Source: an uncultured Clostridia bacterium
GTDB lineage: Bacteria; Bacillota; Clostridia; Christensenellales; Borkfalkiaceae
Assembly: GCA_947589235.1 (NCBI GenBank)
Contig: CANQAX010000002.1
Span: forward strand, 9,054-73,053
Length of the DNA stretch: 64,000 nt
Reading direction: 5' to 3'
Shown here: positions 1-64,000 of the stretch, piece by piece
How the letters are laid out: each line of letters opens with the position of its first letter
How positions within the stretch are numbered: position 1 is the first letter of the stretch
Made by a program: the position numbers and the translations under genes
Notes under the pieces: generated by a model
Databases searched by the model: none
Told to the model about the DNA's origin: nothing
Seen by the model: the letters and a program-made list of their open reading frames with translations, nothing else

Positions 1-241
1 TGATTTCGGCGATTGCGTCTTTGAGTTGTTTTATGTACGCCTCCTTTACAGTATTCCCATGTACGGGAATCGGTATTTTTTTGTGAGTTTGAGAATGTCG
101 AATCGCTACCCCGTGCCCACCGTTTCCTGTTACCTTTTCAAAACCGAAATGCTTTGCGATCAAAAAGAATTCGTCAAACGTAAAATCGTTCGGAATGGGG
201 ATGCGAAAAAACTTATCAATCAATTTTTGCGTAGTAGACAA
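1..241 (-). CDS. HicA-like type II toxin (YcfA/HicA mRNA interferase family), 3' end runs off the window
   Basis: Hand translation of the minus strand from TTG at 241, with a GGAGGAG RBS at 247-253: MSTTQKLIDKFFRIPIPNDFTFDEFFLIAKHFGFEKVTGNGGHGVAIRHSQTHKKIPIPVHGNTVKEAYIKQLKDAIAEI... The G-G-H ... IPxH ... L pattern fits HicA toxins. It is absent from the ORF track because no stop lies in the window. Confidence 0.5.
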   Translation of the reverse strand, partial: MSTTQKLIDKFFRIPIPNDFTFDEFFLIAKHFGFEKVTGNGGHGVAIRHSQTHKKIPIPVHGNTVKEAYIKQLKDAIAEI

Positions 242-364
242 ATTTTCTCCTCCCTATTGGTATCATATACGGTATTACTTATTATATGCTTTTTTATTCG
301 GGTGTCAAGCAATTTTTAGTAATTTTTATGTGAATTGCTTCAAAGATCCGTTTTTGATTATTGA

Positions 365-889
365 AAATTTATTACGAACAGGAACGGAATAGCTTTTGAT
401 GTCAACCCCGCTGCTGTTGAGCTGACAAAAAAGAAATGTGCATTTGAATGCGACAGCGCCTCCACGATACAAATAAAGCAAGGCGACGCGCGGAACCTTG
501 ACTTGCCCGATAAATCGGTGGATTTGATTTGTACTCACCCACCGTATGCCGATATTATCCATTACAGCGAGGACATCGATGGCGATCTCTCGCTCCTTCC
601 AATGAAACCATTCCTGTCCGAAATGGGGAAAGTCGCAGGTGAAAGCTATCGCGTTCTGAAGAAGGACAAGTTCTGCGCCGTCCTCATGGGCGATACCCGT
701 AAAAACGGAATGGTTCAGCCACTCGCCTTTGAAGTCATGCGGCTTTTCGAGCTCGCAGGCTTTAAGACGAAGGAGATCATCATCAAAGAACAGCACAACT
801 GCAAAACAACAGGATATTGGAAAACGAACAGCATTAAGTTCAATTTCCTGTTACTTGCGCATGAGTACTTGTTTGTATTTAAGAAATAA
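365..889 (+). pseudogene. 5'-truncated SAM-dependent DNA (N6-adenine/N4-cytosine type) methyltransferase remnant
   Basis: The open frame after the stop at 362-364 reads ...NGIAFDVNPAAVELTKKK...GDARNLDLPDKSVDLICTHPPYADIIHYSEDIDGDLS... This carries the (D/N/S)PPY catalytic motif IV. The SAM-binding motif I is missing, and only a DPF... trace survives in another frame (ORF 195..392 ends KDPFLIIENLLRTGTE*). No plausible full-length start exists. Confidence 0.55.
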
Positions 890-941
890 AGCAAACATAC
901 CAAAGATATAATTCTATTTTACGGATAAACTAATTGACCAA

Positions 942-977
942 ACAGAGAAGTCGAGAGATTTGCTCTCGACTTCTCTG
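942..977. terminator. Bidirectional stem-loop between the methyltransferase remnant and the flavoprotein gene
   Basis: ACAGAGAAGTCGAGAG-attt-GCTCTCGACTTCTCTGT is a perfect long stem followed by TTTGA. The T-tract is short on both strands. Confidence 0.5.
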
Positions 978-1071
978 TTTGACTCGCCTAAAGGTGTATT
1001 CCGAAAAAAATTTTTGATTCCCCATGGAATACGCCTCTCCGGGGCGGGTCGTTTTTTTATCGGGTGAAATT

Positions 1072-1692
1072 TTATCGGATGAAATTCGTCGAGATCCTTC
1101 GCTCGGGGGCGGGGTATCCGATCCCCTTCTCCCTTCCCGCGGCGATGCACTTCAAGAGCCACGCCGCATTGCGCGCGAGGGTGCGCATGGTCTGGAGCCC
1201 CTCGCCGTCCCGCTTGACCTCTTCGGGCGTGTTCCCATGCACCTGATTCCAATACTGCGACGAGACGACGGGCATGCCCGATATCGTAAAGTACTTGTTG
1301 AGACGGTCGAACGCGGCGGTTGCGCCCCCGCGGCGGCAGCTGACGACCGCCGCCCCGATCTTCCCCGCCATCCGACCGCCGGCGGCGTAGAAGAGTCTGT
1401 CGAGAAAGGCGGTGAGCTGTCCGCTCGGACCCGCGTAGTACACGGGCGAGCCGACGATCATGCCGTCAAACTCATCGAGACGGGAAACGATCTCGTTGAC
1501 GCCGTCCGAAAAGGCGCATTTTCCCGCCGCATGGCACGCCCCGCAGGCGATACACCCCGCAACGGGCTTGTTTCCGATCCAAAAGGTCTCGCTCTCGACG
1601 CCCTCCTCGCGGAGGGTGCGGGCAACTTCGTCGAGCGCGGTCGCGGTGCAGCCCCTCTCATGCGGGCTTCCGTTGAGAAGAAGTAGTTTCAT
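1072..1692 (-). CDS. Flavodoxin-like fold NAD(P)H-dependent FMN reductase / iron-sulfur flavoprotein family
   Basis: ORF 1072..1833 trimmed to the ATG at 1692 (GGAGGAC RBS upstream). The protein reads MKLLLLNGSPHERGCTATALDEV...GSPVYYAGPSGQLTAFLDR..., typical of the NADPH-dependent FMN reductase family. Confidence 0.85.
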   Translation of the reverse strand: MKLLLLNGSPHERGCTATALDEVARTLREEGVESETFWIGNKPVAGCIACGACHAAGKCAFSDGVNEIVSRLDEFDGMIVGSPVYYAGPSGQLTAFLDRLFYAAGGRMAGKIGAAVVSCRRGGATAAFDRLNKYFTISGMPVVSSQYWNQVHGNTPEEVKRDGEGLQTMRTLARNAAWLLKCIAAGREKGIGYPAPERRISTNFIR

Positions 1693-1741
1693 TTTGTCCT
1701 CCATGTCGCTGTTTTCGTACCCCATTTCGGCAAAACGGGCA

Positions 1742-2584
1742 TTACACCCCCCGCTGATGGAAGTAGCGGAGATAGGATTTTCTGCAATACTTGCACACCT
1801 CGTCGTCGGTGGCGGGCTCGGCGGAGAAGGCATACTTCCCGTTCACGCGCCAACCGTTGAGGAGGGAGATCTTCAAGGCGTCCTCGGGGCAGGAAAACGC
1901 GCACGCCATGCACCCGACGCACGACTTGCCGAACTTCGGCTTGCCGTCCTCCATGCGGATATTCCCCTGCGGGCAGAGCTTCGCGCAGGCGCCGCACCCG
2001 ATACATTTTTCCGTCGGCTTGAACCGGTGCCCCAAGTGCGGCATGGCGGTGTGCTCGATGCGGAGAGCGAACGAGCCCATGCGCTTGAGGGGACCGATCC
2101 TCTTCCTTGCGCCGCCGAGCGAGAGCATCTCCTCGGCATCGGAAGGAAAAGCCGTTTCCGCCGCCTTCCACATGCGCGCCGCCATCCCCTCCGAGTGGCG
2201 GAAGATGATGTTATAGGGCATGACGTAGCGGTACTCGCCGATGACGGCGTAACCCCTCTTTTTCAAGATGCGGCGGGGGGAGACGGCGGACGCGTCGTTC
2301 ATGGCGAGCGGCTCGCCCGACGTGCGAACGAGATAGGCGGGGCGCTTTCCCTTCTCCTTGGGGAGGGATTTCAAAAATTTCAGGACAGACGCGGGCGCGT
2401 TGAACGCGTGGACGGGATATCCCACCACGAAGAGATCGTACGCGCGGGCGTCGGGATAGACGGAATCGGCGCGGATGGGCACGACGTCCGCCTCATGCCC
2501 GCGGGCGCGGAAGAGCTCCGCAAGGGCGGAACAGACGCGCGCCGTGTTGCCCGTTCCCGAGAACACCGCAAAGAGCGCCTTCAT
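1742..2584 (-). CDS. Flavodoxin-like domain fused to a 2x[4Fe-4S] ferredoxin domain (EFR1-type ferredoxin)
   Basis: The N-terminus MKALFAVFSGTGNTARV is flavodoxin-like. The C-terminus carries CIGCGACAKLCP and CVGCMACAFSCP cluster motifs. An ATGA start/stop overlap with the upstream gene at 2581-2584 indicates an operon. Confidence 0.8.
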   Translation of the reverse strand: MKALFAVFSGTGNTARVCSALAELFRARGHEADVVPIRADSVYPDARAYDLFVVGYPVHAFNAPASVLKFLKSLPKEKGKRPAYLVRTSGEPLAMNDASAVSPRRILKKRGYAVIGEYRYVMPYNIIFRHSEGMAARMWKAAETAFPSDAEEMLSLGGARKRIGPLKRMGSFALRIEHTAMPHLGHRFKPTEKCIGCGACAKLCPQGNIRMEDGKPKFGKSCVGCMACAFSCPEDALKISLLNGWRVNGKYAFSAEPATDDEVCKYCRKSYLRYFHQRGV

Positions 2585-4113
2585 TTCTCCCTCCTTGCCG
2601 TCGCGTTGCCCTCTTCGTCGAATCCGTAGAGGTAGCGCTCCTCTTTCCCGTGTGAATCATACCAGACCTGCGCGTAGAAGGGCATCTTCTCCGCGAGAAG
2701 GTCGAACCGCCACGGCGCGGGCATGCAGAAGGGGCACCAGTGCCCGCCCTTCAGAACGGTGTAGGGGCTCGCCTCGAAGGTGTGCCCCTCGCAGCACCGC
2801 CATGTGAGCTTGCGGTAGACGTCCCCCTTCTCCATCTCCTCGCTCAAAAGCTCTCCGCCGCGGAAGGCAGCGGCGCCCCGCATGTCCTCCGTATCCCACT
2901 CGGAGAGCGGCTTGCTCTCGTCGTAGCCGTGATCGAGAAGGCGGGCGTTCTCCCTGTCGCGCATGGCGTCATAGTCGCCGAAGTCCCCCTTCGCGATGAG
3001 CTTGACGCCCTCCCATCTGTCGGGGAGCGCCTTCGCCGCCTCCATGCTGCCGAAGGTCGCGATGACCCTCGCCTCGTCGCCGTTCTTTACCCAGCGGTAG
3101 GGAGAATTGGGGTGATTGCGGAGCCTGCGGAAGAGAAAGAGGTCGATGAGCCCGCGGGGGACGAACTTCCCGAGCGCATACAGCTTGTGCGCCCGCCCGA
3201 TCTCCTTCCAATATTCGTGCACGTCGTCGCGCTGATAGGAGAAGAGCTCCTCGAGCTCGCCCCCGTCGTAAAACCAGAGCCCGTGGAAGTTGCGCGTCGC
3301 GAGCCACTTGGGACGGAAGAACTTTTCCGCCGAGCCGCCGATGATGCCGAACCCGTCCTTGAAGGTGTCGTAGCCCGTCTCCATGCCCTTCTTCCCCGCG
3401 CCGATGTTGTAGATCTTCTTCCAGAATCCGGGGACCTCGCCCTTCCCGTCGCGCTCGAGAATGCGGCGGATGAGATACCCGCTGTCCCGCGAGGAGACCC
3501 ACTCGAGGGGCGCGTTGAGGGCGGTGTGGAACATGAGCCCGTCCGAGATGTTGTCGTGCATCATGTTGGGGTGGAGCATCGCCGTCTGCCGCAGAACCGC
3601 CCAGCAGTCGAGCTCCGCGTCGAGGCAATACCGCTCGCCGTACAGCTTGTCCATGGCATAGTGGTCGAAGGGACTGACGAGGAGAGGGTCCCCCACCCGC
3701 CCGAAGGGGTGCTTCTCGTTGCGGTTGCCGTACAGCGCGACGGTGGAGATGTGAATGTATTTGGGCTGCGGGGACTGCGCCTTCACGGCGTTGACGATGC
3801 ACATCGCGCCCTCGCGGTTGCATTTCTCGCTCGCCTCGGGGCTCGCGTCCGAGCGGGGCGGAATGACCGCCGCCATGTGCACGACGTAGTCCGTTCCCGC
3901 GACGAGCCGTTCGCACGCGACGGGGTCATGGAGCCAGCCGCGCACGATTTGGATCTTCTCCCCGTACGCCTTCCGAAGCCGCTTGGCGAGCTTGTTGTTC
4001 TTCTTTTTCGGCGTGAGCAGGACGCGGATCCACTCCACTTCCCGCAGGGTCATGCTCTGCGCGAGCGCTTCCCTGCCCATATTCCCGCTGACGCCCGTCA
4101 TGGCGATCTTCAT
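2581..4113 (-). CDS. NAD-dependent epimerase/dehydratase (extended SDR) family protein with a long C-terminal extension
   Basis: MKIAMTGVSGNMGRE is a Rossmann GxxGxxG-type N-terminus. VVHMAAV and ...Y..DKLYGER are SDR-like motifs. The protein is 510 aa, with a GAGGGT RBS before the ATG at 4113. Confidence 0.8.
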   Translation of the reverse strand: MKIAMTGVSGNMGREALAQSMTLREVEWIRVLLTPKKKNNKLAKRLRKAYGEKIQIVRGWLHDPVACERLVAGTDYVVHMAAVIPPRSDASPEASEKCNREGAMCIVNAVKAQSPQPKYIHISTVALYGNRNEKHPFGRVGDPLLVSPFDHYAMDKLYGERYCLDAELDCWAVLRQTAMLHPNMMHDNISDGLMFHTALNAPLEWVSSRDSGYLIRRILERDGKGEVPGFWKKIYNIGAGKKGMETGYDTFKDGFGIIGGSAEKFFRPKWLATRNFHGLWFYDGGELEELFSYQRDDVHEYWKEIGRAHKLYALGKFVPRGLIDLFLFRRLRNHPNSPYRWVKNGDEARVIATFGSMEAAKALPDRWEGVKLIAKGDFGDYDAMRDRENARLLDHGYDESKPLSEWDTEDMRGAAAFRGGELLSEEMEKGDVYRKLTWRCCEGHTFEASPYTVLKGGHWCPFCMPAPWRFDLLAEKMPFYAQVWYDSHGKEERYLYGFDEEGNATARREK

Positions 4114-4144
4114 TTGTTACCCTCGTAGAACTTTTAACTGTTTT

Positions 4145-4173
4145 AGTATAGTACAATCCGCGCGGCTTGTCAA
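4145..4173 (-). promoter_or_regulatory. SigA-type promoter of the SDR/ferredoxin/flavoprotein operon
   Basis: Minus strand: TTGACA (4173-4168), 17-nt spacer, TATACT (4150-4145). This lies about 30 nt upstream of the ATG at 4113. Confidence 0.6.
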
Positions 4174-4227
4174 ACGCTGTAATGTTTTTCGGTGACATTT
4201 TCACGATTTTTTTCGGAAAAAATCTCC

Positions 4228-4242
4228 GCCCCCGCCGATTGG
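4228..4242. repeat. Left copy of the 15-bp direct repeat GCCCCCGCCGATTGG flanking the AT-rich islet
   Basis: Identical 15-mer at 4228-4242 and 6544-6558. On the minus strand the left copy is followed by GGAGATTTTTTCC. Confidence 0.85.
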
Positions 4243-4401
4243 GCGGTGTTCGTGTGGATTCGGAATCGAACGGCTTGGCAATTGTATAGACCGCTTTTTT
4301 TTGCAACAAAAGCGGGCAAAATTTCTCTTTGAGGGGAAACAGGATAAGGATTGTGGGCATTCCTGCCCCGGTCGCCCCTTAACAGGCGGGAAACCCGCTC
4401 A

Positions 4402-4530
4402 TTATTTCTTTTTCGTCGAGTTCTTCTTTTTCGCATAGTACGCGGCAATTGCCGCTTTTTGTTTTTTCCGCGCCTCCGGAGTTTTGGCTTTTACATAGCT
4501 ACTTCTCTTTTTTTCTTTATTGAAGAACAT
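4402..4530 (-). CDS. Possible 42-aa highly basic peptide
   Basis: The ATG at 4530 overlaps the end of the 4517..5287 gene. The peptide reads MFFNKEKKRSSYVKAKTPEARKKQKAAIAAYYAKKKNSTKKK*. A small hairpin GCGGGaaaCCCGC (4386-4398) follows. There is no clear RBS, so this is speculative. Confidence 0.25.
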   Translation of the reverse strand: MFFNKEKKRSSYVKAKTPEARKKQKAAIAAYYAKKKNSTKKK

Positions 4531-5287
4531 TCTGTTCGCCCTCCATGCTTACAACTGCTTCAAAGTCGCATTCGTCACAGTAAGCCTGCAATCGCTCTAT
4601 TAGTCTTTCACTCGGCTTGAATTTTTGTTTTATGAAATAGACATCCTGCATATCGTACAGCGGTGTTGCCGCGATCTTACATTCGTTGATATCATAAAAT
4701 ACGCAGTAATTTCCGAGGTCTGTCCAATATCCGTAAAAATAATCAAACGCGAATACTTTGTGTCGCTCATTTGTTTCTTTGCTTCGGAAATATAATATCC
4801 GATATTTACAGCAAGCAGTAGAAAAAATATCCAGTTCCCTGTCGAATATCAACGCTTCCCTTTTGTATAACGGAAGCATACTATATTCATTCAGCAATCC
4901 GCGGATATATACGGATACCTCTTGTGCCGTTATCATGGTCTCCGACGTTTCTATTTCATCAAAGACGGAAATGTTTTCTTTTGAAGGACGGATCCAAATG
5001 GATTCTTCCAGTTTTTCCAGATCCTCATCGTTGAAATACACCCTGTCAATGACGGTGTTTACGGCGTTATAGATATTTTCACTGTCTGTCCGATTGTATT
5101 CGGTCTTTAATATTTTTTCGATTTGGTTGCGTCGTTCTTTGCGCACTTCCACGAGCGTGGGAATGAGCTTATTCAAAAGCCCATTCTTATTTGACTTTCC
5201 GTTTTTTGTAAATTCACAGCGCAGCGCGTCGATTTCCAAAATGTTCGCCACAAAGGACGAAACCTTCACTTTGATTTTGTCTTTCAT
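4517..5287 (-). CDS. Hypothetical protein, possibly a WYL-like ligand-sensing regulator
   Basis: ORF 4517..5317 trimmed to the ATG at 5287 (GGAG RBS 8 nt upstream). It uses AT-rich codons. The C-terminal stretch YRILYFRSKETNERHKVFAFDYFYGYWTDLGNYCVFYDINECKIAATPLYDMQDVY loosely follows the WYL-domain beta pattern. No family could be assigned confidently. Confidence 0.7.
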   Translation of the reverse strand: MKDKIKVKVSSFVANILEIDALRCEFTKNGKSNKNGLLNKLIPTLVEVRKERRNQIEKILKTEYNRTDSENIYNAVNTVIDRVYFNDEDLEKLEESIWIRPSKENISVFDEIETSETMITAQEVSVYIRGLLNEYSMLPLYKREALIFDRELDIFSTACCKYRILYFRSKETNERHKVFAFDYFYGYWTDLGNYCVFYDINECKIAATPLYDMQDVYFIKQKFKPSERLIERLQAYCDECDFEAVVSMEGEQNVLQ

Positions 5288-5308
5288 TCGGTAACTCCTA
5301 TCATTCAC

Positions 5309-5337
5309 ATTATACAAACTGTCTACCCATATATCAA
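5309..5337 (-). promoter_or_regulatory. Consensus promoter for the 4517..5287 gene
   Basis: Minus strand: TTGATA (5337-5332), 17 nt, TATAAT (5314-5309). The spacer contains the repeated box GGTAGACA (TGTCTACC on the plus strand). Confidence 0.6.
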
Positions 5338-5402
5338 GAAAATATAGATAAATCGTAAATATTGTCTACCATAAAACCCGAAATACGGCAGACGGAATTT
5401 TG

Positions 5403-5431
5403 TTGAAGTGCAAGTATTTTTTTGCTATAAT
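5403..5431 (+). promoter_or_regulatory. Consensus promoter for the 5491..6485 three-gene operon
   Basis: TTGAAG (5403-5408), 17 nt, TATAAT (5426-5431). Confidence 0.6.
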
Positions 5432-5490
5432 GAAAATGTAAGCGGAGCAAGGCGCCCCTCTGCTTGACAAAATTTAAGGAAGGTATTAAA

Positions 5491-5865
5491 ATGAGTATAG
5501 TTGGTTTTTTGCTTAAGCCAAAAAAAGAAATGGCGAAAAAAAATACGAAGTATGTAAGGGTCGGTAAATACCATCTGACTTCCCATGCGCAGAACCGGAT
5601 TGTTCAAAAGGAAAGAGCAATGGACAAGATCGATGTTTTGGACAATCTGTTTACAAAACCAAACGCCATTACGCAAGTGAAATACAATAAAAACGGCAAA
5701 CCCTCATATGATCGTGTGGGCAAGAGAATTACGACAAGTATAAATCCAACAAACAACAATGTTGCGACTTGCCGACCTGTAAGTAAAAAAGAAATGAAAC
5801 AATTCGGCTTGACCGATATCGGGAAAAAAGGAGGAAAAAGGAAATATGTTAAGCGAAAGTCTTAA
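5491..5865 (+). CDS. Hypothetical basic protein, weak DUF4258 / BECR-fold RNase-toxin-like pattern
   Basis: ATG at 5491 after an AAGGAAGG RBS. The protein reads MSIVGFLLKPKKEMAKKNTKYVRVGKYHLTSHAQNRIVQKERAMDKIDVLDNLF...YDRVGKRITTSINPTNNNVATCRPVS... and ends in a lysine-rich tail. The H..HA..R ... D.L ... T.I.P...V.T pattern resembles DUF4258-type toxins, from memory only. Confidence 0.7.
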   Translation: MSIVGFLLKPKKEMAKKNTKYVRVGKYHLTSHAQNRIVQKERAMDKIDVLDNLFTKPNAITQVKYNKNGKPSYDRVGKRITTSINPTNNNVATCRPVSKKEMKQFGLTDIGKKGGKRKYVKRKS

Positions 5866-6121
5866 AAGCAGATTTACGCCGAGAGCAAAAGAGGAAGCCA
5901 AAAAACTTTTATCCGAAATGAAGATAGCGGAGTTGAACGACGACAACCTCTATGAGGTCGAAGTCGAGCTTGACACAAGGGTAAGCGGATTGGTCACGAT
6001 GAATGAATGTGAACATCAACCGATAGATCATGAGCTTTTGGACATCTACGATACACTGACGGATATTATTCTTGAGCACGAAGAAGAGATAAATTTCCTG
6101 AACAAGTTGTTTTTGGAATAA
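5846..6121 (+). CDS. Hypothetical small acidic protein
   Basis: Strong RBS AAAGGAGGAAAAAGGAAAT before the ATG at 5846. It overlaps the previous gene by 20 nt. The protein is 91 aa and rich in D/E (…NDDNLYEVEVELD…EHEEEINFLNKLFLE). Confidence 0.7.
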   Translation: MLSESLKSRFTPRAKEEAKKLLSEMKIAELNDDNLYEVEVELDTRVSGLVTMNECEHQPIDHELLDIYDTLTDIILEHEEEINFLNKLFLE

Positions 6122-6164
6122 AAGAAAAAGGGAATGGGGCGGCAAAAAAATTTCGGAGGAAATT

Positions 6165-6485
6165 ATGAAAAAAAGAAATAAAAAGACAGAACAAGAAGCG
6201 CCGCTCTTTTGCGTCAGTGAAGAAGCAATTGATTTTATTCGCACATACATCCTTCCCGTTAAACATATCGACTTTATAGACGAGGATATATTTTATGATA
6301 TTTTTGAAATTGCGGAAAGCTGGGAACTCGATATGATCGACGAAGACGGATTTGACAAAACAGATGATCCGTTTATAGAACGGGATACAATGGGAATGAA
6401 TTTCGTCTCTGAAATATCGGGGCAAGACGCCGAGCCGGATCTCGACGACCTGAACCGCCGTTTGGGATTGCGCAAAACAAATTAA
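6165..6485 (+). CDS. Hypothetical small acidic protein
   Basis: RBS GGAGGAAATT before the ATG at 6165. The protein is 106 aa and very acidic (…IDEDIFYDIFEIAESWELDMIDEDGFDKTDDPFIE…AEPDLDDL…). Confidence 0.7.
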   Translation: MKKRNKKTEQEAPLFCVSEEAIDFIRTYILPVKHIDFIDEDIFYDIFEIAESWELDMIDEDGFDKTDDPFIERDTMGMNFVSEISGQDAEPDLDDLNRRLGLRKTN

Positions 6486-6543
6486 ACAACCGGGCAAGAG
6501 CGTGTCCCGATTAAACCCTTGTCTTTATGATTCCCCATGGAAT

Positions 6544-6565
6544 GCCCCCGCCGATTGGCGGGGGC
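6544..6565. terminator. Perfect hairpin GCCCCCGCC-gatt-GGCGGGGGC; includes the right copy of the 15-bp direct repeat
   Basis: On the plus strand it is followed by AATTTTTCATTTCTTTT, which terminates the islet operon. On the minus strand it begins 6 nt after the tex stop but lacks a U-tract. Confidence 0.7.
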
Positions 6566-6571
6566 AATTTT

Positions 6572-8746
6572 TCATTTCTTTTCGGGTCTGTCCTTCCGCA
6601 TCGTGAGGGAGATGCGCCCGCGCCTCTCGTCGACGTCGAGCACGCGGACGGTGACGACGTCCCCCACCGAGAGCACCTCGGACGGGTGGCGGATATAGCG
6701 GTCGCCGATCTCGGAGATGTGCACGAGCCCGTCCTGATGGACGCCGATGTCGACGAACGCGCCGAAGTCGATGACGTTCCGCACCGTTCCCCTCAACTCC
6801 ATGCCCCTCTTCAAGTCCTTGATCTCGAGCACGTCCGTCCGCAGAACGGGCGCGGGGAGCTCGTCGCGCGGGTCCCGCCCCGGCTTCATGAGTTCGCCGA
6901 TGACGTCGTACAGCGTGGGAAGCCCTACGCCGCACTCCTTTGCCGCCCGCTCGTCCCCGTAGTCATGGAGACGCTCGCGGAGGTGACCGATTTTCCCCGC
7001 CCGCACCTCGGACATGGTATAGCCGCAGAGCGCGAGGAGCTTCTCCGCCGCCCCGTAGCTCTCGGGGTGGACGGCGGTGTTGTCGAGCACCTCTTCGCTC
7101 TCGGGCACGCGCAGGAAGCCCGCGCATTGCTCGAATGCCTTGTCCCCGAGCCCCTTCACCTTGCGGAGGGCGCGCCGCGAGCGGAAGGGACCGTTCTCCT
7201 CGCGGTACTTCACGATGTTCTCCGCGACGCTCGCGTTGAGCCCCGCAACGTGCGAGAGAAGGGGCGCGGAAGCCGTGTTGACGTCCACGCCGACGGCATT
7301 CACGCAGTCCTCCACGACGCCGCCGAGCGCCTGCGAGAGCCGCTTTTCGGGCATGTCGTGCTGATATTGCCCGACGCCGATGGACTTGGGCTCGATCTTG
7401 ACGAGCTCGGCGAGCGGGTCCTGCAGCCGCCGCGCGATGGAGACCGCGGAGCGGAGATTGACGTCGAAGTCGGGGAACTCGCGCGCCGCGAGCGGGGAAG
7501 CGGAATAGACGGACGCGCCCGCCTCGTTCACGATGATATAGGAGAGGTCGGGCAGGCGGAGGGACGAGATGAGTTCCACCGTCATGCGCTCCGTCTCGCG
7601 GCTCGCCGTGCCGTTTCCGATGGCGATGTGCTTGACGCCGTGTCTCTTGATGAGGTCGGAGAGCTTTCCGATGCACTCCCTCTTCTGCCGCTCCCCGTGG
7701 GTGGGATAGACGACCGCGGTGTCGAGCACCTTGCCCGTGCCGTCGACGACGGCGACCTTGCACCCCATGCGGTAGCCGGGGTCGAGCCCCATGGTGACGA
7801 ATCCCTTGACGGGCGGCTGCATGAGGAGGGGGCGCAGGTTGAGGGCGAACTGCCCGATCGCGCCCTCGGACGCCCGCTCGAAGAGGGCGGCGCGCACCTC
7901 GCGCTCGAGGCTCGGCTCGATGAGGCGGTCGTAGGCGTCCTCACAGCAGGCGCGGACAAAGGACGTCGCGGCGCACGGCTTTCCCACCATGCGGCGGACG
8001 GCGAGCGCGACCGCGTACTCGTGCGGGATCTCGACGCCGACGCGGAGGATTTCCTCCCGCTCCCCGCGGAATGCCGCGAGCACCTGATGCCCCGCGACGG
8101 AGGAGACGGGCGCCGAGAAGTCATAGTAGTTGCGGTAGACGGTGTCCTCGGGGTCCTTCTTCGCCGCCGAGGAGCGGAGCACGCCGTGCGCCATGGCGAA
8201 TTCGCGGAGCGATTTGCGGAGCGCCGCGTCCTCCGAGATCCGCTCGGCGATGATGTCGCCCGCGCCCGCAAGCGCCTCCTCCGCGCTCTCCACCCCCTTC
8301 TCGGGGTCGATGTAGTCCCGTGCTGCGGCAAGGGGAAGCGGGACGTCGGGCTGCTGCGCGAAGAGAAGATCGGCGAGCGGCTCCAGCCCCTTCTCCCTTG
8401 CAATCGTGGCGCGGGTGCGGCGCTTCTGCTTGTACGGGCGGTATAAATCTTCGACCTCGGCGAGCGTCGCGGCGCCGTCGATGCGGGCGGAGAGCTCTTC
8501 GGTGAGCTTCCCCTGCCCCTCGATTGCCCGCTTTACCTCGGTGCGGCGGGCTTCCAACCCGCGGAGGTACTCGAGCCGCTCGGACAGGGAACGGATGGTT
8601 TGGTCGTCCGTCGCGCCGTGCATTTCCTTGCGGTAGCGCGCAATGAAGGGGACGGTGTTCCCCTCGTCGAGCAGGGAGACGATGTTTTTGACGTGCTCCT
8701 CGCTCTTGTGAAATTCTTCGGCTAAAATCTGTACAACATTCGGCAT
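6572..8746 (-). CDS. tex: Tex-like transcription accessory protein (YqgF/HhH/S1 domains)
   Basis: ORF 6572..9016 trimmed to the ATG at 8746. The protein begins MPNVVQILAEEFHKSEEHVKNIVSLLDEGNTVPFIARYRKEMHG... and ends in an S1 domain ...GTVRNVIDFGAFVDIGVHQDGLVHISE.... Confidence 0.92.
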   Translation of the reverse strand: MPNVVQILAEEFHKSEEHVKNIVSLLDEGNTVPFIARYRKEMHGATDDQTIRSLSERLEYLRGLEARRTEVKRAIEGQGKLTEELSARIDGAATLAEVEDLYRPYKQKRRTRATIAREKGLEPLADLLFAQQPDVPLPLAAARDYIDPEKGVESAEEALAGAGDIIAERISEDAALRKSLREFAMAHGVLRSSAAKKDPEDTVYRNYYDFSAPVSSVAGHQVLAAFRGEREEILRVGVEIPHEYAVALAVRRMVGKPCAATSFVRACCEDAYDRLIEPSLEREVRAALFERASEGAIGQFALNLRPLLMQPPVKGFVTMGLDPGYRMGCKVAVVDGTGKVLDTAVVYPTHGERQKRECIGKLSDLIKRHGVKHIAIGNGTASRETERMTVELISSLRLPDLSYIIVNEAGASVYSASPLAAREFPDFDVNLRSAVSIARRLQDPLAELVKIEPKSIGVGQYQHDMPEKRLSQALGGVVEDCVNAVGVDVNTASAPLLSHVAGLNASVAENIVKYREENGPFRSRRALRKVKGLGDKAFEQCAGFLRVPESEEVLDNTAVHPESYGAAEKLLALCGYTMSEVRAGKIGHLRERLHDYGDERAAKECGVGLPTLYDVIGELMKPGRDPRDELPAPVLRTDVLEIKDLKRGMELRGTVRNVIDFGAFVDIGVHQDGLVHISEIGDRYIRHPSEVLSVGDVVTVRVLDVDERRGRISLTMRKDRPEKK

Positions 8747-8804
8747 AGTGTCCTCTTTTGCGCAAAACCGCGCGGTCTCATTATAGCACAGACCGCGCGA
8801 AAAT

Positions 8805-9536
8805 TCAAGGATCCGGAGAAAACCGCACGGTGAGAACGGGCACATGCGGCGGGTTGTTGAGGCGGAAGGGAAAGCGGCTGCTCCCAACCCCGCGCGAGAC
8901 GAGCAGGGTCGTGTTCGGCGGGAGTTGATACAGCCCCTCCGTGTAGCGGGGAAAGAGCCCCTGCCCGGGCGCGTACACCCCCCGCCCGAACAGGCGGAAC
9001 TGCCCGCCGTGCGCATGCCCCGAGACGATGAGGTCGGGCATCAGCTCCTTCGCCGCGGCGGGTGCGAGCTCGGGGCGGTGCAGAAGGAGAATGCGGTACG
9101 CCCCCTCTTCCATGGCAGGCGCCTCGCCGCCGTTCGTCGCCCCCGCAATGAGGATAACCCCGCCCTCTCTTTCGAGGCGGGCACAGCCGTTCGTGACGTT
9201 GTGAACGCCCGCGCGCTCGAGCTCCTGCAGGATACGGGCGCGGTCGGGGTGCGCCGCCTCGTGGTTTCCCTCCGCAAAATACACGGGGAAGTGCGCCGCA
9301 AGCTCGCGGAGAAAGGCGAACGCCGCGGGGGAAAGCGGACGGCGCCTGCAGACGAGGTCGCCCGAAAAGAGCACGGCGTCGGGACGGGCGCGGACAAGCG
9401 ATGAGAGGAGCTCGGCGCAATCGACGCGCTCGCGGGGAAAGTGCAGGTCGGAGAGATGCGCAAAGCGGACGGAGAGATCCCCTTCCCCCGTCTCGTACTC
9501 GACAAATTCCGCTCTCTTGTTCTCAAACAGTCTCAT
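8805..9536 (-). CDS. Metallophosphoesterase (calcineurin-like)
   Basis: Signature motifs HLSDLHF, SGDL, GNHE and GHAHGG are present. Confidence 0.85.
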   Translation of the reverse strand: MRLFENKRAEFVEYETGEGDLSVRFAHLSDLHFPRERVDCAELLSSLVRARPDAVLFSGDLVCRRRPLSPAAFAFLRELAAHFPVYFAEGNHEAAHPDRARILQELERAGVHNVTNGCARLEREGGVILIAGATNGGEAPAMEEGAYRILLLHRPELAPAAAKELMPDLIVSGHAHGGQFRLFGRGVYAPGQGLFPRYTEGLYQLPPNTTLLVSRGVGSSRFPFRLNNPPHVPVLTVRFSPDP

Positions 9537-9608
9537 AGCTCTATTGTATGCGGCTCTTTCCCGTTTTTTCGGCTTTCACTCTCGGCATTTCGGATTTTGC
9601 GCTTACCA

Positions 9609-9785
9609 TTGCGATTGCTTCCGTTCGTCGCTGCGCCTTTTCCGCACGCTTTTGCGAATGGTCCCGTTCGCCGCTGCGTCTTCTCCGCACGCTTTTGCGA
9701 TTGCTTCCGTCCGCCGCTGCGGCTTTCCCGCACGCTTTTGCGAATGGTCCCGCTCGCCGTTTCGGCTTCTCGGATTTGATATTCC
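9609..9785. repeat. Tandem array, 43-bp period, about 4 units alternating two subtypes
   Basis: TTGCGA anchors sit at 9609, 9652, 9695 and 9738. A typical unit is TTGCGATTGCTTCCGTTCGTCGCTGCGCCTTTTCCGCACGCTT. Confidence 0.85.
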
Positions 9786-9879
9786 TCTTTTTTGTACCCC
9801 ATTCCGACGTTTTTCTAACACGGGTCGGAAAAATTCCTTTTGCTTTCGTGTGAATCAAATATTCCAACCCCCTCCCCTA

Positions 9880-10303
9880 CCCCTCCCCCTTACAAAGGGG
9901 GAGGGCAAGATATGGTACCCATACCCCTCCCCCTTACGAAGGGAGAGGGCAAGATATGGTACCCTACCCCTCCCCCTTGCGAAGGGGGAGGGGTAGGGTA
10001 CCCATCGCCCCTCGTAAAGGGACAAGAAGAGACAGGAGCACACGCCCCCTCCATTGGAGGGGTGGAGCGGCGCACCATGTTCAACAGCCCAGTGGGCTGT
10101 GAACGCGCCGCGACAGGAGCGCAGGAAAGCGCGACGGGGATTCGGCGGTCCCTGCCGCCGAATCGCCCGCAAGGGCGGGGGTGGGCTGAACGCGAGCGAA
10201 TCGCGGGGTTTCCGTCATTTCGACGACGCGTAGCGGCGCACGAGCCATACGACTTGTCATTTCGACGACGCGTAGCGGCGCACGAGCGAACCGCTGGGTT
10301 TCT
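9880..10303. repeat. Cluster of GC-rich hairpin words plus partial GTCATTTCGA units
   Basis: CCCCTCCCCCTTACAAAGGGGGAGGG-type palindromes occur three times at 9885-10000. GTCATTTCGACGACGCGTAGCGGCGCACGAGC occurs at 10213 and 10256. Confidence 0.8.
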
Positions 10304-10455
10304 GTCATTTCGAGCGGAGCGGAGTATCGCATGAGCCACGGGCGAATGCGATACGGAGCGAAGTCGAGAAATCTATGCTCAAGAGTGCAGAGTGGTTTCG
10401 TTTATTCTCAATAAGGTTGAGATGTCTCGACTACGCTCGACATGACATTATTGTA
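10304..10455 (+). repeat. Copy 1 of a ~150-nt structured dispersed element
   Basis: TGTCATTTCGAGCG (10304-10317) pairs with CGCTCGACATGACA (10434-10447). GTATCGCAT pairs with ATGCGATAC (10324/10346). GTCGAGAAATCT pairs with AGATGTCTCGAC (10363/10420). Other copies lie at 26511, 26896(-), 36257 and 48535(-). Confidence 0.85.
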
Positions 10456-10543
10456 CGCCGTATCGTGACACAAGCCGCGGCGGGACGACATGACACTATT
10501 GTGCGTCGGGACGGAACACATGCCACGGCAAAACAATACGAAA

Positions 10544-10574
10544 GTGCGCCCCGAGGCGGAGCCTCGGGGCGCAC
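10544..10574 (-). terminator. Intrinsic terminator downstream of the 10720..12381 gene
   Basis: Minus strand: GTGCGCCCCGAGGC-tccg-CCTCGGGGCGCAC followed by TTTCGTATTGTTTTG. Confidence 0.65.
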
Positions 10575-10719
10575 GAAAAATCCATTCGACAATAGGAATG
10601 TTCCATTCTGTTTGGGACTTCCCATTCCGTTCAAACCCATAACCGAACGGACTGCTTTCTCAACAAACAAGGTTTCTGCCCTATTTCGTCGATTCCTTCC
10701 CAACGGTCAAGACTTACGT

Positions 10720-12381
10720 CTAAATTTCGCTGCCCGGGATCGCGTCCTCGTGGGGCACGTTCTTCTTGATGAGGCGCAGGAAGGTGACGGGGTCCACGAC
10801 GACGACGTTCTCGTTGAGCTTTTCGACCATCTCCTTCACCTGCGGGTAATCCATCGACCAGACGTGCAGGTTGACATAGGTATAGCCGTCGATTGAGGTG
10901 GCGTCCGCGGGGTACGAATTGATCTGGCTCGCGATTGCCTCGGGCGAGCTGTTCCACATCGTCGCGCGGCAGGCGACGAAGGGCTTGCCGTTCTCCGACC
11001 AGCGCACCCTGCCCGCGTCCCCAACGTAGCAATCCTGATAAGTGCAATAGAGGAACCCCTCGGCGTGCTCCATCTTCGAGTAGGCCTCGATGACCCTCTC
11101 GTTCAGTCCGTTGTCGAGGATCTTGACGACGGAGAGGTCGCATTTCTCGAGGTATTCGTCCAAGATGGAAGTGAACCGCTTGAGCTGTTCCTCGGGGTAG
11201 GTCAAGGGATAGGTATACCCGAGCCCCGAGACGCTGCACACGAAGGTGTCGCCCGCCTTGGCATTGTTGTAGGTATGGCGGAGAATGTTGGGCGCAAGGC
11301 TGTAGAGCGCGGGGCTCACCGACCAGCCCATGGGGAATCTGCCGCGCGAGGCGCCCATGTACTTGGACTGATCGAACGTCCCGCCGTACCAACACTGCAG
11401 GTTGTCGCCGTCGCTGTTCACGATGGTGATGTAGTGCTTGTTCGTGGGGTATTCCCTCTCACACGGCTCGTTGGGCTGAATGAATTCCTCCTCGCCGAAG
11501 AAGTCGGTACACGAGAACACCGTCATGTTCCTGCAATAGTCCGATGCGAGCGTGAAGCTGCCATACGTCGAGGAAAACGCGACGTCCGTGCCCTCGTCGT
11601 TCGGGCACCAGCCGTAGACGGCGCACCCCTCGCACCACTTCTGGACGTCGTTGCGGAGCTTCAGAACGTCCCGCTTCGTCCCGGGAAGGTAGTAGCAGAA
11701 GTACTTGCACGCAATGGCATAGTCGGTGAGGTCGACGAGGGTGCCCCGCTGCTGAACGAGCCCCGTGTTGTCGAGGTCGTCGCGGTAGGTATCGAAGCAT
11801 TCGCGGGCGGTCATGTTCCGCACGTCGACCTGCTCGGTCATGCCGTTGGCGTCCGCCCACTCCTTGAGGGAGACGTCCACCATCGCAAGCTGTTTCGCCC
11901 CCGCGACGGTGCGCGCGCAGTTGACCGATTGCTCGTTTTCCCTGTCGAACAGGACGTACCCGCCCGAAAAGCGTGCCAAAAAGTCGGTGCGCATGTCGTC
12001 CAAGGTGACGTCGCGGTTGTGCTTGCCGTAGTTCGCCTCGAGCTCGTTCAGCCACGTGTCGTAGGCGCCGCCCGCCTGACGGTAATACTTTGATTCGCCC
12101 GCCTGCGCGAACAGCCCCTGCACCGATTCGGCGAAGAAGAGCTGCGCCGTGGAGAGCGCCTCGCAGCGGTTGAATACGAGGAGGTCCCCCTCCGTCATGG
12201 TCATCTTCTTGAAATATCCCTGATAGTTCACGGGTTCCTCCGGTCCCGACGGCTGCTGCGGTCCCGACGGCTGTTCGGGATCGGGCGAGCCGCCCCCGCC
12301 CGCCGTCCCCCCTTCCCCGCACGAGACGGGAAGGAGAAAGAGCGCTGCGGCAAATACGAGCGCAAAAATTTTCTTGAACAT
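10720..12381 (-). CDS. GxGYxYP-family lipoprotein (putative glycan-active protein)
   Basis: Lipobox LLPVSC at the N-terminus and an SGLGYTYP motif. It is a paralogue of the next gene. A GGAGGA RBS precedes the start. Confidence 0.85.
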   Translation of the reverse strand: MFKKIFALVFAAALFLLPVSCGEGGTAGGGGSPDPEQPSGPQQPSGPEEPVNYQGYFKKMTMTEGDLLVFNRCEALSTAQLFFAESVQGLFAQAGESKYYRQAGGAYDTWLNELEANYGKHNRDVTLDDMRTDFLARFSGGYVLFDRENEQSVNCARTVAGAKQLAMVDVSLKEWADANGMTEQVDVRNMTARECFDTYRDDLDNTGLVQQRGTLVDLTDYAIACKYFCYYLPGTKRDVLKLRNDVQKWCEGCAVYGWCPNDEGTDVAFSSTYGSFTLASDYCRNMTVFSCTDFFGEEEFIQPNEPCEREYPTNKHYITIVNSDGDNLQCWYGGTFDQSKYMGASRGRFPMGWSVSPALYSLAPNILRHTYNNAKAGDTFVCSVSGLGYTYPLTYPEEQLKRFTSILDEYLEKCDLSVVKILDNGLNERVIEAYSKMEHAEGFLYCTYQDCYVGDAGRVRWSENGKPFVACRATMWNSSPEAIASQINSYPADATSIDGYTYVNLHVWSMDYPQVKEMVEKLNENVVVVDPVTFLRLIKKNVPHEDAIPGSEI

Positions 12382-12417
12382 CGTTGTCCTCCGCGGCGGA
12401 ATGCCGCCTGTCTCAAA

Positions 12418-12442
12418 GAGGGGGCGTGATGTGCGCCCCCTC
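12418..12442 (-). terminator. Stem-loop between the two GxGYxYP genes
   Basis: Minus strand: GAGGGGGCG-cacatca-CGCCCCCTC followed by TTTGAG. The U-tract is short. Confidence 0.45.
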
Positions 12443-12456
12443 CCGCTTGCCTTGGA

Positions 12457-15400
12457 TCATCCGAGGCGGAAGTACCGCATGTTGAACACTTCGCCGACGC
12501 CGTTCCAGTCATTGGCGCTGTCGCGGACCTCGAGGATGAACGTGACCTGCTTGCCGTTCAGCGAATCGATGCCGTGCTCCGCGCAGAGGGCGGAGAGGTC
12601 ATAGTTCTGCACGCCGACGTCGCCGCTCGACATCCAGTCGAAGATGACGATATATTCGCCGTCCACGTACATCGCAAGTTTCGTGTACACTCTGCCCGAG
12701 ATGTCGAGGGAGAGATTGACCTCGTCCGAATTCATCTCGATGCACTTCGCGCTCCAGCAGTTGATGTTGCCGTTGCGCTTTTCGTCGCCGCCGCCGTCCG
12801 AGGCGTCGATCTGAAGGGAGCCGCACGGGCGGAGCGTCTCATGGTCGTACGCGCCCCACGAGCAGTACTGGCTCGTCACGATCTGCTCGCCGAGCATCCA
12901 GTCCTCGGTGGAGCCGTTCTCGAACTCGTTGCTGTACGGGTCGGGGCAGACGGTATCCTCGCCCTCGACGATGGCGCGGTCGGTGACGGAGAAGCGGTCG
13001 ATGCGGACGGGCACCTCGGTGAGATTCTCGATCTTCACGGACGCCGTCTTGCCCTTGTAGTCGGCAAAGTATTGCGAGACGGGGAAGGCGAACGTCATCC
13101 AGCCCTGCCCGCGCACGATGCTGCTGCCCGTGCCCTCGACGCCCTTCATCTCGGCGCGGGAAATGACGGTCTTCTCGACGCCGTCGACGGTCAGGGAGAG
13201 CTTGAACGCAGCCGTCGTGGTCTGGTTTTCGGCCGCGGCGCGGGCGTAGAAGGAGATCCACAAATCATCCACCGCGGGGAGCGGGAACGCCGCCTTGTTC
13301 GCCGTGCCGTTGCCCGCGATCTGCATGTTCGTCTTGAAGAAGGAATATGCTTCGGGGGCGGAGGCGTCGGAGGAGCTGTACGTCACGTTGCCCGTCCAGT
13401 CCTCACACCAGAGGAGGAAGTCATTGTAGAGCGGGTCGGTCGGGATGCTCTGCGGATTCTCGCGGAGCATGTCATCGGTGATGGTATGCCCGGAGCCCGT
13501 CGCAGGCATGTTGAAGTGATCGACGGTGTCCGCCTTGTCGGTGACGTTCGCCCGCATCATGGAGACGATCCTGTCGACGGAGACGACCTCCACGTTGTCC
13601 GCGAGCATGCCGCAGATGGTGCGGATGTCGGCATAGTTGTGCGACCAAGGGTGCACGTTGATGACGGTGTAGGCGTCCATCTTGGTGATGTCGGTGCCGT
13701 CCGCCGTGTCCGCATACATGTTGACGCGTGCCGCAAGGTAGGCGGGCGTCGTGCTCCACAGCGAGTCGCGCGGGACGATGAACGGCTTGCCGTTCCTCCA
13801 ATACACGCCGCCCGAATAGGCGCCGTCGAAGTATCTGCCGCCCGTGTAGACGATTGCGCCGTCGAGGTTCTCCACGCGCGAATAGGCATCGAGCGTGTCA
13901 TAGATGCCGTTGCGGTTGTTCTCGGCGCCGATGATCGTGCCGACGTGCAAGCCCGACCGTCCGAGGTAGGTGTCGAACTTGGAAAGAAAGTCGTTCATGT
14001 ACACCGCGCTCGAGTTGTAGAAGTTGCCCGCGTCGATGTACCCCTGCCCCGAGACGGGCGCGCAGAAGTAATCGTTCTCCGTCGTGATGTCGCTGTTGTA
14101 CGCCGTGTCCATGACGAGGGGCATCATGTCCGAAAGGGAGGGCGTGATCGACCACGTGACGGGGAAGTCATCGTTCTCCCTGCCCGTCGCGTTCATGTAG
14201 ACGGTGGAGAAGATGGCGGTGTTCTGCCAATACTGCGCGTTGTCGCCGTCCGAGACGATGAACGCCACGTAGTGCTTGCCCTGCTCGGCGGGCTGCGCCC
14301 TGTCCGTGTTGGGCTGCTCGAAGCCGCCGTCGCGGCGGAACTCCTCCGCTGCGTGGAAGGTGAGGTTCATCGTGTAGTCGGTCGGCACGAGGAACTGCCC
14401 GTACTGGCTGAAGAGGGCGACGTCGCGCGTCTCGTCATAGGCATATCCCAAGATGGGGATATTCTTGGACAGGAAGGTATGGATCTGCTTCTTGAGCGTC
14501 TCGCGGATGGTGACCGAGTTGTCATAGAACACGTGAAGGTACTTGTGCATGACGCCGTAGTCGCGCATGTAGTAGTTGGTGTTTCCGTTGATCTGATAGG
14601 GCTGGTGGACGAGCCCCTCGGGCGAAAGCTCGGTGAGGCAGGCGTTGAAGAGCCAAGAATATCCCCACGTCGAGGCGGTGACGTCCATCTTTTCGACGAG
14701 CCCGAGGGCGTCGAACTCCTCCTTCTTGTCCTGCTCGACGGGAAGGAATCCCGTGATGCCCGCGAGCGTCGAGGCGACGTTGACGGAATACGTCCCCTTG
14801 CGGTAGACGATGTACCCCGGGGTATCGTAGCCGCTGCGGGGCTGCGCCTCGGTGTAGGCGGAATAGATGCCCTCGCTGTTGCTGAATCCCGTCGCGAGCG
14901 GAATGTTGCTCCCCCAAATGCCCTCGGCGTGCATGTCCGCCCAAGCGTCCTTGTAGAGCTCCACGGCTCCCGCAAGGTCGATGACTTCGCGCGTGACGCC
15001 GTATTCCTCCTCGGCGCGCTCGAGGTAGTACACGTCGGCATTCGTGCCGTTCGTCACATACCGCCCGTCGATGTACAGCGTGACCTCCTTGCGGGCGAAC
15101 AGACCCTGCATGGCGGCGAGCGTGTTGAGCTCGTCGTTGTCGCACGAGGCGTCGAGATTGAGAACGTACAGCTTCTTGTCCTCGCGGAGCTCCGTCGGCT
15201 CATAGTACGAGAAGTCGTCGTCCCCCGTCACGGGCGTATCGGGCGCGGGGCGGTAGTTGGGGTCGGGGTCCCCGCAGAGCGTGCAGAAGCCGTTGACGAA
15301 GTGATGGTTGCATTCATCGGGATTCTCGGGCGTCTGTCCGCCGGGGTTTTCGGGCGTCTGTCCGCCGGGATTCTCGGTCTCATTGCCGCCCGAGGGGTTT

Positions 15401-15486
15401 TCGTCTCCCCCCTTCGAGCACGCCGCAAATCCGAAGGCGAGCACGAGCGAGAGCGAGAGCGCCGCTACTTTCAAAATTTTTTTCAT
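12457..15486 (-). CDS. Large GxGYxYP-domain lipoprotein with C-terminal beta-sandwich (CBM-like) modules
   Basis: ORF 12457..16338 trimmed to the ATG at 15486 (AAGGAGGG RBS). The protein begins MKKILKVAALSLSLVLAFGFAAC (lipobox) followed by an NPGGQTPENPGGQTPENP linker. The core aligns by eye with the 10720 gene (…VSGQGYIDAG…). Confidence 0.85.
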   Translation of the reverse strand: MKKILKVAALSLSLVLAFGFAACSKGGDENPSGGNETENPGGQTPENPGGQTPENPDECNHHFVNGFCTLCGDPDPNYRPAPDTPVTGDDDFSYYEPTELREDKKLYVLNLDASCDNDELNTLAAMQGLFARKEVTLYIDGRYVTNGTNADVYYLERAEEEYGVTREVIDLAGAVELYKDAWADMHAEGIWGSNIPLATGFSNSEGIYSAYTEAQPRSGYDTPGYIVYRKGTYSVNVASTLAGITGFLPVEQDKKEEFDALGLVEKMDVTASTWGYSWLFNACLTELSPEGLVHQPYQINGNTNYYMRDYGVMHKYLHVFYDNSVTIRETLKKQIHTFLSKNIPILGYAYDETRDVALFSQYGQFLVPTDYTMNLTFHAAEEFRRDGGFEQPNTDRAQPAEQGKHYVAFIVSDGDNAQYWQNTAIFSTVYMNATGRENDDFPVTWSITPSLSDMMPLVMDTAYNSDITTENDYFCAPVSGQGYIDAGNFYNSSAVYMNDFLSKFDTYLGRSGLHVGTIIGAENNRNGIYDTLDAYSRVENLDGAIVYTGGRYFDGAYSGGVYWRNGKPFIVPRDSLWSTTPAYLAARVNMYADTADGTDITKMDAYTVINVHPWSHNYADIRTICGMLADNVEVVSVDRIVSMMRANVTDKADTVDHFNMPATGSGHTITDDMLRENPQSIPTDPLYNDFLLWCEDWTGNVTYSSSDASAPEAYSFFKTNMQIAGNGTANKAAFPLPAVDDLWISFYARAAAENQTTTAAFKLSLTVDGVEKTVISRAEMKGVEGTGSSIVRGQGWMTFAFPVSQYFADYKGKTASVKIENLTEVPVRIDRFSVTDRAIVEGEDTVCPDPYSNEFENGSTEDWMLGEQIVTSQYCSWGAYDHETLRPCGSLQIDASDGGGDEKRNGNINCWSAKCIEMNSDEVNLSLDISGRVYTKLAMYVDGEYIVIFDWMSSGDVGVQNYDLSALCAEHGIDSLNGKQVTFILEVRDSANDWNGVGEVFNMRYFRLG

Positions 15487-15500
15487 GGATCCCTCCTTAT

Positions 15501-16355
15501 TTACTTTAATCCGCTGATGTTGCTTTGGTTGAGGATATACTTCTGGAACACGAGGTACATCACGATGATGGGAATTGTGATGAGGATCATGCCGGCGGAA
15601 CGGACGTAGTTGTCCGCGGCGCCGCCGAACTTGGGATTGAACTGCCGCATGGCGAGCTGCAGGGTATACAGCCAGTCCGAATGCGAGGCGTCGTGCAGGA
15701 TCATCGGGAAGAGGTACTCGTTCCACGTTCCGATGAACGTGAGAATGATGTACGTCACGATGATGGGTCCCGACATGGGGAACACGATCCAGAACAGCTT
15801 CTTCACCTCTCCGCACCCGTCGAGCGAGGCTGCTTCGAGGACGCTGTCGGGAATGTTCGCCATGTACTGCCGCACGAGGAAGATCCCGAACACGTTGACG
15901 ATACCGGGAAGGATGATGCCGAGCGTGTTGGTGTTGATCCCGAAGAAGATGGTGAGCTTGTAGTTCGCGGCGAGCATGACTTCGCCGGGGATCATGAGCG
16001 TCATCATGAGCATGCCCGCGACAATGCCGCTTCCGCGGAAACGGATCTTCGCGAGGACATATCCCACGCACACAACGACGATGAGGCTCAAGAAGGTAAA
16101 CGAACAGGTGTGCAGAAGGCTGACGCCGAGCGCCTGAAAGAAGCGGGACGCTTGGATCGCCGTGCCGAAGTTCTGCATGGTGAAGTCGGCAAACCAGTAG
16201 TACACCTTGCCGATCTCGGGCAGGAATTCGGGCGAGTGGGTGGCGTCGACGAGCTTGAGCCAGAACGGGAAGCACTGCAGAAACGCCACGAGAATGAGGA
16301 ACACGTAACAGAAGGTATGGAACACGTAATCGCGCCATTTGAGCGACTTAATCAT
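15501..16355 (-). CDS. Carbohydrate ABC transporter permease (MalG-like)
   Basis: ORF 15501..16439 trimmed to the ATG at 16355 (GGAGGAG RBS). It is multi-pass, with the EAA-loop region ...LEAASLDGCGEVKKLFWIVFP.... Confidence 0.9.
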   Translation of the reverse strand: MIKSLKWRDYVFHTFCYVFLILVAFLQCFPFWLKLVDATHSPEFLPEIGKVYYWFADFTMQNFGTAIQASRFFQALGVSLLHTCSFTFLSLIVVVCVGYVLAKIRFRGSGIVAGMLMMTLMIPGEVMLAANYKLTIFFGINTNTLGIILPGIVNVFGIFLVRQYMANIPDSVLEAASLDGCGEVKKLFWIVFPMSGPIIVTYIILTFIGTWNEYLFPMILHDASHSDWLYTLQLAMRQFNPKFGGAADNYVRSAGMILITIPIIVMYLVFQKYILNQSNISGLK

Positions 16356-17277
16356 AGGACGTCTCCTCCTTGCCCGAGAGTTTTTTCTGCACGATGGAGA
16401 TCGCCAAGATGATGAAGAAGAGCACAAACGCGTACGCACAGCCCTGCCCTATCCTCATCTTTTCAAAGACGGACTTATAGATGAGGAGCATTGCCGACTG
16501 CGTCTTGTTGTTCGGACCGCCGTTCGTGACGAGCTGCATGGGACCCAACACCTTGAATCCGTCGATGAGGGAGAGCAGGGTATTGAGGAGAATGGCGTTC
16601 CGCATGAGCGGGAGCGTGATCTTCATGAAGATCTTGAAGCGGCTCGACGTCTCGAGGTACGCCGCCTCCTGATAGGTCTCGGGAATGGCGACGATCGCGG
16701 CGTAGTAGATGAGCAGCTTTTGGCAGAATCCGAAAAAGAACGGAATGACCATGAGCGCCCAAATTGCCGTATTGGGGTTCAAAAACCACTCGACGGGTCT
16801 CCCTCCGCACGCGATGATGATCTGGTTGATGATGCCGCCGTTGTCGGGCGCAAACACCGTTTGGGCGATGTCCGCGCCGACGATTGCGGAGACGAGCGAG
16901 GGCCAGAAGAGGAGCGCCAAGAACACCTTTCCTCCCCGTTTCAGGCTCTTGATGAGGAAGGCGCAAAGAAGTCCCATCACGTTGTTCCCGACGAGCATGA
17001 CGATTGTCCAGAGCGACGTGACGCCGATAGCGGACCAGAACTCCTTCGCCTGCGGCGTGTTGGAGAAGATACGGATGTAGTTGTCGAAGGAGATGAGCGT
17101 GACGCGGTCCCACGTGAAGCCGCGGCTCATGTCCGTAAAGCTGACGACGAACGCCCAAACGAAGGCAATGACGAAGAACACCGTCCACCAAAGAAGCGGG
17201 ATCCCGATGATGGAATACGCGGTGATCTCGTTCTTGTACTTCTTCTTAAAAGACGAGAATGCCGATTTCTTCTCCAT
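16348..17277 (-). CDS. Sugar ABC transporter permease (MalF-like)
   Basis: The EAA-type loop reads ...ETYQEAAYLETSSRFKIFMKITLPL.... The start was chosen at the ATG at 17277 after GGTGAGG; 17292 is also possible. Confidence 0.9.
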   Translation of the reverse strand: MEKKSAFSSFKKKYKNEITAYSIIGIPLLWWTVFFVIAFVWAFVVSFTDMSRGFTWDRVTLISFDNYIRIFSNTPQAKEFWSAIGVTSLWTIVMLVGNNVMGLLCAFLIKSLKRGGKVFLALLFWPSLVSAIVGADIAQTVFAPDNGGIINQIIIACGGRPVEWFLNPNTAIWALMVIPFFFGFCQKLLIYYAAIVAIPETYQEAAYLETSSRFKIFMKITLPLMRNAILLNTLLSLIDGFKVLGPMQLVTNGGPNNKTQSAMLLIYKSVFEKMRIGQGCAYAFVLFFIILAISIVQKKLSGKEETSYD

Positions 17278-17295
17278 GCCGTACGACCTCACCGC

Positions 17296-18645
17296 TTAAT
17301 CCATGTAAATTTCTTCGAGGACGCCCCTCACCTGCTCGTGAATGCCCGCGCACTCCTGCGCGACGCCGCTCTTGTCGGAGGGGGTCGTGTGCTGGACGAG
17401 CCCGGTCACGAAGGTGCCGAGGATCTCCTCGATGTCTGCCCAAGCGGGGCTGCCGGGGCGGACGACGGCGCTCTCGAGCTGTTCGATGAACACCTGCCAT
17501 ACATCTCCCGCATAGAACTCGTCCTGAACGCCCGTTCTGGTCGTCGGAATGAGGTTCTGCGCGGTCGAAAAGGCGAGCTGGTACTTGTCGTTCGTCGCGA
17601 CGAATTTCGCGAAGTCGGCGGCGAGCGCAGCGTTGTGGTTGGCGGTGTACCGCTCGTTGGAGATGACGAGGTCATACAGCCCTATCGTCGAGCCGTTGTT
17701 CCCGCCCTCGGTGAAGGGAATGGCGGTGGTGTAGCCGACTTCCCAGCCGTAGTTCGCCGAATACTTCGCGTAGTCCTCGATTTTCCAAGGACCCATTTCG
17801 ATGAAGCCTATCCTTCCGCTCTCGAATTTCGCCTCGCTGAACGAGCTGGGGGCATATTCGCCGAGCTCGAACATCTTGGTCGCTGCGTCGACGCATGCCT
17901 GCGAGTTGAAGAGGCTCGTCTTCATGTCCGCCGAGAGAATCCCCTCCCCGCCGCTGCGGTTGACGAAGGCGAGGTAGCTCATCGCCGCCATCGATTCGTG
18001 GTTGTTGCCCGCGGGAATGGTGATTCCATAGTAGGGGTCGCTCGCGGTCGAGGCGTCGTTGAGCGCATAGATCTGGCTGCAGAGCTCGAGGAGCTCGTCG
18101 AAGTTCTTGGGAAGGGTGACGGAATCCGCCGTCGTGTTCTGCGCCCGCGCGATGAGCGTCTTGTTGTACACCGTGACGAGCACGTTCGCGCTCATCGGGA
18201 GCCCGTACAGCTTGCCCTCATAGAAGCCGGGCTCCCAGAGGGTGTCGACAAAGGTGTCCTCGAGCTCGTCGTAGCCGACGCTCGAGAGGTTGGAGATGTA
18301 CCCGTCGAAGGCGAGCGTCTGCACGAACACGTGGTCGACGTAGGCGATGTCGGGCGCGCTGTTCCCCGTGCAGGCGAGAAGGTAGGCGGGGTAGAAGTCG
18401 GGCGTCGACTGACCGACGATCTCGATCTCCACGTCGGGATAGAGCGCGATGTAGTCCGCCTTCGCCTGCTCGATGGGCGCCATCTCCTTGGAGGAGCCCG
18501 GCCACCACACGGTGATCTTTCCGCTGTGCTCGACGAGCTCTTCGATGTCGGTATTCTGATCCCTTCCGCCGCCCACTGCGCAGCCGCAGAGGCTGAGCCC
18601 CATGACCGCGGCGAGCGCAAGGGAAATGCTCTTTGCTTTCTTCAT
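17296..18645 (-). CDS. ABC transporter extracellular solute-binding lipoprotein
   Basis: The protein begins MKKAKSISLALAAVMGLSLCGC (lipobox). It is 449 aa and adjacent to the two permease genes. An AAGGAG RBS precedes the start. Confidence 0.9.
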   Translation of the reverse strand: MKKAKSISLALAAVMGLSLCGCAVGGGRDQNTDIEELVEHSGKITVWWPGSSKEMAPIEQAKADYIALYPDVEIEIVGQSTPDFYPAYLLACTGNSAPDIAYVDHVFVQTLAFDGYISNLSSVGYDELEDTFVDTLWEPGFYEGKLYGLPMSANVLVTVYNKTLIARAQNTTADSVTLPKNFDELLELCSQIYALNDASTASDPYYGITIPAGNNHESMAAMSYLAFVNRSGGEGILSADMKTSLFNSQACVDAATKMFELGEYAPSSFSEAKFESGRIGFIEMGPWKIEDYAKYSANYGWEVGYTTAIPFTEGGNNGSTIGLYDLVISNERYTANHNAALAADFAKFVATNDKYQLAFSTAQNLIPTTRTGVQDEFYAGDVWQVFIEQLESAVVRPGSPAWADIEEILGTFVTGLVQHTTPSDKSGVAQECAGIHEQVRGVLEEIYMD

Positions 18646-18681
18646 AATTTACTCCTTATCTTGCGGCTGCCCGCAAATTTC

Positions 18682-18730
18682 GGCGGCTTCGCCGAAGCCG
18701 TTAGGGGGGAATGCTCCCGGCGAAGCCGCC
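18682..18730 (-). other. Intercistronic long stem-loop between the giant lipoprotein gene and the SBP gene
   Basis: GGCGGCTTCGCCG ... CGGCGAAGCCGCC forms a 13-bp stem, with no clear U-tract. Confidence 0.4.
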
Positions 18731-18745
18731 TCCCATCCAACCCAC

Positions 18746-21700
18746 TTATTCGCCGAGCTGAATGTACGTGATGACGCAGTGCGAACCTTGGTCCACGCCG
18801 ATGCGGATCTCGACCGTCTTGCCTGCGTATGCGGAGAGGTCATAGTAGAAGCCCTGCGGGCTGTCGTACTCGGAACCTGCCGCGGAATTGATCTCAACGG
18901 TCGTGTTGGCGCCCTCCTGCATTGCAGGGGAAGAGTTTTCCTTCGACGCTTGGATCCTCGTCTCTACGCCGCCGTCCGTGACGGAGACATACATGAGGGG
19001 ATTGGTTTCACCCTCGCGGGCAAAGATACGGACCTGCACATAGAGCCTTTCGCCGTCCTTCACCGTGATGTTACGGGAAAGGTAACCCGTGTTCTTGATA
19101 TCGGCGCCTTCGCCGACACCCTGATCCCAATCGCCGTTGACCGTCCAACCCGTGTTGGCGTCGAGAATGGCGCCCTTCTTGCCCTGTTGACCCTTCACGC
19201 CCCAAACGGTGACGCGGGCAAGGACGGTGATCTCGACGGTCGCGGTCGCCTCTTCGTGCCCCGTCATGGTGATGGTGACGACGTACTTGCCGGGAGCCGC
19301 GTCGCTCTCCGTGGTGAACGTGCCGCCCTCGACGGAGTACTTGGAGGGATCGGTCGCCTCATCGGGCTTCTCGGTGACCGCATAGGTGACCGCCTGTTCG
19401 CTCGGCGTGGTGTAGTAGTCGAGCGTGTAGCTTCCGCCCGCCTCGATGGAGACCTGCGTCGTGTTCGCCGTGACGCTGTAGCTCTTCGCCTCGATGACGA
19501 CCTTCACCTTGAATTCGACCTTATCGGTGTCGCTGCCGTAGGCGAACGCCTTGACGGTGAGGTACCCTTCGCCGTTGCCGACGGGCGTAATGACGCCGCC
19601 CTCCACGGTGAAGATGCTCTCCTTCTCCGCCTCGGCGACATACTCGAGCGCATGCCCTTCGTGCGAGTTGTTGAGCGCGGGGAACACGCCCCAAGGATAG
19701 AGCGAAGCGTGCGTGTTGTGGTCGTAGAAGGTGGTCGTCGCGAGCGTGAGCGTTTTCACTTCCTCGAGCGAACCCGTGTACTTGAGGGTGAGGGGCGCAT
19801 AGACGTTGTCCGAATAGCAGCCGCTGTCCTTATTCGCGCTGATCTCCCAGCCCTCCGTCGTAAGCGAGTTGTGCGCATACATTCTGCGGTAGGTCTCGTC
19901 GGCGATGTTGCCGTCCGTCGCCTCGATGGCGCCCTCCGCCTTCTCGCCGATGGCGATGTTCTTGAGGTACAGGTAGCCGCCCGCGGAGCTGTCCGAATCT
20001 GCGGGGAAGTTGCCGTTGTTCTGCAAGCCGCCGACGACCTCGAAGAGGATGATGACTTCCTTGCCCTCATACGCGGAGAGGTCGAGCGTGATCTTGTAGT
20101 CCTCGCTGTGCTGCTTCTGGCGGTTGGCGACCGTCGTCCACTTGAGAAGGGTATCGACGTGCCACTCCTCCGTCTCGAGATACATCACGCGGACGCGGAG
20201 GTTGGCGCTCTCGAGATACCTGTCGTCGCCGTGACCGTGCGTCTCGAAGGTGAGCCACGTATTGCCCGCCTCCACCTTGACCTTGTTGTAGCCGATGTTC
20301 ACGGGCACATCGCTGTTGGCGACCGTGACATGGCTTTCAAGCTGCATCTGATTTCCGTCGAAGTTGACCTTCGCGTTGCCGTGGCGGATGTCATCGGGTG
20401 CGACCGTCGCGAACACGAACTTGTGGTAGGCGTCCGAATTGTTCCAGCCCGTGCTTTCGTCCACGCCCATGAGGGCGGCGAACGTCTTGGTGACGAGGGT
20501 GTCCTCGACGAAGGAGGTGGACTCGTCGAACGCCTCGACCGTCACGGTGAACGTGATGGCAAGGTCGGCGTTGTCCGTCGGGGTGATGGTGACGGTCGTC
20601 GTGCCGGCGCCGACAATGGTGAGCTTCCCGCCGTCTACGGAGAGAACGTCCGCCGTTCCGAAGGTCACGTCATACGTCTTGACGGAGGCATCCTCGTTGT
20701 ACGAGAAGGAGAGCTGAATTTCGGGGTCGGTGTATCTGCCGTTTGCGTCGTAGGTGAGTTTGAACTCGGAGCCGTTAAGCTCTTCGAGCGCAAGTTCCCT
20801 TCCGCCGTACTCCGCCTTCGCGGTGAACTCGGTGAGTTCATGGTATTCTTGGACGGTGAGGGTGAACGTTGCGGTCGCCTCATCGTTGTCCGTCGAGGTG
20901 ACGGTGACGGTGTACTCGCCGACGGGCGCATCCGCGTCGATGGTGATGAGCCCTGTTGCGGAGACGTGCACCTTGCCCTCGCCGCCCTCGACTTCCGTCG
21001 TGACCGCGTAGGTGACTTCCTTATGGGAAGCGTTCGCGGGCTGCACCGTGACGTTCAACTGGTACTCGCCCTTCTGTCCGACGGTCGCAGCATTGGGCTC
21101 TACCGTGACGCCCGTGACCGCCGTGTAGCCGTTGATCCACGCGCCCTTGAAGTGGAGCTCGCAGTTGTTGTTCTGTTCGTTCTGACCCGCCTGAATGATG
21201 AGGGCGCCCGTCTTGCCGCGGAGCGACTCGACGTCGTATTCCACGTATGGCTTGCCGTCGTCATTCGGCTTGCTCTTGTCGACCCAACCGTTCGAGAGGT
21301 CGGTCTCCTCTCCCGTCTCGCCGTCCACGAAGAGGACGCGGTACTTGCCCTGCGTCTTGTCGTTGTTGCCGAGGCTCATCGTGATGGTGGTTGCCTGATC
21401 GGGAACGGTCACCTTCGCCCAGACGAGCGCGAGCACGGTATCGGGGGAGGACTTGCTCTGCGTCTCGATACAGATGCCGTAGACGCGGTTGGTCTCGCCG
21501 AGATAGAAGAACTTCTGATTGCCGTCAATGCCGTCGGGGTCGATGGTCCTGTTCATGACGAGGTGCCATGCCTCGAACATGCCCTTGCGCTGGTTCCAGA
21601 TATCGTCCGTCCAGTCGCTCGGGTTGTTGTTGTCAAATCCCCAGTTGCAGACGGTGTCCGCCGTAGCATTGTCGTACTCCGACTTGAGCACGCCCTCGGC

Positions 21701-22885
21701 GATGGTGTCGTTGACGGTCACTTTAATTTTAATGGAAGCCTCTGCCGCGGAATTGGTGACGGTGATCTCCGCCGTGCCCGCCTTCGCCGCGACCCAAGAG
21801 CCGTCGGGATTGAGGGTGAACACTTCCCCGTCGGTCGAGGAGATGACCCAGCTCGTGCTCGTCGCGTCCGCGGGAACGGGCGTCATGGTGACGGTGTAGA
21901 GGCTCGGGAAGTACGTCGCATTGAGCGGCTTCTGATAGCCGCCGCGTTCCTGCCCGTCGAGGAGAGCCTGCCCGCGCGCGGAGATGCCGTTCGTCATGTC
22001 CCAAGTCGTGCCCTTTGCCGTTTCAAAGACATAGTCGAAGCCGTCCTCATCCGATTCGGTGAGGTTGGTCTCGATGCCCGTGAGCGCCTTATATTCGGTG
22101 ACGGTCACGCGGATATAGAACACGTAGTCGCCCGCCGTCGAGGTCGCCTGCACGACAAAATCGCCCGCCTCTTCCGATTCGAGCGTGAGCGTGGTATTTT
22201 CCTGCGTTGCGGTGAGCGCGGCATCGGGCGTCTCGGTAAAGACCCCTTCCTCGAGCGTTCCCACAAGGTAGGTGAATGTATTGACCGCGCCGTTCGGCTG
22301 AACGACGATGTTGTGCGTCGAAGTAGCCGCCGTCGAGAAGGTCACGGCGTACGGGGTCTCCGCGGTGCCGTCACCCGACTGCGTATTCGAGATGATGACA
22401 TTCTCGGGCACGACAGGCAGGGAACCGGGATCGGCGGTGACCGTCACGTTGAGAGTGAGGTCGTTCGCCTTGCCGTTCTCCTCCGAGAGCGTGATGACGG
22501 CATTGCCCGCCGAGACCGCCTCAACGGAGAGGGTGCTCTCGGTAGCCGTCGCCGTCGCGACCGCGGGCGCGGAGCTTTCCGCCGTCAGGGTATAATCGGT
22601 GAGTGTCCCGACGACGATGGTATATTCTCTGTGTCCGCCCTCTTCGAGCGAGAGACTATAAGATCCGTCCCCCCCCGCTGTTTCCCCTGCAAGACGAAGG
22701 GTCACCTTGGTCGGGGTATCGGGATCGGAAGGCGTCTGTCCGCCCGGGTTATCGGGATCGGAAGGCGTCTGTCCGCCGGGGTTTTCGGAATCGGGCGCGG
22801 GCGTCTCTTCGCCGCCGCAGGCAACCGCCATTCCGAGCAGCGCCGCAAACAATGCGGGCAGTAAAAACAGTTTCCACTTTTTCAT
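18746..22885 (-). CDS. Giant cell-surface lipoprotein with repeated Ig-like (Big_2-like) domains and a C-terminal beta-sandwich module
   Basis: ORF 18746..22951 trimmed to the ATG at 22885 (AAGGAGAAAAATT RBS). The protein begins MKKWKLFLLPALFAALLGMAVAC (lipobox) followed by an NPGGQTPSDPDNPGGQTPSDP linker. It contains many ...TVTVT..-type repeated beta-rich segments. Confidence 0.85.
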   Translation of the reverse strand: MKKWKLFLLPALFAALLGMAVACGGEETPAPDSENPGGQTPSDPDNPGGQTPSDPDTPTKVTLRLAGETAGGDGSYSLSLEEGGHREYTIVVGTLTDYTLTAESSAPAVATATATESTLSVEAVSAGNAVITLSEENGKANDLTLNVTVTADPGSLPVVPENVIISNTQSGDGTAETPYAVTFSTAATSTHNIVVQPNGAVNTFTYLVGTLEEGVFTETPDAALTATQENTTLTLESEEAGDFVVQATSTAGDYVFYIRVTVTEYKALTGIETNLTESDEDGFDYVFETAKGTTWDMTNGISARGQALLDGQERGGYQKPLNATYFPSLYTVTMTPVPADATSTSWVISSTDGEVFTLNPDGSWVAAKAGTAEITVTNSAAEASIKIKVTVNDTIAEGVLKSEYDNATADTVCNWGFDNNNPSDWTDDIWNQRKGMFEAWHLVMNRTIDPDGIDGNQKFFYLGETNRVYGICIETQSKSSPDTVLALVWAKVTVPDQATTITMSLGNNDKTQGKYRVLFVDGETGEETDLSNGWVDKSKPNDDGKPYVEYDVESLRGKTGALIIQAGQNEQNNNCELHFKGAWINGYTAVTGVTVEPNAATVGQKGEYQLNVTVQPANASHKEVTYAVTTEVEGGEGKVHVSATGLITIDADAPVGEYTVTVTSTDNDEATATFTLTVQEYHELTEFTAKAEYGGRELALEELNGSEFKLTYDANGRYTDPEIQLSFSYNEDASVKTYDVTFGTADVLSVDGGKLTIVGAGTTTVTITPTDNADLAITFTVTVEAFDESTSFVEDTLVTKTFAALMGVDESTGWNNSDAYHKFVFATVAPDDIRHGNAKVNFDGNQMQLESHVTVANSDVPVNIGYNKVKVEAGNTWLTFETHGHGDDRYLESANLRVRVMYLETEEWHVDTLLKWTTVANRQKQHSEDYKITLDLSAYEGKEVIILFEVVGGLQNNGNFPADSDSSAGGYLYLKNIAIGEKAEGAIEATDGNIADETYRRMYAHNSLTTEGWEISANKDSGCYSDNVYAPLTLKYTGSLEEVKTLTLATTTFYDHNTHASLYPWGVFPALNNSHEGHALEYVAEAEKESIFTVEGGVITPVGNGEGYLTVKAFAYGSDTDKVEFKVKVVIEAKSYSVTANTTQVSIEAGGSYTLDYYTTPSEQAVTYAVTEKPDEATDPSKYSVEGGTFTTESDAAPGKYVVTITMTGHEEATATVEITVLARVTVWGVKGQQGKKGAILDANTGWTVNGDWDQGVGEGADIKNTGYLSRNITVKDGERLYVQVRIFAREGETNPLMYVSVTDGGVETRIQASKENSSPAMQEGANTTVEINSAAGSEYDSPQGFYYDLSAYAGKTVEIRIGVDQGSHCVITYIQLGE

Positions 22886-23036
22886 AATTTTTCTCCTTAT
22901 TTTCTTGATGAGTTGTGCCAAGTTCCCCCTACCGAATATCTTGCCCCGCATTCCTCCTTTTCTTTCTTAAAATATTTGGGTGCGGCAGAAGGTGACCTTT
23001 CGCCGATATCTCCGATCCGACTGTTTGGAAAATCGG

Positions 23037-23200
23037 TTTTCTGACTTTTCCCGAAAAGGGGCGCTCGACTTGCACTGAATGTTTTTCCAAGCGCCCCTTG
23101 TGGTTTTCGGCGGACCTCCCTGCCCGCTGCGGCGCCCCTCATTCGGGCGCCGAAAATGGAAAACCGATTTTCTTAAACCTATCATAACACCGATTTTTCC
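23037..23200. promoter_or_regulatory. Three LacI-type operator-like palindromes in the promoter and leader of the lipoprotein/ABC operon
   Basis: GGAAAATCGGTTTTC (23037-23051), GGAAAACCGATTTTC (23158-23172) and CACCGATTTTTCC (23188-23200). The consensus is GGAAAAnCGnTTTTCC with a central CG. Confidence 0.5.
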
Positions 23201-23209
23201 ATTTGTCAA
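23181..23209 (-). promoter_or_regulatory. SigA-type promoter of the lipoprotein/ABC/GxGYxYP operon
   Basis: Minus strand: TTGACA (23209-23204), 17 nt, TATGAT (23186-23181). The spacer contains one operator-like half-palindrome. Confidence 0.55.
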
Positions 23210-23312
23210 TACTTTTCGGAAAAAAAGATGAAAATTTTTTCCGATTTTTTTCACGTCATGCAAGAATTTGCCCCGACGGGAAGAAAAAACGGAACAAATT
23301 CACGATTTCTGT

Positions 23313-24242
23313 TTACAAAGTGTAATAATCCGCGAACACGTGCTTGGGCTCCGTGTCCCCCTCGCATGCGGAAACGAGCATTTCCATCGCCCGTTCGCCG
23401 AGTTTGCTGTAATCCTGCCGCGCGTATTCCCAGTGGACCTCGTTCTCGTCGTCCTCGCCGAGGGAATACAGGGCGAAGTCCTTCCCGGGCTCCGTGCCGC
23501 TTTCCTTTGCCGCGCGGTAGATGCTTGCGGCGATCTTCCCGTCCGAGGCGATGTACGCGGCGCCGCACTCGGGCGGACGCTCGACGAGCTCGTCGGGATA
23601 GCAGACGGTGCCCTCCGCCCCTTCGAGTTCGGAAATTGCTCTCCCGAACCCCTCGGCGCGGTCGACGGAGATGGTCTTGTTGCGCTCGCTGTTGACGAGG
23701 CGGAACTTCCTCCACCCCCTTCCGTACAGGCGCTTCACGACGTCGGAGAGCATCTTGACGTTGTCGATGTCGACGTAGCTCATGTCCCCGCTCGCGGGGT
23801 GCCCGATGACGACGCACGGGATCATCTGTTCCTCCATCTGGCGGATACGGCTGTCGTCGACGAGGGGGGTCATGAGAATGGCGCCGTCGATGGGCGCGCG
23901 GTCCCGCTTGAGCATGGATTTCGCCTCCTGCGCGTCCAGTCCGCTGTACACGAGCAGGTGCCTGCCCGAGCGCGCCGCCGTCTTGAGGCAGGCGACGATG
24001 AGCGGCGTATAGAACCCCCTGTAGTTGGATGTGCTGTCCTGCTCGAGCACGAGCGCGAGAATTTTACTGTTCCCGTGCGAGAGCGAGGAGGCATAGAAGT
24101 TGGGCTGAAAGTCAAGCTCCTTGCACGCGTCCATGATTTTCTGCTTGAGCTCGGGGCTGACGTACTTCTTCCCCGTGAGGGCGTTGGAGACGGTGGACTT
24201 CGCCACGTTGCAATGCTTTGCGACGTCGTTGATGGTGATCAT
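23313..24242 (-). CDS. LacI-family transcriptional regulator
   Basis: ORF 23313..24476 trimmed to the ATG at 24242 (GGAGAAAAAGG RBS). The protein begins MITINDVAKHCNVAKSTVSNALTGKKYVSPELKQKIMDACKELDFQPN..., a LacI HTH. An ATGA overlap joins it to the GH92 stop. Confidence 0.9.
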   Translation of the reverse strand: MITINDVAKHCNVAKSTVSNALTGKKYVSPELKQKIMDACKELDFQPNFYASSLSHGNSKILALVLEQDSTSNYRGFYTPLIVACLKTAARSGRHLLVYSGLDAQEAKSMLKRDRAPIDGAILMTPLVDDSRIRQMEEQMIPCVVIGHPASGDMSYVDIDNVKMLSDVVKRLYGRGWRKFRLVNSERNKTISVDRAEGFGRAISELEGAEGTVCYPDELVERPPECGAAYIASDGKIAASIYRAAKESGTEPGKDFALYSLGEDDENEVHWEYARQDYSKLGERAMEMLVSACEGDTEPKHVFADYYTL

Positions 24243-26296
24243 GCCTTTTTCTCCTTCTTCCGTCCGATCAGTTCGGACAGGTCGCCGCCGCGCATCACGT
24301 CGGCATAGGCGACATGGCTGTTCATGCGCTCCGCATCGTAGCGGGCGCGGTCGATGACGAGTTCGTTTCCGTTCGAGAGCTTCACCGTCATGCGGCGGAA
24401 GAGCGGAACGCTCGTCGTGAAGTCGGGGCGGGAGGGACACATCTGGTACAGCCCCATCGAGGAGAGCAGATACCACGAGGAGAGCGAGCCGTTGTCCTCG
24501 TCCCCCGGTAATCCCTCGAACCCGTCCGAAAACAGCGCGGAGAGCTCCTCGACGAGCTCCGCCGTCCGCTTCACGTCGCCGAGTTCGCTATACAGGTAGG
24601 GAATATGGAAGGAGGGCTGGTTGGAGATCGCGCACTGCGAGCCCTCGACCGCCATCTCGCTCATCTCGTGGATCTCCGCGCCGTAGCTTCCCACGTCGTA
24701 ATAGACGGGCGCGGCGAGGAGTTCGTCGAGCTTTTCGCGAAGCTTGCCCCCGTAGAGCGCATCGAGCCCCGCGACGTCGTGATAGACGGAGAAGGAGCTC
24801 TGCCACGCCGAACCCTCGGTGTAGTCAAACCCCCAGCGGTAGCTATCGAAGGGCTCCTTGCGGAAGTTGCCCGCCTCGTCCTTCCCGCGCATGAATCCCG
24901 TCGCGGGGTCGAAGAGGTTGCGGTAGTTGCGCGCATAGCCGTAGTACCGCTCGGCGATGTCCTTCTTTCCGAGCTTTTCCGCCGCCCGCGCGATACAGTA
25001 GTCCCCATAGCAGCAGTCGAGGGTCTCGTTGACGCTCTCCTTTGCCGACGGATACGGGATATAGCCGTATTTGCGGTACTGTTCGAGGCAGACCCGCCCC
25101 GTCGCGGGGTCGTCCGAGGGGACTTCCCCGTCCTTCAGCATGGCGGAGAACATCTCCTCCGCGAGCCCCTTCGGGACGAGTTCCTTGACGACGGCGTCGG
25201 CGAGCACCGCCTCGATGAGGTTGCCCGGCATGCAGCCGACGTTGGCGGGGCTCAACCACTTGGGGAGCCACCCGCTCTCGCGGTAGTAGTTCAGAAATCC
25301 CTCCGCCATCTCCGCATACAGCGGGGCGTCCATGAGGGAAAGGTACGGGAAGAGGGTGCGGTAGGTATCCCAGAACCCGTTGTCGGCATACATCACGCCC
25401 TCGGCGGGCTCGCCCGTCTGCATGTTGAGGTGCACCGCGCGCCCCGCTTCGTCCAATTCATAGAAGCGGCGGGGCCACAGGAAGGCATGGAACATGCAGG
25501 TATAGAACACCGCCTTGCGATGTTCGTCCCCGTCCTCGATCTGCACGCGGGAGAGGTAGCGCTCCCACTCCTCCCTCGCGCTGTCGCGGAGCTCTTCCAG
25601 GGAATGCTCCCCGATCTCGCGCCGATAGTTGAGCTTTGCCTGTTCCTCGGAGAGGAAGGAAGTCGCAAGCCCGAACTCGACCCGCTTGGACGAAAAGAGC
25701 AGGGAGACGGCGTTCTTGCCGAATGCCGCCGTGAAGGGCACATCGAGGCGAACCGCGAAGTATTCGCGCAGCTCGCCGCAGGGAACGGGATTGGCGGACG
25801 AGGTCGTGTACCCCGTCACCCAGCCGCCATTCGAGAGGACGAACTCCGTCCTGTCGTCGCCGATGAGGTTGACGCGGTTTTCGCCCTCCTCCGAAAAGAC
25901 AAAGCGGATCTTCGCCCCAGAGTTCACGGGCGCGAGCTCGAAGGTGTAGCGGTCGCGGTAGACGTATCCGCGCTGATACGCGGGCTCGAGGATACAGCCG
26001 CGTGCATCGAAGGCGCTCCACCGCTCGTCCTCGCCGAAAAACAGCTTGCCGCGCTGCCCCGTGATGACGAGGTTGCCGTATTCCCCCATCCAAGGCGAGG
26101 GTCTGTGCGTGAGGCGGATGCCCTCGAAACTCTTGGAATGCGGGGAATAGAACCAGCGGTCGCCCGATTTTTCGTTCTGTATGGTGAAGGACGCCATCCC
26201 GTGCGGAACGGCAGTAAGAGGCAGGACGTTCCCGTTGGAAAACCTGCGCGTGTTGAACGTCCCGAGCCGTGTGTTGACATAGCGGTAATTGCCCAT
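24239..26296 (-). CDS. Glycoside hydrolase family 92 (alpha-mannosidase-like)
   Basis: The protein begins MGNYRYVNTRLGTFNTRRFSNGNVLPLTAVPHGMASFTIQ... The protein is 685 aa. The GN..P....P.GM N-terminal signature and overall layout fit GH92. Confidence 0.85.
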   Translation of the reverse strand: MGNYRYVNTRLGTFNTRRFSNGNVLPLTAVPHGMASFTIQNEKSGDRWFYSPHSKSFEGIRLTHRPSPWMGEYGNLVITGQRGKLFFGEDERWSAFDARGCILEPAYQRGYVYRDRYTFELAPVNSGAKIRFVFSEEGENRVNLIGDDRTEFVLSNGGWVTGYTTSSANPVPCGELREYFAVRLDVPFTAAFGKNAVSLLFSSKRVEFGLATSFLSEEQAKLNYRREIGEHSLEELRDSAREEWERYLSRVQIEDGDEHRKAVFYTCMFHAFLWPRRFYELDEAGRAVHLNMQTGEPAEGVMYADNGFWDTYRTLFPYLSLMDAPLYAEMAEGFLNYYRESGWLPKWLSPANVGCMPGNLIEAVLADAVVKELVPKGLAEEMFSAMLKDGEVPSDDPATGRVCLEQYRKYGYIPYPSAKESVNETLDCCYGDYCIARAAEKLGKKDIAERYYGYARNYRNLFDPATGFMRGKDEAGNFRKEPFDSYRWGFDYTEGSAWQSSFSVYHDVAGLDALYGGKLREKLDELLAAPVYYDVGSYGAEIHEMSEMAVEGSQCAISNQPSFHIPYLYSELGDVKRTAELVEELSALFSDGFEGLPGDEDNGSLSSWYLLSSMGLYQMCPSRPDFTTSVPLFRRMTVKLSNGNELVIDRARYDAERMNSHVAYADVMRGGDLSELIGRKKEKKA

Positions 26297-26325
26297 ATTT
26301 TTCCTGCCTATCCTGATTTGCCTTC

Positions 26326-26354
26326 ATTATAGCTTGGAAAAACGGTTTTGTCAA
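26326..26354 (-). promoter_or_regulatory. Perfect-consensus promoter of the GH92-lacI operon
   Basis: Minus strand: TTGACA (26354-26349), 17 nt, TATAAT (26331-26326). An operator-like sequence fills the spacer. Confidence 0.65.
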
Positions 26355-26373
26355 TAGAAAAAACGGTTTTTTT
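26336..26373. promoter_or_regulatory. Two LacI-type operator-like palindromes overlapping the GH92 promoter
   Basis: GGAAAAACGGTTTTG (26336-26350) and AGAAAAAACGGTTTTTTT (26357-26373). Confidence 0.5.
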
Positions 26374-26510
26374 GCGATAAATTTTTCGTTTTGTACTTTT
26401 TGTGTGAACTTTGAACAAACGGGGGGAACTTTTCCGCCCTCCCCTTTCCGCCCCGCCCCCTTCGGGGGCGACATGACACGATTGTGCGGCGGAGCGGAAG
26501 CCGCACAGGT

Positions 26511-26693
26511 TGTCATTTCGAGCGGAGCGGAGTATCGCACGAGCCGTAGGCGAAGTAGCGGAGCGGAGTATCGCACGAGCATTGGGCGAATGCGCTACGA
26601 AGCGAAGTCGAGAAATCTATGCTCAATAAGGCAGAAATCGACTTTGTAATAAGGTTGAGATGTCTCGACTACGCTCGACATGACATTATTGTA
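26511..26693 (+). repeat. Copy 2 of the structured dispersed element (with an internal duplication of the GGAGCGGAGTATCGCACGAGC segment)
   Basis: It has the same module order as 10304-10455. Confidence 0.85.
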
Positions 26694-26895
26694 TGGCTCG
26701 TTGCGACACTTGCTGCGGCGGGTGGGCACCTCATACCGAGCCCCAAAGGGGCGAGCGTATCTGTGAGCATAAGATTCGCTCGGCTCCTTGCGGAGCATAC
26801 TTCGCGCAGAGCGCTCGTGCCGCCTTACGGCGGGGCGGTATGAGGTTCGTTGCCCCCCTCCACCGGAGGGGGGGGCGTGTGTCGCGACCCGCTGC

Positions 26896-27042
26896 ATAAT
26901 AGTGTCATGTCGAGCGTAGTCGAGACATCTATTCCTTATTAGCAAAGACATTCTCTGCATTATTGAGCATAGATTTCTCGACTTCGCTTCGTAGCGCATT
27001 CGCCCGTGGCTCATGCGCTACTCCGCTCCGCTCGAAATGACA
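26896..27042 (-). repeat. Copy 3 of the structured dispersed element, inverted relative to copy 2
   Basis: The reverse complement reads GTCATTTCGAGCGGAGCGGAGTAGCGCATGAGCCACGGGCGAATGCGCTACGAAGCGAAGTCGAGAAATCT... Confidence 0.85.
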
Positions 27043-27202
27043 GCCTGTGCGGCTCGTGCGCGCCGAAAGGGGTGTAATAGCGGTGAGGCAAGCCTTCCCC
27101 CCTCGGGGGGAAGGTGTCCCGAAGGGACGGATGAGGGACAGAAAAACCCGCCGAAATGCGCCAATGGGGTGCAAAAATCCCCCCGCAGCATTCCGCTGCG
27201 GG

Positions 27203-27336
27203 AGGATTTGCGATGACCTTACTTCTCTTCCGCTGTCCCCTCAATTTCCGACTGCGCGTCCGAATCGGGGGGATCCGCGATGACCTTATTTTCCTTCCGT
27301 GGTCTCCTCGATTTCCGACTGCGTGTCCGAGCCGTC
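27203..27336. repeat. 67-bp tandem duplication covering the 3' end of the symporter-like gene
   Basis: GCGATGACC anchors sit at 27210 and 27277. The two copies are roughly 85% identical by eye. The distal copy encodes ...SEIEGTAEEK* versus the genic ...SEIEETTEGK*. Confidence 0.8.
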
Positions 27337-28347
27337 GGTGCCTTCCGAAGCGTCCAAAACATCGGAACCTTCCAAGGCTTCCGAGCCTCCCGAACCTTCC
27401 TCCGCTCCGTCGCCAGATGATGAAAGCACGCCTTCCGAACCGTCCGGCACCGCCTGTTTTCGCTTCCTTCGCTTGAAGATCTTCGTGCGGAACAGAATAA
27501 GCGTGAATACAACAAACGCAACAAACAATACGGCAAAGGTTATGATGGATTCAACGAGCCCCTTCGGACAATACCCCAAGAAGAGCAGCAGCCCCCCGCC
27601 GAAGGCGATGGCGGGCAGACCCGAATACACCATGTTCGCGGAGGCGGGCGTCTCGAGCTTGGGGTCGATTTCGCGTAAAAGGATCATGCCGTTGCTCGCC
27701 GTGCCCGTGAGCATCCCGAACATCGAGATGAACCCCTCGTGTTCGTATCCCTTATAGATGTGGTTGGAGACGAGGCGGATGTAGGCGAACGTCGTTCCGC
27801 CCGCGAAGCCGTAGTCGTTCTCGAAGAGCTTGCCGTAGTTGAGAGCCTGTCCCGTGCCCTGCCCGAAGCCGAGCGCGAGCAACACGCCGCCCGCCGCGAA
27901 GGAGAATCCGCCCGCGACGACGAGGAGAATGGTGATGCCGATGCCGAGCATCGCCTGCATGGAATAGACGCCACCCTGAAGGACGCTCGATTCGAGCACC
28001 GCCTTTATGGTGGTCCGCCTGTTGCCGCCCGTCTTTTTGAGCGCCGTCGCGATGAACCCGAGCGCGAGGCAATGATAGGTGATGATCTCCATGAGATCGT
28101 TGTTGATGAAGTTGTTGACGGCGGGAATGAGCTTCAGGAGGAGGACGACGGTCCCGCCGAGGAGGGCGGACGGAATGAGGCTCTTCCGCAGGAAGGGAAT
28201 GGCGCGGCGCAGAATGTTCCCGAAGAGGAGCGCCGCGATGAGAATGAAGATCTGGACGAGCGCGGTCCACACCGAATCCTCCGCAAAGGACGCGACGGTG
28301 AGAAGGTTGGAAAGGTCAGCGCCCGCTCGGATCGAGGTTGAGCCCAT
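27286..28347 (-). CDS. Sodium/glutamate symporter (GltS/ESS) family protein, unusually short, with an acidic low-complexity tail
   Basis: ATG at 28347 after an AAGGAGGTGA RBS. The N-terminal half follows GltS (…LFGNILRRAIPFLRKSLIPSALLGG… GFGQGTGQALNYGKLFENDYGF…). It then jumps to the C-terminal GltS region (…FGMLTGTASNGMILLREIDP…), so the middle appears to be missing. Confidence 0.75.
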   Translation of the reverse strand: MGSTSIRAGADLSNLLTVASFAEDSVWTALVQIFILIAALLFGNILRRAIPFLRKSLIPSALLGGTVVLLLKLIPAVNNFINNDLMEIITYHCLALGFIATALKKTGGNRRTTIKAVLESSVLQGGVYSMQAMLGIGITILLVVAGGFSFAAGGVLLALGFGQGTGQALNYGKLFENDYGFAGGTTFAYIRLVSNHIYKGYEHEGFISMFGMLTGTASNGMILLREIDPKLETPASANMVYSGLPAIAFGGGLLLFLGYCPKGLVESIITFAVLFVAFVVFTLILFRTKIFKRRKRKQAVPDGSEGVLSSSGDGAEEGSGGSEALEGSDVLDASEGTDGSDTQSEIEETTEGK

Positions 28348-29515
28348 AATATTTGTCACCTCCTTTTCTTGCGATTTGTTCGCAGACGCGGTTGAAAAAC
28401 AGGAGATATTTGATGCCGTTGAACCGTTCATCCCCTACGACGATGTAGGACCTGTCCCCCGCATTGAACGAAAATTTGTCGCCGTCATTCGCGCTTCCGC
28501 CGAAGATCTCCGACGTCGAAATGCTCCACTCCCCCACCGAGAGCCGCTCCTTGGTGAGGGCGAGCTTCCCCTCCGCAACGAGCACGCGCTCCTGCGCCGT
28601 CTTGTCGAAGAGGCGGACGCTCTCGTCCGAGCAGAGAATTTCCCGTCTATTGATATCGAACTCCCGCACGTAGCGGAGCTGCATTTCGTACCAGTCGACG
28701 AGCTTGCCGAACGGAAAAGCGGGGTCTACAGACGTCAGGCGGAGATCCTCGCCGTAGGTTGCGGTAAGTCCGCACTCTTTGCAGGAAATTTCGTTCCCGC
28801 GGGAGACGAGAGTGTCCTGCGCGCCGCACTTGGGGCAGACGAAGAGCTCGCGCTCGAGGTATTCCGCGCGATTCTTTGAACGGTACAATTCGCCGCTCTC
28901 CGAATCGACGACCCTGAGCCCCGAGACGATCTCCTCGTACAGTTCGTCATCGCTCATCGCATTGAGCCGCTCGACGGAGATGATCTCCCTGATCCCGCCC
29001 GTATACTTCCCCTTGCGGATCCCCTTTCCCCAGCGCGGCTGTACGCCGTATCCGCCGCGGAAATTGTATAAAATGACGGGGAGCTTGAGAAGCCGCACGA
29101 GCTTGACGACCGAGCGCTCGATGTGGAAACAGCTGTCGTTCCATTGACGGTTGCCCTCGGGGAAGATGGCGACCGTTCCGCCCTCCTTCGCCACCGCACA
29201 CAGCGTGCGGATGCAGGAGATGTCCACCGTCCCCTTCCGTATCTTGATGATCCCGAAGGCATAGAAGAGAAAGCGGATATACCACTTGCGCGACCAGAGC
29301 GCGTTGCTCGCCACGAAGTAGATGGGGCGGCGGATCGTGATGTCGACGAAGGCGGGATCGAGAAAGCTCTGATGATTGGAGAGAATGAGATAGTTCTGCT
29401 TTTTGTCGAGCTTCGCCTTCTTTGTCTTGAAATGATATCTGCGTGCCAAGATCCGCACGACGGGGCGCAATGCGGGGAAATAAAATTTATGTCGGAATTT
29501 GACGTATTTCTTCAT
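28316..29515 (-). CDS. Lysophospholipid (1-acyl-sn-glycerol-3-phosphate type) acyltransferase family protein with a zinc-ribbon-containing C-terminal domain
   Basis: Contains the NHQSFLD (HX4D) and FPEGNR motifs, plus CPKCG...CKECG. The start was chosen at the ATG at 29515 (MKKYVKF...). Confidence 0.85.
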   Translation of the reverse strand: MKKYVKFRHKFYFPALRPVVRILARRYHFKTKKAKLDKKQNYLILSNHQSFLDPAFVDITIRRPIYFVASNALWSRKWYIRFLFYAFGIIKIRKGTVDISCIRTLCAVAKEGGTVAIFPEGNRQWNDSCFHIERSVVKLVRLLKLPVILYNFRGGYGVQPRWGKGIRKGKYTGGIREIISVERLNAMSDDELYEEIVSGLRVVDSESGELYRSKNRAEYLERELFVCPKCGAQDTLVSRGNEISCKECGLTATYGEDLRLTSVDPAFPFGKLVDWYEMQLRYVREFDINRREILCSDESVRLFDKTAQERVLVAEGKLALTKERLSVGEWSISTSEIFGGSANDGDKFSFNAGDRSYIVVGDERFNGIKYLLFFNRVCEQIARKGGDKYYGLNLDPSGR

Positions 29516-29780
29516 TTCCCCCTCCGAGTATATCAATTATATCATACTTTTTGTCAAAAAAACAAACAACCGCCGATAACGCGATCGTGAGCGATGAAGC
29601 GCAGAAAAAAGAGCCTGACCTCATGCGAGATTCCCCTCGTTTCCGTCAAATTGACCTTTTTAACGATGAAACGGCATAACAGGAAGATTGTCGGGCGGCT
29701 CGGCAGCCGCCCCGTCTTTTCGGCGGGTTCCCCGTTCGGCTTTCGCGGAGAAAGACCCCCTTTGTGGGCACAGGAAAAGG

Positions 29781-29806
29781 GCTTATCCCGTGAAGGAATA
29801 AGCCCC
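29781..29806 (-). terminator. Possible intrinsic terminator
   Basis: Minus strand: GGGCTTAT-tccttcacggg-ATAAGCCC followed by TTTTCC. Confidence 0.35.
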
Positions 29807-29841
29807 GAACCACAATGTTGTGTTTTGATTTTGAACGGCTG

Positions 29842-29958
29842 CTATTTCGCCGCCCTCGGATTATTTAACCAACCCGCAAGCGGAATGCGCTCCGTGAATG
29901 CCATATCGTAGAAGCTCGCTCCCTCCGCCCAAAATTTTTCGCCAATGACGTTCTTCAT
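29842..29958 (-). CDS. Possible 38-aa remnant ORF
   Basis: The ORF reads MKNVIGEKFWAEGASFYDMAFTERIPLAGWLNNPRAAK*. It looks like the N-terminus of a larger enzyme. It has no RBS and is followed by the 29781-29806 hairpin. Confidence 0.2.
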   Translation of the reverse strand: MKNVIGEKFWAEGASFYDMAFTERIPLAGWLNNPRAAK

Positions 29959-30192
29959 CGGGGAGAAATCAAGCGCCCCGCTTTCGTTTTTTAATTTCCG
30001 CCGTCACACCCGTTCCCAGCGATTTGATTGCACCGAAACGCAATTCCCACTACTATCTTGATAATTTTTTTCTATAAAAAATGCACCAATAAAATCCTGC
30101 CGAACTTTTTGGAACGCATCCGAATAATCAACCGAAAGGCATCGTGTTTATCCTGTTTCCCCGTCGACCCCCAAATCGGAAACCGCCGAGGA

Positions 30193-32682
30193 TCAAGAAA
30201 CCGCGGATCCAAATTCGAGAGAAGTCATCAATCCCGACATGATTGCCGCCTCTTTTTCCGGACAAATGCACGCCAATATATTTGCCAAAGTGTTGATTAC
30301 TCTATCGATATATGCCCCGGGGCTCTTACGATACAATTCGATGTACAATAGGATAGAATCAGTATAACTTTTCAACGCCTCACTTGTTTTGTTAAATTTC
30401 AGGTACGCATCGCCGAAATGATTGCACGTGCGGGCAAGTTCATTGGAAAAGGAAAACTGCTTATATATTTGCTTGGCAGCGAGATAATTTTCCTCTGCGC
30501 CATTCAGTTCCCTCTTTTGGACAAACAACTCGGCAAAAAGACAATGGATCGCCGCGAGTTCCGCATCCGAACTTTGACCTGCGAATGACAAAATTCTCCG
30601 TTGCATCCGCGCTCCTTCTTTGAGAAATTGTTCTGCTCGATTGAGATCCCCCGTCTGCAAATACAGTTCGGCAAGATTTTTATACGCTTCGACAACGCTC
30701 CTTTCGTTTGCTTCCGGATTTTGCTGTGCCATTTTTTGCCGTATCTTCAATGATTGCAAACACCACGCTTCGATCATGTCCGTATCTATCTTCTTACGAT
30801 AATACGAAAAATCCGTGATTGGAGGATCCTCCTTGTCGAAAACCGCAGCGTCGATTTTTTTGCTACATGCTGCAAACTTTTTCGCATCCTTCTCGTCCCC
30901 GTAATTTGTGTACTCGCGTGACAAGATTTCGCATATCAATTTCAACAGCGACGCAAACGCTTGGGCTTTGTCTCGCTTTGTTTTATGCTGCATGAGCGCG
31001 TAACGCAATTTGAACGCCTCGACAAAATAGCGATCCTTTTGCCTATGCGATAAAATCGCGCAATTGATATGCGCCAATCTGGCACTGATATCGGCCACAT
31101 ATTTTTCATAATCGGCATGCGTTTTTATGAGAATGTTGCATACATCGAGCGCTTCTTTCAGCAAATCTTCCGCCTCGCGGTGCCGATTCGTTTGATAATA
31201 CAGTTCCGCAAGCCAAATATTGATGTCCGCCTTTTTGATCTGCTTTTCATCGGTCTCATCAGCAAAATCGTAAATTATCAATGCGTCGCGGTATAACGCT
31301 TCCGCACGCGCATGCCGATTGAGACAATAATATACTTTGGCGAGATCGATACATGAATCCGCATAGTCGAATTTGAAACTCGAATCTGCTTGAGACAATT
31401 CCCTTCTTATCTGTACGCAACGCGACAAGATATTATCTGCTTCTTGGTATTTGCCGAGTTTATAATATGCCAACCCGCAAAGATTTTCGGCATCTCCTTT
31501 GCGCCTTTTCCCATTGATATCGTCCGTTTTGAAAAACAAATCGAGTGAAAGACAAACCGAGATGCACTTTTCATACTGCGTCTGTTGAAATAAAAATAAC
31601 GCATATTCATACATAACTTTTTTGGGCATCTGCGGGCGGTTTTCGACTTGCTCCACCGCTTTGATATAATTTGCATGAACCTCGTCCCAACGCGCCTGCG
31701 CTTTTAGCGCAAGAATTCGCATACGGTATTCTTCTACGATTGCAATTCTTTCTCCGATAACATTTTTTTCCATCTCATCCAATTCTGCCACGTTGTTCTC
31801 AATATCCGCAACATTCAGCGCTTCGAGAACTCCGTCATAATCGCCAGAATCGAAACACTTGATTGCTTTTCTTATATTATCCGAAATCGCTTTACCGCTT
31901 GTTGTGAGCGATACGATGCTGTTTCCGATATCCAAGATATTCCCCGCCAGTTCATCAATATCTGCTTTCAATCTATCCCTTTCTTTTGCCGCTTTGCTCA
32001 ATTCGCGGTATACTTTGTAATTCCCCTCATCCGCCGCATACATTGCCTGTAATCTTTGGCTATTTTCCACCGCCTTCGTATAGTTCTCCCAAAGTTCGGT
32101 ATATTCTGCATTCTCGGCAAAAAGCGGGATGCGCCCCACCGGGATGATGCTGCTATCGGCGCACACAATAGCGTTGTCCTTCACGGTTATATCGGCTTTT
32201 ACAAAACCGTGCACCTGTAATTGAGTAATGATCCCCAATTTCAATGAATCAATATGCGAGTACTCCCTGTGATAGTGCAACAGTTCCTCATCGATCATGC
32301 GCATTACATTTTTGATTTCTTCGGAGGGGTCCTCATCTGCCGTCGTTTTTTTGAAATATACTACGATCTTCGGCTTGTTGCAAATTCGATTGGAATCGAG
32401 CGCGATCTTAAGTTCGTGAAATGTAACCTCTCCCACCTTATGCCAAAAAATAACGAAGCACATGTCCGAGCCTTGAATGAGTTCATCTAACGATGCTTGC
32501 GATCCTTCAATGCGAATTGAGTGATCCATCGTATCGCTTTCACATTTGTACAACTTGATAAAGATCCCGGATTCTTGATAGATATTGTTCAGTTGGTTGA
32601 TAAAATCGCCTATCGCAAGACGATCATATTCCAAATCCGTGATGGAAGATGCCAAGAAAAATGTTACGGTTTTTTTATCCAT
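30193..32682 (-). CDS. TIR-like/DUF4062-like N-terminal domain + coiled coil + multi-TPR protein (829 aa) in an AT-rich island
   Basis: ORF 30193..32781 trimmed to the ATG at 32682. The N-terminus is MDKKTVTFFLASSITDLEYDRLAIGDFINQL...IKLYKCES...CFVIFWHKVGEVTFHELKIAL...KPKIVVYFKK. A coiled-coil stretch follows (…KAAKERDRLKADIDELAGN…). There are at least 6 TPR-like units (LAYYKLGKYQEADNIL, LAKVYYCLNRHARAEALY, LAELYYQTNRHREAEDLL, LAELYLQTGDLNRAEQFL ...). Confidence 0.85.
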   Translation of the reverse strand: MDKKTVTFFLASSITDLEYDRLAIGDFINQLNNIYQESGIFIKLYKCESDTMDHSIRIEGSQASLDELIQGSDMCFVIFWHKVGEVTFHELKIALDSNRICNKPKIVVYFKKTTADEDPSEEIKNVMRMIDEELLHYHREYSHIDSLKLGIITQLQVHGFVKADITVKDNAIVCADSSIIPVGRIPLFAENAEYTELWENYTKAVENSQRLQAMYAADEGNYKVYRELSKAAKERDRLKADIDELAGNILDIGNSIVSLTTSGKAISDNIRKAIKCFDSGDYDGVLEALNVADIENNVAELDEMEKNVIGERIAIVEEYRMRILALKAQARWDEVHANYIKAVEQVENRPQMPKKVMYEYALFLFQQTQYEKCISVCLSLDLFFKTDDINGKRRKGDAENLCGLAYYKLGKYQEADNILSRCVQIRRELSQADSSFKFDYADSCIDLAKVYYCLNRHARAEALYRDALIIYDFADETDEKQIKKADINIWLAELYYQTNRHREAEDLLKEALDVCNILIKTHADYEKYVADISARLAHINCAILSHRQKDRYFVEAFKLRYALMQHKTKRDKAQAFASLLKLICEILSREYTNYGDEKDAKKFAACSKKIDAAVFDKEDPPITDFSYYRKKIDTDMIEAWCLQSLKIRQKMAQQNPEANERSVVEAYKNLAELYLQTGDLNRAEQFLKEGARMQRRILSFAGQSSDAELAAIHCLFAELFVQKRELNGAEENYLAAKQIYKQFSFSNELARTCNHFGDAYLKFNKTSEALKSYTDSILLYIELYRKSPGAYIDRVINTLANILACICPEKEAAIMSGLMTSLEFGSAVS

Positions 32683-32698
32683 ATCTCTCTTTTGTGTA

Positions 32699-32735
32699 AA
32701 AAGAGGCCGTTTCCTTTCGGAACGGCCTCTTTTCT
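32699..32735. terminator. ppdK intrinsic terminator (bidirectional A-tract/T-tract hairpin)
   Basis: AAAAGAGGCCGTT-tcctttcg-GAACGGCCTCTTTT. Confidence 0.85.
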
Positions 32736-32740
32736 CTTGT

Positions 32741-35386
32741 TTACTTCCTCGGGTTCTTGATGTTCGCCTGTGCCGCGGCAAGTCTCGCGATGGGAACTCT
32801 GAACGGCGAGCAGGAGACGTAGTTGAGCCCGATCTGGTGGCAGAACTCGATGGACGAAGGATCGCCGCCGTGTTCGCCGCAGATGCCCGTGTGCAGCTTT
32901 CTGTTCGCCTTCTTGCCCATTTTCACCGCCATCTCCATGAGCTTGCCGACGCCCGTCGTGTCCAATCTTGCGAACGGGTCGCTCTCGTAGATCTTGTTCG
33001 CATAGTAGGCGGGAAGGAACTTGCCCGCGTCGTCGCGCGAGAACCCGAAGGTCATCTGCGTGAGGTCGTTGGTGCCGAAGCAGAAGAAATCCGCTTCCTT
33101 CGCGATCTCGTTTGCGGTGAGCGCCGCGCGCGGGATCTCGATCATCGTGCCGACTTCGTACTTGATCTTCTTGTGCTTGGACTTGATGACCTCTTCCGCG
33201 GTCTTCACGACGATGTCCTTGACGAACTTGAATTCCTTGACTTCGCCGGTGAGCGGGATCATGATCTCGGGGACGAGCTTCCAATCCTTGTGGCGCTTCG
33301 CGACGGCGATGGCGGCCTTCATGACCGCCTTGGTCTGCATGACGGCGATCTCGGGATAGGTGACGCAGAGACGGCAGCCGCGGTGACCCATCATCGGGTT
33401 GAACTCGTGCAGGTCGGCGATGATCTGCTTGATCTGCGCGACGCTCTTCTTCTGCGCCTTGGCGAGCGCCTCGATGTCCGCCTCCTCGGTGGGAACGAAC
33501 TCATGGAGCGGCGGGTCGAGGAAGCGGATGGTGACGGGCTGACCCTGAAGCGCCTCGAAGAGACCCTCGAAGTCCGCCTGCTGCATGGGCTCGATCTTGG
33601 CGAGCGCCTTCTCCCTCTCCTCGACGGTGTCCGCGCAGATCATCTCGCGGAAGGCGCCGATCCTTGCGGGGTCGAAGAACATGTGCTCGGTACGGCAGAG
33701 ACCGATGCCCTGCGCGCCGAACGCCGCCGCCTGCTTCGCATCCTTGGGGGTATCCGCATTGGTGCGGACGCCGAGCGCCTTATACTTGTCGGCGAGCGCC
33801 ATGATCCTGCCGAAGTAGCCCGAGTTGGGATCTGCGGGAACGGTGGGAATGATGCAGTCGTAGATGTTGCCCGTCGAGCCGTCGAGGGAGATGCCGTCGC
33901 CCTCGTGATACGTCTTTCCCTTCAGGGTGAAGCACTTGTTCTCCTCATCCATCTTGATGTCGCCGCAGCCCGAGACGCAGCAGGTGCCCATGCCGCGCGC
34001 GACGACCGCCGCGTGCGAGGTCTGTCCGCCGCGCACGGTGAGAATGCCCTGTGCGAACTTCATGCCCTCGATGTCCTCGGGGGAAGTCTCCAAGCGGACG
34101 AGGACGACCTTCTTGCCCGCCTTGCCTTCACGGACGGCGTCCTCCGCGGTAAACACGATGGTACCCGCAGCCGCGCCGGGGGAAGCCGCAATGCCCTTGC
34201 CGACGACGTCGTTCTTGTCCGCTTCCTTCAGAGCCTTCGGGTCGAACTGCGGGTGAAGGAGCATGTCGAGGGACTTGGCATCGATCTGCATGAGGGCTTC
34301 CTGTTCGGTGATCATGCCCTCGTCGATGAGGTCGCACGCGATCTTGATGGCAGCCGCCGCCGTGCGCTTGCCGTTGCGGGTCTGGAGCATGTAGAGCTTC
34401 TCGTTCTCGACGGTGAACTCCATGTCCTGCATGTCGCGGTAGTGATTTTCGAGGATCTTGCACACCTCTTGGAACTGCTCGTAGACCTTCGGGAACACCT
34501 TCGCCATCTGCGCGATGGGCATGGGGGTGCGGACGCCCGCAACGACGTCCTCGCCCTGTGCGTTGGTGAGGAACTCACCCATGAGCCCCTTCTCGCCCGT
34601 GGCGGGATTGCGGGTGAACGCGACGCCGGTGCCGCAATTGTCGCCCATGTTGCCGAACGCCATCATCTGCACGTTGACCGCGGTGCCCCACGAATAGGGA
34701 ATGTCGTGGTCCATGCGGTAGACGTTGGCGCGGGGGTTGTCCCACGAACGGAACACCGCCTTGATCGCCTCGAAGAGCTGTTCCTTGGGGTCGGACGGGA
34801 AGTCCTTGCCGAGCTGCTTTCTGTATTCCGCCTTGAACTGGTTGGCGAGGGCTTTCAAATCGTCCGCATTGAGCTCGACGTCCTGCTTGACCCCCTTCTT
34901 TTCCTTCATCTCGTCGATGAGCTTTTCAAAGTATTTCTTGCCGACTTCCATGACGACGTCGGAGAACATCTGGATGAAGCGGCGGTAGCAGTCCCACGCC
35001 CAGCGGGGATTGTTCGACTTCTTCGCGATGACCTCGACGACTTCCTCGTTGAGACCGAGGTTGAGGATGGTATCCATCATGCCGGGCATGGAAGCTCTCG
35101 CGCCCGAGCGGACGGAGACGAGGAGCGGGTTTTCCCTGTCGCCGAACTTCTTGCCGGTGATGTGCTCCATCTTGTCGATATATTCCATGATCTCGGCTTG
35201 GATCTCGGGATTGATCTGCCTGCCGTCCTCATAGTACTGCGTGCACGCCTCCGTGGAGATCGTGAAGCCCTGCGGGACGGGGAGACCGATGTTCGTCATC
35301 TCCGCGAGGTTCGCACCCTTTCCGCCGAGAAGCTCTCTCATGTTCGCGTTGCCTTCGGTGAAAAGGTAACAATACTTCTTTGCCAT
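32741..35386 (-). CDS. ppdK: Pyruvate, phosphate dikinase
   Basis: The protein begins MAKKYCYLFTEGNANMRELLGGKGANLAEMTNIGLPVPQGFTI... It contains ...GGQTSHAAVVARGMG... (the phospho-His region). It is 881 aa, with an AGGAGGAA RBS. Confidence 0.95.
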   Translation of the reverse strand: MAKKYCYLFTEGNANMRELLGGKGANLAEMTNIGLPVPQGFTISTEACTQYYEDGRQINPEIQAEIMEYIDKMEHITGKKFGDRENPLLVSVRSGARASMPGMMDTILNLGLNEEVVEVIAKKSNNPRWAWDCYRRFIQMFSDVVMEVGKKYFEKLIDEMKEKKGVKQDVELNADDLKALANQFKAEYRKQLGKDFPSDPKEQLFEAIKAVFRSWDNPRANVYRMDHDIPYSWGTAVNVQMMAFGNMGDNCGTGVAFTRNPATGEKGLMGEFLTNAQGEDVVAGVRTPMPIAQMAKVFPKVYEQFQEVCKILENHYRDMQDMEFTVENEKLYMLQTRNGKRTAAAAIKIACDLIDEGMITEQEALMQIDAKSLDMLLHPQFDPKALKEADKNDVVGKGIAASPGAAAGTIVFTAEDAVREGKAGKKVVLVRLETSPEDIEGMKFAQGILTVRGGQTSHAAVVARGMGTCCVSGCGDIKMDEENKCFTLKGKTYHEGDGISLDGSTGNIYDCIIPTVPADPNSGYFGRIMALADKYKALGVRTNADTPKDAKQAAAFGAQGIGLCRTEHMFFDPARIGAFREMICADTVEEREKALAKIEPMQQADFEGLFEALQGQPVTIRFLDPPLHEFVPTEEADIEALAKAQKKSVAQIKQIIADLHEFNPMMGHRGCRLCVTYPEIAVMQTKAVMKAAIAVAKRHKDWKLVPEIMIPLTGEVKEFKFVKDIVVKTAEEVIKSKHKKIKYEVGTMIEIPRAALTANEIAKEADFFCFGTNDLTQMTFGFSRDDAGKFLPAYYANKIYESDPFARLDTTGVGKLMEMAVKMGKKANRKLHTGICGEHGGDPSSIEFCHQIGLNYVSCSPFRVPIARLAAAQANIKNPRK

Positions 35387-35427
35387 GTAAATTCCTCCTG
35401 AAAGATTTCGTTTATTGACCGAAACCC

Positions 35428-35456
35428 ATTGTACAACAAATCGGTAAAAATTTCAA
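35428..35456 (-). promoter_or_regulatory. Promoter of ppdK
   Basis: Minus strand: TTGAAA (35456-35451), 17 nt, TACAAT (35433-35428). Confidence 0.55.
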
Positions 35457-35501
35457 GCCTTTCGCGGGAGAAAATCGGCAAAAGCGGCGCATTTTTTGCA
35501 T

Positions 35502-35533
35502 AAAAAAGGGCGGTCCGCCCTCTGGGACCGCCC
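35502..35533 (-). terminator. Intrinsic terminator of the 35563..36030 lipoprotein gene
   Basis: Minus strand: GGGCGGTCC-cagagggc-GGACCGCCC followed by TTTTTTAT. Confidence 0.75.
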
Positions 35534-35562
35534 GCCGGCTGAAAGATTCGCGCGTTTCCGCA

Positions 35563-36030
35563 CTATGCCGCAATAAAATTGAAGGTGAACGTCACGTTGC
35601 TCATGACGGGATTGTCCGTGAACGTCTCCTCCATGACGATGGCAAAGCCGTCCTCCGTCTTTTGTCCGTAGTACGAGATACTGCCGACACCCCCGAAGGA
35701 CGAGAATGCCGAACTGAGCTGCTCCATATACTCGCCCGCAAGGACGTACTTGTCTCCGTCCTTCGTGTAGGTCATGGCATTTTCCATGTCGCCGATCTTC
35801 CAGACGATCTTGCCGTCCTTGACCTCGAGCGTGCTGTCCTTATAGGTGGTATTGTACATCGTTTCGAGCGAAGTGATCGCCGAGGCGGTCGATCCCGACT
35901 GCAGATCGGTCGTCACCTTCGTTTCCTTGAAGGTGTATTTCGTGCCCGCGCTTTCCCCGCATGCGGCGAGCGCAAGGCAGAAGATGACCGCCGCAAAGAC
36001 GGCGAAAAAGTATTTCAACGCTTTTTTCAT
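35563..36030 (-). CDS. Small lipoprotein, function unknown
   Basis: ORF 35563..36138 trimmed to the ATG at 36030 (AAGGAGAAAAATC RBS). The protein begins MKKALKYFFAVFAAVIFCLALAAC (lipobox). Confidence 0.75.
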   Translation of the reverse strand: MKKALKYFFAVFAAVIFCLALAACGESAGTKYTFKETKVTTDLQSGSTASAITSLETMYNTTYKDSTLEVKDGKIVWKIGDMENAMTYTKDGDKYVLAGEYMEQLSSAFSSFGGVGSISYYGQKTEDGFAIVMEETFTDNPVMSNVTFTFNFIAA

Positions 36031-36256
36031 GATTTTTCTCCTTATGTGTCGATTGGTCTCCCCGCGGCGCCGGCACGAACGCACGGAACCCCTGCTTCCC
36101 ATTATAGCCGCCCCCCCCCCGTTGTCAAGCATTTTCAACAGAATGTGGAAATTTTTGATCCTGACGCTTGGGAAGAATGCGGCAAACGCCTGACGCGAGC
36201 GAATCGCGGGTGACTGTCATTTCGACCGAAGTGAGCGGCGCACGAGCCGCAAGGAC

Positions 36257-36405
36257 TGTCATTTCGAGCGGAGCGGAGTAGCGCACGAGCAATGGGCGAG
36301 TGCGGTACGGAGCGAAGTCGAGAAATCTACGGCAAAATAATGCAGAGTTCGACTTCGTCAATAAGGAATAGATGTCTCGACTACGCTCGACATGACATTA
36401 TTGTA
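36257..36405 (+). repeat. Copy 4 of the structured dispersed element
   Basis: It has the same modules as the other copies. The inner hairpin here is GTAGCGCAC ... GTGCGGTAC. Confidence 0.85.
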
Positions 36406-36558
36406 CGGCGTGGCGGTATGAGGCGCACGCGCTCGCGCCACCTTCCCCTTCCCGAGGAAGGGTAAGGCTAAAATAAGGAAGAGGGCGCGAACGCCCGCAT
36501 ATAACAAAAGGCTTCCCCCTTCACACAAGGGGGAAGCTGTCCCCGCAAGGGGACTGAT

Positions 36559-36690
36559 GGGGATTGGTAAATATGCTCCCATCCCCATCCGTCACGGCTT
36601 GCACCGTGCCACCTTCCCCTTCCCGAGGAAGGGTAAGGCTTTCGCTCGTTTCCTCGCACAAATTCTTTTCCCCGAAAAGATTTTGTGCGA
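36559..36690. repeat. 132-nt repeat, near-identical to 62747-62878, abutting the 3' end of the MATE gene
   Basis: GGGGATTGGTAAATATGCTCCCATCCCCATCCGTC...CCACCTTCCCCTTCCCGAGGAAGGGTAAGGCTTTC... followed by the hairpin GCACAAATTCTTTTC-ccc-GAAAAGATTTTGTGC (36656-36688). Confidence 0.85.
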
Positions 36691-36696
36691 AATATT

Positions 36697-38118
36697 TCAC
36701 GCCGCGTGGGCGACGGGGGTGTCGCCGGGAGTGCGTCTGTTCCGCCGCCGATGCGCGTACGTCACCGCAAAGTAGGTGACGAGCAAAAACACGTCCGCGA
36801 ACAGCCACGCGGTGGCGTTCGAGAAGCAGAAACCGTCGAATCCCCAATACCGCACGAACACGAAGGCGGTGAGGCTCCTGCCCGCAAGCTCGGTCACGCC
36901 CGAGAAGGTGGTGACGAAGCTCTTCCCCATTCCCTGCAGCGTGTTGCGGAAGATGAAGATGATGCCGAGGAGAAGATAGGCGGAACTCTGCACGAGCAAA
37001 TACTCCCGCCCGTAGCCGAGGATCTCCTCGTAGTGGAGGGAGACCGTCTCGCTCGATTCGGACACGAGGAACAGCCGCATGAGCGGTCGGCTGAGCCCGA
37101 AGCAGAACGCAAATCCGATCACCGCGGCGGCGGCGGTGTATACCATGCCCACGACGATGCCCTTCCTGATCCTGCCGTACTCGCCCGCGCCCGTGTTCTG
37201 CCCGACGTATGTTGCCATGGCGACGCCGAGCGAGGCAAAGGACTGGTTGGCGAGGTTGTCGATCTTGCTCGCGGCGACGTAGGCTGTCACCGCGCCGGGA
37301 TAGGCGGCGTCGAGCCCGTTGAGCGCCGTCTGCTGGATGACGGAGCCGATCGCGGTGATGGAGAACTGCAATGCCATCGGGAGCCCGAGCGCAAGCAGCG
37401 CGCCCGCGAGCGAAAAGCTCCACTTCGTATCCGAGCGGTGCAAGCGGAGTTCGGGATAGCGCACGAACATATACACAAAGCACGCGGCGCCCGAGATGAG
37501 CTGGCTCAACACCGTCGCGAGGGCGGCGCCGTGGTAGTGCATGCCGCACCCGACGATGAACGCGAAGTCGAGCCCGACGTTCAGAACAGCTGCGAAGATG
37601 AGGAAGAAGAGCGGCGTTCGGCTGTCCCCCACGGCGCGGAGAATATTCGCGCCGAGGTTGTAGAGGACGGAGGAGCCGATCCCCGCGAAGATGACGAAGA
37701 GATAGCTCTCCGCATAGCGGAAGTACCGCTCGGGCGTGTTCATGAGGCGGAGAAGGGGGGCGGTGCAGGGCAAGAAGATCGCGGTGAGCACGACGGTGAG
37801 CACGGCGCCGAGCACGATGCTCATGAAGATGGAGCGGCGCATGCCCTCTCCGTCCCCCGCGCCGTACCGCTGGGCGACGCGCACGCCGAAGCCCGTCGTG
37901 AGCCCGTTGACGAACCCGAGCACGAAGAAAGTGAGTGCGCCCGTGAGCCCCACTCCCGTGAAGGCGTCGGCGCTCACCGTCCTTCCGACGATGAGGGTAT
38001 CCGCCATGTTGTAGAGCTGCTGGAAGACGCACCCGAAAAAGATGGGGAGCGCAAACAGAAGGATGAGTTTATAGGGATTTCCCTTGGTCAATTCTTTCAT
38101 GGGACTGCCTGTCGCCAT
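36697..38118 (-). CDS. MATE family efflux transporter
   Basis: The N-terminus reads ...KGNPYKLILLFALPIFFGCVFQQLYNMADTLIVGR... The protein has 12-TM character and is 473 aa. The alternative start at 38100 is also possible. Confidence 0.9.
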   Translation of the reverse strand: MATGSPMKELTKGNPYKLILLFALPIFFGCVFQQLYNMADTLIVGRTVSADAFTGVGLTGALTFFVLGFVNGLTTGFGVRVAQRYGAGDGEGMRRSIFMSIVLGAVLTVVLTAIFLPCTAPLLRLMNTPERYFRYAESYLFVIFAGIGSSVLYNLGANILRAVGDSRTPLFFLIFAAVLNVGLDFAFIVGCGMHYHGAALATVLSQLISGAACFVYMFVRYPELRLHRSDTKWSFSLAGALLALGLPMALQFSITAIGSVIQQTALNGLDAAYPGAVTAYVAASKIDNLANQSFASLGVAMATYVGQNTGAGEYGRIRKGIVVGMVYTAAAAVIGFAFCFGLSRPLMRLFLVSESSETVSLHYEEILGYGREYLLVQSSAYLLLGIIFIFRNTLQGMGKSFVTTFSGVTELAGRSLTAFVFVRYWGFDGFCFSNATAWLFADVFLLVTYFAVTYAHRRRNRRTPGDTPVAHAA

Positions 38119-38252
38119 GATATTATATTCTCCGTCCGAAAAAACGCAAGCGTTTTGAGGGGGGTCTTTTCGGAATGCGCGGAATGAAAACCGTTGACAT
38201 CTTTTCCCGTTTATGGTAAAATCCGAATAGAGAACAAAACGTGAGGTATGTT

Positions 38253-38702
38253 ATGATCGAATATTCGCTGAAAGCGCTCTCCGCGGACGAGCTCTCCTTC
38301 AAGGTGAACCCCGTGCAGATCCCGCAGGGCACCAAGCTCGCCATCAAGCCCTTCTTCTCCCGCCGCATCCGTCAGGCGAACGAGAATCCCGCCATCCACG
38401 TCGTCATGCTCGAGTGCAAGATAGAGGGAACGGAGCAGGAACCCTCCCCCTACCGCATTCTGTGCCGCTTCGTGGGCGTGTTTGAGGTGAAGAACATGAA
38501 CACGGATGAGGACAGGCGCATCTTCGCCGTCAACGCGACGGAGACCATCTTCCCCTACCTCCGCGCCGCCATTGCCAACCTCACCGCCGACGCGCTCGTG
38601 AGCCCGCTGCAGCTTCCCGCCGTCTCGGGCGCGACGCTCTTCCCCGACGACCGCGGCGCAAACCAGTACACGCTGAACTTCGACCCCAAGACCATCAACT
38701 GA
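38253..38702 (+). CDS. SecB-like chaperone family protein
   Basis: ATG at 38253 after GTGAGGT. The segment ...IFPYLRAAIANLTADALVSPLQLPAV... resembles the SecB core motif (LFPYAREAISDLV..GGFPPL.L). Confidence 0.6.
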   Translation: MIEYSLKALSADELSFKVNPVQIPQGTKLAIKPFFSRRIRQANENPAIHVVMLECKIEGTEQEPSPYRILCRFVGVFEVKNMNTDEDRRIFAVNATETIFPYLRAAIANLTADALVSPLQLPAVSGATLFPDDRGANQYTLNFDPKTIN

Positions 38703-38715
38703 TCCAAAGAATACG

Positions 38716-38757
38716 AAGCCGCCCGAACGCTCGGCGTTCGGGCGGCTTTCCCTATTT
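38716..38757. terminator. Bidirectional terminator between convergent genes
   Basis: AAGCCGCCCGAACG-ctcg-GCGTTCGGGCGGCTT followed by TCCCTATTTT. Confidence 0.75.
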
Positions 38758-38765
38758 TCAACCTT

Positions 38766-39653
38766 TCAGCCGCGCAGGTTGCTCTCGAAGAAGGTAAGGA
38801 CGGTGCCCCACTTCTTCGCGCGGTCTTTCTTCTCGTTCAGAAATTCGTGGCGGGAGTGCTCGAACAGCACGAGGGAGACGTTCTTCATGCCCGCCTTCTC
38901 CGTATAGTAGCGGTACAGCTTCTTCACGCCCTTCCCCGCCTCGCCGACGGGGTCCTCCGCGCCCGAGACGAGGAGAACGGGCAAGTCTCTTTTCAGCCCC
39001 GAGGCGTACTTTTTGGTATACAGCGACTTGAGCCCGCGGAAGAAGTCGCGGTAAAAGCGGTTGGAGCAGGTGAACCCGCTCAAGGGGTCGGCGGCATACG
39101 CGGCGTTGTTTTCGGCGTCCGCCGAGAGCCACTGCCCGTCCTCGAATTTCTTTGCATACGCCCCGAAGGACAGTTTTTCGATGAGCTTTGCGGGCTTCTT
39201 CTCCCCCTTCAGGTGCGAGACGACGGAGCCGAGATACACCTCGAAGTCCTTCTTGTAGTTGCTCCCCGCGATGACGGCGCCGTCTATGAGCGAGGAATAC
39301 GTCCCGAGAAAGCTCTGCGTGAGGAAGGAGCCGTACGAAAAGCCGAACAGAAAAAGCGGAATGTTACCGTAACGCGCGCGGAGGAGCTTTGCAAGTTCCG
39401 CCTCGTCGCGCACGGTGTCCCTGAACATGTCGCCCGCGCACCAGCCGAGCGTATCAATGTCCGTCCTTCCGTGCCCGCGGTGGTCGTCCGCCGCGACGAG
39501 ATACCCGTTTTCGTTGAGAAAGCGGGCGAACGCATCGTACCGCGCAGCGTGTTCGGTCATGCCGTGGACGATCTGCACGATCCCCTTCGGCGCCGCGACG
39601 TCCGTCCACTCATGGACGAAGATCTTCTTTCCGTCAAAGCTCGAAAATTCCAT
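38766..39653 (-). CDS. Alpha/beta hydrolase (lysophospholipase / monoacylglycerol lipase-like)
   Basis: ORF trimmed to the ATG at 39653. The protein contains MEFSSFDGKKIFVHEWT...GIVQIVHGMTEHAARY...HRGHGRT... and GFSYGS (a GxSxG nucleophile elbow). Confidence 0.85.
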   Translation of the reverse strand: MEFSSFDGKKIFVHEWTDVAAPKGIVQIVHGMTEHAARYDAFARFLNENGYLVAADDHRGHGRTDIDTLGWCAGDMFRDTVRDEAELAKLLRARYGNIPLFLFGFSYGSFLTQSFLGTYSSLIDGAVIAGSNYKKDFEVYLGSVVSHLKGEKKPAKLIEKLSFGAYAKKFEDGQWLSADAENNAAYAADPLSGFTCSNRFYRDFFRGLKSLYTKKYASGLKRDLPVLLVSGAEDPVGEAGKGVKKLYRYYTEKAGMKNVSLVLFEHSRHEFLNEKKDRAKKWGTVLTFFESNLRG

Positions 39654-39769
39654 GGTTTCTCCCCTTTTTTGACCCCATTGCGGGAATTCTTTCCTCTGTT
39701 CCCTGTTTTCTCCCCCTTGACCGAGCCGCCGCCGCATGATAGAATGGACTGCTGCACAAGGAGGTAGCC

Positions 39770-40576
39770 ATGAAAAAACTTTGTTTGGGAATTGCCCTCG
39801 CGCTCTCCGTTCTCTCCCTCTGCGGCTGTACGGGGAAGGGCGAGCCGAACGTCTCCTTTCAAGAGCTCCCCGCGGAACTTCCCGCGGAACCCCTGCCCGA
39901 ACCCGAGCCGCTTCCCTCGGAGCCCGAGCCCCTGCCCGAGCCGCAAGAGCATGAGGCGGAATACCTCGTCTCGCGGGCGGACGGGCTCAACATCCGCACG
40001 GGCGCGGGGACGGAATATCCCGTCCTCGGACAGGCGGAGCGGGGCGTCCTTCTCCGCTCTCTCGGCACCGAAAACGGCTGGCACCGCACCGAGTTCCGCG
40101 GAAAGACGGCGTATGTGAGCGCCGCCTATACGGATACCCTCCGCCTTCCCGCCGCCTCGGAAGAGGTCGAGCGCGTCATCGAGGAGGGCTTCCGCCTTCT
40201 CGGTACCCCCTACGTGTACGGCGCCGTCCGCTTCCACGACGGAAGGGGCAACAGGACCTCCGCGTTCACGGAGGAGGCGTTCGACTGCTCTTCCCTCATG
40301 CAATACGTCTTTTACCGCGGCGCGGGCGTGCTCCTCGGCGTGACGACCCGCACGCAGGTCGTGCAGGGGGAGCGGCGGGAAGAGCCCGAGCGCGGCGATC
40401 TCCTCTTTTTCACCAACGCCGCGCGGTGCAATAGAAGCGGCATCGAGCGGGTCGGGCATGTCGCGCTGTACCTCGGTGGCGGGTACATTCTGCACACTTC
40501 CTCCGACTATGCCAAGGCGGAGCGGCTCTCCGAGGCGAGAATGCGCTACTTCCTCGAGGCGAGGCGGGTGCTCTGA
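39770..40576 (+). CDS. Lipoprotein with SH3-like and NlpC/P60 (C40 peptidase) domains
   Basis: The lipobox is LSLCGC, followed by a Pro/Glu linker. The SH3b-like stretch is LNIRTGAGTEYPVLGQAERG. The P60 core includes FDCSSLMQYVF ... GHVALYLG. Confidence 0.85.
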   Translation: MKKLCLGIALALSVLSLCGCTGKGEPNVSFQELPAELPAEPLPEPEPLPSEPEPLPEPQEHEAEYLVSRADGLNIRTGAGTEYPVLGQAERGVLLRSLGTENGWHRTEFRGKTAYVSAAYTDTLRLPAASEEVERVIEEGFRLLGTPYVYGAVRFHDGRGNRTSAFTEEAFDCSSLMQYVFYRGAGVLLGVTTRTQVVQGERREEPERGDLLFFTNAARCNRSGIERVGHVALYLGGGYILHTSSDYAKAERLSEARMRYFLEARRVL

Positions 40577-40836
40577 AGAATTTCATCCATCGCCCCGCGG
40601 AGCGACCGCTTGACGTCCTCATAGCTCTGCGAGGGGTGCGCCTCGTACAGCTTCCTCTCCCCGTAGAAGAGGGTGGGAACATACCAATAGTCGTACTTCG
40701 CCGCGATGTCGGGTCGGCGGCTCTCCTCCACCCATTCGATGGGGACTTCCACCCCCTCCGCGGCAAGTTCGCGGAGGGCGCGCCGCGCATAGCGGCAATA
40801 CGGACAGTCCTCGAGATAGAACAAAATTGCCTTCAT
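40546..40836 (-). CDS. Glutaredoxin/thioredoxin-fold protein (CPYC)
   Basis: Only the last 96 aa of ORF 40546..41256 are credible: MKAILFYLEDCPYCRYARRALREL... An ATGA overlap joins it to the rsmA stop. Confidence 0.7.
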   Translation of the reverse strand: MKAILFYLEDCPYCRYARRALRELAAEGVEVPIEWVEESRRPDIAAKYDYWYVPTLFYGERKLYEAHPSQSYEDVKRSLRGAMDEILQSTRLASRK

Positions 40837-41630
40837 ATCCCCTCCGTCATGACGTCGGCAAGGCGCGCAAAGCCTTCGGGCGAGAGGGTCTCCCCCCGCG
40901 CTCCCTCTGCGACGCCCGCCGCGGCGAGCCATTCCCTCGCGCGCTCCCGCGGAACGCGGAAGCCGTTCATGAGGTTGTTTTCGAGCGTCTTGCGGCGGCT
41001 CGAGAAGGCGCACCGCACGACGGCGCGGTACATTCCCGCGTCGCGGACGGAAACGCCGCCGCCGAATTCGATGCGGACGACCGCCGAATCGACGTTCGGG
41101 CGGGGGGTAAACATCGTCCGCGGGACCTTCCGCGTGATGCGCGCCCTTCCCTTCAGGGCGATCGCCGCGGTGATGGAGCCGTATTCGGGCGTCCCCTCCC
41201 GCGCACAGAAGCGGGCGGCGACCTCCTCCTGCACCATCACGGTGAGCCCGCGGCACATCTTCGCCTCCTCGAGGAAGCGAAGGACGACGGGCGTCGTGAT
41301 GTAGTAGGGAAGGTTGGCGACGACAACATATTCGCCGAGTTCCCTCTCCGCCGCCGCGAGGTCCTCTCGGAGAAAGTCGCGGAACACGAGGGTGACGTTC
41401 CCCGCCGTCTTTGCCATTTCCTCGAGGACGGGGCGGAGGGTGCCGTCTATCTCATAGGCGACGACCTTCTCCGCCCGCCGCGCGAGCGCCCGCGTGAGCG
41501 CGCCCGCGCCCGCGCCCACTTCGAGCACGGTGCCGCCGTCTACGCCCGCGTCCCGCACGATGGCGTCGAGCAGATTCTCGTCGGAGAGAAAGTTCTGCCC
41601 GAATTTCTTTTTGAAACGGAATGGTTCCAT
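40833..41630 (-). CDS. rsmA: 16S rRNA (adenine1518/1519-N6)-dimethyltransferase
   Basis: MEPFRFKKKFGQNFLSDENLLDAIV...VLEVGAGAGALT...VVANLPYYITTP. Confidence 0.9.
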   Translation of the reverse strand: MEPFRFKKKFGQNFLSDENLLDAIVRDAGVDGGTVLEVGAGAGALTRALARRAEKVVAYEIDGTLRPVLEEMAKTAGNVTLVFRDFLREDLAAAERELGEYVVVANLPYYITTPVVLRFLEEAKMCRGLTVMVQEEVAARFCAREGTPEYGSITAAIALKGRARITRKVPRTMFTPRPNVDSAVVRIEFGGGVSVRDAGMYRAVVRCAFSSRRKTLENNLMNGFRVPRERAREWLAAAGVAEGARGETLSPEGFARLADVMTEGI

Positions 41631-41712
41631 GAATTTCCCCGCAAAAAAGCGCACATGCTTGGGGGGAGGGAACTGCCCTCCTCACCAAAGAACGAGCCGC
41701 CCCGGGCGGCTC

Positions 41713-42306
41713 TTACTCTATCATCGGGCGGACGCGGAGCGGAATGCCAACCCCGTCCGCGATCTCCCTGCAGAGGCGCACGTTCTCTTCCCCGATGCAG
41801 TCGACGACGGAAAACCACACGTTGAGCCCCGCTTCCCTGCAATCGCGGGCGAAGGCGAGCATGCCCTCGTACGCCCCCTCGATCTGCGGGCGGCAGATCT
41901 TTTCGTAGTCCGCGCGGCGGGGAGCGTTTAAGGAGACGTTCACGCCGTCCATCTTCCCCTTCAAATCGGGCGCGATGTTCCGCCCCGCGAGAAGGGAGCC
42001 GTGCCCGTTGGTGTTGAGGCGGGTCCTTCCGCCGTGCGCGTGGACGTAGTCACAAATTTCGAGCATATCGGAGAGCCGCTCGGTGGGCTCGCCGAAGCCG
42101 CAGAACACGATCTCGGAGTAATTTCGGGGGTCGCCGATCTCGCTTTCTATCTGCGCCGCGGTCGGCTCTTCCCCCTTGAGCCAGAGGGCATACCCCTCGT
42201 ACGTCTCCTTCCCGTTGCGCACGCAGAAGGTGCAGCGGTTGGTGCAGCGGTTGGTGAGGTTGATGTAGAGATTTTCTCCGATGGAATAGGTATAGGTATC
42301 TTTCAT
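41713..42306 (-). CDS. TatD-associated radical SAM protein
   Basis: The CTNRCTFC (CxxxCxxC) motif lies near the N-terminus. The protein is 197 aa. An ATGA overlap joins it to tatD. Confidence 0.85.
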   Translation of the reverse strand: MKDTYTYSIGENLYINLTNRCTNRCTFCVRNGKETYEGYALWLKGEEPTAAQIESEIGDPRNYSEIVFCGFGEPTERLSDMLEICDYVHAHGGRTRLNTNGHGSLLAGRNIAPDLKGKMDGVNVSLNAPRRADYEKICRPQIEGAYEGMLAFARDCREAGLNVWFSVVDCIGEENVRLCREIADGVGIPLRVRPMIE

Positions 42307-43058
42307 ACAAGTTTCGGAAAGAGCCGCGCGGCGTTCGCCCTCACGGCTTCGATGATCTCATAGAGGGTGACGCCCTTGATCTCCGCCAGCCGTTCCGCGA
42401 TGACGGGAATGTTCGCGGGCGTGTTCTTCTCCCCGCGGAAGGGGGAAAGGTAGGGGCTGTCCGTCTCGGTGAAGATACGCTCCATGGGGCAGAGCTTCAC
42501 CGCCTCGACGGCGCGCCGCGCGTTCTTGAAACACACGACGCCGCCGAAGGAAAAGCAGGCGCCGAGCTCGGCGAAGTCGTCGAAATTTTCCGCGCCGTAC
42601 GAATAGCAGTGCATGAGCACCCCCTTCGTGCGCCCGTAGTGCTCGCGGAGAATGGCGAGCGTGTCGGCACAGGCGTCGCGGGAGTGGACCTCGACGGGGA
42701 GCCCGAGCTCCTCCGCGGCATTCAGCTGCGCCTCGAACGCCGCCCGCTGCGCCCGCTTGTCGGGGTCGGGATAGTGATAGTCGAGCCCGATCTCCCCCAC
42801 GGCGACGCATTTCTTGTCCGCCGCCCGCTCCTCGATCTCCTCCACGTCCCTCTGCCCGAAGGAGCGGAGTTCGGAGGGGTGCACGCCCACGGTGAAGAAC
42901 GCACCCTCGTGCGCCTCGCAAAAGGAAGCGTGCCATGCGGCGTGTTCCAAGGTGTCGGCGGCGAGGACGACGGTCCGCACGCCCGCAGCCTTGATCTTCT
43001 CCCATTCGGCGGGAAAATCGTACCCCTCCCCCGCAAAATGGGCGTGAATGTCGATCAT
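42303..43058 (-). CDS. tatD: TatD family metal-dependent hydrolase/DNase
   Basis: The protein begins MIDIHAHF and contains ...GEIGLDYHY...HSRDA.... An ATGA overlap joins it to the metG stop. Confidence 0.9.
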   Translation of the reverse strand: MIDIHAHFAGEGYDFPAEWEKIKAAGVRTVVLAADTLEHAAWHASFCEAHEGAFFTVGVHPSELRSFGQRDVEEIEERAADKKCVAVGEIGLDYHYPDPDKRAQRAAFEAQLNAAEELGLPVEVHSRDACADTLAILREHYGRTKGVLMHCYSYGAENFDDFAELGACFSFGGVVCFKNARRAVEAVKLCPMERIFTETDSPYLSPFRGEKNTPANIPVIAERLAEIKGVTLYEIIEAVRANAARLFPKLV

Positions 43059-45037
43059 CGGACGGTCGCCCCGCTGTCCACCGCGCGCTCGGGCGAGACG
43101 AGGGAGAGCCTCCCCTCCCCGTCCTCGGCGCAGAGGATCATGCCCTCCGAAAGCACGCCGCAGAGCTTGACGGGCTTCAAGTTGGTCACGACGACGACCT
43201 TCTTCCCCACCATCTCCTCGGGCGTGTAGAACTTCGCGATGCCCGAGACGACCGAGCGGGTCTCGCTCCCGATTTTCACCGTCTCGTGCAGGAGCTTTTC
43301 GCTCTTTTTGACCCTTTCGCAGGCGACGACTTCGCCCACCTTCAGCTCGAGCTTCGTGAAATCGTCAAAGGAAATTTCGGGCTTTGCCGCGGGCTTTTCC
43401 GCCTCGGGTGCGGACATGGTAGCGGGTTTTTCCGCCTCGGGCGCGGACATGGTGGCGGGTTTTTTCGCCGCGACGAGCTTTTCGAGCTCCGCGAGCTCCT
43501 TCTTGAGGTCGATGCGCGGGAAGAGCGGCGGCGTCTTTACAAACGGCGTCCCCGCCTTCAGACCGCCGAACGCGAGGCTGTCGAACCCGTCGGCTTCTCT
43601 CCCCATTCCCGCGAGGACGGCACCCGCCGCGCGCGGAAGGAAGGGCTTCAATAGAACTGCGCAGATACGGCAGGTCTCGGCGAGGTTGTAGAGGACCGCG
43701 GCGAGGCGTTCCCGCTTCTCGGGGTCGCGCGCGAGCAGCCACGGGGTCGTCTCGTCGATGTACTTATTCGCCCGCGCGACGACCGCGAAGATGTCCGCGA
43801 GCGCATCGGGCGCGTTGAGGGCGTCCATATCCGCCTCGACCTTTCCGAACGCCGCACCGCAGAGGGCGATGAGTTCCCCGTCGGGACCCTCCTCTCTCCC
43901 GCGCGGGGGGACGGTCCCCCCGAAGTTCTGCCCGATCATCGCCTGCGTGCGCGAGACGAGATTGCCGAGGTCGTTCGCGAGGTCGGCATTGATCCTGCCG
44001 ATGAACTTTTCGTTGGTGTATTCGCCGTCCGAGCCGAAGGGGATCTCGCGGAGAAGATAGTACCGCACCGCGTCGGAGCCGTATCGCTTTACGAGCTCGT
44101 ACGGGTCGGTGAGCTCGGGGCGGGCATTCTGCTTGGATTTCGAGAGCTTGTCGCCGCCGATGAGCAGCCACCCGTGCCCGTAAATGCGTTCGGGAAGGGG
44201 CAGCCCCAGCGCCATCAGAATGGCGGGCCAGATGATGGCATGGAAGCGCACGATCTCCTTCCCGACCATGTGCAAATCGGCGCTCCAATAGCGGCGGAAG
44301 AGGGTGTCGTCCTCCGAGCCGTACCCGAGCGCGGTGATGTAGTTGCAGAGGGCATCGATCCACACGTATGCGGTGTGCCTCTCGTCGAAGGGGAGCGGAA
44401 CCCCCCACTTCACCGTCGTGCGGGAGACGGAGAGGTCGTTGAGCCCCGCCTTCAGGAAGTTGTTCACCATCTCGTTCACGCGGGACTTCGGCTGCAGGAA
44501 CTCGGGGTGTTTCTCGTAGTGTTCGAGGAGCGCGGGCGCATACTTCGACAGGCGGAAGAAGTAGCTTTCTTCCTTTTGCAGAGTGACTTCCCTGCCGCAG
44601 TCGGGACACTTGCCGTCCTTCAGCTGGCTCTCCGTCCAGAACGATTCGCACGGGGTGCAATAGTAGCCCGTGTATTCCGACTTGTAGATGTCGCCACTCT
44701 CATACAATTTTTGATAGATCGCCTGCACGCTCTTGATATGGTCGGCGTCCGTCGTGCGGATGAAGCGGCTGTATTCCACGTCGAGGAGCCGCCACATGTC
44801 CTTGAGCTCGGAGACGAGCGGGTCGATGAACTGCATGGGCGTGATGTTCCGCTTCTGCGCTTCCCGCTCGACCTTCTGCCCGTGTTCATCCGTCCCCGTG
44901 AGGAAAAAGACGTCCTCGCCCTTCATTCTGTGAAAGCGGGCGAGCGCGTCGCAGATGACCGTCGTGTAGCAATGCCCGATGTGCCAGTTGCCGCTCGGGT
45001 AATAGATGGGGGTCGTGATATAATACTTCTTTGCCAT
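43055..45037 (-). CDS. metG: Methionine--tRNA ligase with a C-terminal tRNA-binding domain
   Basis: ORF trimmed to the ATG at 45037. The protein reads MAKKYYITTPIYYPSGNWHIGHCYTT (HIGH motif) ... KLSKSK (KMSKS-type motif) ... ending in a Trbp111-like domain. Confidence 0.95.
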   Translation of the reverse strand: MAKKYYITTPIYYPSGNWHIGHCYTTVICDALARFHRMKGEDVFFLTGTDEHGQKVEREAQKRNITPMQFIDPLVSELKDMWRLLDVEYSRFIRTTDADHIKSVQAIYQKLYESGDIYKSEYTGYYCTPCESFWTESQLKDGKCPDCGREVTLQKEESYFFRLSKYAPALLEHYEKHPEFLQPKSRVNEMVNNFLKAGLNDLSVSRTTVKWGVPLPFDERHTAYVWIDALCNYITALGYGSEDDTLFRRYWSADLHMVGKEIVRFHAIIWPAILMALGLPLPERIYGHGWLLIGGDKLSKSKQNARPELTDPYELVKRYGSDAVRYYLLREIPFGSDGEYTNEKFIGRINADLANDLGNLVSRTQAMIGQNFGGTVPPRGREEGPDGELIALCGAAFGKVEADMDALNAPDALADIFAVVARANKYIDETTPWLLARDPEKRERLAAVLYNLAETCRICAVLLKPFLPRAAGAVLAGMGREADGFDSLAFGGLKAGTPFVKTPPLFPRIDLKKELAELEKLVAAKKPATMSAPEAEKPATMSAPEAEKPAAKPEISFDDFTKLELKVGEVVACERVKKSEKLLHETVKIGSETRSVVSGIAKFYTPEEMVGKKVVVVTNLKPVKLCGVLSEGMILCAEDGEGRLSLVSPERAVDSGATVR

Positions 45038-45058
45038 GGTGTACCTCTCGTTTCCCCT

Positions 45059-45086
45059 ATTATAGCGCACTTTCCCGCAAAAGTAA
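45059..45086 (-). promoter_or_regulatory. Probable metG promoter
   Basis: Minus strand: TTACTT (45086-45081), 16 nt, TATAAT (45064-45059), about 22 nt before the ATG. Confidence 0.45.
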
Positions 45087-45159
45087 AATTATTTCGGGGA
45101 ACTGCTCCCGCAAATGTGAAGCGCTTCCCCCGCAAAATAAAATAATTTCGGGAAAACAC

Positions 45160-45188
45160 TTGCAAAAATTCCCCTCGGGTGATAGAAT
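45160..45188 (+). promoter_or_regulatory. Promoter driving the structured leader of the LRR surface-protein gene
   Basis: TTGCAA (45160-45165), 17 nt, TAGAAT (45183-45188). Confidence 0.6.
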
Positions 45189-45194
45189 GAGAAC

Positions 45195-45282
45195 TGCGAC
45201 ACAATAAAATACTAACCATATAAAAGATACATTGGCGTCGGTGTATCCTTATTACCTTATATGGTTAGTTGATTGTGTCGCA
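45195..45282 (+). ncRNA. About 88-nt extended nested hairpin in the 5' leader (unclassified cis-regulatory RNA candidate)
   Basis: TGCGACACAAT (45195-45205) pairs with ATTGTGTCGCA (45272-45282). ACTAACCATATAA pairs with TTATATGGTTAGT. GATACA pairs with TGTATC at the tip. Confidence 0.45.
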
Positions 45283-45304
45283 ACAATTCGGGGATACTCG
45301 AAGC

Positions 45305-45336
45305 GGGCGCCTCGAATTGAGGCGTCCTTATTTTTT
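45305..45336 (+). terminator. Leader intrinsic terminator (attenuator) 8 nt upstream of the RBS
   Basis: GGGCGCCTC-gaatt-GAGGCGTCC followed by TTATTTTTT. The RBS AAAGGAGGAA lies at 45344-45353. Confidence 0.65.
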
Positions 45337-45358
45337 GCCCGCGAAAGGAGGAACAGCT

Positions 45359-48214
45359 ATGAAAAAGAAACTTTTACTTGTCCTGCTGACGCTTGTCGCC
45401 TCGCTGTGTCTCTGCTTCGGGCTCGCCGCATGCGGAGGATTCAAGACAGAGGGCACATATTATCTCTTTGAAGACGAAGAATACGATAAAAGCACATATT
45501 TCATTCTCAAAAAGGGAAAATGGACGGACGAAAACGGCGCATCGGGTGAATATGAAATCGACGGAGATACGATCACTTTCTATTCCAACTTGTTCGGACA
45601 GAGAATGGAACTCACGAGCGGGACGATCAAGGACGGCGTTCTCACGATGGGCGGCGTGTTCGGCGACGCAATCTATGCACAGGAGGGTGCGGCACACGTG
45701 CACGAATACGGCGATTGGGTCACGCAGACTCCCTCGACGTGCACGGAATACGGCACGGAAGTCCTCATCTGTAAGACATGCGGAAAATATCAAAGCCGTC
45801 CGCTTCCTCTTGCTCCGCACCCCTACGGCAAATGGGAGATTACCATTTCCCCGACTTGTACCGAAGTGGGAGAAGAAAAGCATACCTGCACCGTCTGTTC
45901 CCATGAAGAAACCAGAGTAGCGAATCCGCTCGGGCATGAATTTACTGTGGAGAACAGGTGCATTCGCCATGAAAACTGCGGTACGGAATGGGAGTACACC
46001 GAAGGTCTCGAATACGACCTTGATACAGAAACAGACACCTACAAGGTGAAGGGGATCGGCACGGCAAGCGGCGACATTGCGATTCCCTACGGCTATAAAG
46101 GGAAATTCGTGACCTCGATTGGAGATTGGGCGTTCAATAGTTGTGGCGTAATTACAAGTGTTGAAATTCCCGACAGCATCACCTCGATTGGGAATTATGC
46201 GTTCGCTTATTGTGTCAGACTTACGAGCGTAACGATTGGAAACGGCGTGACCTCGATTGGATATCAGGCGTTCTATGATTGCGACGGACTTACGAGCATT
46301 ACCATTCCCGACAGCGTGACTTCGATTAAACGCGAGGTGTTCCGTGATTGCAGCGCGCTTGAAAGCGTCACGATTGGAAACGGCGTGACCTCGATTGGAA
46401 ATAGTGCGTTCTCGGGTTGCAGCGGGCTTACAAGCATTTTGATCCCCGACAGTGTGACCTCGATTGGAAGTAGTGCGTTCTCTGGTTGCAGCAGGCTTGA
46501 AAGCATTACGGTTGCGACGGGAAATCTGAATTACAGCAGTCAAGACGGAATTTTGTATAACAAGGCAAAGACGGAAATTGTGCACGTCCCGAAAGCAATC
46601 AAGGGCAGTATCGCCATTCCCGACGGTGTGACCTCGATTGGAAGTTCTGCGTTCTCTGGTCGCGATGGACTAACGAGCGTTACCATTCCCGATAGTGTGA
46701 CCTCCATTGGAAGTCGTGCGTTCCGTGATTGCAGCGCGCTTGAAAGCGTGACGATTGGAAACGGCGTGACCTCGATGGGAGATGATGCGTTCGAGGGTTG
46801 CAACGGACTTACGAAAATTCGTATTGCAGACCTTGCGGCATGGTGCAGGATCAATTTCGGGAACGAGGATGCCAATCCTCTCCGTTGTGCACATCATCTG
46901 TACTTGGACGAAAATGAAATAAGGAACCTTGTCATTCCAAACGAAGTTACGGAAATCAAGAGATGTGCATTCTCTGGTTGCGACGGACTTACAAGTGTTA
47001 CGATCCCCGACAGCGTGACCTCGATTGGAGAGTATGCGTTCCGGGGCTGCACCAAACTTACGAGTGTTTCCATTCCCAACAGCGTGACCTCGATTGGAAG
47101 ATTTGCGTTCCGGGGCTGCACCAAACTTACGAGTGTTTCCATTCCCAACAGCGTGACCTCGATTGGAGATTATGCTTTCTCTGGTTGCAGTGGACTGACG
47201 AGCATTGAAATTCCCAGCAGTGTGACCTCGATTGGAGATTATGCGTTCCGTAATTGCAGCGAGCTTACGAGTATTACAATTCCCGACAGTGTAACATCGA
47301 TTGGAGAGCGCATGTTCGAGGGTTGCAGTAGGCTTACGAGCGTAATAATTGGAAACGGCGTGACCTCGATTGGAGATTATGCTTTCTCTGGTTGCAGTGG
47401 ACTGACGAGCGTGACGATTGGAAGCGGCGTGACCTCGATTGGAAGTAGTGCGTTCAGTGGTCGTAGCGGACTTGAAAGCATTACGGTTGCAATGGGAAAT
47501 CCGAATTATAGCAGTCAAGGCGGAATTTTGTATAACAAAGCAAAAACGGAAATTGTGTACGTCCCGAAAGCAATCAAGGGCAGTATCGCCATTCCCGACG
47601 GTGTGACCTCGATTGGAAGTTCTGCGTTCTCTGGTCGCGATGGACTAACGAGCGTTACCATTCCCGATAGTGTGACCTCCATTGGAAGTCGTGCGTTCCG
47701 TGATTGCAGCGCGCTTGAAAGCGTGACGATTGGAAACGGCGTGACCTCGATGGGAGATTGGGCGTTCAAGGACTGCACTGGGCTTGAAAGCGTCATTTGG
47801 AATGCGGAAAATTGTACAACGGCAGGGAGTTACAGCTATCCGATTTTTAAGGGTTGCACAAATTTTAGGACAGTGACATTTGGTGAGACTGTCAAAACAA
47901 TTCCCGCTTATGCGTTCAAGGGTTGCACCGAGCTTACGAACATTGCAATTCCCGATAGTGTGACATCAATTGGAAGTGAGGCGTTCAGTGATTGCACCGG
48001 ACTTACAAGTATTACAATCCCCGACAGCGTCACTTCTATTGTATATGCGGCATTCTCGGGTTGCAGCGGACTTACCGACATTCAATTCGAGGGCACAGTA
48101 GCAAAATGGAATGCGATTGAGAAAGGAGTGGCTTGGGACGGTGGCACAGGCAATTACACTGTTACTTGTACGGACGGAACGATAAAATGGGACGGGACTG
48201 TGACGTATTTTTAA
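45359..48214 (+). CDS. BspA-like leucine-rich-repeat (LRR_5-type) surface lipoprotein
   Basis: ORF 45269..48214 trimmed to the ATG at 45359. The protein begins MKKKLLLVLLTLVASLCLCFGLAAC (lipobox). A Cys-rich segment (TCTEYG...CKTCG...) follows. After that come more than 25 units of ...LTSVTIPDSVTSIG..AF.GC..... Confidence 0.9.
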   Translation: MKKKLLLVLLTLVASLCLCFGLAACGGFKTEGTYYLFEDEEYDKSTYFILKKGKWTDENGASGEYEIDGDTITFYSNLFGQRMELTSGTIKDGVLTMGGVFGDAIYAQEGAAHVHEYGDWVTQTPSTCTEYGTEVLICKTCGKYQSRPLPLAPHPYGKWEITISPTCTEVGEEKHTCTVCSHEETRVANPLGHEFTVENRCIRHENCGTEWEYTEGLEYDLDTETDTYKVKGIGTASGDIAIPYGYKGKFVTSIGDWAFNSCGVITSVEIPDSITSIGNYAFAYCVRLTSVTIGNGVTSIGYQAFYDCDGLTSITIPDSVTSIKREVFRDCSALESVTIGNGVTSIGNSAFSGCSGLTSILIPDSVTSIGSSAFSGCSRLESITVATGNLNYSSQDGILYNKAKTEIVHVPKAIKGSIAIPDGVTSIGSSAFSGRDGLTSVTIPDSVTSIGSRAFRDCSALESVTIGNGVTSMGDDAFEGCNGLTKIRIADLAAWCRINFGNEDANPLRCAHHLYLDENEIRNLVIPNEVTEIKRCAFSGCDGLTSVTIPDSVTSIGEYAFRGCTKLTSVSIPNSVTSIGRFAFRGCTKLTSVSIPNSVTSIGDYAFSGCSGLTSIEIPSSVTSIGDYAFRNCSELTSITIPDSVTSIGERMFEGCSRLTSVIIGNGVTSIGDYAFSGCSGLTSVTIGSGVTSIGSSAFSGRSGLESITVAMGNPNYSSQGGILYNKAKTEIVYVPKAIKGSIAIPDGVTSIGSSAFSGRDGLTSVTIPDSVTSIGSRAFRDCSALESVTIGNGVTSMGDWAFKDCTGLESVIWNAENCTTAGSYSYPIFKGCTNFRTVTFGETVKTIPAYAFKGCTELTNIAIPDSVTSIGSEAFSDCTGLTSITIPDSVTSIVYAAFSGCSGLTDIQFEGTVAKWNAIEKGVAWDGGTGNYTVTCTDGTIKWDGTVTYF
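46496..46783 (+). repeat. Intragenic 288-bp duplication, copy 1
   Basis: It is near-identical to 47471-47758, with the last ~190 bp identical by eye. The offset is 975 bp (in frame). Confidence 0.85.
47471..47758 (+). repeat. Intragenic 288-bp duplication, copy 2
   Basis: See 46496-46783. Confidence 0.85.
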
Positions 48215-48240
48215 GTAAAGCGGGATTGGTGTGCTATGCT

Positions 48241-48270
48241 CTCCGTGTCGCGCCATAGCGCGACACGGAG
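48241..48270 (+). terminator. Perfect 13-bp stem-loop just after the LRR gene
   Basis: CTCCGTGTCGCGC-cata-GCGCGACACGGAG, with no U-tract. Confidence 0.4.
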
Positions 48271-48534
48271 AATGAGGCTATGAAGGACCCCCCATCCTCT
48301 CCCCTCTCTGCAAACAGAGAGGGGAGAGGATGGGGGGTGATTTTTTGCCGCCGTGTTATATCCAACCCCCTCCCCCACCCCTCCCCCTTACAAAGGGAGA
48401 GGGTAAAAAGAGGCGAGGCGTCATTTGTATGCCCACCCCCGCCCTTGCGGGCACCCCCCCCCACGGGAGGGGGCTCCGTGCGCCGCTCTACCCTCCGCAG
48501 AAAGAGGGTAGGGGAGTGGATTAATGAAACGGCA

Positions 48535-48682
48535 TACAATAGTGTCATGTCGAGCGTAGTCGAGACATCTCAACCTTATTATCAAAGTTGATTCCTGCGT
48601 TATTCAGCATAGATTTCTCGACTTCGCTCCGTAGCGCATTCGCCAATTGCTCATGCGCTACTCCGCTCCGCTCGAAATGACA
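48535..48682 (-). repeat. Copy 5 of the structured dispersed element
   Basis: The reverse complement reads GTCATTTCGAGCGGAGCGGAGTAGCGCATGAGCAATTGGCGAATGCGCTACGGAGCGAAGTCGAGAAATCT... Confidence 0.85.
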
Positions 48683-48799
48683 GAACCCCGCAATTCGCTC
48701 GCATTATACCTTGCCCACCCCCTTCCCCCTCCGCGGGAGGGGGCAGATGATTGGGCAATATCAATCATATTCGGGCGGGGGTGGGGCATACGATTGGGT

Positions 48800-49360
48800 A
48801 TGAACTTCGTCTTTGCGCTCGTATTTTTGCTGTCGGGCGCGATGTTCCTCGTCCGCGACCCCGAGGGCTTTTTGCCCGCTCTCCTCTCGGGGGGAGAAAA
48901 GGCAGCCGCGCTCTCCCTCGCCCTACTCGCCTCGTACTGCGTCTGGCTCGGGTTCTTTCGGGTACTCGAGGAGACGGGGCTTGCGGGGAAGCTCTCCCGC
49001 GCCCTCTTCCCCGCGGCGAAGCGTCTGTTCCGCTCGGACGACAGGGAAGCCCTCACCCTCGCGTGCGAAAATCTCTCGGCGAACTTCTTGGGGCTCCCGG
49101 GGGCGCCGACGCCGCTCGGCAAGCGGGCGGTCGAAAAGTTCTGTGCGGCGAAGAACGGCTATGCCGCCGACGTCCTCTTCGTGCTCAACGCCACGAGCGT
49201 GCAATTGCTCCCCACCACCGTCATCGCGCTCCGCGCCGCGGCGGGCTCCTCGTCCCCCGCGGATATTCTCCTTCCCACCCTTCTTTCGACCCTCATTTCC
49301 ACCCTCTTGGGGCTCCTTTTCCTGCGCCTTCTCTCGCCGAAGAGGGGAAAATTCGCGTGA
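48800..49360 (+). CDS. spmA: Spore maturation protein A (nucleoside-recognition/Gate domain)
   Basis: ORF 48647..49360 trimmed to the ATG at 48800, because the upstream part is repeat-derived. The protein contains MNFVFALVFLLSGAMFL...GLPGAPTPLG.... Confidence 0.75.
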   Translation: MNFVFALVFLLSGAMFLVRDPEGFLPALLSGGEKAAALSLALLASYCVWLGFFRVLEETGLAGKLSRALFPAAKRLFRSDDREALTLACENLSANFLGLPGAPTPLGKRAVEKFCAAKNGYAADVLFVLNATSVQLLPTTVIALRAAAGSSSPADILLPTLLSTLISTLLGLLFLRLLSPKRGKFA

Positions 49361-49869
49361 AGTACGCCGCGCTCGTCATTCCCGTCCTCTTCCTCGCCCT
49401 CTTCGTGTATGCCGCCGTGCGGAGGGTGAAGCTGTACGACTGCTTCACGGACGGCGTGAAGGGAGCGATCCCCCTCGTCCTCTCCCTCTTCCCCTATCTT
49501 GCCGCCGTGCTCATGCTCTCGGAGCTGTTCGAGGGGAGCGGGCTCTCCGCCCTTCTCACCGAGGCGATCTCCCCCGCCCTCCGCGCCGTCGGGGTCCCGC
49601 CCGAGATCGCGAAGCTCCTCCTCGTGAAGCCCTTCTCGGGGAGCGGTTCGACGGCGCTCCTCTCCGAGATCTTCTCCGTCCACGGAGCGGACAGCTACAT
49701 CGGGCGGTGCGCCGCCGTGTGCTACGGCTCGAGCGAGACGGTATTCTACATCTCCGCCGTGTACTTTGCGGGCATACGGCGCAAGACGCCCGCAAAGGCA
49801 ATCGCCGTATCCCTGCTCGCAAACCTGCTCGGCGCGGTGTTCGGGTGCCTTTTTTGCCGTTTTTTGTAA
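49357..49869 (+). CDS. spmB: Spore maturation protein B
   Basis: The GTG at 49357 overlaps the spmA stop (GTGA) after AGAGGGGA. The protein contains VKYAALVIPVLFLALF...KPFSGSGSTALLSEIF.... Confidence 0.75.
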   Translation: MKYAALVIPVLFLALFVYAAVRRVKLYDCFTDGVKGAIPLVLSLFPYLAAVLMLSELFEGSGLSALLTEAISPALRAVGVPPEIAKLLLVKPFSGSGSTALLSEIFSVHGADSYIGRCAAVCYGSSETVFYISAVYFAGIRRKTPAKAIAVSLLANLLGAVFGCLFCRFL

Positions 49870-49983
49870 AAATAACAAAAGTGTGAATTTATAACATCCG
49901 CATTCGGGCGAACTTTTTGATTGTCACAGGGAAATGAACGGAAAGCGAGAAAAAAATTTTTTCGGAAAATCCGCCCTCATTTG

Positions 49984-50012
49984 TTGCATTTGTGCGGGGA
50001 AAACTCTATAAT
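49984..50012 (+). promoter_or_regulatory. Orphan consensus promoter in the spmB / O-antigen-ligase intergenic region
   Basis: TTGCAT (49984-49989), 17 nt, TATAAT (50007-50012). Confidence 0.5.
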
Positions 50013-50018
50013 GATGGC

Positions 50019-50115
50019 ATAAAAAAGATGCGGCAAGCCGCACCGGAAAACAGCTCATAATTTTCCCCCTTATCATATAGTAAACCCCCTCGGAGCGCAA
50101 GTTTCGGGGGGGTTT
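50019..50115 (+). ncRNA. Candidate ~95-nt small RNA (promoter to terminator, no ORF)
   Basis: It runs from the predicted TSS to the hairpin at 50085-50112. An internal hairpin TGCGGC-aa-GCCGCA is present, and no coding potential is visible. Confidence 0.3.
50082..50115. terminator. Bidirectional terminator
   Basis: AAACCCCCTCGG-agcgcaagtt-TCGGGGGGGTTT. It abuts the stop codon of the minus-strand gene at 50114. Confidence 0.7.
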
Positions 50116-51541
50116 ACTTGTTCCGCTTTTTTGTCTTCCATCGAGCGGGCGGGGCGGGGTCGGAGCGTTCCGCCGCGGCGAGAATGGCGCCGTACATGAG
50201 CCCCGGTCCGATGGAGAAGAAGTGGACGTCCACAAAGCTCGTGAGGATCATCGCGAGGATGACGAGCGCCGCGAAGACCTTCTCCGCATTCGGGCGGCGG
50301 AAGAGGACGATGCACGTCTCCGCGCGGTGCAGAAGGTACATGAGGAGCGCGAACACGCCGCCCGTCGAGAGAAGCTGGACGTAGGTGTTGTGCGCAAAGC
50401 TCGGGAAGGCGAAGCCCTCGGAGATGAGTTCCCCCCTCGTCCCGTAAAATCCCGCGCCGAAGAGGGGCCATTCGCGGAAGGTCGCAATGCACGTCTTCCA
50501 GATCTCAAAGCGACCGTTGCTGTCCAGCCCGACCGAAAAGACGGACTCGAACAGCACGTCGACATAGTCGCGGAGGACGTAGAACATGCCCGAGAAGAAG
50601 AACAGCGCGAGCGCGAACACGACGAGGTTCTTCATGCGGGCGAGCCCCTTCTTCCCGAATACCGAGACGAGCATGCACGCGATGAACACGACAAAGCCGA
50701 ACATGATGGAGCCGCGGCTCTGCGTGAAGAGCAGCCCGAGCGCGAAGAGGCATTCCAAGATGACGAATGCCCAGCCGTGGCGGGAACGGACGGAAAAATA
50801 GCACGCGGCGGGAATGCACATGCACACCACGCACCCGAGATTGTTGTACGTCGCCCAGCCCGTGAAGAGCGCATAGCGGTTCACCGTGCCGTTCACGAAC
50901 ACGTCGGGTTGGGTGTACATGTCCGCGATCTGCCCGAGGAGCGCGACGCCGATGACGAGGAACACGGCAGGCACGTACCACCGCTTTGCCCTCTCCCAAT
51001 CCACCGCATAGAAGAAGTAGAAATACATCACGCACAGCGAGAAGATCTCAAGCAAGCCGAACAGAATGGCGCCCGAGGTATAGAACGGGCTGAACGCCCC
51101 GCCGAGCACGTAGGCGATACCGAGCGCGGCGAAGCCGAATAAAAGGCGGGGAAAACCCCTCTTCTTCGAGAAAATGCAAAAGACGGCGAGCCTTCCGACG
51201 AGCAAGATCACCGCCGCGGCGGCGAGGAAGGCGACCTGCGTGAAGAATGCGGGGTCGAAAAAAGCGGTCTGTTCGGGGAAGTGTTCGGGATTGTTCTCGG
51301 GCGAGACCGTCATGTAGCAGCACAGAATGACGGGAAGCACCCCGAGCGCATCATCCGCAAACAGCAGGCAGACCGCGGCAAACACGAAATAGAGATAGTA
51401 GACGGGCAGCTCCCACGAGAACAGCTCGGCGGCGAGCATGAGCGCCGCTACGATGCAGAGGTAGGGAACGGAACGAAAAAAAGCGTCCACGGTGCGGACG
51501 AAACGCGAGTTCCCGAGTTGTGGAAAGACTGCCGACAACAT
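50114..51541 (-). CDS. O-antigen ligase/polymerase (Wzy_C) family membrane protein
   Basis: A polytopic protein of 475 aa. Motifs include ...LFTQSRGSIMFG..., ...NGRFEIWKTCIATFREWPLFGAGF... and ...FAHNTYVQLLSTGGVFAL.... Confidence 0.8.
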   Translation of the reverse strand: MLSAVFPQLGNSRFVRTVDAFFRSVPYLCIVAALMLAAELFSWELPVYYLYFVFAAVCLLFADDALGVLPVILCCYMTVSPENNPEHFPEQTAFFDPAFFTQVAFLAAAAVILLVGRLAVFCIFSKKRGFPRLLFGFAALGIAYVLGGAFSPFYTSGAILFGLLEIFSLCVMYFYFFYAVDWERAKRWYVPAVFLVIGVALLGQIADMYTQPDVFVNGTVNRYALFTGWATYNNLGCVVCMCIPAACYFSVRSRHGWAFVILECLFALGLLFTQSRGSIMFGFVVFIACMLVSVFGKKGLARMKNLVVFALALFFFSGMFYVLRDYVDVLFESVFSVGLDSNGRFEIWKTCIATFREWPLFGAGFYGTRGELISEGFAFPSFAHNTYVQLLSTGGVFALLMYLLHRAETCIVLFRRPNAEKVFAALVILAMILTSFVDVHFFSIGPGLMYGAILAAAERSDPAPPARWKTKKRNK

Positions 51542-51549
51542 ACACCGAG

Positions 51550-51578
51550 ATTATACCAGTTTCGCCAAGCGTTTGCAA
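51550..51578 (-). promoter_or_regulatory. Consensus promoter placed for a leaderless or near-leaderless transcript of the 50114..51541 gene
   Basis: Minus strand: TTGCAA (51578-51573), 17 nt, TATAAT (51555-51550). The ATG at 51541 lies only 8 nt after the -10 box. Confidence 0.5.
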
Positions 51579-51617
51579 CCGCTTTCGCCGTTATTGTCGA
51601 AATTTTCCGATTTATTT

Positions 51618-52418
51618 TTACAGGTCGAGGGCGTCGCGGTACAGCTCGCTCTTGGAGACGCCGCGGTCGCGGGCGGCGAGCTTGAGCGCCTCCTTCTTGT
51701 CGTATCCCTCCCCCATATAGTGCAGCACGTGTTCGCGGGGAGAGAGCGCGTTGAGCGGGTTTTCCTCCTCCCCTCCCCCGACGACGAGCACGTATTCCCC
51801 GCGCTTTTCGCCCGCGAGCCCCTCGCGGAGGGTGAAAAAAACGCGCTCCTCGTGCACCTTGGTGATCTCGCGGACGGCGCAGGCGGGGCGGTCGCCGAGC
51901 GCCTCGAAAAGCGCCGAGACGTACTCGTCCGCGTCCTGCGGGGCGCAGTGCAGAAGGAGCGTTTCGCCCGAATGGGCAAAGCGGGATAAAAGGGCGATTT
52001 TTTCGCTCTGCTTTTCGGGCAGAAATCCGAGAAAGGTGAACCTGCCCGAGGGGAATGCCGAGAGCACGAGCGCGCACAGGGCGGCGTTCGCGCCCGGCAG
52101 GACGGTGTACGGCTCGCCCGCCTCGGTCAGAATGCGGCAGACCTCCCGCCCGGGGTCGCTCACGGCGGGCATGCCCGCGTCCGAGACGACGCACACCCGC
52201 TTCCCCTCCCGCGAAAGGGAGAGGATCTTCTCCGCCGCCGCCCTCTCGTTGAACTTGTGGCAGCTGCGGAGGGGCTTGGAAATGCCGTACGCCGAGAGGA
52301 GCTTGAGCGTGTGGCGGGTGTCCTCGCAGAAGATGACGTCCGCCGCCTTGAGCTCTTCGAGCGCGCGGAGGGTGATGTCCTTCAGATTCCCGATGGGGGT
52401 CGCGGCAAAACAGATCAT
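51618..52418 (-). CDS. rsmI: 16S rRNA (cytidine1402-2'-O)-methyltransferase
   Basis: MICFAATPIGNLKDITLRALEELKAADVIFCEDTRHT...SDAGMPAVSDPG.... Confidence 0.9.
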   Translation of the reverse strand: MICFAATPIGNLKDITLRALEELKAADVIFCEDTRHTLKLLSAYGISKPLRSCHKFNERAAAEKILSLSREGKRVCVVSDAGMPAVSDPGREVCRILTEAGEPYTVLPGANAALCALVLSAFPSGRFTFLGFLPEKQSEKIALLSRFAHSGETLLLHCAPQDADEYVSALFEALGDRPACAVREITKVHEERVFFTLREGLAGEKRGEYVLVVGGGEEENPLNALSPREHVLHYMGEGYDKKEALKLAARDRGVSKSELYRDALDL

Positions 52419-53083
52419 CTCTTCACCTCGTTATAGCATTCGGGGAGAATGTCGGTGCCCGGCTTCCCGCCCTTGACGGCGACGACGAGCACGCCGTACG
52501 GCTTGTGCCCCCTCTTGCCCGCAATGAAGCGGACGCTCTTGGGCTCGAGCGCGCTCGCGTGCAGGGTATACAGCACCTCGGCGAGGCGGTCGGCACGGTG
52601 CACGAGGGCGAACCTTCCGCCGAATTTGAGGCACCGCGCGGCGGAAGAGCAGAGCTCGGGGAGGGTGAGCGTCATCTCCTTGCAGCAGGGCGCCTCCCCG
52701 CCCTCCCGCGCGAATCCGCCCCTTTCGTAGGGGGGATTGCACAGAATGAGGGAAAAATATTCGGTGTAACGGGCGGGAATGTCCTGCACGCGCACGTTTT
52801 CGACCGAAAAGACGCCGCCGAGCCCGTTGAGCTCGACCGTCTCGGCGCTCATGCGGGCAAACTCCTCTTCCATCTCGAAGAGGACGACTTCCTTTATGCC
52901 CGTGTTCTCGGCGTAGAAGTGGATTCCGACGATGCCGCTCCCCGAACAGAAGTCGGCGACGCGCTCCCCCCTCTTCGCGCGGACGGCGCGCGCAAGCAGT
53001 ACCGAATCGGACGTGAAGCGGTACAGCTCGGTATCCTGTATGATTTGATAGCCCCCGACGAGGAGCTGTTCGGTGACGCGCAT
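52415..53083 (-). CDS. tRNA1(Val) (adenine37-N6)-methyltransferase-like (YabB/YfiC/TrmN6 family)
   Basis: ORF 52415..53296 trimmed to the ATG at 53083. Motifs include ...DFCSGSGIVG... and ...LILCNPPY.... An ATGA overlap joins it to rsmI. Confidence 0.8.
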   Translation of the reverse strand: MRVTEQLLVGGYQIIQDTELYRFTSDSVLLARAVRAKRGERVADFCSGSGIVGIHFYAENTGIKEVVLFEMEEEFARMSAETVELNGLGGVFSVENVRVQDIPARYTEYFSLILCNPPYERGGFAREGGEAPCCKEMTLTLPELCSSAARCLKFGGRFALVHRADRLAEVLYTLHASALEPKSVRFIAGKRGHKPYGVLVVAVKGGKPGTDILPECYNEVKR

Positions 53084-53120
53084 GAACAAAAAAGAGCGCT
53101 TCCGCGCTCTCCTTTGCAGG

Positions 53121-53288
53121 TCACTCCGCCGTGATGGCACCCACGGGGCAACCGTCCTCGCACGCGCCGCAGTCGATGCAGGCGTCGGGATCGACGACGT
53201 AGGGCGAACCTTCCGTGATCGCACCGACGGGGCAGGTGGCAGCGCAAGCGCCGCAGGCGACGCAGGCGTCCGAAATGGTATGAGCCAT
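53121..53288 (-). CDS. 2x[4Fe-4S] ferredoxin (55 aa)
   Basis: It is below the ORF-track cutoff, so it was translated by hand: MAHTISDACVACGACAATCPVGAITEGSPYVVDPDACIDCGACEDGCPVGAITAE*. A GGGAGG RBS precedes it. Confidence 0.85.
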   Translation of the reverse strand: MAHTISDACVACGACAATCPVGAITEGSPYVVDPDACIDCGACEDGCPVGAITAE

Positions 53289-53374
53289 AGTAACAACCTC
53301 CCGATCTTTCGATTTTATCCGTATTATATCACAACTTTGTCCGTTCGTAAAGGCTTTTTGCCCTCTTTTTCGGG

Positions 53375-54388
53375 CTAATTTTTCCCGCCCTTGCCGCCGC
53401 CCCTTCTATGGTTCCTGTTCCCGCGGTCGGGCCTCTTTCCGCGCTCCCCCTCCGCCTTGGGCTGCTGCGGGCGCGCGTTCTGCCCCTGCTGCGGCTTCTG
53501 CGGCTTCTCGGAAACGTCCGAGACGGGCTCTTCCGCGATGTCCTCGCCCTCGTCGTCGGGCTCCTCCTTTTCCCGCTCCTCGCCGCGGCGGGGCTCGATG
53601 TCCGCCACGGGGAAATCGCGGTAGACGAGCGCGCCGTCCCGCTCGATCTTCACGCGGACCTCGAGCTTGAGCATGTTGCACGCCATGACGACGCCCTTGC
53701 CCTCGGGCGTTGCGACGGTGGCGCCGATCTTGGGCATCTGCTTGCAGACGGAGGCATAGTACTCGTTTTCATAGGAGAGACAGCACATGAGCCTGCCGCA
53801 CAGCCCCGAAATTTTGCCGGGATTGAGGGAGAGCCCCTGATTTTTCGCCATCTTGATGCTCACCTTGCGGAACTCGGGCATGCAGCCGGAGCAGCAGCAT
53901 TCCCGCCCGCAGGGGGCGATGCCGCCGAGGATCTTCGTCTCGTCCCGCGCGCCGACCTGACGGAGCTCGATGCGCATGTGAAAGACGGATGCGAGGTCCT
54001 TGACGAGCTCGCGGAAGTCCACCCTTCCCTCCGCGGAGAAGGTAAAGATGACCTTGTTGCCGTCGAAGGAGAACTCGCAGTCGATGAGCTTCATCTCGAG
54101 CCCGTGCTTCTCGATCTTCTCGCGGCAGATGTTCATCGCTTCCTTCCGCCGCTCGCGGGCGCGGGCGACGAGCTCCTCGTCCCGCTCGTTCGCAATGCGG
54201 ACGACGGGCTTTAAGGGCGGCGTGATCTCCTCGTCGGCGACCTCGCGGGCGGGGTCTGCGACGATCCCGTATTCGAGCCCGCGCGCCGTCTCGACGATGA
54301 CCGCCTGCCCCCGCGAGAGGGCGAGATCCCCCGCCTCGAAGTAGTACGGTTTGCTGTTCTTGAATTTGACTACGACAACCTTTGCCAT
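53375..54388 (-). CDS. ricT: PSP1-domain protein (RicT/YaaT, stage 0 sporulation)
   Basis: ORF trimmed to the ATG at 54388. The protein begins MAKVVVVKFKNSKPYYFEAGDL... and contains ...CGRECCCSGCM...CGRLMCCLSYE.... It ends in a basic/acidic low-complexity tail. Confidence 0.85.
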   Translation of the reverse strand: MAKVVVVKFKNSKPYYFEAGDLALSRGQAVIVETARGLEYGIVADPAREVADEEITPPLKPVVRIANERDEELVARARERRKEAMNICREKIEKHGLEMKLIDCEFSFDGNKVIFTFSAEGRVDFRELVKDLASVFHMRIELRQVGARDETKILGGIAPCGRECCCSGCMPEFRKVSIKMAKNQGLSLNPGKISGLCGRLMCCLSYENEYYASVCKQMPKIGATVATPEGKGVVMACNMLKLEVRVKIERDGALVYRDFPVADIEPRRGEEREKEEPDDEGEDIAEEPVSDVSEKPQKPQQGQNARPQQPKAEGERGKRPDRGNRNHRRGGGKGGKN

Positions 54389-55305
54389 CTCTCTTTCTCC
54401 TTGCCGATCCCGATCGCGAGCGCGAGCGCGCACTGCGAGAGGTTCGCGTTGAAAACGGTCTCCCGTTCCGCCCTGTCCGTGAGGGCGAGCGCCTCAACGA
54501 TTGCGCCCGCGGGGTATTCCCGTGCAAGCCGCGCCGTCTCTGCGCCCTTCCGCGCCGCGTATTTCCCCTGCCCTTCCTTTTGAAAGAGCATGTCCCGAAG
54601 GACCTGCCTTATCGCGGCGAAAAATGCCTGTTTATCCGTCTTGTCGTTGAGCTCGCGGCACAGCCGTTCGACGTCCTCTCCCGAAAGGAACCGCTCGGCG
54701 AGGCGAAAGCTCTCGCCGCCGCCCGAGAGCAGCTTTTCCGCCGTCGAAAAGACGCCGCCGCATGCCGCCGCCGCTTCGTCTGCACCCGCAGAATCGGGGT
54801 GCATGCGCCGCAGCGCCCGCGCCACCTCTTCCTCGGGGAAGGGGGGCTCGGTGAGGAGCTCCGTCCGCGAGCGCACCGTGGGCAGGACGGCGTGCGGATT
54901 GGTCGTCCCGATCAGAAAATACACGCCATCGGGGGGTTCCTCGAGCACCTTCAAGAGCTTGTTCTGCACGAGCGCCGTCGCGTTCTGGAAGGCGTCGAGG
55001 ACGAACAGCTTCTTCTTCCCCTCCACGGGGCGGAGCGTGCTCTCCTCAAGCACCCGCTCGCACGCCTCGACGGTGAACTTCCCCCCTTCCTCGGGGAGAA
55101 ACACGCAGTCCGAATAGCTCCCATTCTCGATGAGGCGGGCTTCCCGCTCCCCCGCGAGGAAGAACGCCTTGGCGCACTCCCGCAGAAGGGGGCGAAGATA
55201 CGCCCCGTCGGGGAACGCCACGAGCACGGCGTGCGCCGACCTGCCCGCGCGCGCGTCGGCGAGCAGGCTCTTGTAGGCGTTCGTGGCGTGCAGGAGCGCT
55301 TCCAT
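54370..55305 (-). CDS. holB: DNA polymerase III subunit delta'
   Basis: The segment ...KLLKVLEEPPDGVYFLIGTTNPHAVLPTVRSRTE... fits holB, and the gene's position upstream of ricT matches Bacillus. Confidence 0.85.
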   Translation of the reverse strand: MEALLHATNAYKSLLADARAGRSAHAVLVAFPDGAYLRPLLRECAKAFFLAGEREARLIENGSYSDCVFLPEEGGKFTVEACERVLEESTLRPVEGKKKLFVLDAFQNATALVQNKLLKVLEEPPDGVYFLIGTTNPHAVLPTVRSRTELLTEPPFPEEEVARALRRMHPDSAGADEAAAACGGVFSTAEKLLSGGGESFRLAERFLSGEDVERLCRELNDKTDKQAFFAAIRQVLRDMLFQKEGQGKYAARKGAETARLAREYPAGAIVEALALTDRAERETVFNANLSQCALALAIGIGKEKERWQRLS

Positions 55306-55306
55306 G

Positions 55307-56347
55307 CTATTCCTCCGAATAGAGGGGAACGGCGCCCTCCGCGGCGTCCTCCCCGACTTCCCCCCGCGGGAGCCCCTTCAAGAGGCGGGAAAGGAGCTTC
55401 AACTCCCGCTCCTTCGTGCAGGGGGAAAGATAGAACATGAGATAGTTTCCGTCGTTGAATTCGGGATATACGCCCCTCTCTTCGAGCGCACGCTGTGCGG
55501 CGTCCGCTTCCCTTCCGAAGGGCACGACGATCTTGCTCCAATCGTCGTTTGCAAGGGCGCCGACCTCCCGCTTGCACCGCTCCGCCGCCCGCTCGATCCT
55601 CTCGTTCCGCGGATACTTCACGGCGTATTCGACGCTTGCGAGGATGGGATAGGAGGGCGACGTCGTGCGGAAGGTGCGGACCCCTTTTCGGAGCGCCGCC
55701 GCCCACGCTTCGCTCTTTGCGGAGACGACCGCCCCCTGCGTGAGCGCGGGCAGCGACTTGTGTACGCCGTCCACCCAGAGGTCGGCATAGCGCCCCGCAT
55801 AGGTCTCGGTGAAATGCAGGTGGGAGCCGTGCGCGCCGTCCACGGCGAGGGGGATGTTTCCGCACAGCTCCCTTGCAAGGGAGAGCGGCGCGAAGTAGCC
55901 GTAGTAGTCGGGCGAGGTGAGAAGGAGCGCTTCCGCCCCCGAAGAGAGGGCGGTACGGATCCCCTCCTCATCGGGCTGCAATGGGATCCCCGCACGCAGT
56001 TTTTGCGGAATGGGTACGGATTTTATGCCCAAGAGCTCGCAGGCGAGGCGCACGCTCCTGTGCGATGCCGAGGGAACGGCGACCGACGTTATCCCCCTCT
56101 CCTTTAAGGCGTAGAACATCGAAAAGACGCCCGACGTGCTCCCGTCCGTGAGGAAAAAACTCGCCGCCGCGCCCAAAATTTTTGCGGCGTCCCGCTCCGC
56201 CGCCCCGATGACCCCGTGCGGCGAGAGCAGACTGTCCGAATAGGAGAGCTCGGTGATGTCCGCGCCCGCGCGCTTGTGCCCGGGCGTGTGGAAGGAGATG
56301 TGCCTGCCCTGCCTGCGGAGCATCTCCGCGATGTGAAGCCCCCTCAT
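55307..56347 (-). CDS. PLP-dependent Orn/Lys/Arg decarboxylase family protein (YaaO-like, short)
   Basis: MRGLHIAEMLRRQGRHISFHTPGHKR...FLTDGSTSG...DGVHKSLPALTQG.... Confidence 0.8.
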   Translation of the reverse strand: MRGLHIAEMLRRQGRHISFHTPGHKRAGADITELSYSDSLLSPHGVIGAAERDAAKILGAAASFFLTDGSTSGVFSMFYALKERGITSVAVPSASHRSVRLACELLGIKSVPIPQKLRAGIPLQPDEEGIRTALSSGAEALLLTSPDYYGYFAPLSLARELCGNIPLAVDGAHGSHLHFTETYAGRYADLWVDGVHKSLPALTQGAVVSAKSEAWAAALRKGVRTFRTTSPSYPILASVEYAVKYPRNERIERAAERCKREVGALANDDWSKIVVPFGREADAAQRALEERGVYPEFNDGNYLMFYLSPCTKERELKLLSRLLKGLPRGEVGEDAAEGAVPLYSEE

Positions 56348-57294
56348 GCGTACGTCTCGAGGAAGTACCGAAGGAGAGTGAGGACCTCATACTTGTTGTC
56401 CTCGGAGTGCTCGCGGTTGTTGTAGATGAGAAGGACGAGGTCGTCCACGGCGGCCCTGCCGTCCTTTTGGTAGCTGTACAGCTTGGTGAGCGTCGAGAGC
56501 TTTCCGAGCCCGATCCCCACGGCATGGGTATAGCCGTACTCGCGCTCCTCGCCCGTCGCGGGGTCGACGCTCGTATAGGACGATCTGTATTCGACGACGG
56601 AGAGTTTCCCCGCGCCGAATCCGTTGTCGCGGACGAAGAGATAGTCCTCGCGGAGCTTTTGAAGGCGCTCCGTCTCCAAGCGGACGCCCTCCTCCTTCTT
56701 CGCCGCCGAGCGGAACCGCCTGTCCTTGCCGTTGCGCGAGAGGAAGTACTCGCGCACCTTCGCGGCGTCGGGGACGTCGTTCGTCTCCCAATTTTCGCCG
56801 AAGAAGCGGGCAAAGTACGCCTCGCACGACGCGAGGTATTCGTCGATGTAGTAGAACAGCCCGCAGTGCTCCTCGGTGGAGCCGGGATATTCCAAGGCAA
56901 AGTCGCTGATGAGGTGCGCGAACGGCGTCACGGCGCCCTCTTCCTCCGAGGCGGTGTAGTCGGCGACGATCATCACCGTGCCCTCGAGGACGCTCCTTCT
57001 GGTCTGGAAGAGCATCTGTCCGTCCGAGGAATCGGGAAAGTCCTCCTCGTTCGCCTCGAGAATGTCGTAGGAGAACATCGTCTCGAGCTTGTCGTTGAAG
57101 GGGAGAAGGTCCCCTCCCGTGTTGAGCCCGCCGAAGGTGTGCACGATGAACTTCTGCTCGGCGGAGGGGCGGGCGCCGATCATCGTAAACAGCACGACAA
57201 TGGCGACGACCGCCGCCGCTATCGTGACGAGGATCTTCAGCCAGTCGTAGGAAAGCAGGTTTCCCAATCTCTGTTTTGTGATTTTAGCGTCCAA
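56344..57294 (-). CDS. Hypothetical membrane-anchored protein
   Basis: TTG start after an AAGAGG RBS. It has a single N-terminal TM segment (WLKILVTIAAAVVAIVVLFTMIG). An ATGA overlap joins it to the downstream gene. Confidence 0.65.
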   Translation of the reverse strand: MDAKITKQRLGNLLSYDWLKILVTIAAAVVAIVVLFTMIGARPSAEQKFIVHTFGGLNTGGDLLPFNDKLETMFSYDILEANEEDFPDSSDGQMLFQTRRSVLEGTVMIVADYTASEEEGAVTPFAHLISDFALEYPGSTEEHCGLFYYIDEYLASCEAYFARFFGENWETNDVPDAAKVREYFLSRNGKDRRFRSAAKKEEGVRLETERLQKLREDYLFVRDNGFGAGKLSVVEYRSSYTSVDPATGEEREYGYTHAVGIGLGKLSTLTKLYSYQKDGRAAVDDLVLLIYNNREHSEDNKYEVLTLLRYFLETYA

Positions 57295-57322
57295 ACGGTG
57301 CCTCTTGCGGGCAAATCGCCCC

Positions 57323-58807
57323 TTATTTCTTCGGTTTCATGGTGGGGAACAGCAATACGTCGCGGATGCTCGCGCTGTCGGTGAGGAGCATCACGAGGCG
57401 GTCCACGCCGAGCCCGAGCCCGCCCGTGGGGGGCATGCCGTGCTCGAGGGCGTCCAAGAAGTCCTCGTCCACCTGCGCGTTCGCCCCCGCCGCCCGCTTG
57501 CGGCGCGCCTGTTCCTCCATGCGCGCGCGCTGGTCCACGGGGTCGTTGAGTTCGGAGAACGCGTTGCCCATCTCCATGCCCATCATGAAGTACTCGAACC
57601 GCTCCGTCATCGTGGGATCGGACGGCTTGCGCTTGGCGAGCGGCGAGATCTCGACGGGGTAGTCATAGATGAACGTGGGTTGGATGAGCTTGTCCTCGGC
57701 AAATTCGTCGAAGAAGGCGGCGAGAATGTGCCCCTTGGTGTCCTTCCCCTTCTCGAGCTCGACGCCGTGCTCCCTTGCGGCGGCACGCGCCTCCTCGTCC
57801 GAGGAGATCTCCGAAAAGTCCACGCCCGAATACTTCTTCACCGCCTCGGTCATGGTGAGCTTTTCCCAGTGCGAGAAGTCGAGCTCGACGCCCTGATAGA
57901 CGACGCGCGTCCCCCCGCATGCCTTCTCCGCGACAAAGCGGTACAGCGCCTCGACGAAGTCCATCATCTCGTGATAGTCGACATAGGCGCGGTAGATTTC
58001 GACGGTCGTGAACTCGGGATTGTGGCGGGAGTCCATGCCCTCGTTGCGGAAGATGCGCCCCATCTCGTACACCTTCTCGTACCCGCCGACGATGAGCCGC
58101 TTTAAGTACAGCTCCGTCTCGATGCGCAGGTACATGTCGAGGTCGAGGGCGTTGTGGTGGGTGCGGAAGGGGCGGGCGTCCGCGCCGATCTCGAGGGGCA
58201 GAAGAATGGGCGTATCCGCCTCGAGGAAGCCCTGCCCGTCCAAAAATTCGCGGATCCCGCGGAGAATGGCGGCGCGCTTGACGAAGGTCTTGCGCACGTC
58301 CTCGTTCATGATGAGGTCGAGGTGGCGGAGACGGTACTTCGTGTCCTGATTCTGCAACCCGTTGTACTTTTCGGGGAGCGGCATGAGCGCCTTCGAGAGC
58401 ATCTCGAGCGAGGTCGCGTGCACGGTCACTTCCCCCGTCTGCGTGCGGAATACGTACCCCTTCACGCCGACGATGTCGCCGATGTCGTAGTCCTTCTTGT
58501 ACGAGGCGTACTCCTCCTCGCCGACGTCCTGACGGGTGACGTAGATCTGGAGCTGCCCCTCGCCGTCCTGAATGTGCGAGAAGGACGCCTTGCCCATGAT
58601 GCGGCGGGACATCATGCGCCCCGCGACGCACACTTCCTTTCCCTCGAACAAATCGAAGTTCTCCTTCACCTGCGCCGAGCGCGCGGAGACGGGGAACTGC
58701 GTCTTGGTATAGGGATCTTTCCCCTCGGCGACGAGCTTGGCGAGCTTTTCGCGGCGGACCTTCGCCTGCTCGATGAGCTCCTCGGCAGGATTTGCGGTTT
58801 CTTCCAT
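57323..58807 (-). CDS. lysS: Lysine--tRNA ligase (class II)
   Basis: Motifs include ...FLEADTPILLP..., ...RIFRNEGMDSRHNPEFTTVE... and ...GLGLGVDRLVMLLT.... The start is at the ATG at 58807, 7 nt after GAGG. Confidence 0.95.
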   Translation of the reverse strand: MEETANPAEELIEQAKVRREKLAKLVAEGKDPYTKTQFPVSARSAQVKENFDLFEGKEVCVAGRMMSRRIMGKASFSHIQDGEGQLQIYVTRQDVGEEEYASYKKDYDIGDIVGVKGYVFRTQTGEVTVHATSLEMLSKALMPLPEKYNGLQNQDTKYRLRHLDLIMNEDVRKTFVKRAAILRGIREFLDGQGFLEADTPILLPLEIGADARPFRTHHNALDLDMYLRIETELYLKRLIVGGYEKVYEMGRIFRNEGMDSRHNPEFTTVEIYRAYVDYHEMMDFVEALYRFVAEKACGGTRVVYQGVELDFSHWEKLTMTEAVKKYSGVDFSEISSDEEARAAAREHGVELEKGKDTKGHILAAFFDEFAEDKLIQPTFIYDYPVEISPLAKRKPSDPTMTERFEYFMMGMEMGNAFSELNDPVDQRARMEEQARRKRAAGANAQVDEDFLDALEHGMPPTGGLGLGVDRLVMLLTDSASIRDVLLFPTMKPKK

Positions 58808-58815
58808 CGTTGACC

Positions 58816-59322
58816 TCAATTGTCGATCTTCACGATCTCGAGGTAGGATTCGCCGTGCGGCGCCTTGACGTACACGACATCCCCCTCGCGGTGCCCGAGG
58901 AGCGCCTTCCCCACGGGCGATTCGTTGGAGATGATGATCTCCTCGTCGGTGATCTTCACTTCCGTCGTGCCGCGGATGGCGTACTGCTCCGTCTCGTTCG
59001 GGTCGTCGGGAACGAACTTGTCGCCGACTTTCTTGCCGCGGCGGACGGTAATTTTGAGCCCGACGCGGACCTCGGACGTGTCGCCCGCCTCATGCGCGAC
59101 GACCGCGTTCTTGATCTGGTATTCAAGCTCGCCGATCTCGCTCTCGTTCGCGGTCTGCTCGTTGCGCGCCGCGTCGTACTCGGCATTCTCGGAGAGGTCG
59201 CCGTGGCTGCGCGCCTCCTGAATGCGCCCGATGATCTCCGCGCGCTTCACCTTGGTCAGATAGTCGAGGCGCTTGACCGCTTCCTCGTACCCCTGCTTGG
59301 TCATGATGATTTTTTCTGCCAT
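58816..59322 (-). CDS. greA: Transcription elongation factor GreA
   Basis: ORF trimmed to the ATG at 59322. The protein reads MAEKIIMTKQGYEEAVKRLDYL...HGDLSENAEYDAAR...SPVGKALLG.... Confidence 0.95.
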   Translation of the reverse strand: MAEKIIMTKQGYEEAVKRLDYLTKVKRAEIIGRIQEARSHGDLSENAEYDAARNEQTANESEIGELEYQIKNAVVAHEAGDTSEVRVGLKITVRRGKKVGDKFVPDDPNETEQYAIRGTTEVKITDEEIIISNESPVGKALLGHREGDVVYVKAPHGESYLEIVKIDN

Positions 59323-59447
59323 CTTATACCCCTTTTCGCGCCCGATTGCGCGGTTTTTATAAATGATACCGTGATTCCGCACGGGCGGAGATCACGGCAC
59401 CTCGTTTTTCGTACCCTATTATACACGAGCGCGCGGCGTTTGTCAAC

Positions 59448-60641
59448 TTACTTTCCGCCGCCCGACCCATTTTTCATGCACTTTTTGACGAATCTGTCCA
59501 TTCGCTCGACCGCCTCGCACAGCTCGTCCATGCCCGTCGCGTACGAGCAGCGGATGTGCCGCTCCCCGCACCCGCCGAATGCGCTCCCGGGGACGACCGC
59601 GACCTTCTCTTCGAGGAGCAGCCGCTCGGCGAACTCGTCGCCCGAAAGGCGGGTGCATTCGACCGACGGGAACACGTAGAACGCCCCGCGCGGCTCGAAG
59701 CAGTCCAGCCCCATGCGCCCGAACTCCGCCGTAAGGAAGCGCCGCCGCCTGTCGTACTCGCGGACCATCTTCCCGATCCCCGAAAAGCCGTCCTCGAACC
59801 CGCCCGCAAGCGCGGCGATCGCGGCATGCTGGGAGACGCGCGGCGCGCACAGGGCAGTGTATTGGTGAATGCGGAGCATGGCGGAGTCGATCTCCCCGGG
59901 CGCGCAGACGAACCCGATGCGCCAGCCCGTCATCGCGAACGCCTTGGAGAACCCGCCGATGAGCACGGTGCGCTCCTTCGCCCCGGGAAGGGCGGCAAAC
60001 GAGGCATGCCGCGCGCCGTAGGTGAGTTCGGCGTAGATCTCGTCCGATATGACGAGCAGATCGTGCCGCTCGATGACGGGAAGAAGGGCGAGGAGCTCCT
60101 CTCTCGTCATCACGGCGCCCGTCGGGTTGTTCGGATAGGCGAGAATGACCGCCTTGGTGTGGGGCGTCACCGCCGCCTCGAGCCGCTCCGGGGTGAGAAT
60201 GAACCCCTCCTCATGGAAACAGGGCACGGAGACGGGCGTTCCCCCGCACAGCGAGACGATGGGCGAATAGGAGACATAGGCGGGGTCGGGCATGAGGATC
60301 TCGTCCCCCTCCCCGCAGACGGCGCGGAGGGCAAGGTCGATGCCCTCGCTCGCCCCGACCGTGACGATGATCCGCTCGGGGGGATAGTCCGCCCCGAACC
60401 GCTCCATAAGATACCGCGAGATGAGCGCGCGGAGCTCGGGGAGCCCGCGGTTCCCCGTGTATTGGGTGTATCCCTTTTGCAGGGAGCGGATGCCCGCGCT
60501 CCTCACTTCCCACGGGGTGACGAAGTCAGGCTCGCCCACGCCGAGGGAGATGGCGCCCTCCATCGTCCCGAGAAGGTCGAAATATTTGCGGATCCCGCTC
60601 GGCTTGAGCGCGCGCGCCCGCTCGTTCAGAAAGCTCCTCAT
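59448..60641 (-). CDS. Class I/II pyridoxal-phosphate-dependent aminotransferase
   Basis: Motifs include ...YPNNPTGAV..., ...SFSKAFAMTGWRIG... and ...RCSYA.... Confidence 0.9.
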   Translation of the reverse strand: MRSFLNERARALKPSGIRKYFDLLGTMEGAISLGVGEPDFVTPWEVRSAGIRSLQKGYTQYTGNRGLPELRALISRYLMERFGADYPPERIIVTVGASEGIDLALRAVCGEGDEILMPDPAYVSYSPIVSLCGGTPVSVPCFHEEGFILTPERLEAAVTPHTKAVILAYPNNPTGAVMTREELLALLPVIERHDLLVISDEIYAELTYGARHASFAALPGAKERTVLIGGFSKAFAMTGWRIGFVCAPGEIDSAMLRIHQYTALCAPRVSQHAAIAALAGGFEDGFSGIGKMVREYDRRRRFLTAEFGRMGLDCFEPRGAFYVFPSVECTRLSGDEFAERLLLEEKVAVVPGSAFGGCGERHIRCSYATGMDELCEAVERMDRFVKKCMKNGSGGGK

Positions 60642-61126
60642 GCCTGTACGGGGAGCCTGCGCGGACGCTCCCGCTTGGTGAGGGCGCCCTCGATCTTGTA
60701 CTTTTTGAGAATGAAGTGCGTCGCCGTCGACAGCACGCAGTCGATGGTGGAGATGTACTCCGAGATGAACCGCGCGACCGAGCGCACCGACTTCGCCTCG
60801 ACGATGACGAGGAAATCGTACGCCCCGCTCATGAGGTACAGCGTCTTGACTTCCTCGTGCCCCGCGATCTCCGCGGCAATGCCGTCGAAGCCAGACCCGC
60901 TCTGCGGCGTGACCTTCACCTCGATGAGCGCCTCGACGCGCTCGTCCTCTTCCTCGTCCGAAACCGTGATGGCGGTGTACTTGACGATGGTCCCGCGGCG
61001 CTCCATGGCGCGGATCGCATCCTCCGTCTCCTCGGGCGAGACGCCGAGCATCTCCGCAATGCGCGACGACGGCGCTCGGCAGTCCTCCTCCAAAATTTCA
61101 AGAATGTTGCGTTCGAGTTCCTTCAT
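60638..61126 (-). CDS. Lrp/AsnC family transcriptional regulator
   Basis: Only the last 162 aa of ORF 60638..61459 are credible: MKELERNILEILEEDCRAPSSRIAEMLGVSPEETEDAIRAMERRGTIVKY... An ATGA overlap joins it to the aminotransferase start. Confidence 0.9.
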   Translation of the reverse strand: MKELERNILEILEEDCRAPSSRIAEMLGVSPEETEDAIRAMERRGTIVKYTAITVSDEEEDERVEALIEVKVTPQSGSGFDGIAAEIAGHEEVKTLYLMSGAYDFLVIVEAKSVRSVARFISEYISTIDCVLSTATHFILKKYKIEGALTKRERPRRLPVQA

Positions 61127-61158
61127 ATCCCCCTCCCGTTTTGTTTTCTTTCTCTTTA

Positions 61159-61810
61159 TCTCCCGTGCAGGCTTCCTTTCTTCTCGGAAGCCGCCGATTC
61201 GCTGTGCAAGACCGCCGAATCCCACTGCGTAAGACCGCCGCGCGGATTTTCTCCCCCGAAACAACAAGCACCCTTCTCTCGGGTTCCTCTCTCCGTCTCC
61301 CGTTCGGGTTTCCTTTCTTCTCGGGAGCCGCCGATTCGCTCTGCAAGACCGCCGCGCGGATTTTCTCCCCCGAGACAACAAGCAACCTTCTCTCGGGTTC
61401 CTCTCCCGTCTCCCGTCCGGGTTTCCCTTCTTCTCGGGAGCCGCCGATTCGCTGTACAAGACCGCCGAATCCCACTACACGACCGCCGCGCGGATGCTCT
61501 CCCCCGAGACAACAAGCGCGTCTCACTCGGGATCCTCTCTCCGTCTCCCGTGCGGGTTTCTTTCTTCTCGGGAACTGCCAACACGCTCTGCAAGACCGCC
61601 GAATCCCACTACACGACCGCCGCGCGGATTTTCTCCCCCGAGACAACAAGCACGTCTCACTCGGGTTCCTTTCTCTTTATCTCCCGTGCGGGTTTCTTTC
61701 TTCTCGGGAGCCGCCGATTCGCTCTATATGACCGCCGCGCGGATTTTCTCCCCCGAGACATTGAGCAACCTTCTCTCGGGTTCTCTCTCTGTCTCCCGTT
61801 TATCTCCCCT
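61159..61810. repeat. Tandem array of five 112-137-bp units
   Basis: TCTCCCGT anchors sit at 61159, 61296, 61409, 61544, 61680 and 61792. The units differ by presence or absence of a 24-nt GAATCCCACT..GACCGCC module. Confidence 0.9.
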
Positions 61811-61845
61811 ATTGTACCGCTTTCGCGCGACCTTGTCAAATCTTC

Positions 61846-61874
61846 TTGCATTTTCGCGCGACATTTTGTATAAT
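61846..61874 (+). promoter_or_regulatory. Consensus promoter placed for a leaderless transcript of the 61881 gene
   Basis: TTGCAT (61846-61851), 17 nt, TATAAT (61869-61874). The ATG at 61881 lies 6 nt after the -10 box, and there is no RBS. Confidence 0.55.
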
Positions 61875-61880
61875 ACAGGT

Positions 61881-62138
61881 ATGTTCCGCATCTGGGCAAA
61901 AGTCCTCACCGAGGACAAGATCGTAAAACAGACCGTGTATGAAGGGGAGGGCGCCTTCGCCTATTCTTCCTTTTTCCGCTATCTCGCCGAAATTTGCGAC
62001 ATGCTCGACGTGCCCACGCCCGTCCTTCTGAAGCCGCATATCCTGCAATATGCGAAATTCCGTCACGTCGTGTTCCGCCCCCGCGACTTCATCGAAGACC
62101 CGGGATTCGACAAGCTCATTCTCGAAAATATTTCGTGA
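61881..62138 (+). CDS. Hypothetical 85-aa protein
   Basis: Only the tail of ORF 61494..62138 lies outside the repeats: MFRIWAKVLTEDKIVKQTVYEGEGAFAYSSFFRYLAEICDMLDVPTPVLLKPHILQYAKFRHVVFRPRDFIEDPGFDKLILENIS. Confidence 0.6.
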   Translation: MFRIWAKVLTEDKIVKQTVYEGEGAFAYSSFFRYLAEICDMLDVPTPVLLKPHILQYAKFRHVVFRPRDFIEDPGFDKLILENIS

Positions 62139-62221
62139 ATGAATTTCGGAGCTGCATGAACACGGTCCGACCCGATTGGAATCACAGCACGGTTTCATTT
62201 TCACCCGAATAAAGCCACCTC

Positions 62222-62384
62222 TTGACCCGACGAGAAACGACGTGCGGCTTGAAGTTGACCTACTTGAAGCCGACTTGACCCGACGAGAAGCGACGTACGA
62301 CTTAAAGTTGACAGGAAAGGAATCAATTCTTAACTTGATTTTGACCCGACCGAAGTTGTATCCGACCCGATTCCGACCCGATTG
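62222..62384. repeat. Iteron-like direct repeats
   Basis: TTGACCCGACGAGAAACGACGTGCGGCTTGAAGTTGAC (62222-62259) and TTGACCCGACGAGAAGCGACGTACGACTTAAAGTTGAC (62274-62311). TTGACCCGACCGAAGTTG follows at 62341. CCGACCCGATT occurs three times. Confidence 0.75.
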
Positions 62385-62394
62385 AAATCATATC

Positions 62395-62880
62395 CCAACC
62401 TGAATTTTTGCAACATGGGGTGCGAAAACGCCCCTTTTTTTGCCTTCCCCCCTCGGGGGGAAGGTGTCCCGAAGGGACGGATGAGGGGCACGACGACACG
62501 CAGTAAGGCAGCAAGAGTGAGTAACCTCATACCGTGCCGCCTTACGGCGGGGCGACATGCCACTATTATGCGGCGGGTTGGAGCAAACGCCCCTCCCCCC
62601 CCCGCCCTTACGGGCACCCCCTCCGATGGAGGGGGCTCTGTCTCGTCGCTCCACCCAACAGTGGTGGGGCAAAAAAAGGAAGAGGGCGCGAACGCCCTCT
62701 TATAAAATAATTGTGCGCGGAGCAGGCTCCGCCGTTGGGCGGTGGTGGGGATTGGTAAATATGCTCCCATCCCCATCCGTCGCGGCTTACGCCGTGCCAC
62801 CTTCCCCTTCCCAAGGAAGGGTAAGGCTTTCACCTCTTTCCTCACGGAAATTCTTTTCCCCGAAAAGAATTTCGTGAACT
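62395..62880. repeat. Mosaic of repeat words shared with 27095-27140, 26815-26880 and 36476-36690
   Basis: CCCCCCTCGGGGGGAAGGTGTCCCGAAGGGACGGATGAGGG occurs at 62448 and 27098. The 132-nt block 62747-62878 matches 36559-36690. Confidence 0.85.
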
Positions 62881-62883
62881 AAC

Positions 62884-63318
62884 CTACTCCCCCTTCAGCG
62901 GGTCGGAGGCGGCGATCTTGGCGGAGAGGCGCACGAAAGCGGCGGCGTCCTCTTCGCCGATGTTCTCGATGATGGAATGGACCATCGCGAGCGTCTTTTC
63001 GTGGACCTTCATGTACTCGGTAAAGTCGAGCGGGCGGACGAGCGTCGTGCGCTTGTCCTTCCCGTCGAGCCGTTCGACATACCCCTTTTTGACGAGCGCG
63101 TCGAGCGTGCGGTTCACCAAAGATTTGAGCATGTGTGTCTCGGCAACAAGCTCCTTAAAGGACACGATCCCGACGCCGTCCTCCTGATACCGATGATAGA
63201 TCATCAGCATGACGGTCGCCTCGTTGTAGATCATGCCCTTCGGGATCCGCGTGTTCTTCAGAAGCCCCGTAAGATTGATCCATGCGCGAATACATTGTTC
63301 TTCGAGTTCATGTTTCAT
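62884..63318 (-). CDS. MarR family transcriptional regulator
   Basis: The winged-helix segment reads ...SFKELVAETHMLKSLVNRTLDALVKKGYVERLDGKDKRTTLVRPL.... The protein is 144 aa. Confidence 0.85.
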   Translation of the reverse strand: MKHELEEQCIRAWINLTGLLKNTRIPKGMIYNEATVMLMIYHRYQEDGVGIVSFKELVAETHMLKSLVNRTLDALVKKGYVERLDGKDKRTTLVRPLDFTEYMKVHEKTLAMVHSIIENIGEEDAAAFVRLSAKIAASDPLKGE

Positions 63319-63423
63319 ATAATAATCCTATTTGTGAACTATTAACTATATTTTAACAGAAAATCCAAGATATGTCAAGCTAAAATGAACACTTTTTGAA
63401 ATAATTATTAAAAAAATGTTAGG

Positions 63424-63452
63424 TTGCTTTTTCGGGAAGGATATGCTATAAT
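63424..63452 (+). promoter_or_regulatory. Consensus promoter of the DUF4250-like gene
   Basis: TTGCTT (63424-63429), 17 nt, TATAAT (63447-63452). Confidence 0.6.
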
Positions 63453-63470
63453 AACATTCGGAGGAAAGAA

Positions 63471-63650
63471 ATGCTGCCGACCGATTTCGACATGCTCATC
63501 GGGTACTGTAACATGAAGCTGCGCGACTTCTATCCCTCGCTCGAGGCGCTGTGCGACGGCGAGGACATCGGGCAGGAAGAGCTCCTCGAGCGCTTCCGCG
63601 CGCACGGATACGAGTACGACCCGCAGACCAACCGCTTTGTCTCGCGGTAG
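63471..63650 (+). CDS. DUF4250-like small protein (59 aa)
   Basis: It is below the ORF-track cutoff. A GGAGGAAAGAA RBS precedes it. The protein reads MLPTDFDMLIGYCNMKLRDFYPSLEALCDGEDIGQEELLERFRAHGYEYDPQTNRFVSR*. Confidence 0.7.
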   Translation: MLPTDFDMLIGYCNMKLRDFYPSLEALCDGEDIGQEELLERFRAHGYEYDPQTNRFVSR

Positions 63651-63704
63651 CTATCAACATTTCAACCGTGGAATTGTGGAATTCTGTGGATAGGGAGGAG
63701 AACG

Positions 63705-63905
63705 GTGACCGAATACGACCTCATGCGCCTCTTTTCGCAGTTTGAGGAGTTCGACATCGGGGATTTTTCGCCCGAGGAGCTCGCCGCCTACTGCGCGTAC
63801 GCCGAGCGGGAGGAGAAACCCCTCTCCCCCGCCGACTGGAAGGCACAATATTTCGACTTCTATGACGATGTGAAGGACAAGTCCCTCAAAAAACAGGACT
63901 GGTGA
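63705..63905 (+). CDS. Hypothetical small acidic protein
   Basis: GTG start after a GGGAGGAGAACG RBS. The protein is 66 aa. Confidence 0.5.
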   Translation: MTEYDLMRLFSQFEEFDIGDFSPEELAAYCAYAEREEKPLSPADWKAQYFDFYDDVKDKSLKKQDW

Positions 63906-63909
63906 ACGG

Positions 63910-64000
63910 ATGAAGTACCGCTGTATCATCTTCGACGCCGACGACACCCTCGTCGACTATCGCAAGGACGCCGTCCGCGCCTTCCGCGCCGCGCTCCGCA
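63910..64000 (+). CDS. HAD-superfamily hydrolase, N-terminal fragment (continues past the window)
   Basis: MKYRCIIFDADDTLVDYRKDAVRAFRAALR... carries the DxDxT motif I. Confidence 0.6.
   Translation, partial: MKYRCIIFDADDTLVDYRKDAVRAFRAALR

Follow-up and report, generated by a model that had tools for sequence, protein, structure and literature searches.

The segment at positions 4243-6543 of the window (by which we mean the whole 64,000-nt stretch of DNA analysed) is probably a non-autonomous mobile cassette whose cargo is a toxin-immunity module under transcriptional gating, of the toxin-antitoxin or abortive-infection type. The cassette, which combines a regulator (P1), a small basic peptide (Psm) and a toxin-like protein with immunity partners (P2/immunity), is an uncharacterised family of gut Christensenellales. 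The module was found once per locus, in differing contexts, in 38 GTDB species, with flanking genes unrelated among nearly all of them, and its GC content (0.28-0.40) is at or below that of the flanks in every locus. Low GC, a chromosomal context that changes in nearly every species and the flanking duplications described below together argue for horizontal acquisition, as had been proposed for this islet in the original prediction.

Layout and composition of the cassette

The unit is compact (2.3 kb), with P1 and Psm transcribed divergently from P2, P3 and P4:

4228..4242, no strand: direct-repeat copy 1, GCCCCCGCCGATTGG, an exact 15-nt repeat; derived from the host terminator hairpin, part of which is duplicated
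4243..4401, minus strand: right end of the cassette, non-coding; holds the Psm terminator hairpin and, at 4243-4263, a degenerate terminal inverted repeat (TIR)
4402..4530, minus strand: Psm, a lysine-rich ORF of 42 aa (pI 10.5) with a 14-nt overlap across the P1 stop
4517..5287, minus strand: P1, 256 aa (pI 5.05), a predicted RHH-type DNA-binding and WYL (Sm-like beta-barrel, ~residues 164-219) protein
5309..5337, minus strand: predicted P1 promoter, TTGATA-17-TATAAT; its spacer holds the GGTAGACA operator box
5364..5393, no strand: predicted operator inverted repeat, GTCTGCC-N16-GGTAGAC, separating the two divergent promoters, a short distance upstream of the P2 -35 element
5403..5431, plus strand: predicted toxin operon promoter, TTGAAG-17-TATAAT, TG-extended
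5491..5865, plus strand: P2, 124 aa, basic (pI 10.46)
5846..6121, plus strand: P3, 91 aa, acidic (pI 4.42), overlapping P2 by 20 nt
6165..6485, plus strand: P4, 106 aa, very acidic (pI 4.23)
6486..6543, no strand: left end of the cassette, non-coding; holds TIR GATTCCCCATGGAAT at 6529-6543
6544..6558, no strand: direct-repeat copy 2, inside the complete host hairpin (6543-6566) and its T-run

Along the window, GC is 0.36-0.40 over ~4250-6500 and 0.62-0.70 in the flanks. ORFs P1 to P4 were all found where the original prediction had placed them, the 20-nt overlap of P2 and P3 proved exact, and the computed pI values bore out the basic/acidic/acidic order proposed for the three-gene operon. The unit is as real and as compact as had been thought, but a fifth gene had been overlooked (Psm, our label for the 42-aa ORF at 4402-4530), and the whole is a TIR-bounded cassette rather than a mere islet. 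The range reported at that time begins at 4402, yet the gene lying there went unlisted. Purifying selection acts on each of the five ORFs, with dN/dS of 0.07-0.11 for P1, 0.03-0.13 for Psm, 0.06-0.27 for P2, 0.11-0.15 for P3 and 0.13-0.32 for P4.

None of the window proteins had a match at a meaningful E-value in Pfam, PHROGs, PADLOC or NCBIfam, and the curated libraries gave no name to any protein of the cassette, none exceeding a family threshold, which agrees with the original prediction, where none of the four proteins had been placed in a family with confidence. Profile and structure searches placed none of these proteins in housekeeping or phage-structural families, and an Rfam scan of the window returned neither a CRISPR repeat nor any other RNA family. 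In the surroundings of the cassette, the neighbours of P1 are Tex, a 510-aa epimerase-like gene and the toxin operon.

The regulator P1, its companion peptide and the predicted operator

Homologues of P1 amount to 341 cluster representatives (67-91% identity), and searches of a phage database, a plasmid database and IMG/VR returned no match. The AF2 model of P1, of low confidence (pLDDT 59), consists of an RHH-like N-terminus (strand at residues 5-10, helix, helix), a strand followed by helices, and then a barrel (strands within 164-219), with one helix only C-terminal of the barrel and neither a winged-HTH N-terminal domain nor a WCX C-terminal domain. Foldseek with this model gave RspWYL1 (6oaw) as the best PDB match (E 9e-7, 290 columns), with further matches to DriD, PafBC, BrxR and CapW at probability 1.0; the alignment covered 91 columns of the DriD C-domain (rmsd 3.0) and 76 columns of BrxR (rmsd 2.2). 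The window P1 had no match to Pfam WYL (PF13280) at E<=1, and two distant homologues matched it below the cut-off of 21.8 (L048, E 1.4e-3, 19.1 bits; L047, E 2.6e-2, 15.0 bits), both at residues 165-228, which are equivalent to the P1 barrel. Because of the pLDDT of 59, the WYL assignment rests on local fold similarity and on these sub-threshold matches in relatives. Taken with operator boxes in the divergent promoter region, they support a WYL-type regulator with a predicted RHH+WYL fold as in WYL1, DriD and BrxR, in line with the WYL-like pattern first noticed in the C-terminal segment of P1.

A GTAGACA box is present within the P1 promoter spacer at 38 of 41 loci, and the repeat GTCTACC-N16-GGTAGAC recurs at 30 of the 41, including L048, where the P1 homologue is only 36% identical. 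On the 3' side of the toxin operon promoter, comparison across loci revealed a conserved 5'-UTR hairpin (~5438-5466), past which a second promoter pair (TTGACA-17-TAAAAT) is found at 5464-5492. We infer that the conserved boxes form an operator overlapping the promoter of P1 itself, suited to P1 autoregulation and control of the toxin operon. By binding the three GTAGAC boxes that lie between these promoters, P1 would both autoregulate the P1-Psm operon and gate the P2 operon. DriD, CapW and BrxR respond to ssDNA. By analogy with these three and WYL1, the WYL barrel of P1 may sense a nucleic-acid or stress signal arising from phage infection or DNA damage, and this signal would change expression of the toxin operon.

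By tblastn, 35 of the 38 GTDB loci have Psm immediately downstream of P1, and the companion peptide of P1 is basic and 42-45 aa long across loci. Psm is translationally coupled to P1 and part of an invariant core, and it may be an obligatory partner of P1.

P1 is similar to BrxR (BREX), CapW (CBASS), DriD (bapE/didA) and PafBC in its predicted Sm-like WYL barrel, and it resembles WYL defence regulators in being divergent from a toxic or defence operon, in having an operator conserved over its own promoter and in going with interchangeable defence cargo. It differs from those regulators in an N-terminus that is RHH-like rather than a winged HTH, in the lack of a recognisable WCX-type C-terminal domain, in a Pfam WYL score below threshold for the window protein, and in its constant pairing with a 42-45-aa basic peptide.

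The best fold match raises another possibility. RspWYL1, which accompanies Cas13d as an accessory in type VI-D CRISPR systems, is of RHH-RHH-WYL architecture; it binds ssRNA and enhances the Cas13d RNase (PMC6547453). With P1 it has in common RHH motif(s) followed by a WYL domain, a clostridial host and an RNase effector partner (predicted here), so that P1 could resemble WYL1 in binding ssRNA and in directly stimulating or targeting the predicted RNase (P2), instead of working mainly as a transcription factor. The match extends over 290 columns, the predicted layout is similar (strand-helix-helix, strand-helices, barrel), and the neighbouring effector is itself a predicted RNase. We nonetheless judge such a role unlikely, since the GTAGAC boxes lie exactly in and between the promoters, the core also accompanies non-RNase cargo (the AbiEii nucleotidyltransferase), P1 lacks the C-terminal domain of WYL1 (256 aa versus 387 aa) and confidence in the P1 model is low. 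Whereas RspWYL1 disfavors dsDNA, the conserved boxes in and between promoters suggest that P1 binds a dsDNA operator. P1 is also 130 aa shorter and without the dimerising C-terminal domain, HMMER detected no sequence similarity between the two proteins, and the cassette has neither a CRISPR array nor cas13d; no cas genes are adjacent to P1 in the related loci examined in detail.

The predicted RNase toxin and its acidic partners

P2, whose homologues comprise 141 cluster representatives, has an alternative TTG start at 5464 that yields the 133-aa form used by ENA gene callers. Most of the loci listed have an intact toxin gene, L015 and L021 being exceptions. H32, Q34, N35, K46, Y73, R75, G77, T81, T82, N85 and P86 are invariant, and the motif H-A-x-x-R is present as SHAQNR. 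The model of P2 (pLDDT 90.7) has as its top fold matches CdiA-CT NC101 (probability 0.98), colicin E5, colicin D and RelE; small-domain PDB matches are mostly BECR RNases, the best three included (5i4r/5i4q, 3ao9, 3vj7, 1tfo, 1v74, 1wmi), and are modest throughout (E 0.02-1.4, best ~0.02; TM 0.42-0.56). A P2 profile matched 337 representatives. Among them are phage head/portal, RHS and CdiA-type proteins of 290-793 aa, matched over their C-terminal ~80 aa and with Phage_Mu_F, Phage_min_cap2, Phage_portal, RHS, DUF637 or TPR at their N-termini, and in those fusions Pfam calls DUF4258 at the same coordinates as the P2-profile match. The link between P2 and DUF4258 is therefore transitive, via proteins whose P2-matched segment is called DUF4258; the window P2 had no match to PF14076 at E<=1, and a P2-like member in L039 matched DUF4258 directly but below the cut-off of 25 (E 9e-3, 16.7 bits).

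Model, fold matches and profile reach all support the likeness to DUF4258/BECR toxins suggested in the original prediction, and P2 is best described as a predicted RNase toxin that consists of a DUF4258/Ntox49 domain with the BECR fold, divergent in sequence and standalone. As a colicin-like BECR domain, it would cleave tRNA, rRNA or mRNA and so arrest translation; its RNase activity is extrapolated from the fold, because DUF4258 has no characterised member (PMC11980606). With DUF4258 (PF14076)/Ntox49 colicin-like BECR toxins P2 shares the modelled fold, the H-A-x-x-R motif and a small acidic partner downstream. Unlike them, it stands alone behind a conserved ~25-aa N-terminal leader and scores below the Pfam threshold. 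For DUF4258 toxin-antitoxin modules, Gerdes lists the gene order A/T (PMC11980606), whereas in the cassette the toxin precedes its partner and P2 is under a separate WYL protein, P1, and not under its own antitoxin.

The partner genes covary with the toxin. Where P2 has at least 60% identity (subtype A), a P3-like gene is next in 9/9 loci with a downstream gene called; where identity is 43-50% (subtype B), a P4-like gene is next in 11 of 13 loci, no other partner being called in the remaining two. P4 carries a conserved C-terminal motif (D-L-D-D-L-N-R-R-L-G-L). Neither P3 nor P4 has a recognisable fold or family, nor a DNA-binding family or motif. P3, translationally coupled to P2, is the predicted cognate immunity protein or antitoxin of the P2 subtype in the window and would keep basal toxin harmless. 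P4 is probably the partner of the other subtype, present here as an orphan or extra immunity gene; it would neutralise a different P2 and may have been kept after cargo exchange. The small acidic proteins had been taken as partners of the basic one, and co-occurrence of the four genes had been put forward as a check: each acidic protein does covary with its own P2 subtype, and P1, P2 and P3 do occur together, but P4 is not a constant member. An adjacent, covarying protein partner and the 20-nt P2/P3 overlap recall type II toxin-antitoxin modules, from which the cassette differs in that P3 and P4 lack a DNA-binding domain, regulation apparently being delegated to P1.

CdiA/RHS-type proteins carry DUF4258-like domains as toxin modules at their C-termini, P4 resembles an orphan immunity gene, and the leader MSI(L/F)xFL(L/F)KxKK is common to P2 and to a 169-aa protein of L043, although their toxin domains are unrelated. 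These features would suit an inter-bacterial polymorphic toxin locus, with P2 exported or delivered to competitors and P3/P4 as immunity. Relatives of the P2 domain do have N-terminal delivery fusions of the kind seen in CDI/RHS/LXG polymorphic toxins, but the 124-aa P2 has none: no Pfam delivery domain (secretion, LXG, RHS, PT-HINT) is fused to it, only the leader. Secretion-system genes are absent from the cassette, and a system that acts inside the cell is suggested both by control through a WYL regulator and by the substitution of AbiE at this slot, which makes a role in competition very unlikely.

The fusions of P2-domain relatives to phage portal and head-morphogenesis proteins, together with decay in some loci (P2 is frameshifted in L009/L015, and a truncated P4 remnant was also seen), could mean that the segment is a functionless remnant of a prophage or island, its toxin likeness stemming from a phage-head-associated DUF4258 lineage. 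This reading is hardly credible given the strong purifying selection on all five genes and the 341 P1 and 141 P2 cluster representatives with conserved architecture and operator; moreover, no phage genes are adjacent, neither the phage database nor IMG/VR gave a match, and the unit has defined ends and a compact size.

Cargo exchange, cassette ends and insertion into terminators

P1, Psm and the operator form the invariant core, and the slot divergent from it holds exchangeable cargo: the two P2 subtypes, other toxin-like pairs and AbiEi/AbiEii. Alternative cargo behind the core includes c12+c6 pairs (c-numbers are BLAST clusters made in this study) and, in L043, the 169-aa protein mentioned above. 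In L048 the slot is occupied by AbiEi/AbiEii (E 1e-8 and 7e-39), and the core therefore serves Abi-type cargo. AbiE, a type IV toxin-antitoxin and abortive-infection system, thus takes the same slot behind a P1-like/Psm-like core and operator; the cargo in the window is unrelated to it, with a BECR RNase-like domain in place of a nucleotidyltransferase.

Inverted terminal pairs (CATAGGGAAT / ATTCCCTATG) bound the module in L012, L014, L016, L017 and L028. Some 165 nt of the right end is conserved among the window (WIN), L012, L014, L016, L017 and L046, stopping no more than 3 nt short of the direct repeat. The window has an intact left TIR and a degenerate right one (3 mismatches in 10); relatives show the consensus ATTCCCTATG. 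The left end is abutted by an A-tract and hairpin, and the right end by a partial hairpin and T-run, as on the minus strand of direct-repeat copy 1. Host-specific flanking duplications (13-37 nt exact, up to ~48-65 nt imperfect) were detected in five loci: 15 nt in WIN, 14 nt in L032, 13 nt in L044, 18/~65 nt in L013 and 37/~48 nt in L035; those of L012 and L016 are decayed (~7-17 nt). As read from these junctions, the module splits host intrinsic terminators and lodges inside them. The host hairpin at 6543-6566 with its T-run now terminates the toxin operon (fold -21.6 kcal/mol, z -5.2), and we propose that each outward-facing operon inherits a terminator because insertion occurs at a bidirectional terminator hairpin and partly duplicates it. 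The cassette encodes no transposase, we retrieved no empty insertion site and identified no cognate transposase or autonomous partner; mobilisation would take place in trans, by a transposase encoded elsewhere.

A second low-GC cassette end lies at the start of the window, with subterminal homology to the L012/L017 ends:

1..1030, plus strand: second cassette end, with a 16-nt terminus (TGATTCCCCATGGAAT, 1015-1030) identical to that of the present cassette
2-241, minus strand: HicA-like ORF, cargo of the second cassette
395-889, plus strand: DNA methylase fragment, cargo of the second cassette

Ends of the same type also flank restriction-modification genes. Tentatively, and as something possible rather than probable, we propose that Christensenellales harbour a family of mobile defence cassettes, not described before, that nest in terminators. 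Its members would be bounded by TIRs and devoid of a transposase, would insert at bidirectional intrinsic terminator hairpins and partly duplicate them, and would carry a sensor core (RHH-WYL protein, obligatory 42-aa basic peptide, three-box operator) behind which toxin-immunity, AbiE and possibly restriction-modification cargo is swapped.

While the cassette may serve in phage defence, it could also be a purely selfish addiction module that is stabilised by post-segregational killing, with P1 as an ordinary autorepressor and no part in phage defence. We give this a minor, though appreciable, chance. The toxin-then-antitoxin gene order and tight coupling would suit addiction, as would mobility without other obvious benefit, the lack of a PADLOC match for the window proteins and a toxin gene that is usually intact (L015 and L021 excepted). 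However, WYL regulators are characteristically signal-responsive, and the matches to DriD, CapW and BrxR suit a system that can be induced. AbiE, known for abortive infection, is driven by this regulatory core as well, and restriction-modification genes are flanked by ends of this type. Addiction and defence are in any case not mutually exclusive.

As a mobile element, the gated toxin-immunity cassette is most readily compared with non-autonomous TIR elements such as mobile insertion cassettes (MICs), which lack a transposase and carry passenger genes between short TIRs with target duplications; in the IS4 group, elements of the IS1634 type make long, variable duplications. The cassette differs from these elements in the irregular length of its duplications (~7 to 48 nt or more), in its specific target, an intrinsic terminator hairpin, and in the invariant regulatory core shared by most copies. 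Like MICs, it has short TIRs, flanking duplications of target sequence, passenger genes and no transposase, and in a similarly MIC-like manner at least two related ends occur in one 64-kb window and the same type of end is found on different cargo.

Genes of the islet

The islet is best read as a small, non-autonomous mobile cassette that carries a signal-gated toxin-immunity module of the TA/Abi type. The original prediction had placed all four of its ORFs (P1 to P4) exactly; its range begins at 4402 but leaves unnamed the fifth ORF that lies there, Psm.

Genes of the islet (positions in the window)
4402..4530, minus strand: Psm, 42 aa, lysine-rich, pI 10.5, 14-nt overlap with the P1 stop
4517..5287, minus strand: P1, putative WYL-type regulator, 256 aa
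5491..5865, plus strand: P2, predicted toxin, 124 aa (133 aa if a TTG start at 5464 is used)
5846..6121, plus strand: P3, 91 aa, 20-nt overlap with P2
6165..6485, plus strand: P4, 106 aa

P1, P2, P3, P4 and Psm are real genes; pairwise comparison with relatives gave dN/dS values of 0.03-0.32 for the five ORFs, and a decayed remnant is scarcely credible as an account of the islet. Computed pI values of 10.46 (P2), 4.42 (P3) and 4.23 (P4) bear out the basic/acidic/acidic order proposed for the operon, and the islet forms a sharp compositional island, with a GC of 0.36-0.40 against 0.62-0.70 in both flanks. Searches of Pfam, PHROGs, PADLOC and NCBIfam returned nothing meaningful for any of the five proteins, in keeping with the earlier inability to place any of the first four in a named family. 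Relatives of P3, P4 and Psm outside the module were not detectable, and Pfam gave no match to variants of P3 and P4 or to the alternative cargo proteins of BLAST clusters c12 and c6. All P4-like proteins (cluster c3; for example, window 6165-6485) share the C-terminal motif D-(L/F)-D-D-L-N-(K/R)-R-L-G-L and are divergent in sequence outside it. Neither tRNA genes nor Rfam families were found in scans of the 64-kb window, which thus gives no sign of tRNA-linked integration or of a known RNA gene.

The putative regulator and the predicted toxin

Homologues of P1 comprise 341 cluster representatives (67-91% identity, none of them named) from Clostridia/Christensenellales gut MAGs, and their alignment is very conserved. 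The AlphaFold model of P1, of moderate confidence only (pLDDT 59), predicts a strand-helix-helix unit, then another strand and its helices, a barrel of five strands (residues 164-219) and, at the C-terminus, a helix; Foldseek matched it best to 6oaw_B (E 9e-7 over 290 columns) and next to DriD, PafBC, BrxR and CapW. The predicted fold places P1 with WYL proteins, probably as the WYL-like regulator first suggested, and independent support comes from its two most distant relatives, L048 (36% identity) and L047 (46%), in which residues 165-228 match Pfam WYL just below threshold. A sequence-profile search of the PDB with the P1 alignment gave chance-level matches only. Structure 6OAW is RspWYL1, an ssRNA-binding protein with RHH motifs, a WYL domain and a C-terminal domain (PMC6547453), and P1 might likewise act in a WYL1-like role as a direct accessory of the RNase, which we regard as improbable; we favour P1, together with Psm, as a putative sensor-regulator. 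Two other identities for P1 were rejected: a serine recombinase, to which an invariant S10 following a beta strand might point, since Resolvase is not matched and the folds are RHH/WYL, and an HUH Rep protein, since none of its histidines is conserved.

P2 has 141 homologues, across which H32, Q34, N35, K46, Y73, R75, G77, T81, T82, N85 and P86 are invariant. Its structure model is confident (pLDDT 90.7), and its best PDB folds, namely the CdiA-CT tRNase of E. coli NC101 (probability 0.98), colicin E5, colicin D and RelE, are all BECR-fold RNases, with modest E-values; as a PDB sequence-profile query, the P2 alignment gave matches at chance level only. Among 1.84 billion representatives searched, the P2 profile had 337 matches, including the C-terminal ~80 residues of proteins of 290-793 aa. 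Ten of these long proteins were scanned, their N-termini carrying Phage_min_cap2, Phage_Mu_F, Phage_portal, DUF637, RHS or TPR, and in seven Pfam called DUF4258 at the P2-matched segment. By these profile and fold links, P2 is a divergent standalone DUF4258/Ntox49 domain and a predicted RNase, which agrees with the DUF4258/BECR-toxin resemblance originally noticed. That P2 is instead an exported polymorphic toxin seems very improbable; in the favoured module it would be a BECR RNase toxin.

The DUF4258/Ntox49 lineage was recently assigned to the colicin-like BECR branch (bioRxiv 10.64898/2026.08.28.747851) and has no characterised member (PMC11980606). DUF4258 is widespread, occurring in phage head proteins and CDI/RHS toxins, and a signal-gated toxin-immunity cassette that joins a new RHH-WYL regulator family to a standalone DUF4258/Ntox49 RNase would be a tractable model for this uncharacterised toxin lineage. 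Residues 1-16 of P2 carry a leader, MSI(L/F)xFL(L/F)KxKK, that recurs in an unrelated protein of 169 aa occupying this slot at another locus (L043 4284-4793); the shared leader suggests either that recombination occurred immediately within the 5' end of the toxin gene or that the leader is a functional tag. Some homologues begin at M14 of P2, a nearly invariant residue, so a shorter isoform is possible.

Operator layout and exchangeable cargo

The divergent intergenic region between P1 and P2, of ~200 bp, has a layout conserved across the family.

Regulatory features (positions in the window)
5309-5337: P1 promoter, TTGATA-17-TATAAT, with a GTAGACA box within its spacer
5364-5393: inverted repeat GTCTACC-N16-GGTAGAC, present in 30 of 41 loci
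5403-5431: toxin-operon promoter, its -35 element abutted by the first operator box

The third box, GTAGACA in the P1 promoter spacer, occurs in 38 of 41 loci, and the operator boxes of L048, with its 36%-identical P1, are the same as in the rest of the family. Judged from sequence, this layout is as expected if P1 binds the boxes, regulates itself and gates the toxin operon. A purely addictive module is a rather unlikely alternative to the signal-gated one. The toxin mRNA leader (window 5438-5492, with equivalents in about 35 loci) holds a conserved hairpin, CAAGG...CCTTG, with a variable inner stem, and a second TTGAC(A/T)-17-TATAAT pair that ends at the P2 start codon.

Scanning one genome per GTDB species yielded 38 loci, one per genome, nearly all in MAGs labelled Christensenellales or 'Clostridia bacterium' and derived from the gut of rabbits, deer, sheep, goats and humans. 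Psm lies downstream of P1 in 35 of the 38 (tblastn), and the divergent slot is variable, holding either a P2 of at least 60% identity and then a P3-like gene (9/9 called neighbours), or a P2 of 43-50% identity and then a P4-like gene (11/13 loci, no other partner called). P1, P2 and P3 are thus linked as anticipated, whereas P2, P3 and P4 stand together in only a few loci, the window among them. From this association of P2 subtype and partner, P3 is read as the cognate partner of the window P2, which it would neutralise, and P4 as a putative extra or orphan immunity gene remaining after cargo exchange.

At other loci the core is combined with different cargo: a pair of a basic (c12) and an acidic (c6) protein; in L043, the 169-aa protein with the N-terminal leader of P2; in L039, a DUF4258 of more canonical type (E 9e-3); and, divergent from the most distant P1/Psm homologue, a bona fide abortive-infection pair, AbiEi/AbiEii (L048 3300-4732; E 1e-8 and 7e-39). 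An invariant P1-Psm-operator core with swappable cargo, AbiE included, could guide the finding of new defence and toxin genes. Decay is seen in L009 and L015 (L009 ~7100-7830), where P2 is frameshifted and P4 is reduced to a 28-aa remnant abutting the end of a neighbouring 2-hydroxyacid dehydrogenase gene.

The cassette family is real, uncharacterised and taxon-restricted, and is classed with WYL-regulated toxin/defence cassettes and with passenger cassettes bounded by terminal inverted repeats. The nearest known systems are defence operons regulated by BrxR/CapW/DriD-type WYL proteins, WYL1, DUF4258 TA modules and mobile insertion cassettes; unlike all of these, the present family combines an RHH-type N-terminus and small size with an obligatory micro-peptide (Psm), separate regulator and antitoxin, and an insertion that splits a terminator. 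The cassette is a new defence candidate in an under-studied group, the Christensenellales, which are abundant in the gut, associated with health and for the most part uncultured. Within the reach of computation the original interpretation is supported, the function being a predicted one.

Probable insertion at terminators, and related ends

Module GC (0.28-0.40) is equal to or lower than that of the flanks (0.30-0.61) in every genome, and the flanking genes are unrelated between almost all species. Horizontal acquisition, as first proposed, is borne out by this low GC, the changing context and flanking duplications; a vertically inherited core gene was rejected on the persistently low GC and a context that differs in nearly every species. 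The islet is bracketed by two exact copies of a 15-nt direct repeat, GCCCCCGCCGATTGG, at 4228-4242 and 6544-6558, which delimit the element to 4243-6543. Flanking repeats at other loci are host-specific and variable in length.

Flanks of other loci
L013: exact repeat of 18 nt, imperfect over about 65 nt
L035: exact repeat of 37 nt, imperfect over about 48 nt
L032: repeat of 14 nt
L044: repeat of 13 nt
L008 and L022: split hairpins (inverted repeats)

Alignment of close relatives revealed defined element ends that lie no more than a few bases from these repeats, with the terminus motif (T)TCCATAGGGAAT and, in L012, L014, L016, L017 and L028, the terminal inverted repeat pair CATAGGGAAT / ATTCCCTATG. 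With P1 set on the plus strand, the window copy has an intact left end (GATTCCCCATGGAAT, 6529-6543) and a degenerate right end. The non-coding right end (window 4243-4401, ~160 nt, several hairpins) is conserved only in the window copy, L012, L014, L016, L017 and L046, and is only about 60 nt long in other subfamilies.

Host DNA at the left junction consists of an A-tract and a hairpin ending at the junction (-21.6 kcal/mol, z -5.2 in the window; -12.6, z -3.8 in L012), and at the right junction of a partial hairpin and a T-run, so that the target is apparently a bidirectional intrinsic terminator; a plus-strand terminator is predicted at 6543-6566. The toxin operon appears to run into the hairpin and T-tract on one strand, and P1-Psm into the duplicated half and T-run on the other.

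The cassette encodes no recombinase or transposase, from which we infer mobilisation in trans. Terminator splitting without a transposase of its own raises the question of how small defence cassettes move and stay transcriptionally insulated. An integron cassette or dif/Xer element was rejected because the repeats at the flanks are terminators particular to each host and unrelated in sequence, and a group IIC intron or IS200/IS605 element because reverse transcriptase and TnpA are absent and duplications present. P1 had no match in phage and plasmid databases or IMG/VR, leaving a phage or plasmid origin unsupported. The search for an empty site yielded none: the reconstructed junction pattern had 0 matches in the metagenome collection, the exact 510-aa neighbour protein had no database record, and the nearest Tex orthologue (78% identity) is followed by a different gene from that in the window.

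A second copy of the terminus closes a low-GC stretch at 1-1030 (GC 0.36-0.50), whose subterminal sequence is homologous over about 55 nt to the cassette ends of L012 and L017; the remainder of this element lies beyond the window.

Features of the second element (positions in the window)
2-241, minus strand: HicA-like ORF (E 6e-5)
395-889, plus strand: N6/N4 DNA-methylase fragment (E 2e-6)
1015-1030: identical terminus 16-mer, TGATTCCCCATGGAAT

The same end occurs at 526-571 of metagenome contig L053 (OFGN01004861.1), where it adjoins genes (620-4157) for an unknown protein of 282 aa and a ResIII helicase-nuclease of 889 aa, and thus apparently also flanks restriction-type cargo.

Elsewhere in the window, the intergenic region 9609-10529 contains several short tandem arrays (periods of 42-48 and 86 nt, 68-92% match) with strong negative GC and AT skew. 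A lower-GC stretch at 30193-32781 on the minus strand (GC 0.41-0.49) encodes a protein of 862 aa that has a distinct N-terminal domain besides TPR-like repeats, and may be another acquired gene.

Follow-up and report, generated by a model that had tools for sequence, protein, structure and literature searches.

Five dispersed repeats in an uncultured Clostridia genome as probable head-to-head dimers of CGTC-REP-like hairpin units

The window analysed in this study, a 64,000-nt stretch of DNA from an uncultured Clostridia bacterium (GCA_947589235.1 CANQAX010000002.1:9054-73053), contains five intergenic elements of about 150 nt, which are repeats of the CGTC-REP or NTS/SRM kind, that is, selfish or domesticated DNA rather than a new structured RNA. 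The best explanation is that two REP-like hairpin units, joined head to head, make up each element as a heterodimer comparable to a REPIN or BIME, and that the units are sites of an Ssn-type nuclease; we consider this reading probable though well short of certain. The anatomy of the unit, covariation within its stem, occurrence in several phyla, insertions into ORFs, the bracketing of nuclease genes in other genomes and a loss of colinearity at one element boundary were all observed. Service of the repeats probably falls to an Ssn-type GIY-YIG nuclease with single-stranded DNA (ssDNA) as its substrate.

The five repeats are located at 10304-10455 (+), 26511-26693 (+), 26896-27042 (-), 36257-36405 (+) and 48535-48682 (-), numbered here as copies 1 to 5, and they align along their full length. 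A profile built from four of the copies recovered all five, its own four included, with E-values of 1e-41 to 1e-49. The five copies, their coordinates and their intergenic position are as given in a preliminary description of this DNA. The terminal word GTCATTTCGA, with one mismatch at most, occurred 16 times against 6.4 expected, a count reached by none of 100 shuffled sequences. All copies were judged to be intergenic from ORF and Pfam evidence, and all five lie between genes on the same strand. Copy 1 is located between metallophosphoesterase and GxGYxYP genes, copies 2 and 3, which form an inverted pair in one intergenic region, between a GH92 gene and a transporter-like gene, copy 4 between a MatE gene and an unknown gene, and copy 5 between the genes of a BspA-type LRR protein and a Gate-domain protein. 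A conserved flank reaches about 11 nt past each end (5' GCCGCAnrG, 3' yTATTGTAyGsC).

Each window copy consists of a 72-nt unit of subtype TT/AA, a spacer of about 45 nt and an inverted 28-nt unit of subtype GT/AC, with the tags pointing outward; the subtype is defined by xx, the two positions after GTCAT, and x'x', the two positions before ATCT. All ten units carry the tag TGTC, and all five copies are TT/AA + GT/AC heterodimers. In copy 1, the long unit (10303-10374, +) comprises the TGTC tag, the stem ATTTCGAG ... CGAGAAAT and a C tail, and its loop holds an inner hairpin with arms at 10324-10332 and 10346-10354 (+). The variable spacer (10375-10419, +), whose 3' end is AATAAGGTTG, is followed by the short unit TGTCATGTCGAGCGTAGTCGAGACATCT (10420-10447, -), which is of subtype GT/AC and inverted, with its tag outward. 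The long and short units were placed at 26511-26618 (+) and 26658-26685 (-) in copy 2, at 26971-27042 (-) and 26903-26930 (+) in copy 3, at 36257-36328 (+) and 36370-36397 (-) in copy 4, and at 48611-48682 (-) and 48543-48570 (+) in copy 5. The long unit of copy 2 carries an internal tandem duplication of 36 nt, corresponding to the 5' part of the inner hairpin, and its inner hairpin has two mismatches, while that of copy 4 has one G.G mismatch and one compensated closing pair.

Partial units and end fragments were also recognised in the window. A partial or degenerate unit at 10213-10245 (+), composed of CGTCATTTCGAC, a GCGTAGC mini-hairpin and GCGCACGAGC, lacks the 3' half; a second partial unit stands in tandem to it at 10255-10287 (+), and another lies directly upstream of copy 4 at 36215-36247 (+). 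The solo end fragment CGACATGACACTATTGTGCG (10486-10505, +) corresponds to the outer end of the short unit plus the conserved flank, and a further one, CGACATGACACGATTGTGCGG, lies beside copy 2 (26469-26489, +) and is also present in a 98.8%-identical strain. A promoter reading of the 3' flank (reverse complement TACAAT-N6-ATG, leaderless-like) was dropped as not general, because apart from the element copies only two sites, 9534-9548 and 61869-61883, have the motif ahead of an ATG. At 9534-9560, GAGCCGCATACAATAGAGCT-ATG directly before the metallophosphoesterase start matches the outer flank of the short unit (GCCrTACAATAr) and could be a flank remnant or a leaderless-type promoter.

The preliminary description had assigned three pairings to each copy, and all of them were found with the counts given there: an outer helix with 13 of 14 positions paired and a single T.C mismatch, a second long helix with 11 of 12 paired and a single A.G mismatch, and a 9-bp inner hairpin between these two. 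Folded as RNA, copy 1 gave -63.3 kcal/mol (z = -5.8) and its opposite strand -52.3 kcal/mol (z = -6.3). In the outer and second helices, one unit of a dimer pairs with the other; both helices result from the capacity of two inverted units, one of subtype TT/AA and one of subtype GT/AC, to form base pairs between them. The mismatches of both helices fall exactly on the subtype positions xx and x'x', and neither helix showed covariation across the wider family of about 150 related loci from soil and gut metagenomes. Among 105 informative strand-readings of complete elements, xx and x'x' were complementary within the left half in 96 and within the right half in 96, and complementarity of xx between the halves was found in 4 for the outer helix and in 0 for the second helix. 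Since the whole dimer folds about 20 kcal/mol more stably than its halves folded apart, on both strands, the three-helix form could be the one actually taken when the DNA or RNA is single-stranded. A pattern specific to the flanks of the window's inner hairpin gave 0 matches in a metagenome scan, which yielded no further exact three-helix variants.

The inner hairpin is a 9-bp hairpin grown in the loop of the long (left) unit in this genome. At stem position 4, copies 1 to 5 have T:A, T.C, G:C, G.G and G:C, respectively, and at position 9 they have T:A, C.A, T:A, C:G and T:A. The two compensated pairs reported earlier for this hairpin are therefore real, but three broken cells (both positions in copy 2 and one in copy 4) had been omitted from that account. 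With only two compensated pairs in five copies and the three disrupted ones left aside, the argument from this hairpin to selection on the structure is weak. The long helices do not covary, and real covariation was found in another stem, that within each unit.

The unit has the form [C/T]GTC-AT-xx-CGAG...loop...CGAG-x'x'-AT-C and is made up of an unpaired (C/T)GTC tag, an 8-position stem arm, a loop, the return arm and an invariant C tail, the stem positions being A:T, T:A, x:x', x:x', C:G, G.A, A.G and G:C. The loops are 6 to more than 50 nt long (up to about 55), often with a small nested hairpin, and those of the window units range from 6 nt (CGTAGT) to 46 nt. In 61 distinct 31-nt units, 96.4% of the stem cells pair and 41 cells were changed on both sides; the score for intra-unit stem covariation was reached by 0 of 500 shuffles, and all slid controls collapsed. 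Three of the six Watson-Crick pairs change on both sides in these 61 units, no stem pair shows a one-sided change of the G-U type, and G3, T4, C5, A6 and T7 as well as A26, T27 and C28 are invariant. Complementary xx/x'x' were present in 130 of 145 distinct short-loop units, the types being TT/AA, GT/AC, TC/GA, CT/AG and CC/GG. A third covarying position was found across the tandem G.A (CGAGCG/GTCGAG versus CGACCG/GTGGAG), and in a distant variant, GTCATCCTGAACG...GTGAAGGATCT, C:G is replaced by T:A and G:C by A:T around an unchanged tandem G.A. An alternative stem register, thermodynamically preferred, showed no covariation and was rejected.

Single units fold at -1.5 to -4 kcal/mol as DNA in nearest-neighbour calculations, no better than shuffles (the Neisseria NTS gives -8.9 kcal/mol), so that the unit stem rests on covariation and not on predicted energy. 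A protein that recognises duplex DNA symmetrically would be another possible cause of this covariation. As had been proposed, the element is a genuine structured dispersed repeat and not simply a decaying copy.

The suggestion of ssDNA beside RNA in the preliminary description was a sensible alternative. Among DNA mini-hairpins, GNA triloops with a C:G closing pair are the classic example of very high stability, and the tetranucleotide 5'-CGAG-3' self-pairs via sheared tandem G.A. Of 76 medium-length loops, 58 contained a C(GNA)G triloop mini-hairpin, against 2.8 expected. These triloops, the lack of G-U-type changes and the occurrence of the units in both orientations hint that DNA rather than RNA is the relevant form, as do the in-frame units of an ABC-transporter gene and the lack of a matching Rfam family.

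The family extends well beyond the window. A one-genome-per-species scan with the second-helix pattern GTCGAGAAATCT-N30-60-AGATGTCTCGAC returned 32 loci, hosted by Verrucomicrobia (Udaeobacter, Chthoniobacterales), rabbit-gut Clostridia MAGs, Hymenobacter, Limnocylindria and one Dormibacterota MAG, and all 32 loci represent a simpler version of about 90-120 nt without the inner hairpin. A metagenome scan in which only the first two words were fixed, with a gap of 30-60 nt, returned at least 120 loci from soil, sediment, animal gut and human gut. Among the metagenome matches listed, some units stood alone and others in tandem arrays, some forms resembled four-way junctions whose gaps held unrelated perfect hairpins, and a human-gut type had a 50-nt structured gap. 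The relatives carry CGTC or TGTC tags, and their units occur in both orientations relative to the flanking genes, one orientation being moderately favoured over the other with respect to the gene downstream (about 12 versus 4 independent cases). Clustering of the ORFs across about 150 loci produced synteny groups and ABC-transporter paralogues and nothing else; neither a recurrent transposase nor a Y1 transposase was among them.

Copies in Verrucomicrobia often lie directly against a start codon, the genes concerned being nfo, rpiB, tatD and an esterase-like one. It lies immediately upstream of an nfo-like gene in nine Verrucomicrobia MAGs (L002, L003, L011, L017, L019, L023, L025, L029 and L031), where the element's terminal ATGACA supplies the ATG from which that gene apparently starts. 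The orthologous copies linked to nfo have kept their stems while their loops diverged; this retention is partly a matter of ascertainment, since the search pattern prescribed the second helix.

A structured non-coding RNA, either an sRNA or a cis-regulatory leader, in which selection at the RNA level maintains a three-way junction, would account for the very stable fold of either strand (-63 and -52 kcal/mol, z about -6), for the position of four of the five window copies on the sense strand of the downstream gene, and for the start-codon abutment and stem retention seen in Verrucomicrobia. We nevertheless regard it as unlikely, because the long helices carry systematic mismatches and do not covary, the copies stand in both orientations to the flanking genes and even form an inverted pair in one intergenic region, the units also occur alone, in tandem arrays and in frame within ORFs, and the one stem that does covary lacks one-sided changes of the G-U type. 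The proposed comparison with Rfam was carried out for the window and 17 related loci and gave 0 matches at the gathering threshold, and the permissive E-value mode gave only chance-level matches for the same set. A tRNA/tmRNA scan gave no match, no hammerhead-like or other ribozyme core was found by eye or with Rfam, and literature matches to the sequence words of the element consisted of shRNA and primer noise only. The characterised relative, the Ssn/NTS system, works on ssDNA and not on RNA (PMC11893778). RNA-level side effects may also occur, given the orientation excess and the start-codon abutment in Verrucomicrobia.

One such effect would be the co-option of copies, whatever their origin, as hairpins of the mRNA between operon genes, where they would stabilise 3' ends, serve as processing sites or attenuate read-through. 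This would be compatible with the dimer of nuclease sites, and we hold it to be a minority possibility. REPs of E. coli have been shown to act as mRNA hairpins in operon spacers. The placement of all five copies between co-directional genes, the related copies lying 4-90 nt from stop codons and also at start codons, and the nfo-linked copy kept with conserved stems in nine Verrucomicrobia MAGs speak for co-option, whereas the elements are not followed by a T-run of the intrinsic-terminator type and the conservation of the stems is in part due to the search pattern, as stated above.

Several related loci show units within or beside coding sequence. Within an MsbA-like ABC-transporter ORF (L087:835-2925), units form an in-frame array whose translation gives ...RASLGRNDK...PSVISSGGEAKEV four times over, and these in-frame units recall the Rickettsia palindromic elements within genes. 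The nucleotidyl-transferase gene of L158 is 38 aa longer than its orthologue in L157, and L158 has units at that place. At the orthologous fabH-tatD loci L022:7470-7640 and L032:3080-3230, diverged versions of the first ~10 tatD codons (M-x-I-E-T-H-A-H-L-D) stand on both sides of the element; this duplication of ~30 bp, with about 7 differences, is att-like or resembles a long target duplication, and it is absent from other copies. At L015:6644-7238, three tandem repeats of ~238 nt contain one complete two-unit element each.

All fetched loci were searched by tblastn for GIY-YIG genes, with GIY-YIG-like queries that were approximate and served as probes only. Among the matches listed, which were chosen for the repeat alone, small GIY-YIG genes were present in 3 of 120 metagenome loci (L057, L083 and L116), in each case less than 300 nt from units and bracketed by them. 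The three proteins are single-domain members of PF01541 (80-106 aa, E = 1e-15 to 1e-16), and the solved structures nearest to the bracketed nucleases are UPF0213 proteins (E = 3e-5). At L083, one of the bracketing sides is of the TTTCGAGCG...GTCGAGAAATCT type, which is the type of the window's long unit. In the homologue lineages P0245, P0293 and P0344, which differ in gene neighbourhood and have their own unit subtype each, every lineage has a unit at a distance of 32-42 nt before the start codon, and in two of the three an inverted unit extends across the gene's 3' end. Units were thus found to bracket single-domain GIY-YIG genes of 80-115 aa in six independent contexts, mostly on Bacteroidales or unassigned metagenome contigs and not in Clostridia; within the 64-kb window, tblastn detected no GIY-YIG gene.

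This arrangement has a described counterpart. SsnA is a 94-aa single-domain GIY-YIG protein that acts on ssDNA, and its own repeats usually stand on either side of its gene; the NTS, an extended dRS3 with the sequence CGTCATTCCCGCGMAVGCGGGAATCYRG, is bound and cut by SsnA only as ssDNA, the GTC before the stem governing cleavage and the C after the stem governing binding (Chenal et al. 2025, PMC11893778). The units reported here share with NTS/SRM repeats the (C/T)GTCAT, the imperfect palindrome and the ATC (compare the NTS, CGTCATTCCCGCGMAVGCGGGAATCYRG, with TGTCATTTCGAGCG..GTCGAGAAATCT here), and the GTC 5' of the stem and the C 3' of it are invariant. The copy density is likewise high, with five dimers in 64 kb, and bracketing of small GIY-YIG genes in the manner of SRM-ssn-SRM was seen in the related loci, the nucleases there being placed in PF01541 only. 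Differences were also evident. The stem here has a conserved tandem G.A and is thermodynamically weak, the loops are 6 to >50 nt rather than 3-5 nt long, and the hosts include Verrucomicrobiota, Chloroflexota, Bacteroidota and Clostridia MAGs, while Ssn has been described as mainly found in Pseudomonadati (PMC11893778). The published SRM pattern HGTCWYN(0-2)YYVSBRHN(0-5)WNVSBRGN(0-2)RNCYNB had no match either among the 145 units or in the window, although it matched the NTS and NTSvar controls.

The second point of comparison is the class of CGTC-tagged REPs, which have a terminal CGTC tag, or its TGTC or CCTC variant, and an 8-9-bp stem starting with A:T, T:A, and which include Neisseria dRS3 and Rickettsia RPE-4 and RPE-6 (Di Nocera et al. 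2013, PMC3733652). Members of this class mostly form head-to-head dimers with outward tags and spacers of 20-100 bp, frequently as heterodimers, and they lie between co-directional or convergent ORFs, some of them inside genes, with no dedicated transposase (PMC3733652). The window elements correspond in their TGTC tag, in the A:T, T:A start of the stem, in their outward-tag heterodimers with a spacer of ~45 nt and in their position between co-directional ORFs, and occasional in-frame copies in genes were seen among the relatives. Their stem has 8 positions, of which six are Watson-Crick pairs supported by covariation and positions 6 and 7 form the G.A/A.G tandem. CGTC-tagged REPs have fully paired stems, loops of 4-5 nt and a CCA-like tail (PMC3733652), unlike the long loops of the present units, which may hold nested hairpins, and their C(T) tail. 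None of the four described CGTC-REP families was reported from Bacillota or Verrucomicrobia (PMC3733652). The earlier remark that the element could be assigned to no known family no longer holds, since it can be placed in the CGTC/TGTC-tagged REP class and has a close analogue in the NTS/SRM repeats.

On the favoured explanation, the units would be the cognate ssDNA hairpin sites of a putative Ssn-type GIY-YIG nuclease encoded elsewhere in the genome. Such a nuclease would bind the folded unit and nick just 5' of the tag, and its activity, through mobilisation or recombination, may spread and maintain the repeats, with any effect on neighbouring genes as a transcribed hairpin being presumably secondary. 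If the link to the nuclease is true, pairs of Ssn-type nuclease and repeat exceed the published motif definition and reach into gut Clostridia and abundant soil phyla, and a very common metagenome source of spurious small ORFs and assembly breaks would be explained. The conserved G.A stem with its swappable xx/x'x' would provide a concrete recognition code of relevance to programmable ssDNA cutters. For annotation, the elements should be masked as REP-like repeats and not recorded as RNA genes or ORFs.

A more far-reaching version is that the tandem-G.A units constitute a large uncatalogued nuclease-linked branch in Verrucomicrobiota, Chloroflexota, Bacteroidota and Clostridia, that the heterodimer itself is mobile, the GIY-YIG protein nicking outside both tags on opposite strands and so releasing or copying the dimer, and that the three-way junction is a single-stranded transposition intermediate. 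We offer this as speculation and think it improbable; were the dimer indeed mobile in this manner, small GIY-YIG nucleases would be a new kind of transposase.

Mobilisation of a classical REPIN or BIME by a RAYT, a Y1 HUH transposase related to IS200/IS605, would suit the two inverted imperfect palindromes with a spacer, the conserved mismatches and the position between co-directional genes. As in the REPINs and BIMEs of E. coli and Pseudomonas, the inverted doublet can fold into one long hairpin, and units flank the gene of the presumed mobilising enzyme. That enzyme is here a GIY-YIG nuclease and not a Y1 HUH transposase, which was not seen among the recurrent neighbours across about 150 loci; the GTAG tag is replaced by TGTC, the GTAG in the loop of the short unit being there by chance (GAAG in relatives); and no RAYT association was found for CGTC-type REPs (PMC3733652). 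We therefore consider a RAYT-driven origin highly improbable.

Variation between strains bears on the rearrangement of the elements. A Logan contig of a close strain (L155), 98.76% identical over 12.3 kb, is colinear with the window up to 26502, 8 nt outside the tag of copy 2, and beyond this point the last 60 nt of the contig are unrelated sequence. In this strain, both L155 and the MatE contig end at or beside repeats; contig L156 ends before copy 4 and gives no comparison at that copy. A relative with 73% amino-acid identity has a 200-nt upstream region of GH92 without the element. The strain differences fit gain, loss or rearrangement at element boundaries, but they do not prove transposition; the preliminary description had put forward differing copy positions between strains as a mark of MITE-like mobility.

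A classical MITE, with 13-14-nt terminal inverted repeats TGTCATTTCGAGCG / CGCTCGACATGACA and mobilised by the DDE transposase of a full-length IS elsewhere, was likewise weighed. MITEs such as Correia/NEMIS, RUP and BOX are of similar size, with terminal inverted repeats, and are modular, intergenic and strain-variable. The window element shares the terminal inverted repeats (13/14), the size of about 150 nt, the intergenic multicopy occurrence and a strain difference at one boundary. It is nonetheless composed of two independent hairpin units and not derived from a deleted IS: its ends belong to different subtypes, each matching its own inner word rather than the other end, single units and tandem arrays are common, and no direct target-site duplication is visible at the TGTCAT/ATGACA boundaries. 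The ORF clustering across about 150 loci gave no recurrent transposase, no parent IS was present in the sequence available, and the recurrent neighbour is a GIY-YIG nuclease. A MITE is thus a very unlikely alternative to the REP-like heterodimer.

Other repeats were observed in the window. Four tandem copies of a 43-nt repeat occupy 9582-9753, within the long stretch without coding sequence that precedes the metallophosphoesterase gene. G/C-rich hairpins (CCCCTCCCCCTTACAAAGGGGGAGGG) make up a second repeat family, at 9863-9995 and 48361-48406, and similar CCCCC..GGGGG hairpins adjoin several of the main element's copies, around 26440, 26860, 27090 and 48720. A third family, of 130 nt with 90% identity and containing CCACCTTCCCCTTCCCGAGGAAGGGTAAGGCT, is located at 36434-36469, 36555-36684 and 62743-62872; it adjoins copy 4 and recurs 26 kb away, and a contig of the close strain breaks inside it. 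The largest direct-repeat family of the window, with a DNA periodicity of 69 nt, belongs to a 981-aa BspA-type leucine-rich-repeat protein at 45269-48214, and tandem repeats of 114-134 nt in four to five copies with 64-88% identity were found at 61145-61800. Two low-GC islands, at 4001-6000 and 30001-32000, have GC contents of 42% and 44%, respectively, against a background of about 60%.

Follow-up and report, generated by a model that had tools for sequence, protein, structure and literature searches.

An accessory gene of an uncultured Clostridia bacterium couples a predicted divergent DUF4062/TIR-like domain to a TPR solenoid without an NTPase: a candidate stand-alone anti-phage protein

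Recognition of DUF4062 as a TIR-like NADase, and as an anti-phage effector encoded by a single gene, dates only from 2026; proteins carrying it are now described both as NADases and as single-gene abortive-infection defences (10.64898/2026.05.01.722283; 10.64898/2026.06.25.731849). The two closest described systems each consist of one gene and lack an NTPase: Swarozyc (KpSwz; Osinski et al., 10.64898/2026.05.01.722283), a DUF4062 TIR-like NADase whose winged-helix/HTH auxiliary domain binds the phage portal that triggers KpSwz, and Evangelion (Ibarra-Chavez et al., 10.64898/2026.06.25.731849), in which DUF4062 is joined to an auxiliary domain. Eva01 (WP_000072390.1, from S. aureus pMW2) is a plasmid-borne protein of 324 aa whose auxiliary region is short and carries no annotation. 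The conserved DUF4062 glutamate has been shown to act in catalysis in KpSwz (E97) and in TEP1 (E1008) (10.64898/2026.05.01.722283). The human DUF4062 proteins NPHP3, NWD1 and NWD2 had no NADase activity in vitro as purified, so an intact-looking DUF4062 domain is no guarantee of activity. By sequence, DUF4062 sits between the TIR and NDT clans.

Here we analyse a gene for an 829-aa protein in a 64-kb stretch of chromosomal DNA from an uncultured Clostridia bacterium (hereafter, the window; Table 1). Its parts follow the Swarozyc order of enzyme head, small β-sheet after αE, helical stalk and C-terminal sensor. Like Swarozyc, it has an N-terminal five-stranded DUF4062/TIR-like domain with a glutamate on αC (E97 in KpSwz, predicted to be E90 here), is encoded by one gene without an NTPase, and shows a patchy spread that fits horizontal transfer, often near defence genes. 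It differs in its sensor, which here would be a TPR solenoid of ~480 aa plus linker helices; the winged-helix/HTH domain of Swarozyc is not present by Pfam, AlphaFold or Foldseek. It differs also in its length of 829 aa and in a head that belongs to a divergent clade invisible to the Pfam model PF13271. As in Evangelion, conservation lies in the core and variation in the auxiliary part; unlike Eva01, the protein is chromosomal, carries TPRs, has E-L in place of E-Y and does not conserve the Trp of the Q/W/E motif. The original prediction had considered the absence of an NTPase unusual among TIR-type defence proteins, a view that Swarozyc and Evangelion have made outdated. Because both are already NTPase-free DUF4062 defences, the 829-aa protein does not constitute a new category.

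Table 1. Features of the 829-aa gene and its surroundings (positions within the window)
Feature	Position	Strand	Basis
Complete gene, 829-aa DUF4062-like + stalk + TPR protein	30193..32682	(-)	ORF list; homologues; composition; AlphaFold model
Residues 1-160, predicted divergent DUF4062/TIR-like α/β domain	32203..32682	(-)	AlphaFold; HHalign; Pfam hits of relatives; tblastn
Glu90 codon, predicted catalytic Glu, motif T87-F-H-E90-L...A94	32413..32415	(-)	alignment with Eva01; codon verified
Residues 161-190, three-stranded β-meander below the α/β domain	32113..32202	(-)	both AlphaFold models
Residues 191-265, long helical stalk, helices 192-217 and 222-261	31888..32112	(-)	AlphaFold
Residues 266-350, conserved helical linker / first TPR-like helices	31633..31887	(-)	AlphaFold; homologues
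Residues 351-829, TPR solenoid, ~13 helix pairs	30196..31632	(-)	Pfam TPR_10, TPR_12, TPR_2 and others; AlphaFold; Foldseek
ppdK intrinsic terminator, 15-bp GC-rich hairpin with T-run	32699..32733	(.)	
Non-coding island tail, 656 bp, low GC (0.49)	29537..30192	(.)	
Terminator-like hairpins in island tail	29778-29806 (-) and 29693-29712		

With 82 full-length homologue clusters (34-67% identity), the gene is no chance ORF. It starts at an ATG (MDKKTV...) and its stop codon occupies 30193-30195; a longer, TTG-started ORF reaching 32781 crosses the ppdK terminator and finds no backing in the N-termini of the homologues. The gene had been noticed as an AT-rich island between GC-rich housekeeping genes, and its composition bears this out: its GC content is 0.433, compared to 0.593 for the rest of the window, and its GC3 is 0.488, compared to 0.879 for ppdK (PPDK_N, PEP-utilizers and PEP-utilizers_C domains) and 0.776 for the acyltransferase (PF01553) on its other side. 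The upstream ppdK lies on the same strand, with nothing but its terminator hairpin and 16 nt before the start codon. A promoter of its own would not fit into this gap, and the gene is therefore probably expressed when transcription reads through the terminator of ppdK. The promoter region of the acyltransferase comes after the non-coding island tail. Direct repeats resembling att sites were sought around the island, and only short chance repeats turned up; an Rfam scan of the island gave only a sub-threshold rli61 match, produced by the terminator hairpin.

AlphaFold modelled the full-length protein with a pLDDT of 87.5 and the N-domain with a pLDDT of 78. In both models the N-domain is a five-stranded α/β fold running from βA-αA through βE-αE (βA 4-11, αA 15-38, βB 40-46, αB 61-71, βC 74-79, αC 85-101, βD 105-111, αD 121-133, βE 139-141, αE 144-157), with a loop at 47-60, corresponding to the 'BB-loop', modelled at low confidence. 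The segments from which this fold was first proposed, VTFFLASS, KLYKCES, CFVIFWHKVG and KIVVYFKK, coincide with model strands βA-βD. The β-meander that follows (strands 165-168, 171-174 and 177-181) is the least conserved segment of the protein (median identity 0.20); in the models it appears to match in position the small intertwined β-sheet of KpSwz between αE and the stalk. What had been read as a coiled coil is indeed a helical stalk, but AlphaFold renders it as a pair of long helices with further helices after it. The stalk forms part of an N-terminal module of ~200 aa that 3,085 clusters retain as one unit. Within the linker, F277, D278 and G280 are invariant, and identity is 0.84 to the nearest homologue, with a median of 0.45.

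The TPR units expected after the stalk were recovered by Pfam (TPR_10, E 5e-20; TPR_12, E 4.5e-19) and by AlphaFold, which places ~26 helices at residues 355-821. Foldseek matches this solenoid to the TPR superhelices of LGN, OGT and the APC/C, and the 829-aa protein and its relatives also match the NPHP3 and TPR_NPHP3 Pfam models weakly. The TPR part is the fastest-diverging large domain (median identity 29%, compared to 60% for the effector domain) and is presumed to be the sensor. No Pfam NTPase family and no Walker A or B motif was found in the 829-aa protein; a loose Walker-type match occurred in one of 82 family members. The model likewise leaves no unassigned globular space, residues 160-350 forming the β-meander and helices only. 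The predicted lack of a P-loop/STAND NTPase between effector and repeats thus stands. This sets the protein apart from DUF4062-NACHT/AAA_16-TPR STAND proteins (bacterial NPHP3 relatives), which resemble it in their N-terminal DUF4062-type head and C-terminal TPR_10/TPR_12/TPR_NPHP3-type repeats and adjoin homologues in the same Bacteroidota islands (L017 and L021); where the STAND proteins have their NTPase (NACHT, NB-ARC or AAA_16), the β-meander and stalk are found here.

Pfam, NCBIfam and PADLOC, run on the whole 829-aa protein and on its first 352 residues, returned TPR families and noise only, and PF13271 (gathering score 24.7 bits) was missing from the protein even at E ≤ 10 and from the precomputed lists of all 82 close homologues. 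Profile comparison gave a different picture. An 80-sequence profile of the N-module aligned by HHalign with canonical DUF4062 (the Eva01 clade) over 134 columns (probability 96%, E 4.9e-9), pairing residues 1-156 with Eva01 3-149 at ~22% core identity. This match became convincing only once distant N-module relatives had joined the profile: a narrower, 29-sequence profile reached a probability of 16% (E 1.7e-3) against an Eva01-family alignment and 5% against Eva01 as a single sequence. PF13271 itself hit 12 of 29 close relatives, the best at E 1.9e-4, and 15 of 52 distant relatives. One of the distant relatives, which the N-module profile had collected at E ≤ 1e-35, scored 37.1 bits (P0237), above the gathering score. 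A tblastn search with the N-domain alone found the annotated DUF4062 gene of Acaryochloris pMB06 (30.5% identity, E 1e-5). On these sequence comparisons we identify the N-terminal 160 residues as a divergent DUF4062/TIR-like domain, as had been suggested; the N-module profile matches at least 3,085 clusters (50% identity).

The domain is not recognizable as a canonical TIR. The TIR families PF13676 and PF01582 gave no significant Pfam match (TIR_2 appeared in 2 of 29 members, at E ~0.05), and a Foldseek search of the PDB with the N-domain model returned no TIR among the top 50 structures, only weak and generic flavodoxin-like matches with TM ≤ 0.5. These mix flavoproteins and GTPases and do not discriminate among TIR, NDT and GTPase folds. 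The KpSwz and TEP1-TIR structures were absent from the PDB matches of both Foldseek and a profile search; the latter, made from the N-terminal alignment against PDB sequences, yielded no meaningful match. Some relatives (for example P0159, E 6.7e-21) carry a genuine TIR_2 domain beside the DUF4062-like module, indicating that the two modules are distinct units. The protein would share with canonical TIR defences (Thoeris ThsB, TIR-STING, TIR-SAVED and TIR-NLR) a flavodoxin-like fold, a glutamate on αC and the expected consumption of NAD+, but it has no significant TIR match in Pfam or Foldseek and no ThsA, STING or SAVED partner.

An acidic residue does occupy the catalytic position. HHalign places E90, in the αC helix of the model, in register with the putative catalytic E87 of Eva01 (SYT84-E-M-E87-Y...A91). 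Of the 80 N-modules, 77 have E at this position and two have D, and none of the 82 close homologues departs from E. Around it the same register pairs F9 with F11 (conserved in 79/80), R21 with R23 (77/80), T87 with T84 (75/80), A94 with A91 (80/80) and P104 with P97, each in a KP motif (80/80). S12-S13 align with Eva01 S13-S14 (S-S in 76-77 of 80), and the N-terminal aromatic motif is present in βA, with S-S and D-L-x-x-E/D-R after it (F9-L-A-S12-S13-I-T-D16-L-E-Y-D20-R21). Elsewhere the match to the canonical pattern is mixed. The E-Y dyad of DUF4062 is E-L in the 829-aa protein, the second residue being F in 47 of 80 relatives and L in 33; Q62, kept in 77 of 80, lies one alignment column off Eva01 Q50 and is not followed by a Trp; and the counterpart of Eva01 G161-W162, G159-F160, is conserved in the close family only. 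The clade also has conserved residues of its own, namely C47 (76/80) in a C47-E48 pair, H136-Y137 and a D145/K148 block. A zinc site built from C47, H54, C75 and H143 was considered and rejected, since only C47 of the four stays conserved across the wider family, and the parallel strands place C47 and C75 at opposite ends.

This is an accessory gene. Across 80 related loci with 75-88% identity in ppdK, it is missing near or downstream of ppdK, and two genomes that share 88.5% identity in ppdK share 64% in this gene. Comparison of L045 (ppdK-HD-dnaG-rpoD) with L010 (ppdK-GENE-HD-dnaG-rpoD) reveals an empty site, which pertains to the L010 arrangement and not to that of the window; relatives with the acyltransferase neighbour, which would supply the exact empty site of the window arrangement, were sought in metagenomes and none were found. 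Homologues are patchily distributed over two phyla (Clostridia/Christensenellaceae and Prevotella), and most of the relatives that were examined belong to Clostridia and Bacteroidota of the gut and rumen. A phage collection contained no relatives, and the plasmids searched contained one distant relative.

Apart from the ppdK-linked copies in the window and in L001/L010, the homologues occupy unrelated places, and the expectation that they would lie among defence genes held for about half of the loci. DarG (E 5e-62) and DarT are directly upstream of the homologue in L025. PDC-M12A/B (E 7.6e-117 and 3.8e-37), components of a candidate system, and a serine recombinase are upstream in L012. ThsB_TIR-WD40, DUF4062-NACHT-TPR, RyR, RHS and McrC-like genes occur in the Bacteroidota loci. 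In four of nine loci, the window included, the surroundings are purely housekeeping. Neighbours differ in each locus, and no partner gene, including a ThsA-like effector, is common to the nine contexts, in agreement with the original prediction.

We favour, with modest confidence, the explanation that this is a horizontally acquired, stand-alone conflict gene, most likely an anti-phage one acting by abortive infection, with a DUF4062 NADase head using Glu90, a stalk and a TPR sensor. In its favour are the homology to DUF4062, the residues in register with Eva01, the fold and order of parts described for KpSwz, the conserved effector joined to a divergent TPR part, the accessory status and the defence contexts. 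Counting against it are the lack of any PF13271 or PADLOC hit to the protein itself, the weak match of the 29-sequence profile, the generic Foldseek matches of the N-domain, the E-L in place of E-Y and the missing Trp, the clade-specific conserved residues, the four housekeeping contexts, the inactivity of the human DUF4062 proteins, and the scarcity of relatives among phages and plasmids. The analysis shows homology, fold, motif conservation, architecture, accessory status and genomic contexts; the NADase chemistry, dimerisation and trigger, and the defence itself, are proposed by analogy with the described systems. The stalk would probably serve as a dimerisation element, as in Swarozyc, and together with the β-meander would connect the enzyme head to the ~480-residue TPR sensor. 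At rest the heads would be inactive, with the flexible loop 47-60 standing where the regulatory BB loop sits. A phage protein, peptide or multimeric phage assembly might then dock on the TPR solenoid and re-align the stalks, so that the heads gather into an active arrangement. Neither an NTPase nor a partner gene would be required.

The head could instead be active but catalyse another reaction, either cleaving the N-glycosidic bond of a nucleotide or nucleoside, in the manner of the NDT-like MilB, BcmB and BlsM, or producing a signal molecule derived from ADP-ribose, like the ThsB-type TIRs of Thoeris. MilB, BcmB and BlsM (CMP/hydroxymethyl-CMP N-glycosidases) are among the weak Foldseek matches, and both the position of DUF4062 between the TIR and NDT clans and the clade-specific C47-E48, H136-Y137 and E-L/F are compatible with altered chemistry. 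Every one of those matches is weak, however (TM 0.4-0.5), and mixed with GTPases and flavoproteins; KpSwz and TEP1, both DUF4062 enzymes that have been assayed, yielded only ADP-ribose or ADPR-phosphate plus nicotinamide; and a signal-making enzyme would require a partner effector, of which the neighbourhoods give no sign. We regard this alternative as unlikely. About as unlikely, the protein could be a TPR scaffold or regulator without enzymatic activity, not necessarily immune, with a head that acts only as an oligomerisation or interaction module. The inactivity of purified NPHP3, NWD1 and NWD2, the weak NPHP3 and TPR_NPHP3 matches, the solitary housekeeping context of four loci and the lack of any PADLOC hit to the 829-aa protein would all suit such a role. 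Retention of the catalytic Glu and the T-x-x-E-x-x-x-A motif in 75-80 of 80 divergent relatives is hard to square with a structural head, which is moreover the most conserved part of a protein that otherwise diverges. The accessory status of the gene, its foreign composition and its repeated proximity to defence or mobile genes also speak against this reading.

The location of the gene might also suggest a housekeeping function tied to ppdK, for example as a regulator of central carbon metabolism transcribed together with ppdK: in the window and in L001/L010 ppdK precedes it on the same strand, and read-through is probable. This idea is very improbable and has been largely refuted by distribution, given the absence of the gene beside ppdK in 80 related loci, the empty site in L045, the unrelated places of all other homologues, the faster divergence of the gene than of ppdK and the gap in GC3 (0.49 compared to 0.88). 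It is a tentative possibility, and not our expectation, that the clade as a whole is a distinct defence family, and not one more auxiliary-domain variant, that senses invaders through TPRs without an NTPase switch and has a head whose reaction or regulation could differ from those of the Swarozyc and Evangelion NADases; its own Cys47-Glu48 and H136-Y137, and E-L/F instead of E-Y, are the reason for considering one.

Our literature searches found no description of a DUF4062 or TIR-like protein with TPRs that lacks an NTPase. What is new here is the TPR sensor and an effector clade of at least 3,085 clusters that goes unseen by Pfam; because PF13271 is found in none of the 82 close homologues, Pfam-based surveys would probably miss it. 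The β-sheet and stalk connector common to Swarozyc and the 829-aa protein suggests a general transmission element that very different sensors can drive. If confirmed, the proposed function would extend the known DUF4062 immune repertoire to gut anaerobes and provide a tractable case of a repeat-protein sensor activating a TIR-like enzyme without an NTPase, and it would help account for the pairing of DUF4062 with TPRs in eukaryotic NPHP3-type proteins.

The window gene is real and not a chance ORF, because 82 clusters of full-length homologues (800–864 aa, 34–67% identity) exist in public data. As the original prediction stated, it is a low-GC gene between a plsC-like gene and ppdK: its GC is 0.433 and its GC3 0.488, compared with a GC3 of 0.879 for ppdK, 0.776 for the downstream acyltransferase and 0.77–0.90 for all other confident genes in the window. 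Pfam matches bear out the two neighbours: one encodes pyruvate phosphate dikinase, the other an acyltransferase (PF01553). The ATG start at 32682 (MDKKTV...) agrees with the N-termini of all homologues; a longer, TTG-started reading was rejected, since it would cross the ppdK terminator hairpin. Both genes lie on the same strand, ppdK first. Because only this terminator and 16 nt precede the ATG, expression of the window gene probably depends on terminator read-through. An Rfam match to rli61 at the hairpin (+ strand) was sub-threshold (32.8 bits versus a gathering score of 50) and probably reflects nothing more than the hairpin itself.

A housekeeping role tied to ppdK can be judged from gene distribution. 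The ppdK-gene junction also occurs in one related MAG (L001/L010), where ppdK is 88.5% identical to that of the window and the gene product just 64%. However, no homologue lies near ppdK in any of 80 metagenomic loci whose ppdK is 75–88% identical, and locus L045 presents an empty site (ppdK-HD-dnaG-rpoD, versus ppdK-gene-HD-dnaG-rpoD in L010). This absence and the empty site are evidence that the window gene is an insertion; the distribution largely excludes the ppdK-linked role, which we regard as highly improbable.

Homologues are scattered patchily among Clostridia, Christensenellaceae, Ruminococcus and Prevotella MAGs, in contexts that differ at every locus, and their GC is usually below that of their flanks (difference up to 0.17). 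One 58%-identical homologue lies directly downstream of DarG/DarT and another directly downstream of a PDC-M12A/B candidate system, each with a serine recombinase adjoining. Bacteroidota islands contain RHS toxins, VapE-like genes, ThsB_TIR-WD40 proteins, DUF4062-NACHT/AAA_16-TPR STAND proteins, RyR-domain proteins and McrC-like/methylase genes. The defence neighbourhoods that the original prediction had proposed to look for were thus found at the DarTG, PDC-M12 and Bacteroidota loci, but four contexts, the window's among them, are plain housekeeping surroundings.

In Bacteroidota loci, a 749–793-aa protein that neither Pfam nor PADLOC matched directly follows the homologue on the same strand, and small RyR-domain proteins recur in these islands among large TIR, DUF4062 and TPR proteins; this may be a recurring island organisation. 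At locus L017, the genes flanking a TIR_2-hexapeptide gene, itself not recognized by PADLOC, comprise two with RyR domains and one for a DUF4062-AAA_16-TPR STAND protein. Within the window, a BspA-type gene is another large single gene of low GC (~0.49 across its region versus ~0.62 around it). Because two further low-GC stretches are present, the contig carries several foreign-looking insertions.

Features of the window and of compared loci
Feature	Position	Strand	Remarks
Window gene	30193–32682	-	829-aa ORF, from ORF list
Codons of clade-specific head residues	within 32203–32682		
ppdK terminator hairpin	32699–32733		15-bp GC-rich stem, 3' of ppdK stop codon; 16 nt from window-gene ATG
Non-coding low-GC tail			656 bp, 3' of window gene
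BspA-type leucine-rich-repeat protein	45269–48214	+	981 aa; LRR_5, E 1e-204
Low-GC stretch	1–1000		GC 0.39–0.44
N6/N4 DNA methylase-matching fragment	503–889	+	E 8.6e-7; in stretch 1–1000
Low-GC stretch	4000–6500		GC 0.39–0.44
ORF without Pfam match	4517–5317	-	266 aa, GC3 0.47; example in stretch 4000–6500
L017 TIR_2-hexapeptide protein	16217–18469	-	750 aa; TIR_2 + hexapeptide-repeat/LbH_EIF2B domains
L021 protein after homologue	12544–14793		
L023 protein after homologue	12604–14985		
L024 protein after homologue	5245–7626		

Pfam matched the window protein to TPR families alone (~350–800; TPR_10, E 5e-20; TPR_12, E 4.5e-19), with no match in residues 1–350, and PADLOC and NCBIfam scans returned nothing useful. 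The AlphaFold models, built on the family alignment (pLDDT 87.5 at full length, 78 for the isolated domain), have five beta-alpha units (residues 4–157), a three-stranded beta-meander (165–181), two long helices (192–217, 222–261) followed by more helices, and an unbroken helical-repeat solenoid up to residue 821, which Foldseek likened to TPR superhelices, among them those of LGN/Pins, OGT and APC/C subunits. Both the predicted TPR repeats and the lack of an NTPase module were borne out: a search for Walker A/B motifs found none, and the model leaves no unassigned globular region. Conservation across the family peaks in the first 160 residues, where dozens of positions are invariant; median identity is 60% in the head and 29% in the solenoid.

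This head very probably belongs to DUF4062, because four independent lines agree. Among 29 family members scanned singly, 12 had weak DUF4062 matches (best E 1.9e-4) and only two had TIR_2 matches; the window protein does not reach the Pfam DUF4062 threshold. When the first 205 residues (the N-module) served as profile query in an exhaustive search, 3,085 representative clusters were recovered, 1,619 at E ≤ 1e-10; the module almost always stands at the very N-terminus, in proteins ~600–1,375 aa long. Of 52 more distant relatives, 50 matched TPR_12 and 15 DUF4062, one (P0237) above threshold (37.1 versus 24.7 bits); no NTPase family was among their 25 most often matched families. HHalign aligned a profile of 80 N-modules with the canonical DUF4062 clade of Eva01 (WP_000072390.1, the founding Evangelion protein, from pMW2) at 96% probability (E 4.9e-9; window 1–156, Eva01 3–149). 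By tblastn, the window domain alone matched (30.5% identity, E 1e-5) an Acaryochloris plasmid gene whose annotation reads 'DUF4062 domain-containing protein'. Some N-module members, such as P0159, carry an extra genuine TIR_2 domain (E 6.7e-21) ahead of the module, and P0149 and P0218 appear to have two modules in tandem.

In the HHalign alignment, window F9, S12-S13, D20-R21, T87, E90, A94 and P104 correspond to Eva01 F11, S13-S14, E22-R23, T84, E87, A91 and P97. Eva01 E87 is the putative catalytic Glu (10.64898/2026.06.25.731849), and its equivalents in KpSwz (E97) and human TEP1 (E1008) are needed for activity (10.64898/2026.05.01.722283). E90, invariant in the close family and kept in 77 of 80 N-modules, supplies the conserved Glu that the original prediction had suggested seeking. 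Homology and this motif therefore place the protein, as judged from sequence, in the DUF4062 superfamily; the original TIR-like/DUF4062-like label stood, but the domain is not a canonical TIR. The family departs from the canonical pattern in having E-L (or E-F) instead of E-Y and a conserved Gln with no Trp after it. Clade-specific C47 (beside Glu48), H136-Y137, D145 and K148, kept in 75–77 of 80 N-modules, have no counterpart in the canonical motif list.

As a TIR-like NADase, DUF4062 yields ADP-ribose and nicotinamide in KpSwz and TEP1, or ADPR-phosphate and nicotinamide from NADP+ (10.64898/2026.05.01.722283). Foldseek against the PDB gave the head model a generic flavodoxin-like fold at most (TM ≤ 0.5), with NDT-like N-glycosidases (MilB, BcmB, BlsM) among the matches, no TIR in the top 50 and none of the published DUF4062 structures among the PDB matches. 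Other N-glycosidase or signalling chemistry in the head is unlikely in our estimation, and we give just as little credence to a catalytically silent scaffold like NPHP3, E90 being so widely kept.

Single proteins that combine DUF4062 with an auxiliary sensor, Swarozyc and Evangelion, protect via abortive infection (10.64898/2026.05.01.722283; 10.64898/2026.06.25.731849). In Swarozyc, intertwined beta-sheet and helical stalks connect the heads to the sensor, and phage portal binding to the sensor switches the enzyme on (10.64898/2026.05.01.722283). Because the window protein shares this order of parts (head, beta-sheet, helical stalk, sensor), with the TPR solenoid as presumed sensor, we infer its chemistry, oligomerisation, trigger and defence role by analogy: the resting protein would be a dimer or oligomer, a phage protein or assembly would bind the solenoid, and binding would activate the heads and deplete NAD+. 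The analysis itself establishes the gene's homology, fold, motifs, architecture, accessory status and contexts. We lean somewhat towards this full mechanism.

The original prediction considered NTPase-free single-gene logic unusual; it has in fact been described very recently (the 2026 Swarozyc and Evangelion preprints). The window protein is nonetheless no Swarozyc member, as the auxiliary domain there is a winged helix, nor does it belong to the short, plasmid-borne Eva01 lineage, the canonical TIRs or the STAND NTPases. Neither preprint's text mentions TPR, and a literature search found no paper on a DUF4062-like head with TPRs and no NTPase. What is new is the putative TPR sensor, a divergent head clade unseen by Pfam, and the size of that clade.
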